A stretch of 32,000 nucleotides of DNA from Fibrobacter succinogenes subsp. succinogenes S85 (GTDB lineage Bacteria > Fibrobacterota > Fibrobacteria > Fibrobacterales > Fibrobacteraceae). Positions 1 through 32,000 of the stretch are shown one piece after another. The stretch covers positions 1,890,001 through 1,922,000 of the forward strand of contig NC_017448.1 of assembly GCF_000146505.1 (NCBI RefSeq), in the 5' to 3' direction. Every line of letters starts with the position of its first letter. Position 1 is the first letter of the stretch. Position numbers and translations under genes: made by a program. Below the pieces are notes generated by a model. The model was not told the origin of the DNA, did no database searches, and was given only the letters and a program-made list of their open reading frames with translations.

Positions 1-1227
1 GCCGTACATTCCACTTTCATTGATATGCCTGATAATGTCGTCGTTCGCTTCGCGCCAGTAGACGGCAATGTCTGCGTTATCGTAGACGGCACGCGGCAAA
101 TGCACAAGCGTCGAAATCGCCCTGGAGGCATCTTCCTTACAGATGCACACGACAAGGCGTTCCTTGGGACTTGCGGCTACGGCAGCAATAAAGTTACGAG
201 CCAGGTCCGCTTCGCAGTAGGCATCGACAAAATTCCATTCCACATCGAGGTAGTCACCACGCATCGTTTCCGGATCGTGCGTAACCTTGTTTCCATTGGC
301 ATCAACGTAGGTGTACTTCGAGAGTCTAAAGAGTCCCATGCGGGAGACCACCAGGCGGTCCACCCATTTTTCGCAGTCCTCATCGACAAACGTAATGCAA
401 GTCTTCAAGCCCGTGCGGCTGTAATTCGGATAGTGGCAGATATTCGCAACGGCAAACGCAACTGCCTGCGCAATCGGTCCCGTGCCAATCAGCACGACAT
501 GCAGGCGCTCATTTTCCGCTTCACGGATAGTCGGCAAAAAGTCCGTCCCCACAAGCAGCTGTTCCGACATGAATTCGTATTCGTTAAAGATATCGACGAG
601 CAAATGCCCTTTGTTCTGTTCAGGCGCCTTCAGGTACCACAAGATTTCAGAAGACGAAGGGTCGCTCAACAGCAAATGGCAGTGGATATCGCGCGGGGCC
701 TTTTCGCACAAGTTACGCAGCACCTCAATGCAGTGCAAGTTACGGGAATCGCGTTCCGGACCATCTTCGCCAATCACGAGAATCTGGTCTGCTAAAAGAG
801 CACCCGCAAAAAGCAAATCAGCATCGCTTTCGTAATCCTTTTTGTAATGGATAAAGTGGCCGTCGATATCATGGAGGCTCACGACAACAATCGGGCGTTT
901 GTCACCCTTGAGCGCGCGCAAAATACTTTTGAGCTGATGGCCTGCACCAAGCACAAGCACATGACCACGGACATCGACGTGCTTTTTGCCCTCTCGCATG
1001 GATTCGGACGTGTTCTTGAAAACGTTGATCATCACGCTGATGAACAGCACGGCAAAGACGACGTAGCCAGACAAGAAACCTTTCCAGCCAAGCGTCTTTT
1101 CGCCAAGCACCCAAGAACCAAGCAGAACGCCGATGACAAAGATAACCAGGGAAAGGCCAAGTAAAATCAAGAGTTTCTTGGCGATGCCATTCGACCAGGC
1201 GCCTTTAATAAGTCCGTTATAATTCAT
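1..1227 (-). CDS. Partial (C-terminus outside window) membrane-anchored protein with two Rossmann-like GxGxxG/A segments; function unknown
   Basis: I translated the minus strand by hand from ATG (complement of 1225-1227) to position 1 and found 409 codons with no stop. The product begins MNYNGLIKGAWSNGIAKKLLILLGLSLVIFVIGVLLGSWVL...GFLSGYVVFAVLFISVMI, which gives two hydrophobic helices. It continues with HVLVLGAGHQLKSILRAL and later HVVLIGTGPIAQAVAFAV, both dinucleotide-fold-like. The ORF track omits it because no stop lies in the window. The listed plus ORFs 25..795 and 847..1164 are its antisense shadows. Confidence 0.6.
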   Translation of the reverse strand, partial: MNYNGLIKGAWSNGIAKKLLILLGLSLVIFVIGVLLGSWVLGEKTLGWKGFLSGYVVFAVLFISVMINVFKNTSESMREGKKHVDVRGHVLVLGAGHQLKSILRALKGDKRPIVVVSLHDIDGHFIHYKKDYESDADLLFAGALLADQILVIGEDGPERDSRNLHCIEVLRNLCEKAPRDIHCHLLLSDPSSSEILWYLKAPEQNKGHLLVDIFNEYEFMSEQLLVGTDFLPTIREAENERLHVVLIGTGPIAQAVAFAVANICHYPNYSRTGLKTCITFVDEDCEKWVDRLVVSRMGLFRLSKYTYVDANGNKVTHDPETMRGDYLDVEWNFVDAYCEADLARNFIAAVAASPKERLVVCICKEDASRAISTLVHLPRAVYDNADIAVYWREANDDIIRHINESGMYG

Positions 1228-1274
1228 GAAACGCTCCCGATAAATCCAGCTATATTATAGCTAATTTTCAGGAT

Positions 1275-4040
1275 TTATGGCGCAAGGAATTTCTTACGGT
1301 AATATGCACCCCGAACTTTGCGGCCATCATTGACAATACGACCCAAGGCGTTATACGTTTTCTTCAAATTGACCATACGGGGGTTGCCGCCAATCGTTTT
1401 GGAGCGTGCAATATCGACCGGACCAACATCAATTATAGTGGTATCCTTATAGCCGCGACCATAGTAAATAAACGGCTTTTCTGTACGGTAAGTCCATTCT
1501 TCACCATCAACAATCAGTTTTCCAAGCGTGCTGTTAGAATTGGCAGTCCCCACGCTATAAGGGCTATCGTCTGCATGTTCAGCATCCACATCAACGTACA
1601 CCATCACAACATCCGGTGTAATAATAATGTTACCACCATGGCTATAGATTCCGGCCCCAAGTCCCGAAGAATACCTACCGCCCGTGGATTTCACCGTTCC
1701 ACCAGTGATGATGATATCGCCAAAAGTTTTGTACTCGCTAGCAACGAAGCCCGCGCCTCCAATACCCGGAGCATCACGGCCACCGACAGCTGTAACAGCA
1801 CCGCCTGATATCACCACAGAATCTTCACTGCAGATTCCCGGGACCTCATAAGTTCCTGTTGCAGTCACGTCACCACCGCTAATCAAGACAGCGCCTCTGC
1901 CACCGCCAATCGCAGCCCCAGCATTCGTTCCTGCCTCAGAGACAACAGACCCGCCGCTAATTTCAACAGTAGCACACATTGTCCCAAATCCATTATAATC
2001 CGAAACCTTGCTACATCCAATCCCGGCACTAGCATAACCGCCCTTTGCCGTAATATTTCCGCCACCAATCTTGATAACGTTGTTCACACTGTACAAGCCG
2101 CCACCAATAGCAGGAGCATTTTCTCCGCCTTCGGCAATAACAGTTCCCCCCGTAATTGTAATGGCACTATTTTCGCCACTACCACTGCTATAGCCACCGC
2201 CAATGCCAGCTGCGCCTCCATTTCCTATTGCAGTAACAAAGCCGCCCTTAATTGTGATGCTGCCATTTTGGCCGTCATTGCTACCACCAATCCCAGCCGA
2301 GCTGTGTTTACCCGTAGCCTTAATGGTTCCGTCAAGGATTACGACATTACCACTTTTAGAAGATTGACCCACACCGCCGATACCCGCACCCCATCCACCT
2401 GCAGACGTTTCCAGAGAACCCTTACCATCAATCGTGAGCGTACTGCCCTGAGGCACATAAATACCGGCACTCGTCCAGCAATGTCCCTTTGCAATATTAT
2501 CACCATCCAAAATAATCGTGCAATTTCCTTTGCATGTAAGGCCAGACCAGCTGGGTTTATCCCAGTCACACTTGTACACACCTTCATCAACACTATCGAT
2601 GACTGCATTCTTGATTTTTATCGTCGCATCAGCTTCAATTGAGACCTTGTAAGAGTCCGCAAGCTTACCCGTAAGGATATCACCTTTTCTCGCAACATAG
2701 TCGCTTGTCAGCAAAGATAATTTGACAACATTTCCTGCGCTCACCGTAAACTTAAAAGACTGCGAGCCCTTATAGTCGCCAACGCCTTTAACCGTAAAGA
2801 CGTAATCGCCAGCAGAAGTTATAGCATTCGCCCCGACTTCATTTTGATCTTTCGTAACAACAACTTTGTAATCCGTTCCTTCCTTCAGCTTTTTTCCGTC
2901 TAACGATGTCACAGAATAAGCCACCGGAACAGGATTTTTTTCATCAAGGAAATAATACGGCCTGACATCGTCAATGGTAGCCCATGCAAGGTCGGCCAGT
3001 TCTTTCCATTGAGCGTAAAGAGTCACCGTATCACCGACATTGCGCGCATGGCAATTGACTTCGGCACGGTCGCCATAAGAAACGCCTTTGCCATCGGCAG
3101 ATGTATTCCACCCGACAAACATCCAGCCATTAAGAACAAACGTATTTTTTGCAAGTATTGCGGTCGCGCGATAAATAGCCTTCTGGTTATCCATCGTTCC
3201 CGTTGCGTCGTCATGATTCTTGTTGAACTTGATCGCCCAAAAATTTCCTGGAACAAAAGTAAAGACACTGTCGGGCGCTTTTTCTATTTCAACGCCATCA
3301 ATAGTCACCTTGCCGTGAATGCCGATGTCGCCCAGACCAATTCCACTCACAGCACCTACGCCTTTTTCAGCAACAACTTTTGTCACTCCAGACGTAATCG
3401 TGACATCGCCACACTTTCCATGGTGAGAGCATCCAATAGCGGCGGCTTCACCACCACCTTTAGCAGTCACCTCGCCACCGCTAATGACAATATTGCCACA
3501 TACACTACCGACGTGACCACCACCGATACCCGCCGACGAAGACCCGCCAACAGCTGTAATCACGCCACCACGAATTTCAATATCGCCACAATCCGAATAA
3601 TAGTAACCGGAACCAATGCCCGCAGCAAAGTCGTCGGAGCGGACGTCAAGGGAACCAGGGCCATCAATAACAAGCGTGTGGCCTTCCGGGATATGAATAC
3701 CGGGAGAACTCTGATTTGACTTAACAAAATTAGAGTCTTCAAGGAAAATCGTACAGGAACCTTCACAAATTATTCCTGCACCACCTTCATACCCTTCCCT
3801 GACAACAACCGCATTTTTGAGCACCACTTCGGCACCATCAGCAATCGACAGCATATAGGCACTACTCAACGTATCCGTAAGGGTGTCACCGGACTGCGCT
3901 ACGTAGTCCTCTTCTAGCTGCGCAAGATTTATCGGTTCAGCCAAAGCTGCCGATGAAGCAAACAACGCCATCCATAAAAGCGCATAACGTTTAAACGGAA
4001 CCTGGGCTTTGAATTTTGGCAACATCGGCATACTTTTCAC
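1275..4040 (-). CDS. Secreted 921-aa parallel beta-helix-type repeat protein (adhesin-like) with a Listeria-Bacteroides (Flg_new) repeat, an Ig-like module and a C-terminal sorting-type tail
   Basis: The N-terminus has a signal peptide (KRYALLWMALFASSAALA|EP). There are two internally duplicated blocks (aa ~45-255 and ~440-815), each followed by many I.I.GG.VTA.GG...AGIGGG turns. The segment NTFVLNGWMFVGWNTSADGKGVSYGDRAEV...LYAQW matches the Flg_new repeat pattern. The C-terminus ends ...KTYNALGRIVNDGRKVRGAYYRKKFLAP. Confidence 0.85.
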   Translation of the reverse strand: MKSMPMLPKFKAQVPFKRYALLWMALFASSAALAEPINLAQLEEDYVAQSGDTLTDTLSSAYMLSIADGAEVVLKNAVVVREGYEGGAGIICEGSCTIFLEDSNFVKSNQSSPGIHIPEGHTLVIDGPGSLDVRSDDFAAGIGSGYYYSDCGDIEIRGGVITAVGGSSSAGIGGGHVGSVCGNIVISGGEVTAKGGGEAAAIGCSHHGKCGDVTITSGVTKVVAEKGVGAVSGIGLGDIGIHGKVTIDGVEIEKAPDSVFTFVPGNFWAIKFNKNHDDATGTMDNQKAIYRATAILAKNTFVLNGWMFVGWNTSADGKGVSYGDRAEVNCHARNVGDTVTLYAQWKELADLAWATIDDVRPYYFLDEKNPVPVAYSVTSLDGKKLKEGTDYKVVVTKDQNEVGANAITSAGDYVFTVKGVGDYKGSQSFKFTVSAGNVVKLSLLTSDYVARKGDILTGKLADSYKVSIEADATIKIKNAVIDSVDEGVYKCDWDKPSWSGLTCKGNCTIILDGDNIAKGHCWTSAGIYVPQGSTLTIDGKGSLETSAGGWGAGIGGVGQSSKSGNVVILDGTIKATGKHSSAGIGGSNDGQNGSITIKGGFVTAIGNGGAAGIGGGYSSGSGENSAITITGGTVIAEGGENAPAIGGGLYSVNNVIKIGGGNITAKGGYASAGIGCSKVSDYNGFGTMCATVEISGGSVVSEAGTNAGAAIGGGRGAVLISGGDVTATGTYEVPGICSEDSVVISGGAVTAVGGRDAPGIGGAGFVASEYKTFGDIIITGGTVKSTGGRYSSGLGAGIYSHGGNIIITPDVVMVYVDVDAEHADDSPYSVGTANSNSTLGKLIVDGEEWTYRTEKPFIYYGRGYKDTTIIDVGPVDIARSKTIGGNPRMVNLKKTYNALGRIVNDGRKVRGAYYRKKFLAP

Positions 4041-4099
4041 TCCTTCTCAACGAGCTATGAATTATAGACTTTGTGCAAATTATAGCAAAGCCCATCATT

Positions 4100-7000
4100 T
4101 CAATGGCCGTTTTTCACACCCGCCCCGCTCAAGAAGCTACGGCCACCATTGTGCGTAACTTCAATATGTGTTCTGAGTTCACTTTTGACCACATCCACGT
4201 GCGTAATGACACCCAGGAGCTTGCCTTTTTCCTGCTGCATTTTCTGAAGCACGACGACCGTTTCCTGGAGCATCTTAGTATCAAGCGTACCAAAACCTTC
4301 ATCGAGGAACATGGAGTCAATGCTCACATTGCGGCTTGCGAGCGTCGAAATTCCAAGCGCCAAGGAGAGGCTCACGAGGAACCCTTCGCCACCAGAAATG
4401 TTGTCAATCGGGCGCACGGCATCGCTATTGTCATGGTCCACAAGCTGGATATTGAGCGTATTTTCCTCAGTCACCATCTCGTAACGCGGGAACATGTCGT
4501 GCAAGTAGCCGTTTGCAATTTTCAGCAAATTGCGAAGCGTAATCGTCTGGATGAACTTGACAAACACATCGCCATTACCAGTTTCAAGCCTGTTGCCGTT
4601 AAACCAGCGCTGCATCTGTTCCCAGTCGCTACGCTTGGACTTGAGTTCCACAAGTTTTTCTTGCATATCGCTGAACTTTTGACGGTTCAACGCATCAGTT
4701 TTCTTCTGCTCTGTCCAAGTCGCAAGATTCACGGTGCATTCGTTCAGTTTGGACTTTGCCGTATCGCGGTTCTGCTTTGCCACATCTTCGGTTTCTTCAA
4801 AGTTGCGCTTTTGCTGGTGTTCCGCAAGCTGATCGTTGAAATTCTTGACCGACGTCTGTGCCGTCGTCAAGTTATCATCCACAAGCTTTTGCTTTTGCAG
4901 GAGCGCTTTGCGATCCGATTCCGGGAGCTTTGATGCCAGGAATTCCTGCTCGTCTGCAAAAGATTTCAATGTAAGATTTTCAAGGAAGAGCTTCTGAAGT
5001 TCAGCAAGTTTCGGTTCCGCATCGGCAATATGGCCATTCAAATCCGCAATAGACTTGTCAAGCGCAATTTTCGCTTCACGCATTTGCTGTTCTAGGCGGC
5101 GGGCGCTATCGGCTTCACGTTCTGCGGTTTCACGACTTGTTCTCGCCTTGTTGCGTTCTTCTTCGACAGACTTTTCGCCAAAGAGTTCCTTGCGGCGGTT
5201 TTCAAGAGTCGCGAGATTTCCGCGAGATTCCTCAATCTTACGTTTTGCCTCATCAAGTCTTGACTGCGTGAGTCCAAGATTTTCGTTCAGCTGCGACACG
5301 TTTGAACGGAACGTTTCCAGTTCGCCCTGGAGCTTGACCTGCTTTTCTTGAGCCTTGTTCCACAAGCCATTCTTCTTTTCCAATTCGGCAAGAAGCGCAT
5401 CCAAATCTTCCATGCGGATATTCGAGAACCACGGTTCAAGCTTGCTTTCCAATTCCTTAGAAAGCTCCTGCATCTTATCCTGCGCCTTTTTAAGCGATTC
5501 CTCTATGCGGCTCAAAGTCCCCACAAGCTCTGCACGTTGGATTGCGGCATTATTTACATTGTTCTGCAAGCCATCGGCACTTTCTTTTTTCTGCAAATAC
5601 GTCGTCTTGAGCGACTGCAAATTTTGCAAAATACCACGGACGCTCTCAAACGTTGCCTTTTCAAAATTCGCCGAGTTTTTCCACGGTTCAAGTTTTGAAT
5701 TCAAAAGTTCAAGCGACGATGTTTCGGCATCCGCTTCTTCTTTCGCCTTCTGGGAACTTTCGCGAATCAGCTCTTCAAAGTTCTGCTGCTGCGTTGCAAA
5801 GCCATCCAAAGCACGCTGGACTTTTTCCATTTCACCATTGATCTTACGCAACTTGGCGGCAAAATCATTGAGGCGATCTGCACCATTTTCAACCTTCGCA
5901 GAATCTTCGCAGGAGAGGTGTTCACGTGAGCCACAGACCGGACAAGGTTCGCCCGGCTTCAAGGTATGGCGCAGCTCCGCGACAACGACAGGAATGTCCT
6001 CCTGGATAATGGACTCCTTCTCGTTCTGCAATGTCGTCAAATTCGCAAGAGCCTTTTCGCGTTCCGAAATAACACCGTCCAACGACTTCTGCCTAGACGA
6101 AATTTCACCCTGCAAGCGTACCGATTCCTTGTGATGGCGATCTACATCGTTGGCATAGCCATTCATTTCGGGCAACAAATTCACGAGTTCTGCATCAATC
6201 TGATGCTCATTCAAATAATCCCGCAATGCACCCAATTCCTGCTTTTGCTGTTCGCAAGCTTCATCAAATTTCTGCAGAGCCTTTTTCTGATCATCAAGCT
6301 GCTGAGATTCTTTTGAAACAGAAGTCCATTCCTGCGTTCTTTCCGAAGCAAGAGCTTTCAAAAGCGGCAACAAACCATCTATCTTTTCATCATTGCCGTT
6401 TTCTGCAATGTACGTTTCAACCTTTTTCAAAGCGGTTTCATTTTCAGAAATCCGATTGTCGAACTCCTTGATTTTCGTCTGGGTTGAGCTAATCTCCGTT
6501 GCAATTTTTGCGGCATCATCATCCAAGCCCTTCAACTGCGTATGCGAATTTCGAATATCGCCATCAAGCGCCGAAACCTGTTCCCACAGTGTTTCACCGG
6601 CCGAGTATTCGGCCTTGCGCTTTTCCAAGGCTTCCTGCTTTACGCTATTGTCATTTGTAGCGCGTTCAAGATTTGATTCCGCTTCCGGCAATTTGCCCTT
6701 GCTCTTTTCAAGCTGATCCTTCATGCGTCCAAGATTATCACGAACGGAATTGTATTCCGCATACGACGATTCTACTTCCTGCGCACGGACAGCGCGTTCC
6801 AGCTTTTCGCGATCCGGCTCAAAATCGGCCTTTGCGCGCTCAGCTTTTTCAAGCCCTTCTTTCGCCGTATTCAAATGCGACTCAATGTTATGCAGGGTCT
6901 CAAACCACGTGCAAATATAGAGCAAACGTTCCACATTTTCGTTCAGCGCCTTTTTCTGCGCAGTAGCTTCTTCAATTTTCGCATTCAGCTCAGCAAGCTC

Positions 7001-7648
7001 TTCTTCGCTCAGCATTGTGACATCGCCAAGCCTATTTTCAATATCTTGGACAGCCCTGTTTGCGCAGGCATACAAGTCATGGACCGCGACTGCAATTTTT
7101 CGGTAGATGCCGTCGCCTGTCAGCTTTTCAAGAATCGCAGCACGTTCATTTTCACTACACTTCAAGAACCTGTTGAACTCGCCCTGCGCAAGCATCATGG
7201 ACTTGGTGAACTGTCCAAAGTCAAGCCCAATCACGCGGGTCATCGTCGCTTCAATTTCCGTCTGGTTTGACGACGAAACATCCACGTTCTGCGTTGTTTC
7301 GTTCTTAAGCACCCAAGCATACTTCTGAAGCTTTTTCGTTTTTGCAGAGCGACGTTGACTCCAGCAAGATGAATACACTACGCCCTTGCATTCAAAAGTC
7401 ACCTTTGCGTAGCAGCTCAAGGTATCATAAGTCATCACCTCATTGGAATCACCCTTAATGGCACCCAAACGAGGAGTCTTGCCGTAAAGGCCAAGACAAA
7501 TCGCATCAAGGATCGACGTTTTTCCGGAACCCGTAGGGCCAGCAATGCAGAACATGCCGTTATTCGCAAAATCCGGTGATTCAAAGTCAATCGTCCATTC
7601 ACCGGCGAGAGAGTTGATATTGCAAAATTCAATCTTCTTAATCTTCAT
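4100..7648 (-). CDS. sbcC: SbcC/Rad50-family exonuclease ATPase subunit (1182 aa)
   Basis: Walker A is present in MFCIAGPTGSGKTSILDAICLGLYG. About 800 aa of E/K/L/Q-rich coiled coil follow, with a central zinc hook (PGEPCPVCGSREH). The C-terminus carries the ABC signature SGGEGFLVSLSLAL and Walker B MFLDEGFGTLD. The gene starts 12 nt downstream of sbcD. Confidence 0.95.
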   Translation of the reverse strand: MKIKKIEFCNINSLAGEWTIDFESPDFANNGMFCIAGPTGSGKTSILDAICLGLYGKTPRLGAIKGDSNEVMTYDTLSCYAKVTFECKGVVYSSCWSQRRSAKTKKLQKYAWVLKNETTQNVDVSSSNQTEIEATMTRVIGLDFGQFTKSMMLAQGEFNRFLKCSENERAAILEKLTGDGIYRKIAVAVHDLYACANRAVQDIENRLGDVTMLSEEELAELNAKIEEATAQKKALNENVERLLYICTWFETLHNIESHLNTAKEGLEKAERAKADFEPDREKLERAVRAQEVESSYAEYNSVRDNLGRMKDQLEKSKGKLPEAESNLERATNDNSVKQEALEKRKAEYSAGETLWEQVSALDGDIRNSHTQLKGLDDDAAKIATEISSTQTKIKEFDNRISENETALKKVETYIAENGNDEKIDGLLPLLKALASERTQEWTSVSKESQQLDDQKKALQKFDEACEQQKQELGALRDYLNEHQIDAELVNLLPEMNGYANDVDRHHKESVRLQGEISSRQKSLDGVISEREKALANLTTLQNEKESIIQEDIPVVVAELRHTLKPGEPCPVCGSREHLSCEDSAKVENGADRLNDFAAKLRKINGEMEKVQRALDGFATQQQNFEELIRESSQKAKEEADAETSSLELLNSKLEPWKNSANFEKATFESVRGILQNLQSLKTTYLQKKESADGLQNNVNNAAIQRAELVGTLSRIEESLKKAQDKMQELSKELESKLEPWFSNIRMEDLDALLAELEKKNGLWNKAQEKQVKLQGELETFRSNVSQLNENLGLTQSRLDEAKRKIEESRGNLATLENRRKELFGEKSVEEERNKARTSRETAEREADSARRLEQQMREAKIALDKSIADLNGHIADAEPKLAELQKLFLENLTLKSFADEQEFLASKLPESDRKALLQKQKLVDDNLTTAQTSVKNFNDQLAEHQQKRNFEETEDVAKQNRDTAKSKLNECTVNLATWTEQKKTDALNRQKFSDMQEKLVELKSKRSDWEQMQRWFNGNRLETGNGDVFVKFIQTITLRNLLKIANGYLHDMFPRYEMVTEENTLNIQLVDHDNSDAVRPIDNISGGEGFLVSLSLALGISTLASRNVSIDSMFLDEGFGTLDTKMLQETVVVLQKMQQEKGKLLGVITHVDVVKSELRTHIEVTHNGGRSFLSGAGVKNGH

Positions 7649-7660
7649 TATTCCACCCCC

Positions 7661-8977
7661 TTAATCGTTTTCATGCGCCTTGCAAACGGCTTCGTTAAAC
7701 ATGCCGATAAACTTGTCGTACAGGTTCTTTACGACTTCGGAATCTTCTTTTTCTTCCGCATTCGTAGCAATAAGCATTCTAAAATAGTCTTCCTGGGTAT
7801 ATTGCTTTGTGGATTCAACATTGTCATCAAAACGATTAGCCCCGCGCAAGACACCGCGCGAAATACGGTGACGCTTGACCACAAAATGCTTGCCAGCTTC
7901 TTCGGCTTCAAGAGCTTGATTCAGGCTTACAAAATCGCCCGTCGTCAACAGCAAATCAACATACGTTTCCATCGGATTTGCAACGAGTTCTTTTTCAAGA
8001 TTTCGCAGACAACGCTTGAGCGTTTCAAGGTCGCCCTTGAACTGTTCAAAGCGCATCGCCTTCGGGACTTCCTCCTTTTCAACAACAGGCACCTCATTCG
8101 GTTTCACATCGACCGTAAGCACAACACGCTTGCAGTTAGATTCATCAAAGCCCATCGCGAACGGCGAGCCTGAATAGCGCACCTTCGGATTCTTGGCAAC
8201 CATCGATGCGTAGTGAATATGTCCAAGCGCTACGTAATCAAGTTCACTCGGGAACGTAGAAACATCCACATTGCCAAGCGTTCCGATAACTTCGCGAACA
8301 CCATCTTCCACAGAGTTTTCAGAAATTGTCGCATTTTCGTTCGCACCAGATCCAAGCTCATCGCTGTTACGGCCCGAGAGGTTCGAAGCGTACAGATGCC
8401 CAGTCGCGATAATCGGAATATTCCTTTCACCGCGCAATTCTACGGCATAGCGGTACACATCACCATAAAGGCGCTTCAGCAAGTCCTCATCAGACACATC
8501 ATCCGCACCTTCGCCAGATTCACGCTCATCTGTCTTATAGAATTGCTCCAGCTCCAGATTGCGCATGAACGGCACAGCGCAGCAAATGCCGATTACATTT
8601 TCATCGCCATCCTTGAGTTCCACCACCAAATCTTCTACTTTACGCCCGTTTATCGAGCCCACCACCTTGATATTCAAAGCCTCAAGGACACCCGCAGGCG
8701 CATCAAGAAGCGCTCCCGAATCATGGTTACCGCCAACGACAACCACATTGGTGCAATTCGTTTTCAAGAGCGAAGCCAAGAACTTGTAATACTGCGTTTT
8801 CGCCACGTTAGAAGGGTTCACGATATCAAAGATATCGCCTGCAATGATCAGAGCCTGGGCTCCGACGCGTTCAATTTCACCTTTTAGCCATTTGAGGAAT
8901 GCGGCCGCTTCTTCAGTGCGGTCAATGTCGTGCATCATATTGCCAAGATGCCAGTCTGCGGTATGGATAAATTTCAT
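7661..8977 (-). CDS. sbcD: SbcD/Mre11-family nuclease subunit (438 aa)
   Basis: The calcineurin-like phosphoesterase motifs appear in order: MKFIHTADWHLG, IIAGDIFD, VVVGGNHD, ATGHLY, LGHIH. An AGAGG RBS lies upstream. The gene is followed directly by sbcC. Confidence 0.95.
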   Translation of the reverse strand: MKFIHTADWHLGNMMHDIDRTEEAAAFLKWLKGEIERVGAQALIIAGDIFDIVNPSNVAKTQYYKFLASLLKTNCTNVVVVGGNHDSGALLDAPAGVLEALNIKVVGSINGRKVEDLVVELKDGDENVIGICCAVPFMRNLELEQFYKTDERESGEGADDVSDEDLLKRLYGDVYRYAVELRGERNIPIIATGHLYASNLSGRNSDELGSGANENATISENSVEDGVREVIGTLGNVDVSTFPSELDYVALGHIHYASMVAKNPKVRYSGSPFAMGFDESNCKRVVLTVDVKPNEVPVVEKEEVPKAMRFEQFKGDLETLKRCLRNLEKELVANPMETYVDLLLTTGDFVSLNQALEAEEAGKHFVVKRHRISRGVLRGANRFDDNVESTKQYTQEDYFRMLIATNAEEKEDSEVVKNLYDKFIGMFNEAVCKAHEND

Positions 8978-9093
8978 TGTTTAAAAACCTCTAATTCTAT
9001 ATCGTTTCAAATATAAAAAATGTAAATGTCTATTTATGACAAATCTAGAGCTTTCAGCTTGAAGGCATTTTATAATGCTGAAATGAAAGTTAT

Positions 9094-9223
9094 GCGGGCG
9101 GGGCCCCAGCTCGGAGTTGACGCCTCCGGCGTCAGCGGCTTCACTCGGTTATGCCGGTCTGCTAGCAGCCCGTCGCAACACTCGTTTTGCACGCTACTGC
9201 GAAGATAATACCTTGGCCGACGC
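9094..9223. other. Short GC-rich, hairpin-containing island inside an AT-rich intergenic region (possible small RNA, regulatory element or gene remnant; unassigned)
   Basis: The sequence switches abruptly from AT-rich to GC-rich text (gcgggcggggccccagctcgg...). One hairpin is ttGACGCC-tcc-GGCGTCag at 9117-9135. A second is CGGtCTG-ctag-CAGcCCG at 9155-9172. No convincing ORF covers it, and I recognised no tRNA, SRP, tmRNA or RNase P signature. Confidence 0.25.
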
Positions 9224-9350
9224 TTTATTCTCACAACACTATATTATAATCCTTAATAAGAAACACTTTACTCGCTATATTTATGACTACGTTTATAAAT
9301 TATTCTATAAACAAGCCATATTCAGATACAATTCTTACTATAATTCGGTT

Positions 9351-9746
9351 ATGGATTACGAATATAGTGTTATCGGTTCGGTTTATTGTAACGCGGAGGC
9401 GCTTGCATCGTTTTCTGATGCACCCGTTGAATACGCGCACGAGGGCTATATATTTTTGCTCCGCAAGTTTAGCGAACAGATAAGCGTTAGCCTGCGCGGC
9501 ATCACCGACAGCAATTCAAAATGCGAATCCATCAGCATCCAGGAAATCTGCAAGAACATCCCGGAATCCATCATCACCGAAGTCTGCAAACAGCTTTCCG
9601 AAAAGTTCGCCTGTACCGTTTCTATGCACAAAGGATACGAAGTCTACGGAAACGCAAACGTCTTTAACGGCGGTTCCGACTACGAAGTTATCGAAGAAAA
9701 GTGGTTTACCGTCGAATTTGACAACGGCGTGCAAAAAACTATTTAA
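9351..9746 (+). CDS. Hypothetical small protein (131 aa)
   Basis: This is the in-frame ATG at 9351 within track ORF 9117..9746. The upstream part of that ORF runs through the GC-rich non-coding island and AT-rich promoter-like sequence, so I trimmed it. The product begins MDYEYSVIGSVYCNAEALASF... No clear Shine-Dalgarno sequence is present and I recognised no family. Its 3' end overlaps the convergent kinase gene by 8 nt. Confidence 0.45.
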   Translation: MDYEYSVIGSVYCNAEALASFSDAPVEYAHEGYIFLLRKFSEQISVSLRGITDSNSKCESISIQEICKNIPESIITEVCKQLSEKFACTVSMHKGYEVYGNANVFNGGSDYEVIEEKWFTVEFDNGVQKTI

Positions 9747-12700
9747 AGAACCTGGCGAGGGTAGCGCAGAGGACGTTTACATCCACGGGTTTTGCCACAT
9801 GGTCGTTCATGCCCGATTCTAAAGCAGCGCGCTTGTCTTCTTCAAATGCGTTTGCGGTCATCGCAATAATCGGCACATTCGCCACTTCCCTGTTTTCTAG
9901 TTTACGAATCCGGCGGGTAGCCTCATAACCGTCAATACCCGGCATCTGGATATCCATCAAAATCGCATCGTACTTGACAGACGAATACTTGAGCTTTTCA
10001 ACCGCCAAGTCGCCACGTTCCATCGCCGTCACTTCTATACCGCGGTCTTCCAGAATTTCTGTTGAAATTTCACGGTTCAGTTCGTTATCTTCAACAAGCA
10101 TGACCTTGCGACCCGTAAAGTCATACGCTTGAGGCTGATTCGAAAGCGTCTTCAACGCAGAATCAGATTCCAGCGAAATTTCCGAAGAATTCCCACAGAA
10201 CTTTTCGAGCATTCGCCTTAAATCCGAGGGGAACAAGGGCTTTGCAAAGAACGAGGTCACGCCCGCTTCAAGCGCTTCCTTTTCGATGTCGAGCCAGTCA
10301 TAAGAGGTAAGCACCACAATCGGCGTTTTCGGCCCAAGCACCTTGCGGATCTTGCGCGAAATCTGAATGCCCCTCATCTCCTGCACATTCCAGTCAATCA
10401 AAATCAGCTGGTAATCATCTTTTGCTGTGCGGGATTTTTCAATGCATTCGAGAGCGCCAGCATCCGATGTACAGAAATCATAGCGCAAGCCTTCGCCTTT
10501 TAAAGACGCGTCAACGGTTCTGCAAATATTCGGGCGGTCATTGACGACGAGGCAATGTAAGCCCTTGAACTTTCCTGTACCAAGAGATACTTCAGAATCT
10601 TCGCAAAGCTTAAACTTGAACGTCATCAAGACTTCGGTGCCGAAATTTTCTTCACTCGAAACCTTAATCGTACCACCCATCATGTCAATAATATTCTTCG
10701 TGATGGACATGCCAAGGCCAGTTCCCTGGATACCGCTCACCGTCGAAGAATTCACGCGGGTAAACGGATCGAAAATCTGCTTCAGGAAAGCTTCGCTCAT
10801 GCCGATGCCGTTGTCTTTCACCAAGAACTCATAAACGCCATAGCCTGTTTCAGCAGGCAATTCCTTGACATTCATCGTAATGAGTCCATTTTTCGGCGTG
10901 TACTTGATGGCATTGGAAACAACGTTTAAAAGCACCTGGTTCAAGCGCAACTTGTCGCAATAAATCATTTCATTATGAACGTTTTCAAGTTCCACAAAGA
11001 ACTGTTGCTGACGAGACCGCACATCCGAAAGTACAATACCCTTGAGCATGTGTACAACATCCGAAAGTCGTTCCGGACGATTGGCAATATTCATCTTGCC
11101 CGATTCAATGCGACTCATATCAAGCACATCGTTAATAAGAGCAAGCAAGTGTTCCGAAGACTGCCCGATTTTCGAGAGGTAATCGGCAACCTGTTCCTTG
11201 TTGTCGATATGCTCTGCAGCAAGACCCGTAAATCCGATAATAGCGTTCATCGGCGTACGGATATCGTGGCTCATGTTGTTGAGGAATGTCGTCTTCGCAC
11301 GGCTTGCAGAATTAGCCATCTGTAGCGCCCGTTCCAAAGCTTCCTGGTCTTTCTTCTGCTTGCGAGTTTCTTCGTCAACGCTATGGAAACCCGCCACAAT
11401 CTGCACTGGGTTCGTTGCAGTCAGCACAAACTTGATTTGCCAATATTCAACATGTCCAAAGACATTCGCCTTGAAGTTCACGTAATAGGCGTTCTTGTTT
11501 TTGAGGTTTTCAAGAATAACCTCTCGACGAGTCATGGCAAAGAACGTTTCACGTTCTTCTTCACAAACAAACTTGTCCTTAATGACATTGAGGCGTTCAC
11601 CAAAACCATGAATATCCGACCAATTCGGGACAATTCGCGTAAAGACATCCGTACAGCGGTACACGTTTTCATGCATGGAAACAGTATCAATATAGCACAC
11701 CAAGTCAAAGTCTTCGGCAAGGCCTTGAATCACCGCCTGCTGCTGGATTTCCTTGCGGAGCACGTCATCCTTGTCGGCAAAACCAAGCGCCGCAAATTTC
11801 GGATGGTCCGAATCACCCACCTTCACGAGCTTCATCTCGCAATAGCGATTGAGGAAGTTCACGTACATCGTGTTAAAGCTTTTCTGGGTGGCAAGCTGCT
11901 CGCGGATATTCTTGAGAGAACCCGCCTGGAGCATGCGATTCTTATAGATGCCGCTCACAAACTTGTCGACATAGACAGAGTACGCTGCCGAATACTTGAC
12001 GTTTCGTTTGAACGTTTCGCCAAACGAGTTTGCCGTTGCCTTGTTCATGGAATAAGGCGTAATTTCTTCGGTTTCAAGGTTGATGTAATACACCGACGTG
12101 TATTCAGACGAAAGCGCTTCGATAATGGAAATATTGCGTTCCAGTTCCTTTTTCTGTTCCGCAATTTTCTTGTTCAGCTGGATCTTTTCGGCACGCTTCT
12201 TGTCCACCGCGGCAAACGTCATAATCACAAGAGTCGCAACGCCATTGCGGCGTTCCACAACCTGCATCACAAAGCTTATCCACGGGTTCTTGAAAATCGA
12301 AGCCTTAAAGAGCAATTCGCGACGGTCATCGTAAGCAAGGAGACGCTGGATATACTGCGGGCTTGCAAGGCGCATCCATTCTTCCTTGTATTCGCTATCG
12401 ACAATCTGCACCATTCGGCTAGCGCGATAAGAACATGTATTGCGCTCTTGCTCGTTGCCAAAATCAACTTTATTCGATGGCAAAATTTCACGAGCCGTAT
12501 CGTTTGACAAGTCGCAAAGGAGAATCGCCTCGTACTCCGCCATAATCTTGTCATGCACAAAGCGGGTACTCACTTCGTTGTCGCGGTTCGCAAACGCCAC
12601 CACCATTGCGGTCGGTTCCTCGTTTTCGGCGTCAACCTTCACAAGCTTCATTTCGCTATAGCGGATTTGGCCCGCAACATTTGAACGGAAAAGAGTCACA

Positions 12701-14250
12701 AAGCTCTTATTTTTCCGGAGCGCCGCCTTGATATTGTCAAGGTTTCCAGCCTCAAGCATTTTTTCTCTATCCGCATCATAGACAAATTCATTAACAAACT
12801 TTAAGAAAGCATCGTTATAGTTGGTCTTGTCCTTGAGCATGGCCTGATAATAGTGTTCCGACATTTCGTTCATGGAATACGGAATCACTTCATCGGTCAA
12901 GAGATTAACGTACATTACCGACGAATATTCAGACGCAAGCACGTCAATAATCGAGAGGTTGATTTCCAGCTCCTTTTTCTGCTGCACAAGCTTTTCGTTC
13001 AAGCTGAGCTTTTCGGACTGGTCCCTATCCACAACCGTAGCCGTCATGACAAGCGTTACCGGGACACCGTCAATCCTATCCAGGACACGAAACACGTTGC
13101 GGCACCAAAAATATGAGCCGTCACCCGTCAAATGCTTGAAAACAATTTCCCGGCTATCTGTAGTCGCAAAAATACGTTTCAAGTTTTCAATACTTCCAAA
13201 CTCATTCCACTGTTCTCTGAATTCCTCATGAACAAATGCAGACGCGTTCTTGAAGCCGACTTCAAAAGGAATAATATCCTTTTCTTTTACGCCATTGTAA
13301 TACTTTGACCTGCGAATAACCTGTATGATATTCTCTTCCAGGTTGATAAGGTCAATGCTTGCAAATTCTTCACTGACTTTTTCGTTGATTTTTTTATTGA
13401 TGACTTCATCGTTCTTGTTGACAAAGCCCACCAAAAATTCATTATCGTCACCGATATCAAAACGCATCACGCGCGCTTCGTACCAGCGGGCATAACCAAG
13501 AGCAATATCACGGAACAGGTAGCGAAAATTACGCTCGCGAGAAAGGCGGTCAAGGACATTGTTTATGTCAAGGCCTTTCATCATCATCTCCCGATCAGCG
13601 GGATGAATGACGTCCATGACAACAAGCCCACCTATTCCATTGAGCTTGCCCTCGGCCGGAAAAAGACCTTTGAGTTCGTCCTTGCAATACAAAGTCCTGA
13701 ACGTGCTCTTTGTCGGGTTGAAGACAAAAACGGACTCCACCTTTTCGCCAAACTTCATGACGATATTTTCGTTGAGGTGGCGTTCAAGTTCGTAACGCTG
13801 CTTGGAACGGATGTCGCGGTCCACATTGCGGAGTCGCATGACAAAGCCTTTCAGCTTGCCAGACTCATCGCGGTCTGCAAAGAAGTTCATCTGAAAATAG
13901 ACTTCGGCACCATCCAGCTCACACCTGAACGGGACAATGTACGGCGATGAATTTTCAAGATTTTGAACAATCACTTCGCGGCGGGTTCTTTCACAAAAGT
14001 CCTCGCGATCTTCGGAGCAGACAAAATTTCCGCAAATCAGGCTAAAGCGCTTACGGAGATTGCGCTCTCCACGGAGAGCGGGTACACGGGCAACCAAGAA
14101 CTGGCTCGCATGGAAAATATCAACGTCATCGTCATCTGGGCTTTTCGACAAATCCACGTAGCAGACGCAATCGAATTCATCAGCAATCGAATCAATGATT
14201 GCATTGCTTTTTTCAATCCATGACTGTTGGTTTACATCTTTTTTAAGCAT
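9739..14250 (-). CDS. Cytoplasmic hybrid sensor histidine kinase with two receiver domains and a ~950-aa N-terminal array of PAS-like sensor modules (1503 aa)
   Basis: The H-box is NNMSHDIRTPMNAIIGF (His ~995) and the N-box is LLNVVSNAIKYT. The G-boxes are VKDNGIGM and IQGTGLGMSI. REC1 reads LVVNDRP...LILIDWNV...VVLTSY...FAKP. REC2 reads VMLVEDNELN...ILMDIQMPGIDG...IIAMTANAF...VAKP. There is no N-terminal hydrophobic segment. Confidence 0.95.
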   Translation of the reverse strand: MLKKDVNQQSWIEKSNAIIDSIADEFDCVCYVDLSKSPDDDDVDIFHASQFLVARVPALRGERNLRKRFSLICGNFVCSEDREDFCERTRREVIVQNLENSSPYIVPFRCELDGAEVYFQMNFFADRDESGKLKGFVMRLRNVDRDIRSKQRYELERHLNENIVMKFGEKVESVFVFNPTKSTFRTLYCKDELKGLFPAEGKLNGIGGLVVMDVIHPADREMMMKGLDINNVLDRLSRERNFRYLFRDIALGYARWYEARVMRFDIGDDNEFLVGFVNKNDEVINKKINEKVSEEFASIDLINLEENIIQVIRRSKYYNGVKEKDIIPFEVGFKNASAFVHEEFREQWNEFGSIENLKRIFATTDSREIVFKHLTGDGSYFWCRNVFRVLDRIDGVPVTLVMTATVVDRDQSEKLSLNEKLVQQKKELEINLSIIDVLASEYSSVMYVNLLTDEVIPYSMNEMSEHYYQAMLKDKTNYNDAFLKFVNEFVYDADREKMLEAGNLDNIKAALRKNKSFVTLFRSNVAGQIRYSEMKLVKVDAENEEPTAMVVAFANRDNEVSTRFVHDKIMAEYEAILLCDLSNDTAREILPSNKVDFGNEQERNTCSYRASRMVQIVDSEYKEEWMRLASPQYIQRLLAYDDRRELLFKASIFKNPWISFVMQVVERRNGVATLVIMTFAAVDKKRAEKIQLNKKIAEQKKELERNISIIEALSSEYTSVYYINLETEEITPYSMNKATANSFGETFKRNVKYSAAYSVYVDKFVSGIYKNRMLQAGSLKNIREQLATQKSFNTMYVNFLNRYCEMKLVKVGDSDHPKFAALGFADKDDVLRKEIQQQAVIQGLAEDFDLVCYIDTVSMHENVYRCTDVFTRIVPNWSDIHGFGERLNVIKDKFVCEEERETFFAMTRREVILENLKNKNAYYVNFKANVFGHVEYWQIKFVLTATNPVQIVAGFHSVDEETRKQKKDQEALERALQMANSASRAKTTFLNNMSHDIRTPMNAIIGFTGLAAEHIDNKEQVADYLSKIGQSSEHLLALINDVLDMSRIESGKMNIANRPERLSDVVHMLKGIVLSDVRSRQQQFFVELENVHNEMIYCDKLRLNQVLLNVVSNAIKYTPKNGLITMNVKELPAETGYGVYEFLVKDNGIGMSEAFLKQIFDPFTRVNSSTVSGIQGTGLGMSITKNIIDMMGGTIKVSSEENFGTEVLMTFKFKLCEDSEVSLGTGKFKGLHCLVVNDRPNICRTVDASLKGEGLRYDFCTSDAGALECIEKSRTAKDDYQLILIDWNVQEMRGIQISRKIRKVLGPKTPIVVLTSYDWLDIEKEALEAGVTSFFAKPLFPSDLRRMLEKFCGNSSEISLESDSALKTLSNQPQAYDFTGRKVMLVEDNELNREISTEILEDRGIEVTAMERGDLAVEKLKYSSVKYDAILMDIQMPGIDGYEATRRIRKLENREVANVPIIAMTANAFEEDKRAALESGMNDHVAKPVDVNVLCATLARFFK

Positions 14251-14421
14251 TCAAGCCCCGTCCTCATTAAATATATGAAAAATCCCAAAAACGCAAAGAT
14301 TAATCGTAAAAACATGAGACAAGCGTCACAAAAACGCTGTTTTTTCAAAAAAAATCAATTTTTTTCACATTCAAGGCTGTCAATGCCTAAATTTGACAGC
14401 TACGAAAGATATATTGTAGCC

Positions 14422-17400
14422 ATGCTATATTTAAAATTCGCGCTTAATCTCGAAAATCTCGCCGATAAAATGATCGACGCCGTGTCCGATGCCTGGACAA
14501 ACCCGTTTGAAGCACCAGCTGTAATCTTCCCGGACCCGAAACTGGAACAGTGGTTCCGCCTGAAATGGGTGCAGAAAAAGAAATCGCTCATCGGGTTCAA
14601 ATCCATGATGATCGACCGTTTCCTCATGGAAATCCTCATCGGCGACGACACGCATAAGCAAAAATTGCACGCCGAAATGCTCCGAAACGTAATCCTCGCC
14701 CACCTCGTCAAGGAAACGGACGGAGTCCCGAACTATATGCGCATGGACGACGAAGTCAAGCGCTACCTAGTTATTGACAGAACACTCGACGAAACGCACC
14801 TTTTTGACTTTGCGAGCAAAATGGCATCGCTGTTCCTGGAATACGAGACAAGCCGCCCCAAGGATTTCATCCGCCGTGCCGACGGAAGTTCCGCCCCCGG
14901 TATCCTTGAAAAATGGAAGCAAGATCACCTTGACGACTTTTTTGGAATAGCAAACCACGACATCGCAAAGCGCGAAGCCTGGCAGCGCGAACTTTATTCC
15001 GCCATTTTCCACGAACACCAAGGTAAACCTTCATTATTGACGGAGGTCTTTGAAAACGAAGCAAAGCGCAAGGGGATTGAACGCACGGAATACTTGACGA
15101 TTCCCTACCTATATAAGGCATGCCAAGATGATAAAGGCAATGTCACATTCCACACGGAACACATTGGCAACACTCCGCTATTTATTTTCGGCCTTGGCGG
15201 TATGGGCCAGTTCTATCGCGTGATTTTGCAGAAATACGCCGAAACGCACGACGTTTACGCTTACATCCAAAACCCGTGCATGGAATTCTGGGAAGACACA
15301 TCGACTGTACACGACCAGAACGCCAACATCCACAGGAACTGGAAATCGCGCGACGGGCAATGGAAAGACAACGGCACAAGCCTTGACGACGTTCGCGAAA
15401 AGATGTCCGTTGACTATTCCAACGCAGGCGAAAGCACGGACGTTGACGACATTTCCGAATACAGCAACGAAGAAGCGGAAGCCGAAAACACGCTGCTCTG
15501 CAACTGGGGCCGTTCCGGCCGCGACAACATCAAGCTTTGGTGCCAAGCGGTCAATTACGATTTTGATTTCAGCATGAGCGGCCGTGAAGACGACAACCGC
15601 ACCGCCCAAGATCTTCCGCAAGACACGCTTTTGCACAAGGTGCAGTACGCGATTGCAAACCGAATCAACACGCTGCCAAACTTTACCGCAAGCGATTGCA
15701 AGGCGCGCGACTTTAGCCTTGACATCACCGCGGCACCGACCAAGATTCGTGAAATTGAAGCATTGCACACGAATATCAGCAAGCTCATGCAAAAGGGCGC
15801 ACGAGTGAACGACATTCTCGTCGTGTCGCCCGCCCTGGACGATTACCGCACCGCCATCAAGACGATTTTCGACCAGACACCTGAAAAGAAAAAATATGCC
15901 GGAGAAAACGAAAAAGAAGGCTTCTTGCACATTCCATTTGCCATCGTTGACTCCCCTGCCAGAAGCTCACTGACCGAAAACGTTCTAGACAACCTGTTTA
16001 CGATTCTTGAACAGGGAACCATCACACGCCCGACGTTCTTTGAATTGCTGCGCAACCCCGTCGTACAGCTGACACGCCACATTACCGATGAAGATGTCAG
16101 CAATTGGGAAAGCTGGATTGAAGCGACAAACATCTACCGCGACCGCGAGCAGAAAAAAGAAGACTGGATGAGCGGCGTACGCCGACTTCTCCTCGCCAAG
16201 ATGACAAAGAATCCTGTTGAATTTTCTGACGGTGAATTTCTGCCATACGCCGACATGGCGACAAGCGACAACAGTTCCCTTTGCAAGTTTGTAGAATGCA
16301 TTGAATCGCTCAAGAAGTGGATGGAATTTGCAGGTTGCAAGCAGAACGTAAAACACGAAATTGTTTGCGAAAATCGCATAGAAAACCTCGACAAGCTTTG
16401 CGATTTCATCAACGAATGGCTATCAATGGCAAGCTCTCCTGACGGATTTGCCAGCGAAAGAATCATCGTCAACGATGTCACGCAGAGCATCGAAGGTCTC
16501 CGCAACCAGATGGACGCTGGGCTACAAAGTATTTCATGGAAGGTAGTCAAGCAGACGCTCCTCAACGCTGCGCAATCATCCGCCTACAGTTGCGGCTCGC
16601 TGTTCGTCAATGGCATCACGTTCATGAACTTCATCCCGAACCGAATCATCCCTGTAAAGCACCTGTTCTTTATCGGTGGCGACTCCATGAACTTCCCTGG
16701 AGCAAAGCAGCAGAATACGCTTGACCTTCGCAAGTCTTGCCGACCGTGGCCGGGCGACGACTCGCCTATCGCCAAGCGCCGCTACGCGTTCCTCTGCCAG
16801 CTCATGAGCACAAGCGAAAGTTTCCACATCAGCTACGTGAATCAGGACATCCGCAAAGATGCCGAACTTTATCCGACCTCGGTCGTGAATGACATCCGAA
16901 AGTTCCTAGTCAATGCAGTCAACAGCAAAACTGATGTTTCCAACGAAAAAGTCAGCCAGTCCGACGCCTGGCCCGAAAACAAAATTTCGCTCGATGAGAC
17001 CCGCAGTTTTGAAGACTTGTTCACGCAAAAAAGCCTCCGCAACAAGCGTGCATTTCTCAACATGATGCAAGACGGATACGCCCATGCGAATCCGGAAACA
17101 GATGCCATAGAATCCGCAAGTAATAACATTACGGCAAAGCTCCCTGATCGCGTTTCAATCTACATGCTGAGCTCATTCCTGAAGGATCCGTTCCAGTTCC
17201 GTATCAGCCAGATGCTCGCCGACTCCGATTCAGAAGACCCAGAAAAGGAAATGTTCGAGCCCGTCCAGCTGGATGCCTTGAAAAAGAGTACACTACTCAA
17301 AATGACGCTCGCCGCAGAACTTTCAAACAAGTCCGACGAACTTGAAAAGTTCAAAAAGGAATCCAAGTTGAAAGGCGGAACACCCGACGGAATCTTTGGT

Positions 17401-18153
17401 GACAAGCTCTCTTCCGAAATTGAAGAGAACAAGAAAATCATTATGGACAACATGGGCGAAGCCCTTGTCAAAAAAATCAAGGAATCCTGGTGCTACCAAG
17501 CCAAAATTGAGGACATCCAGTTTGAACGTAGTGATTCGGAAAAATGGACCCTTTCGGGCTCGCTGGACTGGAGCGACAGCAGTGACCTTGGCAAGATTAC
17601 CGAGATGATTTCAATTACGTCGTCCAATAAAAAACCGACCATTGACAATTTCCTTACCCCTTACATCAGGGCTCTCGCAGTTATCGCCCAACGATCAAAT
17701 AAAGCCGAAATGGCAGAACAGGAACAAAGCATCAAGATTTCTGTTTTCCACAGTGAAAAGGGGAAAGACCCGACAACATCCACCGTCAAGATGACTCCAA
17801 AAAAGGCCACCGAGACTTTGCAGGAAATCTACACAGAAGCATTCGGCAGCGAAACGAGAAAACCTTACTTCAAGGCGGTTCCCGCAAAATTAACCGACAC
17901 AAACATGGACACGATCCGTACATACAAGGACAAACTTATCAACGGACCTTGGGAACACTTTGAAAAGAAAAAGCTATTTGACCCCACCACCGATGTAGGC
18001 TTCGAAGCTGACGATTTTACAAAACAGTGGGAAGAGGCGATAAAGATGATGAACGCCCTCACGCTTTTGTCAAAGGAAGCCTTTGAAAAAACAAAAAGCA
18101 AAAAAGAAAGCACAACCAGCAAGACAAGCAAGACTACGAAAAAGAAGGCATAA
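14422..18153 (+). CDS. recC: Exodeoxyribonuclease V gamma subunit RecC (about 1243 aa from this start)
   Basis: The N-terminus MLYLKFALNLENLADKMIDAVSDAWTNPFEAPAVIFPDPKLEQWFRLKW parallels the E. coli RecC N-terminus as I remember it (ML.VYHSN.L...DPFEPE.ILVQS.GM.QWL). The size fits, and the gene ends 2 nt before recB. The track ORF begins at 14227 inside the divergent promoter region. ATG 14383, preceded by AAGG, is an alternative start. Confidence 0.88.
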   Translation: MLYLKFALNLENLADKMIDAVSDAWTNPFEAPAVIFPDPKLEQWFRLKWVQKKKSLIGFKSMMIDRFLMEILIGDDTHKQKLHAEMLRNVILAHLVKETDGVPNYMRMDDEVKRYLVIDRTLDETHLFDFASKMASLFLEYETSRPKDFIRRADGSSAPGILEKWKQDHLDDFFGIANHDIAKREAWQRELYSAIFHEHQGKPSLLTEVFENEAKRKGIERTEYLTIPYLYKACQDDKGNVTFHTEHIGNTPLFIFGLGGMGQFYRVILQKYAETHDVYAYIQNPCMEFWEDTSTVHDQNANIHRNWKSRDGQWKDNGTSLDDVREKMSVDYSNAGESTDVDDISEYSNEEAEAENTLLCNWGRSGRDNIKLWCQAVNYDFDFSMSGREDDNRTAQDLPQDTLLHKVQYAIANRINTLPNFTASDCKARDFSLDITAAPTKIREIEALHTNISKLMQKGARVNDILVVSPALDDYRTAIKTIFDQTPEKKKYAGENEKEGFLHIPFAIVDSPARSSLTENVLDNLFTILEQGTITRPTFFELLRNPVVQLTRHITDEDVSNWESWIEATNIYRDREQKKEDWMSGVRRLLLAKMTKNPVEFSDGEFLPYADMATSDNSSLCKFVECIESLKKWMEFAGCKQNVKHEIVCENRIENLDKLCDFINEWLSMASSPDGFASERIIVNDVTQSIEGLRNQMDAGLQSISWKVVKQTLLNAAQSSAYSCGSLFVNGITFMNFIPNRIIPVKHLFFIGGDSMNFPGAKQQNTLDLRKSCRPWPGDDSPIAKRRYAFLCQLMSTSESFHISYVNQDIRKDAELYPTSVVNDIRKFLVNAVNSKTDVSNEKVSQSDAWPENKISLDETRSFEDLFTQKSLRNKRAFLNMMQDGYAHANPETDAIESASNNITAKLPDRVSIYMLSSFLKDPFQFRISQMLADSDSEDPEKEMFEPVQLDALKKSTLLKMTLAAELSNKSDELEKFKKESKLKGGTPDGIFGDKLSSEIEENKKIIMDNMGEALVKKIKESWCYQAKIEDIQFERSDSEKWTLSGSLDWSDSSDLGKITEMISITSSNKKPTIDNFLTPYIRALAVIAQRSNKAEMAEQEQSIKISVFHSEKGKDPTTSTVKMTPKKATETLQEIYTEAFGSETRKPYFKAVPAKLTDTNMDTIRTYKDKLINGPWEHFEKKKLFDPTTDVGFEADDFTKQWEEAIKMMNALTLLSKEAFEKTKSKKESTTSKTSKTTKKKA

Positions 18154-18155
18154 CT

Positions 18156-21100
18156 ATGGAAAATTTCAGTCTTAACAAATTCGACCCATCCCAAAGCCTC
18201 TTCATCGAAGCCTCGGCTGGCACGGGCAAGACATATACCATCCAGTTGATGGTTTCCAAGCTCATAAAGCTTGGCACACCGCTCAAAAAAATCCTGATTG
18301 TCACGTACACCGAAAAAGCGGCCGGAGAACTCAAAGACCGTATTCGTAAAAAAATAGACGAAGTCCTCATAAACCGAAAAATTGACAAAAGCGATGATTC
18401 CGAGGAGCCGCTCAGCGACGCAAAAATCGCGCTGTTCACGAAAGCCTACCAGGATGTCGACAATGCCGCCATTTTCACCATCCATTCCTTCTGCCAAAAG
18501 GCGCTCAAGGAATTCGCCTACGATGCAGGCCGTCCATTTAACATGTCCATGATAGACGACAAGGAAGTTAATGACCTCATTGAAAAGTTCATTCGTGACA
18601 ACTGGAGTGAAGACGAGGAATTCAAAGCATTGTTGGTCAATGCAGAAAAGACATCTTCTTTAATAAATAAGTTAAAGGACTTATTCACCAAAGCCATCAA
18701 CGTCTACAAAGGCAAGAATGACAATGGAGAAGAAATCATCAAGCTTGAATCCCCAAGCATAGAATGGGGCGAGGACTGCATCAGCAAAGAAGAGGCAGAA
18801 GCACTTTTAGAAAAAGATATTGTTGATTTTGAAAGTCTGAAAAAATTTAAAAAGTTCTATAGCAACGTCCAAATTCTTGAAAAGGACGAGAACAAGGACA
18901 AGATATACTATTCCGAAGAAATCTCAAGTGGTGAAAAAGCGATTTCCGATTTGCTCAACACCATTCATACTTGGGATTCATCCACCAAAAACCCATTCAC
19001 TCCAACAAAAATAGGGAAAAACATTACCGATGTTCCCAATGATGAATTTGGAAACGCTTTAAAGTACGTCCACGAAAGAATTTCAAAACTGAGCAAGATC
19101 AAAGAAGCGCTCCAGGAAGAGCTCGACTCCTACCCGCTGAAGAAATTCCTTTTTGACCACATACCCGAACTATTTGACGAATGGCAAAAATACAAGACCG
19201 ATATGAAAGCACAGTCGTTCAACGACATGATTCTCTCGGTCCATCAAGCCGTACTTGATAAAAGCAAGGGGGAATCCCCACTCAAGACAAGACTTCGCGC
19301 GCAATACACCTACGCCATTATTGATGAATTCCAAGACACGAACCAGCTGCAATGGGATATTTTCAGCGCCGTCTTTGACAAGATTTTTGTCGTGGGCGAC
19401 CCGAAACAGTCCATTTACAGTTTCCAGGGCGCCGATGTGAACGTCTACCAGAAGGCGATTCAAAAAATCAACAACGGCATGTCTTTAAAGACAAACTTCA
19501 GATCGACAAAAGGCATCATTGATGGATGCAATGATCTTTTCAACGACAGCTTTTTCAAGCCCTACGAAGGTTCACCCAAGCTCGTTGATTTTGAAAGTTC
19601 ACTCTCACCAGATAAAGAAGGCCAGGTCAAGGCGTTGCCACAAATCAACGGCAAAGAAGTCGCCCCAATTTGGATTAGCCAACAAAATATCGATGAAATT
19701 GATTTCGCCCAGGCCACCGTCCAAAAAATTGTAGAATGGTGTTCCTTTGTTGGCGACAAGACCGTTTTGCAGGTCTTTGACAAAAAAGACTGCACCAAGC
19801 TCAGGAACGTTTCCTTCAAGGATTTTGCAGTACTCGCAAGAACTCGAAGCGAAATGGATGAAATCGAGGACGCCATGCGCGCAGCCGGCGTTCCATTCAG
19901 CCGCTACAAGGACAGCAATCTTTTCAGCAGCCGAGAATGCACCGAATGGATTGCGCTATTCAAAGCCATTGACGCGCCCGACTTTTCGGCATGGAACAGA
20001 CGCCTCTTGAGCGAAGCCCTCATCACGGACTTCTTCAGAATTTCTTATCAAGAAATTGAATATGTCGAAAGCGAAGCGTTTGACGACCCCGAAAATCCAG
20101 TCCGTAAAAAAATCAATTCCTGGCATGAGCTCGTCCAAAAACGCCGCTACGCCGAAATGCTCGAACGTATTTACAGCGATACGCAAATCGAAGAACGACT
20201 GACAGAAATTTCCAAATTGCAGAACTTGGCAAAACTCCGCCAAATCGGCAACTACGCGGTTGAATATCTCTACAACCACAACTGTTCTATCGAAGATCTC
20301 GTACGCCACCTAGAAGCTCTTGCCAGCTACAACGCAGGCACCGATGACGAAGACGGCAACCTCATTGAAAAGAGTACCGACTATGATGCCGTACAAATCA
20401 TGACAATTCACGCTTCGAAAGGTCTTGAATTCCCGATTGTCATTTCCGTTGCTGGTTTCAAGCAAAAAATCAAAACCGATTCCGGTCCATTCCTCTATCA
20501 TGACAAAGACGAAATCCGGCTCGGTTTCGGAAGCATCGCCAAGAAACGTCGCGCTCAAGAAGAACTCGAAGAATGGAAACGACTCTTCTACGTTGACTTC
20601 ACACGTGCATCGTCCATCTTGATTCTGCCACGATACGAAAAGTGGTACGGCAAAGACAATGTCAAGGAAGAATTCAAGTTCCTAGAAAGTTCCATAAACG
20701 AGCTCATCAAAGCTGACGAAAAACGCGATTCCGATAAAAAGCTGACGACCGTCTTGCCCAAGCTTGAAAAATGGGAACCGAAAAAACTCAGTGATGACGT
20801 CAAGACAAAAATTCTCAAGCCGCTCAACGAAAAATCTGGAGCAGGCGCGGTTTTGACGAGCGAAGAAATCGCTCAAAACATAGCCCAGCAAAAAATCAAC
20901 ATGGCAAGCTTGCAGAAAAAACTCGCAGGTGCAAGCATCATGCAGCATTCATACAGTACGCTTTCTGGAAAGGCGGATTCGCAAATTGAATCCGATGACG
21001 GCAATAGACCCGACCGAGACGATGAAGAAAAAACGGCAGCAAAAACATCCACCGTCAAAATTCGTGACATCGACACGGAAGCAAAAAACTGTACGACAGC

Positions 21101-21956
21101 ATTCAACCCAAAGCTCAATTACCAGACGAACTTGAACGAAACTGCGAAAAAATTCCCGCGTGGTTCGCACGCCGGTAACGCGCTCCACCGCATTTTCGAA
21201 AACACCAAGTTCAAGCAGTTCGGCGAAGAAAACTCAACTTTTGAACAGGCTCTCGCCAACCCAAAGACGATCAACCTCATCGAAGAAGAGTTCAAGCGCG
21301 AATCGCTCCCCATCTGGAATCATCGCGAAGCTTGGCTTGACATCGCCACGCACTACACCTGGAACACGCTAAACGCAAGGTTGCCGGAAATCGCAGGCAG
21401 CACGACGACATCGGAGACATTCGCACTTACCGACATTCCCGAAAATGACCACATGCCAGAAGTACAGTTCAACCAGGACGCCTCCGAAGAGACCGACGAA
21501 AATCAAGCAATCTCTGAAACTAGCGCAAGCGACATCCTCAGGCGTTTCTGCAAGGGCTTCATAGACTTGCTATTCGTCCGCACCGTAAACAGTCAAAAGT
21601 ACTACTCCATTCTCGACTGGAAATCGGACATGCTCGAAAACAACGTCTACACGCCCGAAGCGCTCAAAGAAAAAGTCGATAACGACTACTCCATCCAGCG
21701 CGTCCTTTACAGCTACTGCCTGATTCAATGGCTCAAGCAGTTCTACGGCAAAGGCACCACCGAGAATTTGAGCGAAGCTGAAATTTTTGAAAAACACTTT
21801 GGCGGCATCTATTACGCGTTCATCCGCGGCACCGAAGGTGGCACCCCCAAGGGCATTTACGCACAAACTTGGAACAGCTTCGGCGAACTTGAAAAGGCCT
21901 ACCAAAAAGTTAAAGATCTCATGAGCAAGCCCTCCATCGTTAAGGAGGAAAAATAA
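18156..21956 (+). CDS. recB: Exodeoxyribonuclease V beta subunit RecB (UvrD-type helicase plus C-terminal PD-(D/E)xK nuclease, 1266 aa)
   Basis: Walker A is LFIEASAGTGKTYTIQ and Walker B is YAIIDEFQDTNQLQW. Further helicase motifs are GDPKQSIYSFQGAD and MTIHASKGLEFPIV. The C-terminal nuclease motifs are GFIDLLFVR...YYSILDWKSD...YSIQRVLY. Confidence 0.95.
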   Translation: MENFSLNKFDPSQSLFIEASAGTGKTYTIQLMVSKLIKLGTPLKKILIVTYTEKAAGELKDRIRKKIDEVLINRKIDKSDDSEEPLSDAKIALFTKAYQDVDNAAIFTIHSFCQKALKEFAYDAGRPFNMSMIDDKEVNDLIEKFIRDNWSEDEEFKALLVNAEKTSSLINKLKDLFTKAINVYKGKNDNGEEIIKLESPSIEWGEDCISKEEAEALLEKDIVDFESLKKFKKFYSNVQILEKDENKDKIYYSEEISSGEKAISDLLNTIHTWDSSTKNPFTPTKIGKNITDVPNDEFGNALKYVHERISKLSKIKEALQEELDSYPLKKFLFDHIPELFDEWQKYKTDMKAQSFNDMILSVHQAVLDKSKGESPLKTRLRAQYTYAIIDEFQDTNQLQWDIFSAVFDKIFVVGDPKQSIYSFQGADVNVYQKAIQKINNGMSLKTNFRSTKGIIDGCNDLFNDSFFKPYEGSPKLVDFESSLSPDKEGQVKALPQINGKEVAPIWISQQNIDEIDFAQATVQKIVEWCSFVGDKTVLQVFDKKDCTKLRNVSFKDFAVLARTRSEMDEIEDAMRAAGVPFSRYKDSNLFSSRECTEWIALFKAIDAPDFSAWNRRLLSEALITDFFRISYQEIEYVESEAFDDPENPVRKKINSWHELVQKRRYAEMLERIYSDTQIEERLTEISKLQNLAKLRQIGNYAVEYLYNHNCSIEDLVRHLEALASYNAGTDDEDGNLIEKSTDYDAVQIMTIHASKGLEFPIVISVAGFKQKIKTDSGPFLYHDKDEIRLGFGSIAKKRRAQEELEEWKRLFYVDFTRASSILILPRYEKWYGKDNVKEEFKFLESSINELIKADEKRDSDKKLTTVLPKLEKWEPKKLSDDVKTKILKPLNEKSGAGAVLTSEEIAQNIAQQKINMASLQKKLAGASIMQHSYSTLSGKADSQIESDDGNRPDRDDEEKTAAKTSTVKIRDIDTEAKNCTTAFNPKLNYQTNLNETAKKFPRGSHAGNALHRIFENTKFKQFGEENSTFEQALANPKTINLIEEEFKRESLPIWNHREAWLDIATHYTWNTLNARLPEIAGSTTTSETFALTDIPENDHMPEVQFNQDASEETDENQAISETSASDILRRFCKGFIDLLFVRTVNSQKYYSILDWKSDMLENNVYTPEALKEKVDNDYSIQRVLYSYCLIQWLKQFYGKGTTENLSEAEIFEKHFGGIYYAFIRGTEGGTPKGIYAQTWNSFGELEKAYQKVKDLMSKPSIVKEEK

Positions 21957-21957
21957 T

Positions 21958-24078
21958 ATGGAAAACAAAATACTCGCTATAGAATCAATTGACGATTTCA
22001 TTGAAGACCTCATTGAAATGCGCGGGCTCGTTCCGCTTGACAAGCACTTGCTCCACCTGCTTTTTGAAATCAAGAGCGACATTCCACTCCATACACGAAA
22101 ATTCCTGACGCTCTGTATGTCGCTCCTTGACGACGGCAACACACGCGTTCCGCTAGACGCAGCGCAGTTCACGGACATGTGGACCCGCAAATGGAACGGC
22201 CTCGTGATGCTCCGCGTCAGCACTGCCGAAGAAGATATTGACGAAAACGCCTTTGCAACCGCAGACGATTTTGCAAGCATCATCAGCGAAGGCATTCAAG
22301 ACATCTTGACTAACGACTTTTCCGCCATCATGGAAAGCCGCGAGACCGACACAGAATCCGCCGAAGACTCCTTGAGCAAGCCGTTCATTCTCGCCAAGCG
22401 CCCGAACGGAACACACCTCTATTTCACTAAGCACTTTGACGCCAAATGCGTGATTGAAAAAGCGGCGAATATTTTGTTCAAAAACGGTCGCAAGCCAAGC
22501 AAAGACGAAATTGCGCAGTGTACTGAAAAAGTAGCCAATATGTGCAAGCTTAAAGACGGCAAAAAGTTCATCATCAAGGAACGCCAAGCCGAAGCCATCA
22601 TCCGCGGACAAACAGAAAACCTCGTCGTTACAGGTGGCCCGGGTACCGGCAAGACAACCGTCGTTCTCTACATTCTGTGGAACCTGCTCGCAAGCCATAG
22701 CGAAATGCTTGACTGGAACATCTATCTTGCAGCTCCGAGCGGCAAGGCAGCCGACCGCATGCGCGAAAGCCTTGTCGGTGGTCTCTCAAATATTCTTGAC
22801 GAACAAAAGACCGGCGATAACGAGCGTATTTTCCGCAAGCTGAACGAACTCGAAAGCAGCACCATCCACCGTCTGCTCCGATTCTCTAGAAGCAAAGGTT
22901 GCTTCACTTTCAACCGCAAAGAACAATTCCCAAAGAATTCAATCTTCGTCATTGACGAAGCGAGCATGATTGACATCGAAATGTTCGCGGCCCTCCTTGA
23001 AGCCATTCCCGAAGGCGCACGCATATTCATCCTCGGTGATTCATTCCAGCTCCCTTCTGTTGATTCCGGCGCCGTCCTCGGCGAAATCTTGAAAGTGCAA
23101 TCCGGCAAGAATTTTTCCGTCAAGCTCAACGAATCCAACCGCTTTGACGACCGTTCAAACATCGGTAAACTCGCTGCAGAAATCAAGGAAGTTGCCGAAT
23201 GCAATGACAGCAACAAGTTCGTCCCTCACAAATTTACCATTACCGGCGAAGAACCCGTTTCCGAAAATGAAAACACTTCGTTCCCAGAATTCAAGGATAA
23301 AGTTCTTTACAAATGTCTTGAAACAGACGACAAGCCGCTTACAAAAAAAGAAGAGGAAAAGCTCATCGAATCGTTCATTGGCAAATGGTCTGAAGAATTC
23401 GCTAAGCTCCCCGAACTCGCCGAGCAAATCAACCCGCAACGCACCGGCATTGAAGCAGATGACCCCGATAAAATTGAAACAAAACGTCGCAATGACATTT
23501 GGCGACTTTCGTTGACAAAACGAATCCTCTGCGCCGAACGTCGTGGCCTCCGAGGCATTGAAAACATCAATAAAAAAGTTTGTTCTAAAATCAAGAGCCT
23601 CTGGCGCACCAAAAAGAAAAAAGAAGGCAAAACAGTCCAATGGGACGACTCCGGTTACTTCCCCGGACAGCTCCTGATTATCACCAAGAACCAGGAAATG
23701 TTCAAACTCTACAACGGCGACACGGGAATCGTCGTCTTTGACGGCAACACCCCCTGCCTCATGCTCAAAAAAGCGGCTCCGCATAGAAAGGATCTCCAAA
23801 AGACCCGCGACGACTATGTATTCTACCCCCTCTCGGTCCTCCCCGAAGATTCCATCTCAACAGCGTTTGCCATCACCATACACAAGTCACAAGGCTCCGA
23901 GTACAATCACGTGACCATGTTCCTGCCGACCAAAATCGGCCACCCCCTCCTCACCAACCAAATCATCTACACAGGCATCACCCGTGCCATGGAGAGCGTC
24001 ACCATCATAGCAAACGATGACACATTCAGAGCCGCCGTCACCACCGTCAGCGAGCGCGATACGGGAATTTCGCTATAG
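21958..24078 (+). CDS. recD: Exodeoxyribonuclease V alpha subunit RecD (706 aa)
   Basis: An AGGAGG RBS sits inside the recB 3' end, and the start codon is 1 nt after the recB stop. Motifs present: LVVTGGPGTGKTTVV, IFVIDEASMID, FILGDSFQLPSVDSGAVLGE, AFAITIHKSQGSEYNHV, IYTGITRA. Confidence 0.95.
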   Translation: MENKILAIESIDDFIEDLIEMRGLVPLDKHLLHLLFEIKSDIPLHTRKFLTLCMSLLDDGNTRVPLDAAQFTDMWTRKWNGLVMLRVSTAEEDIDENAFATADDFASIISEGIQDILTNDFSAIMESRETDTESAEDSLSKPFILAKRPNGTHLYFTKHFDAKCVIEKAANILFKNGRKPSKDEIAQCTEKVANMCKLKDGKKFIIKERQAEAIIRGQTENLVVTGGPGTGKTTVVLYILWNLLASHSEMLDWNIYLAAPSGKAADRMRESLVGGLSNILDEQKTGDNERIFRKLNELESSTIHRLLRFSRSKGCFTFNRKEQFPKNSIFVIDEASMIDIEMFAALLEAIPEGARIFILGDSFQLPSVDSGAVLGEILKVQSGKNFSVKLNESNRFDDRSNIGKLAAEIKEVAECNDSNKFVPHKFTITGEEPVSENENTSFPEFKDKVLYKCLETDDKPLTKKEEEKLIESFIGKWSEEFAKLPELAEQINPQRTGIEADDPDKIETKRRNDIWRLSLTKRILCAERRGLRGIENINKKVCSKIKSLWRTKKKKEGKTVQWDDSGYFPGQLLIITKNQEMFKLYNGDTGIVVFDGNTPCLMLKKAAPHRKDLQKTRDDYVFYPLSVLPEDSISTAFAITIHKSQGSEYNHVTMFLPTKIGHPLLTNQIIYTGITRAMESVTIIANDDTFRAAVTTVSERDTGISL

Positions 24079-24149
24079 TTTTACAATTCCTTGTACCCGC
24101 GCCCCCATTTCTGTGTATATTTAAGTAAGAAAAAAATAAAGGAAGAAAA

Positions 24150-24854
24150 ATGGCAACAATCAAAGAACTCAAAGCAAATGGCGCCCCGCGTTTCAAAGTC
24201 CCGGGCAAAGAAGAAATCTACGACGCATTCGACCAGTTCCTCGCAGAGAACTTCCTCGGTGAAACCGTCGAAGCCATCCCCGCAGCACCGGCCAACGGCG
24301 AATTCGCTCCGCAGGCAGTCGCCCTCTACGCCATCGCCAACACCGGCAAAGGCAACGCAGGTCTCTGGAAAGCAGGCACCGGTACGTCCTCCAAGAACTG
24401 GGACCTCAGCTTTTTGCAGGGCATCCTGAACCAGTTCTCCACCCTCCCGGCAGCCACCCGCGGCAAGACCGTTTCCGAAATCAAGGAACAGCTCGAAGAC
24501 TTCGCCTCCAAGAAGTTTGCAAAGAACCCCGCAAACGCCCGTAACGGACTTTTGCACCTCTGCAACCCGAACATCTATACCCCGATCTATTCTTTTGCAG
24601 ACAAACTCGCCATCTGCAAGGAACAGTCCCGCCTGCTTGAAGACTTCAAGCTTTCCAAGCGCTGGGACAGCGGCCTCTTGAAGCTCAAGGTATTCCGCAA
24701 GGACGGTTACGTCGCCATCCAAACCGACGAACAGCTCTGCTGGATTTTTGACAAACTCTCGACCATGCACAAAATCGAAGACGAAGAATTCGAAGTCTTC
24801 ATGAAGAACTACTTCACCGCTCCGAAAAAGAGCACCGCAAAGAAGAAGCAGTAA
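24150..24854 (+). CDS. Hypothetical 234-aa protein with a lysine-rich C-terminal tail; no family recognised
   Basis: The RBS is AAAGGAAG. GC-rich third positions match the surrounding core genes. The product runs MATIKELKANGAPRFKV...TAPKKSTAKKKQ. A strong terminator follows directly. The overlapping minus ORF 24081..24770 has G/V/F/E-rich antisense-type composition. Confidence 0.8.
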   Translation: MATIKELKANGAPRFKVPGKEEIYDAFDQFLAENFLGETVEAIPAAPANGEFAPQAVALYAIANTGKGNAGLWKAGTGTSSKNWDLSFLQGILNQFSTLPAATRGKTVSEIKEQLEDFASKKFAKNPANARNGLLHLCNPNIYTPIYSFADKLAICKEQSRLLEDFKLSKRWDSGLLKLKVFRKDGYVAIQTDEQLCWIFDKLSTMHKIEDEEFEVFMKNYFTAPKKSTAKKKQ

Positions 24855-24873
24855 TTAAATTTTCATACAGCAC

Positions 24874-24903
24874 ATCGCCCGCAATTACGCGGGCGATTTT
24901 TTG
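24874..24903 (+). terminator. Rho-independent terminator closing the recCBD/orf234 transcription unit
   Basis: A perfect 9-bp GC-rich stem ATCGCCCGC / GCGGGCGAT (24874-24882 and 24889-24897) encloses a 6-nt loop. It is followed by TTTTTT. Confidence 0.8.
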
Positions 24904-25095
24904 TATCGTTAAGCGATAACATTATTATTTTTTCACTACTATACATAAATAGACCTTATGTTTTTTCGCCTTTTTCATTGGTATATAGTGATTTAATTGA
25001 ATTTTTTCAACATCATATTTCAGCCTTATTATTTAAATAAAGTATATTAATTCTAAAAAAGCTTCATTTCTACTATTTTCAGTATTTTAAAACAT

Positions 25096-26784
25096 ATGTC
25101 CTCAAATGATAAGAAATCAAATCCTTATCTCATTTACGCTCTTGACATCAACGGAAAACCAGTACACATCGATAGCGTACCGAATGGTTTTTCCTGCAAT
25201 TGCAAATGTCCTCATTGCAGTGGTAAACTACAAGCTAAAAACGGAGGTACAGAAAGAGCCCATCATTTCGCTCATAATGATGGAGCCGATTGTAAAGGAG
25301 CGGTTGAATCAGCAATACATTGCTTGGCAAAAGAGATTTTAAAGGAATCTTTATGTGTTATGCTACCCAAGAATGCGGGTGAATTACAATTCAACAAAGT
25401 CGAAACAGAAAAGAACTTCCCTGAATTGAAGTTAAGACCTGATTGCGTTGGATATTATGGAGAAAAAACACTTTGGATTGAATTTAAACGAACTCATGAG
25501 GTTGACGTCCACAAAGCCGGCAAGATTATTTCCGCTCGCATAAATTGTATTGAAATAGATTTAAACAGTTGCGGTCAAGATAAAGAAAAATTGCGAGAAT
25601 TTATCACACAAAGTTTTGAAAATCGAAAATGGATATATAGCAGGGAACACGGAGTGGGTTCATCGGAACATACCGTTTCTAATCGTAATTCTTCCCCAAA
25701 GGTTGATTCTGAGTTAGGATTAGTAAAATTAGACCGTCATTTTGCCATAGATGATAAGGGGAAATTAATTGATTTTAGAGAGCCCTCAGAATTTGACGCA
25801 AACAAGCACTCCTATTATTGTCCATGCTGCGGAAAAGAAGTTGTGTTGAAAGTTGACGATAACGGCAGCTACACATTTGATCATATAGAAGAAACAAACA
25901 TTTGCAAAGATGAAATGTATTTAAGAAGTGCTGCTGTATCAGCCATCCAAAAGGCTTTTGAAAACTCAAAGAGTTTTATAATTCACCTTCCTCAATATCG
26001 TTCTTGCAAAAATGATAACAAATGTCCATATTATCAAGAGTGTCAAATCCCTACAACACAGCAATATGATTTAAAATCACATCATTTTGATAAATATACA
26101 AAGGATTACAAATTTAACGATGTTGCATACAGTACAGACTTAGTCCTATACAGAGAAAACATACAGAAGAACTCCATTGAAGTTCGTGTTAATACGGAAA
26201 ATTTAGAATATGGACAGAATTCTCCACGTCGCACAATTGATATCACGATATACAATGAGAACGATGTACATCAATTAAAAAAAGGATTATCCGATTACAA
26301 GAATGTTCATTTCACGAACTTCGCTCCTTACGCAGAAAAAAAAGCGGAACCCACAGAAATCAACCATAACATTTGGAAATTCATTATTTACACAAGTGGA
26401 AAAATCTATATAGGTCCTGCCAGATGTACAGAATTATCAAATTCATTTAATAATTCAAACACAATAAAAGAAGGAGCATTCATAAGAACAAACAACATTA
26501 AAGAAGATATGTACATTTTTCTTCTATTGTACTACAAAAAACTGCAAAAAGATATTTGTCGCTGTCAATTATGTTGGTCTCTAAAAAAAACAAACGGCAT
26601 TAATAACAATTACATTTGCACACGATACAAAACAAAAGGAACGCCCAAACATCCGCTGCAAGAAAAGAATCCTCCTAAAGAATGCCCTTATTTCAAAGCG
26701 GATTTCAACATTTTAAAGCGAGAAAAAGAATTGATAGAAAAAATGAAAATAGTGGAGTTTCAAAACATTCCGCAAAATAAATAA
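25096..26784 (+). CDS. 562-aa protein with two tandem zinc-ribbon plus CoiA-like PD-(D/E)xK nuclease modules and a Cys-rich C-terminal region
   Basis: Module 1 (aa ~30-156) reads C34xC36xC38PHC41...AHHFAH(55-60)...C66...ES(71-72)..H75..AKEIL...RPD116...WIE129FK131...CIEIDL. This matches the CoiA-family pattern (CPxC...HFAH...C...ES.EH...PD...E.Q/K). Module 2 (aa ~240-366) reads YYC242PC244C245GKEV...YTFDH(260-263)...C270...IHLP...STD348LVLY...IE362VR364. The tail carries C488xC490xxC493...C508...C530. The gene is very AT-rich compared with its flanks. Confidence 0.85.
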   Translation: MSSNDKKSNPYLIYALDINGKPVHIDSVPNGFSCNCKCPHCSGKLQAKNGGTERAHHFAHNDGADCKGAVESAIHCLAKEILKESLCVMLPKNAGELQFNKVETEKNFPELKLRPDCVGYYGEKTLWIEFKRTHEVDVHKAGKIISARINCIEIDLNSCGQDKEKLREFITQSFENRKWIYSREHGVGSSEHTVSNRNSSPKVDSELGLVKLDRHFAIDDKGKLIDFREPSEFDANKHSYYCPCCGKEVVLKVDDNGSYTFDHIEETNICKDEMYLRSAAVSAIQKAFENSKSFIIHLPQYRSCKNDNKCPYYQECQIPTTQQYDLKSHHFDKYTKDYKFNDVAYSTDLVLYRENIQKNSIEVRVNTENLEYGQNSPRRTIDITIYNENDVHQLKKGLSDYKNVHFTNFAPYAEKKAEPTEINHNIWKFIIYTSGKIYIGPARCTELSNSFNNSNTIKEGAFIRTNNIKEDMYIFLLLYYKKLQKDICRCQLCWSLKKTNGINNNYICTRYKTKGTPKHPLQEKNPPKECPYFKADFNILKREKELIEKMKIVEFQNIPQNK

Positions 26785-26847
26785 GAGCATCCCCTATTGC
26801 ACTCGCCATTCCAATAATCTATTTTAAAGCCAAAAGGAATACGCCAA

Positions 26848-28284
26848 ATGACTAAAGAAGAAATTTTAGCGGGAGAATCCGAAATACTCGAATTTAAGAG
26901 GGACATTCCCGAGCAGAGTATCAAGTATATGAAAACCGTTGTCGCCTTTGCCAACGGCAAAGGCGGAACAATTGTATTTGGCGTAGATGACAAAACTCGC
27001 AAGGTCGTCGGCATAAAGAAGGTCGAAGTGTTTCAAAAGGCAGATGCTATTGCTGACGCCATCTTCAATAGCTGCGAACCAAAAATCAGACCCAACATCA
27101 ACCTTCAGGAGATTGATAAAAAGTACATCATTGTTGTTACAATTCCCGTAGGCATGCAGCAACCCTACTACATAAAAAGTATGGGCATCACGGATGGAAC
27201 TTTCGTCCGTGTCGCAGCCACAACGCGTGAAGCTGAGCGTTATATGCTCAAGGAATTGGTTCTTGAAGGGAATAACGAATCATTTGACCAACAGCCCATT
27301 GGCGAAAAAGTCGCAAAAGAAGAAATCGACGAACTATGCGATAAAATTTATGATTTCACTTCATCTTCTCTGAGCAAAAAAGAACGTCTCGCTTTGCGTA
27401 GACCAACCGTCAATCAACTACAATCGTGGAAATTGCTGAAGAAAGACGGGCGATCTTTGGTAGCAACTAACGGATTTCGGCTTTTGCAGGGAAACGCCGA
27501 AGAATATTCCGATGCAAAGATTCAATGTGCGGTATTTAAAGGGACAACGCGAGGCGACTTTTTGAAGCGTCAAAATATGGAAGGTCCGATTTTTGAACAA
27601 ATTGAAGCCGCGTATCAGTTCGTAATACAAAATCTTCCTGCTCAATCCGAAGTGAAAGGGCTGTTTCGTCACGAAAAATATGCTTTGCCAGAAGCAGCGA
27701 TCCGTGAAGTTATCGCTAACGCAGTATGCCATCGCAGCTATTTGATCCCCCGAAAAATACAGGTCGCTTTGTATGACGACAGGTTGGAAGTCACATCTCC
27801 AGGAACGCTAAACAAGGATATCACATTGGAAAAAATGCGTGAGGGAATGTCAAGCGTTCGTAATAAAGGCATTGCCGAAGCGTTCATTTACATGCGTATC
27901 GTAGAAACTTGGGGTAGCGGCATTCCAAATATTTTTAAAGCCATGCAAGAATACAACTTGCCAGAACCTGAAATGCAAGATTTTCATGGCGATTTCAGAA
28001 TAACTCTTTCGTGGGACAGAAAGCTACCCAATCCTACCCAATTCCTACCCAATCCTACCCAATTCCTACCCAATCCTACCCAATATAGCGAAAAAGAGCT
28101 TTTGATTCTCCACGCCCTCAAAAATACCCCATCTATAACGCAAGGAGAACTGGCTCAATCATTGGGAATGGATACAAATCAAATAAAGTATTATCTTAAC
28201 AAACTTAAGAACGGCTCAAATCCAGCAATCCGTCACATTGGTACAACACGTAACGGATATTGGGAAGTGTTAATAGAAATCTAG
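26848..28284 (+). CDS. AlbA_2 (Schlafen-type) / HATPase_c_4 / winged-HTH protein, the family often annotated as a putative DNA-binding or RecG-like ATP-binding transcriptional regulator (478 aa)
   Basis: The N-terminus GESEILEFKRDIPEQSIKYMKTVVAFANGKGGTIVFGVDDKTRKVVGI matches the AlbA_2 pattern. The segment EAAIREVIANAVCHRSYLIPRKIQVALYDDRLEVTSPGTL...VRNKGIAEAF...VETWGSGIPNI matches the HATPase_c_4 pattern. The C-terminal wHTH is LLILHALKNTPSITQGELAQSLGMDTNQIKYYLNKLK...RNGYWEVL. The RBS is AAAGGAA. The gene starts 63 nt after the previous gene with no hairpin in between. Confidence 0.9.
   Translation: MTKEEILAGESEILEFKRDIPEQSIKYMKTVVAFANGKGGTIVFGVDDKTRKVVGIKKVEVFQKADAIADAIFNSCEPKIRPNINLQEIDKKYIIVVTIPVGMQQPYYIKSMGITDGTFVRVAATTREAERYMLKELVLEGNNESFDQQPIGEKVAKEEIDELCDKIYDFTSSSLSKKERLALRRPTVNQLQSWKLLKKDGRSLVATNGFRLLQGNAEEYSDAKIQCAVFKGTTRGDFLKRQNMEGPIFEQIEAAYQFVIQNLPAQSEVKGLFRHEKYALPEAAIREVIANAVCHRSYLIPRKIQVALYDDRLEVTSPGTLNKDITLEKMREGMSSVRNKGIAEAFIYMRIVETWGSGIPNIFKAMQEYNLPEPEMQDFHGDFRITLSWDRKLPNPTQFLPNPTQFLPNPTQYSEKELLILHALKNTPSITQGELAQSLGMDTNQIKYYLNKLKNGSNPAIRHIGTTRNGYWEVLIEI
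28024..28084 (+). repeat. Perfect 21-nt tandem repeat, 2.9 copies, in frame, encoding (L)PNPTQF repeats in the linker before the wHTH
   Basis: The unit ctacccaatcctacccaattc occurs at 28024-28044 and 28045-28065, followed by a 19-nt partial copy at 28066-28084. Each unit is itself two copies of a CCTACCCAAT(T) sub-repeat. The translation is KLPNPTQFLPNPTQFLPNPTQY. Confidence 0.95.
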
Positions 28285-28389
28285 TAGGAATAAAAAAAAT
28301 AGCTGCGTAAATTCGCAGGAAGTAGTAGGTTATGTAAAATTTTCTTACCCCTCTTGCCAGTTTTTTGGATATTAGGTACATTACATCTC

Positions 28390-28430
28390 AGCGCGTCATT
28401 CCGTAAAAAGGAATGATGCGCTTTTGCTTT
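28390..28430 (+). terminator. Rho-independent terminator for the 25096-28284 two-gene unit
   Basis: A 12-bp stem GCGCGTCATTCC / GGAATGATGCGC (28391-28402 and 28410-28421, one G-U pair) encloses a 7-nt loop. It is followed by TTTTGCTTT. Confidence 0.7.
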
Positions 28431-28490
28431 ATTTGGCTTTGCCATATTGCAAGGGCGCTCCCAGCAAAAATAATAAACACAGGAGACCCT

Positions 28491-29330
28491 ATGACTAAAA
28501 AAGAAGTTACCACTTATTCTCAGCAGACGTTTGAAAAACTCAAGCACATTGATGAAAACGGGAATGAATTTTGGTACGCAAGAGAACTGCAAAAAGCCTT
28601 AGAATATACCGAATATGGCAAGTTTCTACCTGTGATAGAAAAGGCTATCGAAGCATGTCGGAAAACTGGCTTTGATGAGGGAAACCATTTCGCCCACGTG
28701 AGCGAGATGGTCAGAATCGGAAGCGGAGCAGAAAGAAAAATGGATAGCTACAAACTTTCCCGTTACGCTTGCTACCTGATTGTAATGAACGGGGACCCTC
28801 GCAAAGAAGTAATCGCTCTTGGACAAACATATTTCGCTGTTAAAACTCGTCAAAAGGAAATTTCTGATGAAGTCGCACAACTTTCGGAAGATGAAAAACG
28901 CCTAGCCATCCGTGACGAAGTAACGATTCGCAATAAATTCCTTGCCAGCTCCGCAAAAGCTGCCGGCGTCGAAACGCCCGTGGATTATGCTGTATTTCAG
29001 AATCGTGGATATCAGGGTCTTTATAACGGCTTGGGAATGAAGGATATCCACAAACGCAAAGGACTTAAGAAAAACGAACAAATACTGGACCACATGGGAG
29101 CTACAGAGCTTGCTGCAAATCTTTTCCGCATTACACAAACCGACGACAAACTCCGTCGTGAAAACATCAAGGGAAAAGAATTGGCAAATGAAACACATTT
29201 TGCCGTGGGCAAGAAAGTTCGCCAAACTATTGCTGAACTTGGCGGAACAATGCCAGAAAACCTACCCACTCCCAAGATCAGTGCCAAAAAGTTGAAACAG
29301 GAACGCAAGAAAGCCATTGCGAAGAAATAA
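28491..29330 (+). CDS. dinD: DNA-damage-inducible protein D homologue (279 aa)
   Basis: An AGGAG RBS lies at 28481-28485. The product resembles E. coli DinD, as I remember it, over its full length: NGNEFWYARELQKALEYTEYGKFLPVIEKAIEAC, KLSRYACYLIVMNGDPRKEVIALGQTYFAVKTR, FQNRGYQGLYNGLGMKDIHKRKGLKKNEQILDHMGATELAANLFRITQT, VGKKVRQTIAELGGTMPENLPTP. The track start at 28413 lies inside the upstream terminator, so I rejected it. Confidence 0.9.
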   Translation: MTKKEVTTYSQQTFEKLKHIDENGNEFWYARELQKALEYTEYGKFLPVIEKAIEACRKTGFDEGNHFAHVSEMVRIGSGAERKMDSYKLSRYACYLIVMNGDPRKEVIALGQTYFAVKTRQKEISDEVAQLSEDEKRLAIRDEVTIRNKFLASSAKAAGVETPVDYAVFQNRGYQGLYNGLGMKDIHKRKGLKKNEQILDHMGATELAANLFRITQTDDKLRRENIKGKELANETHFAVGKKVRQTIAELGGTMPENLPTPKISAKKLKQERKKAIAKK

Positions 29331-29594
29331 CAAATCTCGCCAAAAGAGTTCCCATTTCATTTTGACGCACCGATTGTTTCACTAGCGAAACACCGACCGT
29401 CACTTTCTGAAATACCAACTTCGCTTGCGCCCATTCAATCGCATTTTTCAGCCACCCGCGCACACATTTTTGCACTTTTTTCGCCGTCCCACCCACCAAA
29501 AACCGCATTTTTTCATCAAATTTCGCCATTTTTGCAATTTTCGCCATCACCTCACAAAAAAAATTTTCTGCGTAACTCTCAAAATCGAAAAAGT

Positions 29595-29610
29595 TGGCAC
29601 GGCTTTAGCT
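29595..29610 (+). promoter_or_regulatory. Candidate sigma-54 (-24/-12) promoter upstream of hsp20
   Basis: The sequence TGGCACGgcttTAGCT compares with the consensus TGGCACG-N4-TTGCW. The GG (29596-97) and GC (29608-09) are spaced correctly, with one mismatch (TTGC to TAGC). The site lies about 70 nt upstream of the hsp20 ATG. Confidence 0.4.
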
Positions 29611-29678
29611 TAAGGTAGGGTGTAAAACAAAAGGGCCAACGGTAAACGCCGAGCCCGCAACAAAAAGAGGTTAAAATT

Positions 29679-30056
29679 ATGATGAACACACAGATCCTTC
29701 CGAACGCTTTCTATGGTATCCAGAACTTCATTGACAGCTTGAACGCCGCAAACGCACAGGGCGAAAGCACCTACACGCCGAAGGCTGACTACTACGAAAC
29801 CGAAGGCGGCTTTGCTCTCGAAGTCGAACTTCCGGGTGTCAAGAAAGAAGACATGGACATCCAGGTCGAAAAGAATATCTTGACGGTCAAGGCTACCCGC
29901 GCACGCAAGGACGAAAAGTTCACTTACGAACGTAGCTTCCGCTTGGCCGACGATATCGATACCGACAACATTAAAGTCTCCTTGGAAAACGGTATCCTGA
30001 AATTCGATCTCTCCAAGAAAGCTCAGGCCGCAGCCCGCAAGATTACCATCGCCTAA
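29679..30056 (+). CDS. Small heat-shock protein, Hsp20/alpha-crystallin family (125 aa)
   Basis: The alpha-crystallin domain reads ADYYETEGGFALEVELPGVKKEDMDIQVEKNILTVKA...FTYERSFRLADDID...IKVSLENGILKFDLSKK. An AAGAGG RBS lies upstream. Confidence 0.9.
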   Translation: MMNTQILPNAFYGIQNFIDSLNAANAQGESTYTPKADYYETEGGFALEVELPGVKKEDMDIQVEKNILTVKATRARKDEKFTYERSFRLADDIDTDNIKVSLENGILKFDLSKKAQAAARKITIA

Positions 30057-30123
30057 AAAGCGATTGGGCTAACGCCTAAAATTTCATAAAGTCCTTTTTC
30101 ATACCTCCTCCTTAGAACAACAG

Positions 30124-30152
30124 ATTCCCGGCAGCGATGTCGGGAATTTTTA
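30124..30152 (+). terminator. Rho-independent terminator after hsp20
   Basis: The stem ATTCCCG / CGGGAAT (30124-30130 and 30141-30147) can be extended with one mismatch. It is followed by TTTTTATT. Confidence 0.7.
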
Positions 30153-30183
30153 TTGCCAAATTTTCTTTTTTGTGTTATATTTG

Positions 30184-30206
30184 AATTTGCAAATGATTCG
30201 CAAATT
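30184..30206. promoter_or_regulatory. Candidate Zur/Fur-type operator upstream of the COG0523 gene
   Basis: This is an imperfect 23-bp palindrome AATTTGCaAATgATTcGCAAATT with 10 of 11 half-site positions symmetric. It has the AATnATT core typical of Fur-family boxes. It lies 31 nt upstream of the ATG at 30237. Confidence 0.4.
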
Positions 30207-30236
30207 GTAATTTCACATTCCATATAAAGGATTCTT

Positions 30237-31385
30237 ATGAAAAAAAATAAGAAACCGGTAATTCTCATTACTGGGTATTTGGGTTCTGGCAAAACGACAC
30301 TTTTAAACAATATTCTCAAGCAAGAGAAGCGAAAAGTCGCCCTCATCGTGAATGATATGGGCAGCATCAACGTTGATGCCGAAATTTTAAAGAAGAACGG
30401 TTCAAATGTCACCGAATGTCCAATGTTTGAATTGCAAAACGGTTGCATTTGCTGCACTCTGCGCGATGAATTCATTCAGCAAATCGAGAAGATTTCCAAT
30501 CTTGATTCTATCGAAGTCGTATTTGTTGAAGCCTCCGGCATCAGTGACCCCGGCGCCGTCAGCGCAAGCTTCCTCGCCTACGAAGATGAAAATCCCAACA
30601 CGAACGTTTACTTAACTTCCATCGTCACGGTGGTCGATGCCGACCGTATTTACCGAGAATTTCTGAGCGACCTCAAGCTCAGAAAAGACGAAATGTTTAA
30701 CGACATCGAACTTTCTCAAGAAGAAATATCAACGCTTATTGTTGACCAGATTGAATTTTGCAACTTCATCGCCTTGAACAAATGCGATTTGCTCAGCGAA
30801 GACCAACTGAAAGAAGTGGAATCCATCGTACGTGATTTCCAGACTCGCGCCCCGATCATCCGCTCGGTCAACGCCGAAATTGACATTGACAAGATTATGA
30901 CGAAAAAGCCGTTCAACTACGGGCAAATAGACTCCTCGTCCGCAATCCAGAAGGCCATGGAAAGCCTAAAAAACCCCAGCCGTTCAAGCAGCGGTTGCGT
31001 TGATGAATACGGAATTTCTTCATTTGTCTTTGAAGCCCGCAAACCGTTCAACAGAGAACGCTTCATGGAATTTGTAAACAACCGCTACCCCACACAGCTC
31101 ATCCGTTCCAAGGGCTACATCTGGTTCTCGGACTGCAGCCGCGACGTGCAACTTTTTGAACAGGCAGGTCGCAATTCGTCAGTAATGCCAGTTTCATATT
31201 GGATCGATGCACTCCAGGAAGACGTAAAGCAATCCTATATTGCAAGCAATCCCGAGCTCAAGGAAAACTGGGATTCCCGATTTGGCGACCGAGAAAACCA
31301 GGTCGTATTCATCGGAAGGGGCTACAACAAGGACGAGATCATGCTCGAACTTGAAAAGTGCCTGGACGAGCGGGCGATCGCCTAG
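30237..31385 (+). CDS. COG0523/CobW-family G3E GTPase, a putative zinc metallochaperone (382 aa)
   Basis: The P-loop is ILITGYLGSGKTTLLNNIL and the metal-binding motif is GCICCTLRDE. Other family motifs are VFVEASGISDP and ALNKCDL. A CobW C-terminal-like region is present. The RBS is AAAGGA. Confidence 0.9.
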   Translation: MKKNKKPVILITGYLGSGKTTLLNNILKQEKRKVALIVNDMGSINVDAEILKKNGSNVTECPMFELQNGCICCTLRDEFIQQIEKISNLDSIEVVFVEASGISDPGAVSASFLAYEDENPNTNVYLTSIVTVVDADRIYREFLSDLKLRKDEMFNDIELSQEEISTLIVDQIEFCNFIALNKCDLLSEDQLKEVESIVRDFQTRAPIIRSVNAEIDIDKIMTKKPFNYGQIDSSSAIQKAMESLKNPSRSSSGCVDEYGISSFVFEARKPFNRERFMEFVNNRYPTQLIRSKGYIWFSDCSRDVQLFEQAGRNSSVMPVSYWIDALQEDVKQSYIASNPELKENWDSRFGDRENQVVFIGRGYNKDEIMLELEKCLDERAIA

Positions 31386-31394
31386 TGGCATACT

Positions 31395-31409
31395 TGACAA
31401 TCATTCTCA
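31395..31409. promoter_or_regulatory. Second, shorter Fur-family-box-like palindrome upstream of the Fur-family gene
   Basis: The sequence TGAcAATcATTcTCA has symmetric TGA.AAT.ATT.TCA arms. It overlaps a TTGACA hexamer (31394-31399) and lies about 47 nt upstream of ATG 31456. Confidence 0.3.
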
Positions 31410-31455
31410 AATTGACTAAATTTCAATTTGGGAATGAATTGCATTTTCAAAGGCA

Positions 31456-31866
31456 ATGGTGAAAATGGTTAAAACGGAATACAAAACACAGACTCGCCAG
31501 ATGATTCTGGACTATATGGTCAAAAATCCTGACCGTATTTTCAAGGCTTCCGAAATTGCACAAAGTCTGCCCGATGTTTCGTTGAGCACCATCTACCGCA
31601 ATTTGGCAAGGCTTGAAGAAGCAGGAATGGTGCAAATCGTTGGAGCCGAAAAGAACAACGAACTTCAATACCGCTATACAGGCCCGGGCCGCTGCGCCTC
31701 CAAGATGCACCTCGTCTGCAAAGACTGCGGAAAGTTTTTTCATCTGGAAGGTCCCGCGCTCCGCCTTTTGCAGCATTCCATTGAACGCCTGAATGGCTTC
31801 ATTCTTGACCAGCAGCAATCGGTTTTACTCGGCCATTGCGCCGTTTGCAGCAGACAAAGGAAATAA
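31456..31866 (+). CDS. Fur-family metalloregulator, probably Zur given the COG0523 neighbour (136 aa; alternative start at 31465)
   Basis: The wHTH is FKASEIAQSLPDVSLSTIYRNLARLEEAGMV. The two Cys pairs typical of the family's structural zinc site are present (CKDCGKFFH and HCAVCS). Confidence 0.85.
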   Translation: MVKMVKTEYKTQTRQMILDYMVKNPDRIFKASEIAQSLPDVSLSTIYRNLARLEEAGMVQIVGAEKNNELQYRYTGPGRCASKMHLVCKDCGKFFHLEGPALRLLQHSIERLNGFILDQQQSVLLGHCAVCSRQRK

Positions 31867-32000
31867 ATTGTTCCATTTATTTGACAAGTTGGTGGTAGCG
31901 ATAGCGCTCTTTTACGCAGAGCACCGCACAGAACATCATTGTCATGGCGAGCATTGCCACGTCTGCCACCACATCCACCATTGTCTGGATATCATTTCAG

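Follow-up and report, generated by a model that had tools for sequence, protein, structure and literature searches.

A strain-specific insert downstream of recCBD in Fibrobacter succinogenes S85 is probably made up of three single-gene cassettes in a chromosomal defence hotspot

Three consecutive genes, referred to here as geneA, geneB and dinD, lie between orf234 and hsp20 in the 32,000-nucleotide stretch of the Fibrobacter succinogenes S85 chromosome (CP001792) that we analysed as the reference window, and their arrangement downstream of recCBD raises the question of whether they form one defence system, are tied to the neighbouring recombination genes or came together independently. The first-pass annotation favoured the first of these answers and proposed that geneA and geneB are a nuclease and a Schlafen-type ATPase working as a pair. 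Comparison with related loci that lack the three genes places the edges of the insert at ~24910 and 29324-29350, so the extent claimed earlier (24904-29340) was essentially correct; we refer to the strain-specific insert as 24910..29330 (no strand assigned; 4.4 kb, GC 0.385). On the left, homology to relatives stops at 24902-24909, next to the orf234 terminator hairpin (24874..24897, + strand) that forms the conserved left edge of a variable slot, and on the right the conserved flank (29331..30056, + strand) consists of the hsp20 upstream region and hsp20 itself (29679-30056). An empty site in which orf234 abuts hsp20 had been predicted and was observed directly in relatives: the insert is missing at 10 related loci, among them one with flanks 98% identical to those of S85 (L082), two at 88-95% identity (L070 and L072) and L066, L067, L096, L097, L115, L120 and L122.

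The composition of the insert is uneven. All six of the 60-nt lines whose GC had been counted by hand in the first-pass annotation were exact on recount, but the sharp drop in GC inferred from them holds for geneA and its 198-nt leader (GC 0.21), whereas in geneB and dinD it is only mild. GC is 0.345 in geneA, 0.426 in geneB and 0.435 in dinD vs 0.46-0.54 in the flanking genes, and GC3 is 0.30, 0.42 and 0.41, respectively, vs 0.56-0.72. No geneA-sized window outside the insert has a GC content below 0.426 (mean 0.473, sd 0.0185). The ORF survey and tRNA search found no integrase, transposase, methyltransferase or tRNA in the insert, bearing out the earlier statement on the first three, and no Rfam family was found; nor did its ends show target-site duplications, terminal inverted repeats or flanking direct repeats. 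A classical integrative mobile element was considered and rejected, there being no integrase or transposase ORF, no tRNA or att site and no flanking repeats. Cargo at this slot is gained, replaced and eroded; because integrase, tRNA and repeats are absent, the most likely route is recombination via the conserved flanks.

Both in F. succinogenes and in its relatives, the interval from the orf234 terminator to the hsp20 promoter is a chromosomal hotspot of defence genes. Of the related loci, 41 are informative: 10 stand empty, 4 carry only dinD and 27 carry other cargo, and geneA occurs at none of them. The alternative cargo that was annotated includes a type ISP/IIG restriction-modification (RM) system (L083), type I RM (L079 and L103), type II RM with PDC-S05 (L098), pAgo (L119), an HKD+Snf2 protein (L105) and a MzaB-like protein (L091), together with a recurring 824-aa protein and a 551-aa membrane protein that match no Pfam or PADLOC family. 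At L080, L086 and L114 dinD is the sole insert gene, and geneB remnants are present at L087, L080, L114 and L066. The earlier view that the block is specific to the strain, defence-like in character and shuffled horizontally is thus upheld. In the pan-genomes of E. coli and Pseudomonas, conserved core genes are described as flanking chromosomal defence hotspots. The Fibrobacter slot resembles these in its conserved flanks, empty sites, alternative defence cargo, deviant GC and mosaic content, but differs from them in having no integrase or mobile-element backbone. We found no published description of an orf234–hsp20 hotspot in Fibrobacter. Its mapping adds a defence hotspot from an under-studied phylum whose namesake genus is a key rumen cellulose degrader. 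Its cargo spans RM systems to pAgo, and such slots are a productive source of new defence genes.

The first gene of the insert, geneA (25096..26784, + strand), encodes a 562-aa predicted nuclease with tandem CoiA-like modules and belongs to an uncharacterised family distributed in Fibrobacter and Bacteroidales. Its AT-rich leader (24898..25095, + strand) is not common to other geneA loci, whose homology begins at 25100-25111. The protein matches CoiA_N (PF25164) in two stretches (E 2.5e-10, 40 bits vs a cutoff of 26.3), and the CoiA_N zinc-finger match recurs in 29/29 family members. Module 1 (aa 9-190; 25120..25665, + strand) combines a C/H zinc ribbon (C34, C36, C38, C41, H56, H60 and C66) with a PD-ExK core; its predicted strands fit PD-(D/E)xK, and E71, D116, E129 and K131 were seen to be invariant in all 29 sequences, which agrees with the earlier choice of the last three as key residues. 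Module 2 (aa 209-470; 25720..26505, + strand) carries a duplicated zinc ribbon (C242, C245, H263 and C270) and a PD-like core, in which D348 and R379 never vary whereas conservation is lost at the ExK position. Judged by these motifs, module 2 is degenerate and module 1 is intact. The internal duplication itself was recovered with hhalign (E 2.4e-5). The description of geneA as a double CoiA-like nuclease is true of its tandem architecture only, because the second module has lost the ExK motif. A C-terminal Cys-rich domain (26506..26763, + strand) with invariant C488, C490, C493, C508 and C530 and an RYKTKGTP motif probably has a metal cluster or nucleic acid as its ligand. Separate calls of 78 and 474 aa at L056 and L057, which would split geneA, were discarded as a gene-calling artefact, the DNA of L056 being 100% identical to the window.

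Structural comparisons point in the same direction as the motifs. The AlphaFold model of geneA (pLDDT 82) gave weak fold matches in the PDB, all of them to PD-(D/E)xK nucleases, although a Foldseek search of the PDB with the whole model returned nothing at E<=1e-3 and the geneA profile matched nothing among PDB sequences at E<=1. In BFVD the model matched a phage protein named 'Competence protein' (E 7e-6). The predicted nuclease activity therefore draws on conserved motifs together with weak structural matches. No match to geneA was found in PADLOC v2 or NCBIfam, and a literature search on DUF7828, DUF7830 and PF25164 yielded nothing relevant, which supports the earlier claim that the gene is undescribed. 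It is plausible that geneA is a single-gene defence nuclease candidate outside every named defence family. Under such a scheme it would be a Zn-ribbon/PD-ExK DNA endonuclease in which the intact module 1 (E71/D116/E129/K131) cuts, while the degenerate module 2 and the Cys-rich tail might serve as DNA-binding or sensing/regulatory parts, and it would act as a stand-alone restriction-like or abortive nuclease.

In every case geneA is surrounded by defence-type genes, which is consistent with a defence role. At 32 geneA loci, examined without a matched control, the neighbours are rich in YhcG/PDC-S02, NERD and SLFN-g3 helicase/PDC-S41 as well as in Mokosh-like helicase, Gabija-like, PglX-like and GmrSD genes, and most are of defence rather than mobility type. 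Directly upstream of geneA homologues, YhcG and NERD are the genes most often found, 0-10 nt away, and a 108-aa ORF lies tightly downstream of geneA in other Fibrobacter loci. Like YhcG/DUF1016 (PDC-S02) and NERD, geneA is a single-gene predicted nuclease amid RM and defence islands; unlike them, it has no sequence relationship to either family, and in S85 neither is its neighbour. Tentatively, the geneA family could be a new nuclease system, encoded by one gene and directed against phages or plasmids, a possibility we hold somewhat short of probable. Its members, of ~555 aa, would have tandem modules (the second degenerate) and a five-Cys C-terminal domain and would occur in Fibrobacter and gut Bacteroidales; the dead module and Cys domain might detect the invader or bind to it and thereby control the live module; elsewhere the protein might team with tightly linked NERD or YhcG; and the downstream 108-aa ORF of Fibrobacter could be an inhibitor. 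Cluster representatives of the N-terminal module number 7,764 and those of the tandem form only a few dozen. We point to this compact and widespread family of candidate nucleases as one that may act in defence.

Alternatively, geneA might serve itself or a mobile element, as a nuclease of homing, addiction or plasmid/ICE competition, rather than act as a host anti-phage gene. The N-terminal module is found on 78 plasmids, one of them a small Psychrobacter plasmid that carries it next to a recombinase, the neighbours of geneA include VapE-like/primase and antirepressor genes, the fold is common to phage proteins, and the tightly linked 3' ORF of 108 aa could as well be an immunity partner. We nevertheless consider this explanation unlikely: the S85 gene is not accompanied by an integrase, transposase or repeats, a tblastn search with geneA obtained no match among 50,697 phage genomes, and defence-type genes predominate among its neighbours.

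The second cassette (26773..28284, + strand) consists of a 75-nt leader and the 478-aa coding sequence of geneB (26848-28284). As the first-pass annotation had it, the protein contains AlbA_2, HATPase_c_4 and wHTH parts: profile searches matched SLFN_AlbA_2 (PF04326; 26875-27234, + strand; 91.2 bits vs a cutoff of 25.3), HATPase_c_4 (27754-28008, + strand; 86.5 bits) and HTH_24 (28090-28212, + strand; 29 bits). A 21-nt tandem repeat (28024..28095, + strand) encodes LPNPTQF three times in the linker before the wHTH and marks the point at which the geneB remnants of other strains, and short-read contigs as well, break off. The geneB model matches PDB 3lmm (DIP2311) from end to end (E 3e-23), its N-terminal domain resembles those of SLFN14/11/13/5 and the SAMD9 tRNase (E 1e-6 to 1e-4), and further fold matches are to the His-kinase CA domain and MarR/ArsR. 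In a profile alignment, E10, E15 and D48 fall on the E/E/D positions of SLFN13 chain 5yd0, which we take to be the acidic triad of that protein. E10 and E15 are present in all 31 family sequences, position 48 has D in 21 of them and N in the other 10, and the GHKL N-box residues E287/N291 as well as G356/G358 are conserved.

With an N-terminal Schlafen/AlbA_2 domain bearing acidic residues, a GHKL domain and a C-terminal wHTH, as in prokaryotic Schlafens (pSlfns), geneB is a pSlfn of HisKinase-HTH composition, a class described in 2026 (PMC13056530). Its architecture is therefore a catalogued one and no longer nameless; among pSlfn architectures HisKinase-HTH ranks second in frequency (19.2%; Perez Taboada et al., Nat Microbiol 2026, PMC13056530). 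The same study places 69.6% of pSlfns in defence hotspots, where geneB also lies, and describes pSlfns as single-gene systems holding both effector and sensor parts. The validated examples, RorSlfn5 (catalytic residues E15/D20) and EcoSlfn7, differ from geneB in that their sensor parts are Ig-like and DUF262, respectively, instead of HisKinase-HTH; the two HisKinase-fused pSlfns tested failed to protect E. coli, and neither was of the HisKinase-HTH type (PMC13056530). By analogy with characterised pSlfns, geneB might be a Mn-dependent tRNA/RNA nuclease restrained by a sensor part made up of the GHKL-ATPase and wHTH. It offers a natural, intact test case for the abundant, unvalidated HisKinase-HTH type.

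Several features of the locus invite the reading that geneA and geneB, possibly with dinD, constitute one operonic defence or abortive-infection system of effector nuclease and Schlafen-type sensor ATPase. The spacing of 63 nt on one strand, with no hairpin or + strand terminator-like site between the genes and a common terminator after geneB (28390-28422), was confirmed, and because of this gap without a terminator the two genes may well be co-transcribed in S85. In addition, three other islands of Fibrobacter (L002, L033 and L128-130) contain a distant AlbA_2/HATPase_c_4 gene at 1.7-3.7 kb from geneA, for which reason we keep a loose association between such genes and geneA as something that may exist. 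The adjacency, however, occurs in S85 only: no AlbA_2 gene adjoins a geneA homologue at any of 54 genome loci or on five further contigs (L128-L132), and none is among the 112 genes within two positions of geneA. Copies of geneB are instead found behind other genes, after a RelA_SpoT gene at L075 (91% DNA identity), after the 824-aa gene and a 247-aa gene at L083 (93%) and after YhcG+Metallophos at L076 (73%); at L075 and L083 the leader and coding sequence occur together as one unit. Homology to other loci moreover falls into separate stretches for geneA (25100/25111-26759), geneB (26773/26791-28281) and dinD (28333/28355-29330), with the break between the first two confined to 13 nt around the geneA stop codon, and the three cassettes differ in GC. 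The single-gene nature of pSlfns (PMC13056530) also counts against a pair. The two-gene model is thus largely refuted by the comparative data and we rate it very unlikely; co-transcription in S85 would be an accident of cassette order, not a functional pairing, and adjacency with a common terminator in one genome is insufficient to define a system. As a whole, the insert is probably best explained as three autonomous single-gene cassettes in a defence hotspot, with biochemical activities and defence phenotypes that we infer for each of the genes.

The position beside recCBD suggests a further alternative, namely that geneA encodes a recombination nuclease of CoiA type, whether housekeeping or accessory, or else a repair factor linked to RecBCD, for which this position would be meaningful. 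CoiA is a competence protein with a C2H2 zinc finger and a PD-(D/E)xK domain that acts in D-loop resolution during natural transformation (bioRxiv 10.1101/2024.02.06.579203). Like CoiA, geneA has an N-terminal zinc ribbon (PF25164) followed by a PD-(D/E)xK core with conserved D and ExK, and the fold it shares with the phage 'Competence protein' model is a further likeness; recCBD lies immediately upstream and dinD is in the same insert. Unlike CoiA, geneA has a duplicated module with a degenerate second copy and an extra Cys-rich C-terminal domain, is strain-specific, AT-rich and located within defence islands, and is a gene of Fibrobacter and Bacteroidales, not of Firmicutes competence regulons. 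Because the CoiA nuclease domain PF06054 was matched by 0/29 family members at E<=0.1, orthology with CoiA was rejected. Absence of geneA from the 98%-identical strain and from 41/41 informative hotspot loci, and its GC3 of 0.30 vs ~0.6 in core genes, are also at odds with a housekeeping role. The suggested link to RecBCD did not survive comparison, since no recB or recD was found near geneA homologues elsewhere and several orf234 loci (e.g. L097, L103 and L119) have no recD upstream; adjacency to RecBCD is a property of the slot and not of the insert genes. We find this explanation scarcely probable.

Least probable is the idea that geneB is a constant sensor or regulator serving whichever variable AT-rich gene sits upstream: four partners (geneA in S85, the 824-aa and 247-aa pair in L083, RelA_SpoT in L075 and Metallophos in L076) do lie on the same strand at short gaps from geneB copies 73-98% identical, but at L085 the geneB copy adjoining the upstream 551-aa gene is truncated and starts at 27739, the remnants in L087, L080 and L114 reflect plain erosion, geneB has its own leader of 57-75 nt in every context, and pSlfn proteins already combine effector and sensor parts (PMC13056530). 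The L085 arrangement was itself considered as a second effector-plus-geneB pair and rejected, its geneB part being only a 3' fragment.

The third of the autonomous cassettes, that of dinD (28333..29330, + strand), comprises a leader with a hairpin (28390-28422), a ribosome-binding site and a coding sequence of 279 aa (28491-29330). The start is the ATG at 28491, preceded by AGGAGA, so that dinD does have its own RBS, as noted earlier. The protein carries a Bro-N domain and matches NF008573, the family of E. coli DinD (DNA-damage-inducible protein D), over its full length at equivalog level (393 bits vs a cutoff of 242), and it matches the PADLOC PDC-S13 model PDLC04919 over 2-270/281 (E 1.7e-114). 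It is thus a Bro-N/DinD protein of PDC-S13, a candidate family for which a defence role is predicted and of which we found no discussion in the literature searched. DinD-type genes are known inside type I RM loci, as is also the case in L079. The dinD cassette is also present in other islands (L001, L002 and L033), and homology to it stops at the dinD stop codon. Cassette leaders and a 47-nt hairpin element were found repeatedly at cassette borders.

In S85, recC, recB and recD are followed, all on the + strand, by orf234 (234 aa; window positions 24150-24854) and its terminator (24874-24897), geneA (25096-26784), which encodes a 562-aa CoiA-like predicted nuclease, geneB (26848-28284), which encodes a 478-aa AlbA_2/HATPase_c_4/wHTH protein, a terminator (28390-28422), dinD (true start 28491, end 29330), hsp20 (29679-30056), a cobW-like gene and a fur/zur-like gene. 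The first-pass annotation had described an AT-rich insert between orf234 and hsp20. The insert is confirmed, its coordinates are good, and all six hand counts of GC were exact on recount. GC is 0.345 in geneA, 0.426 in geneB and 0.435 in dinD versus 0.46-0.54 in flanking genes, and GC3 is 0.30, 0.42 and 0.41, respectively, versus 0.56-0.72. Strong AT-richness is limited to geneA and its 198-nt leader (leader GC 0.21); outside the insert, the minimum GC among windows of geneA length is 0.426.

GeneA and geneB had been proposed to form one nuclease-plus-Schlafen defence system, a proposal that was to fall if homologues of the two were never adjacent in other genomes and not enriched near known defence genes. 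At the 54 genome loci that we retrieved with the geneA family profile, no AlbA_2 gene is adjacent to a geneA homologue, and none is found among the 112 genes lying at most two positions from geneA at 32 loci. Therefore the two-gene system is unsupported, and the pairing is not conserved. At the loci with the closest homologues (70-72% identity; L128-L132, L numbers denoting loci or contigs of other genomes compared with the window), the order is NERD, geneA, 108-aa ORF, RAMA/DUF4357, YhcG and 196-aa ORF, and the AlbA_2/HATPase_c_4/MarR gene is distant, 3.7 kb away, after the 196-aa ORF. The island around this array is large and also contains PglX-like, Gabija-like, PLD and GmrSD genes. The defence context suggested for geneA does stand, as neighbours of its homologues are predominantly of defence type.

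Comparison with other loci resolves the insert into a mosaic of three cassettes. What other Fibrobacter loci have in common with the window is limited to positions 25100/25111-26759, a stretch that comprises only geneA. L075 shares 26773-28281 at 91% DNA identity, which is geneB with a 75-nt leader, behind a RelA_SpoT gene; in L083 identity of 93% runs from 26791 onward, behind unrelated 824-aa and 247-aa genes, and geneB copies at 73% identity come after YhcG and a metallophosphatase. The dinD unit (28333/28355-29330) ends at the stop codon and occurs alone at the slot between orf234 and hsp20 as well as in other islands. GeneB remnants, either beginning at its internal tandem repeat (28055) or consisting of a 66-nt piece (27949-28014), persist in otherwise emptied sites and record past occupancy and erosion.

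The 66-nt fragment, 88% identical to geneB, was found in two 'empty' sites of more distant relatives (L066 9459-9523 and L067 9494-9558), where we regard it as a fossil of former occupancy by a geneB-like gene. The tandem repeat (28024-28095; 21-nt unit) encodes LPNPTQF three times between the ATPase domain and the wHTH. In L087, L080 and L114, the deletion end point of the remnants falls in this repeat, as do assembly breaks in L056 and L068. A 47-nt element made of a hairpin and a T-tract (GTCATTCCGTAAAAAGGAATGATGCGCTTTTGCTTTATTTGG; 28395-28441) has further copies of about 96% identity in other Fibrobacter islands (L004 12498-12544, L033 15130-15176), where they stand at cassette borders whether or not dinD is present. 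It may represent a conserved element that marks cassette boundaries or acts as a leader. In L117 (624-761), the dinD leader (28355-28493) precedes a 520-aa AlbA_2-like ORF that takes the place of dinD.

Exact-protein look-ups with hsp20 and orf234, together with an orf234 metagenome scan, gave 51 related loci, 41 of which had sufficient downstream sequence for a tally of slot cargo. Ten of the 41 slots are empty, with orf234 abutting hsp20, four hold dinD alone and 27 hold other cargo; geneA occupies none of these 41. In L082, with flanks 98% identical to S85, homology ends at 24866 and restarts at 29351, the terminator and about 15 nt being all that lies between, and in L070 and L072 (88-95% identical) it ends at 24909 and restarts at 29325. 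The alternative cargo that we annotated comprises a type ISP/IIG restriction-modification (RM) enzyme in L083, type I systems in L079 and L103, a type II system with PDC-S05 in L098, pAgo plus an OGG-like gene in L119, an HKD+Snf2 protein in L105 and an MzaB-like protein in L091. The slot is thus a defence hotspot, and the defence-island character of the insert is strongly supported. Neither genes for an integrase, a transposase or a tRNA nor Rfam families or flanking repeats accompany the insert, from which we infer that cargo would be exchanged by recombination through the conserved flanks.

The adjacency of recCBD had been considered suggestive. It is a property of the slot, and not a universal one, as recD is missing upstream of orf234 at several loci; neither recB nor recD was found near geneA homologues outside S85, and the link to RecBCD is coincidental.

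The hotspot also houses further proteins without a Pfam or PADLOC family match. One of 824 aa, AT-rich (GC 0.31-0.34) and lacking a match in either database, recurs beside RM systems (L083 6481-8955, L103 17299-19773), followed in L083 by the 247-aa ORF, likewise without a match. Another, of 551 aa and very AT-rich (L085 8533-10188; GC 0.29), has hydrophobic C-terminal segments and no family match; its gene occupies the position of geneA in S85 and is fused onto a truncated geneB remnant. In L070, L072 and L082, the orf234 stop codon is separated from its terminator by a GC-rich insertion of 103 bp that contains internal hairpins (GTGTCATCCTGACGCGAAGCGG...GGGGCTTGCCCCATCCAGTTA; L082 10708-10815, L072 about 1452-1556). 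It may be a MITE- or REP-like element and is absent from S85, where the equivalent point lies between 24866 and 24867; the same point is where several short-read contigs (L058-L064) break.

The dinD product has an equivalog-level match to NF008573, a Bro-N domain and a match to PADLOC PDC-S13. DinD-type genes are known within type I RM loci, and the type I system of L079 has the same arrangement.

GeneB carries the Pfam domains SLFN_AlbA_2, HATPase_c_4 and HTH_24. Its model matches PDB 3lmm (DIP2311, function unknown) over the full length (E 3e-23); at domain level, matches are to mammalian Schlafen and SAMD9 tRNase domains (N-terminal domain), histidine-kinase ATP-binding domains (middle) and MarR/ArsR folds (tail). 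In a profile alignment with SLFN13, E10, E15 and D48 fall on catalytic acidic positions, and E10, E15 and the GHKL motifs vary little or not at all. GeneB is a new member, of the HisKinase-HTH composition and with a predicted activity, of the prokaryotic Schlafens (pSlfns), a recently named class. The describing paper treats each pSlfn as a single-gene system in which effector and sensor are fused, and places 69.6% of them near defence genes, within 10 kb; the validated ones are Ig-like and DUF262 fusions only, and the HisKinase fusions tested gave no protection (PMC13056530).

The novel residue of the insert is the geneA family. It has about 218 close relatives; those from Fibrobacter are 57-72% identical, those from gut Bacteroidales and Prevotella 36-41%. 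A profile search returned 7,764 cluster representatives, of which a few dozen are full-length tandem forms and most have the N-terminal module alone; this module is also present on 78 plasmids. The alignment shows an N-terminal Cys/His ribbon and then invariant E71, D116, E129 and K131, a second ribbon (C242, C245, H263, C270) with invariant D348 and R379, and five invariant cysteines at the C-terminus. The two halves align to each other (hhalign, E 2.4e-5), D116 onto D348, but the ExK position is not conserved in the second module, so this duplicate is degenerate. The AlphaFold model is confident (pLDDT 82); its PDB matches are insignificant, yet all are PD-(D/E)xK nucleases, and matches in BFVD are significant, among them one (E 7e-6) to a phage protein that bears the name 'Competence protein'. 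Like CoiA, which combines a zinc finger with PD-(D/E)xK (10.1101/2024.02.06.579203), geneA family members all match CoiA_N, but we rejected filing geneA as CoiA because none matches the CoiA nuclease domain PF06054. GeneA has no PADLOC, NCBIfam or PDB-sequence match. Module 1 would cut DNA, and the dead module and Cys-rich tail might bind or sense nucleic acid and thereby gate it. It is reasonable to regard geneA as representing an uncharacterised family of tandem CoiA-like predicted nucleases and as a single-gene defence candidate.

Homologues in other Fibrobacter lie in tight same-strand arrays (L128 7046-10012, L132 2190-5152, L033 6666-9624, L001 8889-12014). Upstream is either a NERD gene, about 10 nt away, or a YhcG gene whose stop codon overlaps the start of the homologue; downstream, after 14-45 nt, comes the conserved 108-aa ORF, which has no family match. 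In several Bacteroidales loci (L011, L019, L024, L027), NERD+Zn_ribbon_Top1 genes lie about 5 nt upstream. This frequent tight linkage hints that NERD, YhcG and, in Fibrobacter, the 108-aa ORF may be optional partners; all three are absent beside geneA in S85. In Afipia (L049-L051, 10001-18400), the genes that follow single-module relatives of about 420 aa form a conserved array and encode a SIR2_2-like protein, a protein of 190 aa, an SMC-like AAA ATPase and an nSTAND3 NTPase, a further defence-type context of the N-terminal module.

Beyond hsp20, the cobW-like GTPase and fur/zur-like regulator genes form a second indel (30213-31878). The pair is retained in L082 and missing in L066, L067, L070, L072, L080, L086 and L087, where znuA directly follows hsp20; it looks like strain-variable zinc-homeostasis cargo beside znuABC. 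An 89-aa minus-strand ORF (29278-29547) that overlaps the end of dinD is probably spurious. The motifs CATTTTTGCA(A/C)TTTT / TTTCGCCATTTTTGCAA, repeated upstream of hsp20 (29460-29545), may be hsp20 regulatory sites.

Follow-up and report, generated by a model that had tools for sequence, protein, structure and literature searches.

A tandem zinc-ribbon/PD-(D/E)xK-type protein of Fibrobacter succinogenes with a predicted active and a catalytically degenerate module, a candidate defense-island nuclease

CoiA is a competence protein restricted to Bacillota (bioRxiv 10.1101/2024.02.06.579203), and its canonical active site reads PD-E-x-Q (PMC1189080). Vassallo et al. 2022 (PMC9519451), screening experimentally for anti-phage systems, also recovered a CoiA-domain protein and showed that it protects against phage, which sets a precedent for a defense role. 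In CoiA from S. pneumoniae and B. subtilis, a Cys/His ribbon (C-P-x-C ... H-F-A-H) is followed by a PD-(D/E)xK-type core, with D on beta-2 and E on beta-3, and then by a C-terminal extension of unknown function.

Active/inactive pairs of PD-(D/E)xK domains are known from XPF-ERCC1, Mus81-Eme1, the archaeal tRNA-splicing endonucleases (tandem catalytic plus structural repeats), and the heterodimeric R.BspD6I. In these assemblies a competent fold is combined with a degenerate homologue that serves architecture or substrate positioning, leaving one active site per assembly. The Fe-S nucleases Cas4, AddB, and Dna2 combine a PD-(D/E)xK core with four conserved cysteines, of which, in Cas4, one precedes the core and three follow it. 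In the Cas4/AddB type these four cysteines coordinate a [4Fe-4S] cluster by which the nuclease domain is stapled.

The gene analyzed here is a complete open reading frame of F. succinogenes subsp. succinogenes S85 (ORF list, 25096..26784; ATG start, 562 aa plus stop), located within a stretch of 32,000 nucleotides referred to below as the window (coordinates are those of the window, and all features lie on the + strand). Its product shares with CoiA the succession of ribbon, core, and C-terminal extension as well as the placement of D on beta-2 and E on beta-3. It departs from CoiA, however, in having two modules rather than one, in a core that Pfam PF06054 does not recognize, in the signature E-x-x-x-T-H ... 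K140 in place of PD-E-x-Q, and in its Cys-rich tail. The two also differ in distribution, with the window family occurring in Fibrobacterota and Bacteroidota, and in setting, i.e., defense islands or isolated insertions as opposed to a competence regulon. An earlier note, made from the sequence alone, had described the protein as a duplicated CoiA-like nuclease. The ORF and every residue named in it were found at the positions given, namely, H56-H57-F58-A59-H60, E71/H75, D116, and E129-F-K131 in module 1 and C242-P-C-C245, F261-D-H263, E362-V-R364, C304/C310/C316, and C488/C490/C493/C508/C530 in module 2 and the tail; the conversion of both copies into nucleotide ranges was also correct.

Two homologous modules in one polypeptide

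The chain comprises two homologous modules, each a CCHC zinc ribbon plus a predicted PD-(D/E)xK-type domain, at aa ~9-185 and ~211-410. The first consists of a zinc ribbon (aa 9-66; 25120..25293), matched by Pfam CoiA_N at aa 37-67, and of a nuclease core that is predicted to be active (aa 67-185; 25294..25650). An unconstrained, disordered linker (aa 186-210; 25651..25725) with pLDDT <50 at aa 188-196 and 199-208 and a mean pairwise identity of 0.17 leads to the second ribbon (aa 211-270; 25726..25905), which has matches to CoiA_N, DUF7830, and DUF7828 and is followed by a degenerate nuclease-like domain (aa 271-410; 25906..26325).

CoiA_N (PF25164) matched the protein in two stretches, totaling 40.1 bits, above the gathering score of 26.3 (22.2 bits for the module 1 half alone and 25.0 bits for the module 2 half). 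The same model was present in 61 of the 62 family members used for the conservation counts and in all 68 single-module relatives used for the superfamily comparison. With family profiles, hhalign aligned aa 1-195 with aa 196-410 over 112 columns (93.7%, E 1.9e-7), setting D116 opposite D348, and aligned ribbon 1 with ribbon 2 at 94.3% (E 1e-7). Standalone module-2-type proteins bridge the two halves, the module-1 superfamily profile aligning with them over 146 columns that take in the ribbon and the nuclease core in its entirety (99.7%, E 5.2e-27). The claim of the earlier note that the entire ribbon-plus-nuclease module occurs twice in one chain is borne out by both the direct and the bridging comparison. 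Since the N-terminal half found no significant match in the rest of the protein by BLASTP and profiles were needed to relate the halves, the duplication would be an old one. We consider it highly likely that the protein contains two homologous modules of which the second is catalytically dead.

The low similarity of the halves could also be taken to mean that the second module merely resembles a Cys/His ribbon by chance and that aa 271-410 belong to an unrelated fold. This explanation could draw, besides the BLASTP result, on the hhalign comparison of nuclease 1 with nuclease 2 without their ribbons, which reached only 10.9%, and on Foldseek with module 2 alone, which gave no match below E 0.15. 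It is nevertheless extremely unlikely and is already contradicted by the HMM, profile, and motif comparisons: the module-2 HMM retrieves standalone proteins at 1e-37 to 1e-42, and these align motif for motif with the module-1 superfamily across the whole core. The order of secondary-structure elements, moreover, is the same in the models of modules 1 and 2, and PD-(D/E)xK folds dominate the PDB list obtained with module 2.

In the AF2 model of the whole 562-aa chain (mean pLDDT 86.7, pTM 0.76), the core of module 1 runs alpha, several beta strands, alpha, beta, and the predicted structure conforms to a PD-(D/E)xK-type core fold, alpha-beta-beta-beta-alpha-beta. That a pTM of this size is attained despite the disordered linker suggests a defined inter-domain arrangement. 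A structure search of BFVD (viral proteins) returned five matches with E <1e-3 and probability 1.00, one of them named "Competence protein"; below these top five came many named PD-(D/E)xK families, including VRR-NUC, DUF2726, Vsr-like, UL24, and restriction enzymes. Foldseek matches of the whole model in the PDB were nearly all PD-(D/E)xK enzymes, individually nonsignificant (best E 0.29), and module 2 alone (pLDDT 90 and pTM 0.87 in a module-2-only model) yielded a list of mostly PD-(D/E)xK folds, again nonsignificant (best E 0.15, TM ≤0.26); these fold searches report no residue-level alignment. Sequence-profile searches of the PDB found nothing significant, the only match being 6qvv, deposited as "RNA-dependent RNA polymerase" (E 1.5). 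The assignment of two PD-(D/E)xK folds made earlier can thus be kept in part: the homology of module 2 is strong but its structure search nonsignificant, so that a nuclease fold in module 2 would rest mainly on its relationship to module 1 and to the active standalone relatives.

Conservation of module 1 and decay of module 2

Conservation along the protein is highest in module 1 (mean pairwise identity 0.60), whose catalytic Asp (beta-2), Glu (beta-3), and Lys are all present within the signature P115-D116 ... E129-F-K131-R-T-H134 ... K140. E71, H75, E105, D116, E129, K131, H134, K140, and E153 are found in 62/62 family members. Among the 68 single-module relatives, H75, E105, D116, E129, H134, K140, and E153 are conserved in 66 to 68, with D116, E129, and K140 present in every one. 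The invariant lysine is K140; K131 varies across the superfamily, its position never being predominantly Q among the relatives. The complete catalytic set ascribed to copy 1 in the earlier note is upheld by these counts; its expectation of an E-x-K motif does not apply to canonical CoiA, the signature there being PD-E-x-Q (PMC1189080). In the ribbon, C34, C36, C38, C41, F58, H60, and C66 are invariant (62/62) and H57 nearly so (59/62), and the ribbon residues are also near-invariant in the 68 single-module relatives. We propose C38/C41/H60/C66 as the putative CCHC metal site, and C34, C36, and H57 may form a second one with C151.

The ribbon of module 2 keeps its CCHC site (C242, C245, and H263, 62/62; C270, 61/62) and lacks the putative second site, having H238 and Y240 in place of C34 and C36. 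In the nuclease-like domain, D348, the equivalent of D116, persists in 60/62 members, while the Glu and Lys positions are lost and the catalytic trio is incomplete. Position 362 (E129 equivalent) is I or V in 39/62 and E in 13/62; position 367 (H134 equivalent) is H in 3/62 and has lost it in 59/62; and position 373 (K140 equivalent) is D or E in 57/62 and K in 1/62. The E362-V-R364 of the window, earlier read as standing in for E-x-K, is on this alignment no conserved remnant but lineage noise, position 364 never being K among the 62 members. By the same comparison, the losses that matter are those of the E129, H134, and K140 equivalents. The standalone relatives of module 2, by contrast, keep GETYLH, ADLLL, IEIKVTH, and the K. 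Because the mean pairwise identity of module 2 (0.37 to 0.46) exceeds that of the linker (0.17), the module is judged from these values to be still under selection despite its catalytic decay, in line with the earlier description of copy 2 as apparently degenerate. Conserved acidic residues at 273 (50/62) and 337 (47/62), besides D348, leave room for residual metal binding or some activity in module 2.

Such residues could be extended into a model in which both modules are active, a rearranged site in module 2 turning the protein into a two-site enzyme that makes double-strand breaks. An example would be D272/E273, D337, and D348 with K327 or R379. Conservation is high at D272 (55/62), K327 (60/62), and R379 (60/62), in addition to the acidic positions already mentioned, and PD-(D/E)xK families offer well-documented cases in which the catalytic Lys and Glu have migrated (PMC1189080). 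We regard a two-site enzyme as quite improbable, however. K327 (in a "YDLK" motif) and R379 are shared with standalone relatives that have the canonical set, so they would not be replacements for lost residues. The beta-3 Glu position is hydrophobic in 39 of the 62 members, the invariant Lys position acidic in 57, and the His gone in 59, and the rate of evolution is much higher in module 2 than in module 1 (identity 0.37 versus 0.60).

Two further groups of cysteines, also pointed out in the earlier note, proved to be conserved. The first lies in an insertion between the first and second core strands of module 2, C304-x5-C310-x5-C316 followed by position 334 (26005..26097), and is presumed to be a metal site; C304, C310, and C316 occur in 62/62 members, and position 334 is C in 57/62 and Y in the window. 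Standalone module-2-type proteins with an intact catalytic set carry this insertion too, and module 1 lacks it. The second group belongs to the Cys-rich tail (aa 411-562; 26326..26781), in which C444, C488, C490-x-x-C493, C508, and C530 accompany an R-Y-K-T-K-G-T-P motif; all these cysteines are present in 62/62 members except C508 (61/62). C444, the CxxC, C508, C530, and KTKGTP recur in standalone module-2-plus-tail and module-1-plus-tail proteins. A Pfam scan of the tail alone gave no match, and the possibility that it is a third degenerate copy was rejected, hhalign remaining below 1% against both modules.

Family, genomic setting, and relation to CoiA

The earlier note had suggested that such an architecture would be unusual for the family. 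The two-module arrangement is no isolated case, however, and defines a conserved family of at least 218 protein clusters, almost all of full length (550 to 580 aa), with genome matches in Fibrobacter, Prevotella, Segatella, Bacteroidales, and Alistipes; two "Clostridia" matches are 3.5-kb contigs with a Prevotellaceae cassette. The family is embedded in a superfamily of 7,894 representative proteins (E up to 1e-3) that is modular, with one-, two-, and three-module members with or without the Cys-rich tail. Its other architectures include standalone module-2-plus-tail proteins (330 to 365 aa), module 1 only, module 1 plus tail, a doubled module-2-plus-tail unit, and three-module proteins. A literature search for DUF7828, DUF7830, or the two-module architecture found none. 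The superfamily is large but essentially unannotated, and databases know it only from a 50-residue zinc-ribbon model. A split "Rosetta-stone" pair, i.e., a module-1 gene beside a standalone module-2-plus-tail gene, was not found in the two loci L075 and L073; in L075 the neighboring gene encodes an unrelated 266-aa protein with a signal peptide, and a module-1 gene is missing from L073.

In the window, the ORF has a GC content of 0.34 to 0.35 compared with about 0.47 in its flanks. At the 3' end of the upstream gene, which encodes 234 aa, there is an intrinsic-terminator-like hairpin (24874..24907) with a 9-bp stem containing 7 G-C pairs and followed by TTTTTGTATC, which would make the target gene its own transcription unit. 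A promoter is presumed to lie within the AT-rich spacer that follows (24908..25095), as read from the sequence; it contains one sigma-70-like match at 25004-25032, and such matches were not enriched over shuffles. These features characterize the target gene as a low-GC insert that is probably transcribed separately. PADLOC v2.0.0 matches among the neighbors were to SLFN/pAgo-associated models, with the Bro-N gene matching PDC-S13.

The recC-recB-recD genes lie about 1 kb upstream of the target, and with them comes the question of whether the protein is a true CoiA orthologue, i.e., a D-loop-resolving endonuclease for transformation or repair that is placed by recBCD for that reason. The matching CoiA_N ribbon would agree with such an assignment, as would the viral structural match named "Competence protein" and one relative that NCBI names "competence protein CoiA family protein." The proximity to recBCD was nonetheless rejected as meaningful, being unique to the window (RecD matches in 0/75 related loci) and interrupted by the terminator and an unrelated gene. 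With regard to the nuclease core, Pfam CoiA_nuc (PF06054) gave no match to the window protein, even with the E cutoff relaxed to 10. Nor does the core match any other Pfam nuclease model. CoiA_nuc was likewise found in only 1/62 family members (E 0.07) and 0/68 single-module relatives, so that 129 of these 130 relatives lack it, and in 0/10 proteins of other architectures; an attempt to bridge module 1 to CoiA_nuc through the single-module relatives failed for all 68. The "CoiA-like nuclease" of the earlier note consequently holds for the zinc ribbon and not for the nuclease core. If the active-site variant, the Bacillota-restricted distribution of CoiA, and the low GC, patchy occurrence, and variable contexts of the family, unlike those of a core recombination gene, are added, orthology to CoiA becomes very unlikely. 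No competence genes were seen near family members in about ten contexts. "Competence protein CoiA family" would therefore be a misleading annotation for these Fibrobacter and Bacteroidales proteins, which are more likely to be defense-island nucleases.

Homologues at 63 to 70% identity sit among Gabija-like AAA_15/OLD-TOPRIM+UvrD, SIR2+HerA, PLD, and NERD genes, in loci that also carry RAMA/DUF4357, YhcG, SLFN_AlbA_2, and Bro-N genes. One further homologue lies beside AIPR and HNH genes and another beside AAA_15/21+DUF4435, and in several loci there is an Xre-type HTH gene just upstream. At a Bro-N-anchored hotspot, the flank is 93% identical while the cargo is only 63% identical. This association with defense islands was judged from about ten contexts and is not universal, several homologues standing alone among housekeeping genes (a cbi operon, glycan-utilization genes, and a rotamase gene). 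None of the recurrent neighbors (NERD, a 108-aa ORF, RAMA/DUF4357, SLFN, Bro-N, Xre-HTH, the small secreted protein, or AIPR) is a universal partner, each being clade specific, and neither a methyltransferase nor an immunity gene is conserved as a partner. The target itself matched 0 families of PADLOC-DB v2.0.0 at E up to 0.1 and gave no match in NCBIfam and PHROGs scans. That PADLOC release (2023) postdates the CoiA-domain protein of Vassallo et al. 2022 (PMC9519451), although it may not contain a model for that system; nothing suggests that the latter protein has two modules or the tail seen here. Taking these contexts together, we put a role in defense against phages or other mobile DNA, rather than in natural competence, at an even balance of probability.

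The isolated copies could alternatively reflect a selfish or mobile-element nuclease, of the homing type or an inter-element weapon, that spreads as a single-gene cassette and does not serve host defense. Single-gene insertions inside otherwise housekeeping operons, the low GC of the gene, and the variable cargo at a conserved hotspot would all be in keeping with it, as would a two-gene cassette with a small signal-peptide gene seen in at least 7 loci of Bacteroidales. Among the viral structural relatives in BFVD, moreover, are a homing endonuclease and the endonuclease of a group I intron, and in one locus (L001) a terminase into which a LAGLIDADG domain is inserted lies nearby. However, no intron or intein context was seen, and the loci inspected had no integrase, transposase, or flanking repeats beside the gene. 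Relatives were absent from all 50,697 phage records searched by tblastn, in agreement with the negative PHROG scan, and the strongest contexts are classical chromosomal defense islands. A selfish nuclease thus seems unlikely, if less so than CoiA orthology.

Proposed origin, mechanism, and known parallels

Our preferred explanation, which we hold to be probable rather than secure, is that of a stand-alone defense-island nuclease working as an intramolecular active/dead pseudo-dimer. The gene product would be a horizontally mobile nuclease of an uncharacterized superfamily whose unit is a CoiA_N-type CCHC ribbon plus a PD-(D/E)xK-type core. It may have originated by fusion of a catalytically complete module 1 in front of a "module 2 plus Cys-rich tail" protein of the same superfamily, a type that, as judged from its sequences, still exists alone and has retained its catalytic residues. 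Following the fusion, the catalytic Glu, His, and Lys of module 2 would have been lost; its zinc ribbon and Cys-rich insertion would have persisted, as would the first metal-binding Asp and the tail. Because this presumably still-active ancestor type is available for comparison, the two-module family offers a clean natural case in which fusion was followed by the conversion of an enzyme domain into a pseudo-enzyme.

Mechanistically, module 1 would most likely perform metal-dependent phosphodiester cleavage, while module 2 and the tail would supply the other half of a dimer-like platform for DNA binding and probably recognize a substrate or trigger. With one predicted active site per molecule, the protein would be better suited to nick DNA or to cleave specific structures than to cut both strands symmetrically. 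More tentatively, and only as a possibility, the protein may represent a previously unrecognized single-gene anti-phage or anti-mobile-DNA system, in which the fused active/dead pseudo-dimer, guided by a multi-metal, Cys-rich sensor tail, would make asymmetric (nicking or branch-specific) cuts in the replication or recombination intermediates of invading DNA. If so, it would put to defensive use the chemistry that CoiA applies to D-loops, and the superfamily, with its roughly 7,900 representative proteins, would constitute a large and so far unexploited source of such modular nucleases. If the defense role were confirmed, anaerobes of the gut and rumen would contribute a compact system made up of one gene, which might yield a nuclease scaffold that is asymmetric by nature and possibly nicking or structure specific.

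The predicted pair would parallel XPF-ERCC1, Mus81-Eme1, the tRNA-splicing endonucleases, and R.BspD6I in combining a competent fold with a degenerate homologue for architecture or substrate positioning around a single active site. It has no detectable sequence relationship to any of them, however, and differs in being covalently fused, with a zinc ribbon on each half, a Cys-rich tail behind, and a putative interface. Chains of a splicing endonuclease and of the R.BspD6I small subunit also appear in the PDB fold-search list. The likeness to the Fe-S nucleases lies in the PD-(D/E)xK core with four conserved cysteines. Unlike the four-Cys Cas4/AddB type, the window protein itself lacks the fourth (Y334). 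The cysteines of the window family (C-x5-C-x5-C ... C), in contrast to those of Cas4, form an insertion between core strands; Cas4 SSO0001 (4ic1) ranks high in the list of structural matches to module 2, at a nonsignificant E of 0.26.

Duplication of the ribbon and nuclease module

The ORF at 25096-26784 (+) starts with ATG and codes for 562 aa, and the residues and nucleotide ranges quoted for it in an earlier note all agree with the translation. The claim made there that a zinc ribbon plus nuclease module occurs twice in one chain (module 1, approximately aa 9 to 185; module 2, approximately aa 211 to 410, followed by a Cys-rich tail, aa 411 to 562) was borne out, the duplication being established at the sequence level by three independent lines of evidence. 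The Pfam zinc-ribbon model CoiA_N matched the protein twice, scoring 40.1 bits in total against a gathering score of 26.3, and 22.2 and 25.0 bits on the separate halves. When the alignment of the two-module family (62 sequences) was cut into pieces for profile-profile comparison, aa 1 to 195 matched aa 196 to 410 with 93.7% probability (E = 1.9e-7) over 112 columns, spanning the ribbon, the first helix, and the D116 strand, with D116 paired to D348. The third line came from an exhaustive profile search, which recovered full-length proteins of 330 to 365 aa consisting of module 2 plus tail alone. For module 1, a profile built from 68 single-module relatives matched these standalone proteins with 99.7% probability (E = 5.2e-27) over 146 columns, taking in the ribbon and the entire nuclease core motif for motif (standalone module-2 type versus module-1 type: G-E-T-Y-L-H versus V-E-S-A-I-H, A-D-L-L versus P-D-C-V, I-E-I-K-V-T-H versus I-E-F-K-R-T-H, and I-I-E-I versus C-I-E-I, with equivalents of E105 and K140 in both). 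The two types show a single large difference, in that the module-2 type carries a Cys-rich insertion of some 25 residues. A BLASTP search with the N-terminal 192 aa gave no significant match in the remainder of the protein, so the repeat is ancient. With the ribbons removed, the two nuclease parts of the family align weakly (10.9%), as expected if one core has decayed.

AlphaFold2 modeling of the whole protein with the family alignment (mean pLDDT 86.7, pTM 0.76) predicted two globular modules, with a disordered linker (aa 188 to 208), and a C-terminal domain; module 2 modeled alone reached a pLDDT of 90 and a pTM of 0.87. In the models, four short ribbon strands are followed in each module by a long helix, a beta-sheet, another helix, and a last strand, so that the order of elements is identical. 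In searches of the PDB with Foldseek, no match reached significance individually, the best E values being 0.29 with the whole model and 0.15 (TM ≤0.26) with module 2 as the sole query; both nonsignificant lists consist nearly entirely of PD-(D/E)xK enzymes, among them RecU/PrfA, Hjc, EcoRV, HincII, BsoBI, Bax1, Can2, Cas4 SSO0001, TnsA, and the influenza PA endonuclease. A search of predicted viral structures brought up five that matched significantly (E = 7e-6 to 5e-5, probability 1.00), one of them annotated "Competence protein," followed further down by DUF2726, VRR-NUC, Vsr-like, UL24, and "restriction enzyme" proteins. At the level of predicted structure, the PD-(D/E)xK fold of the protein is taken as established; for module 2, the assignment rests mainly on homology.

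Predicted loss of the second active site, and the cysteine clusters

Module 1 carries a full set of residues that are invariant in the 62-member family, i.e., C34, C36, C38, C41, H56, F58, H60, C66, E71, H75, E105, D116, E129, K131, H134, K140, and E153. The 68 single-module relatives share a similar (near-)invariant set (C34, C36, C38, C41, H57, F58, A59, H60, C66, H75, E105, D116, E129, H134, K140, C151, and E153), but the K131 position is variable in them (R24, K11, A9, L7). Hence, by sequence conservation, the signature of the superfamily is P-D ... E-x-x-x-T-H ... K and not the classical E-x-K that had been expected.

Module-1 positions were carried onto module 2 via the standalone module-2-type proteins. 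Module 2 of the two-module family retains the CCHC zinc site (C242, C245, and H263 in 62/62; C270 in 61/62), D348 (60/62), and acidic residues at positions 273 (50/62) and 337 (47/62). The equivalents of four other module-1 residues are lost: position 362 (E129) is I/V in 39 of the 62 members and E in just 13, position 364 (K131) is K in none, position 367 (H134) is H in three, and position 373 (K140) is D/E in 57, a charge reversal. Since the standalone module-2-type proteins keep every residue of the mapped set, module 2 of the two-module family is, from the sequence comparison, a nuclease copy that was once active and has since decayed. The proposed inactivation of the second copy therefore holds for the E129, H134, and K140 equivalents, although the E362-V-R364 triplet cited in its favor is a lineage-specific accident and no conserved remnant. 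In mean pairwise identity, module 2 scores 0.46 over its ribbon and 0.37 over its core, against 0.17 for the linker and 0.60 to 0.64 for module 1; by this measure, module 2 is still under selection.

C304, C310, and C316 are invariant in the family and lie in the insertion that marks the module-2 type, the cluster being present in the active-type standalone proteins too. At position 334, 57 of the 62 members have a fourth Cys; the window protein has Tyr there (nt 26095-26097), so that in this protein the putative metal site may have changed or disappeared. The invariant cysteines of the tail are C444, C488, C490, C493, and C530, with C508 conserved in 61/62; the standalone module 2 plus tail and module 1 plus tail proteins share C444, C490-x-x-C493, C508, C530, and K-T-K-G-T-P. 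The tail has no Pfam match and no similarity to module 1 or module 2. Judging from ligand counts, the protein may have as many as five metal sites, with a pair in each module and one in the tail.

We propose that module 1 is the only catalytic center and that module 2 packs against it, acting as the noncutting second protomer of a PD-(D/E)xK dimer; the whole-chain pTM of 0.76, reached despite the floppy linker, hints at such packing. The tail, common to the standalone proteins, would add a metal-stabilized surface for recognition of nucleic acid or a trigger. A single active site per molecule would predict nicking or branch-/structure-specific cleavage. Active/inactive pairing recurs elsewhere in the PD-(D/E)xK superfamily, as in XPF-ERCC1, Mus81-Eme1, the tandem-repeat splicing endonucleases, and R.BspD6I. 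The pairing itself is a familiar theme; the interest lies in the neat combination of pseudoenzyme evolution and architecture, within a large and unexplored superfamily.

Superfamily, origin, and relation to CoiA

The two-module layout, previously thought unusual, is no singleton, as it is carried by 218 clusters at 90% identity, nearly all full length (550 to 580 aa) and with identities down to 36%. At E ≤1e-3, the wider superfamily takes in 7,894 representative proteins, of which 987 remain at E ≤1e-30. Of the 144 top-ranking representatives, 71 contain only module 1, followed by C termini of diverse kinds, about eight have module 2 plus tail, and three have module 1 plus tail (e.g., P0156). 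A history in which a module-1 unit was fused in front of a module 2 plus tail protein, with subsequent loss of the second active site, would be the most economical. Two of the 144 mark the architectural extremes: P0212 (725 aa), with module 2 plus tail twice, both copies seeming to keep the catalytic residues, and P0122 (781 aa; locus L074, 306-2651), with module 1 twice followed by module 2 plus tail.

In reference genomes, the closest relatives (60 to 63%) are from Fibrobacter and Fibrobacteraceae, followed at 35 to 43% by Prevotella, Segatella, Bacteroidales, and Alistipes; module-1-only relatives extend to Flavobacteriia, Cytophagia, and Alphaproteobacteria. The only "Clostridia/Oscillospiraceae" members, loci L019 and L037, are 3.5-kb MAG contigs carrying a Prevotellaceae-like cassette of a small protein (69% identity) and the nuclease. 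These contigs are probably misbinned, making the presence of the family in Bacillota doubtful.

The description as a CoiA-like nuclease stands for the ribbon, a bona fide CoiA_N, and for the layout of ribbon, nuclease, and C-terminal extension. Unlike CoiA, however, the protein has no PF06054 match in its core and no PD-ExQ signature, and its taxonomy and regulon differ. On these three defining features, the protein was not assigned to the CoiA family. It is a predicted PD-(D/E)xK nuclease of an unmodeled family, one that carries an internal active/dead duplication along with additional putative metal sites.

Genomic context and proposed biological role

In the window, the gene order is sbcCD, hybrid histidine kinase, recC-recB-recD, an orphan 234-aa gene, the nuclease gene, a SLFN_AlbA_2 + HATPase_c_4 + HTH gene, a Bro-N gene (PADLOC PDC-S13), hsp20, cobW, and fur. 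The nuclease gene occupies the stretch of the window that is lowest in GC (0.34 to 0.35 versus approximately 0.47 around it) and is preceded by a strong terminator-like hairpin (24874-24897) with a T-run, which closes the 234-aa gene, and by approximately 190 bp of AT-rich spacer; it thus has the appearance of a transcription unit of its own, acquired horizontally. The 234-aa ORF (24150-24854) has a host-like GC content of 0.49 and its own terminator, and no match in Pfam, PADLOC, or PHROGs or homologue in the 75 fetched loci. Both major double-strand-break processing machines, sbcC-sbcD (4100-8977, −) and recC-recB-recD (14227-24078, +), lie within 20 kb, with the 1,503-aa hybrid histidine kinase/response regulator between them. 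Downstream, gene 26848-28284 contains a perfect 21-bp tandem repeat (28024-28084, 2.9 copies) that codes for LPNPTQF three times and separates HATPase_c_4 from the winged-helix part of the SLFN_AlbA_2 protein; it could be a contingency or linker-length locus.

Comparison of the Bro-N locus with five fetched loci (L009 to L011, L044, and L012) showed that the Bro-N gene (28413-29330) is 93% identical to that of F. succinogenes MAG contigs and 83% identical to that of a Fibrobacteraceae MAG. The nuclease homologue in the former contigs is, however, just 63% identical and lies in a much larger island (SIR2 and HerA, AAA_15/21, NERD, the homologue, a 108-aa ORF, RAMA/DUF4357, a SLFN-like gene, and Bro-N), the remainder of which differs from the window; this points to the Bro-N site being a conserved hotspot with exchangeable defense cargo. 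Another close homologue adjoins a Gabija-like pair, a PLD nuclease, NERD, and YhcG; others adjoin AIPR and HNH or AAA_15/21 and DUF4435, and several are lone insertions within housekeeping operons. Across the loci compared, no universal partner gene was found and the RecBCD adjacency is peculiar to the window. Canonical CoiA is a D-loop resolvase confined to Bacillota (bioRxiv 10.1101/2024.02.06.579203), and a CoiA-domain protein has been recovered in an anti-phage selection (PMC9519451). Together with the contexts of about ten inspected loci, this speaks for a stand-alone nuclease of the defense type rather than for a competence factor; no defense database model matched the protein.

In about six Bacteroidales loci, an Xre-type HTH gene, absent from the window, overlaps the start of the family gene. 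These HTH_3/HTH_19 genes (approximately 155 to 166 aa) lie directly upstream in L070 (5529-6029, with a 29-nt overlap), L028, L029, L041, L027, and L003 (5126-5593), in an arrangement reminiscent of the controller proteins of restriction or toxin systems. In at least seven distinct Bacteroidales-type loci, the two-module gene directly follows a gene for a small signal-peptide protein (approximately 132 to 158 aa), which also occurs upstream of a standalone module 2 plus tail gene (L003, 5599-5997; L005, 5696-5992; L016, L017, L019, L020, and L037; L073, 4336-4812); the small protein is absent from the window and the Fibrobacter clade. Its C terminus is internally repeated (GRFxLYPTxNxYTFIxxD...WQVQW...R..RIY), and the association is odd in linking a secreted product to a cytoplasmic nuclease.
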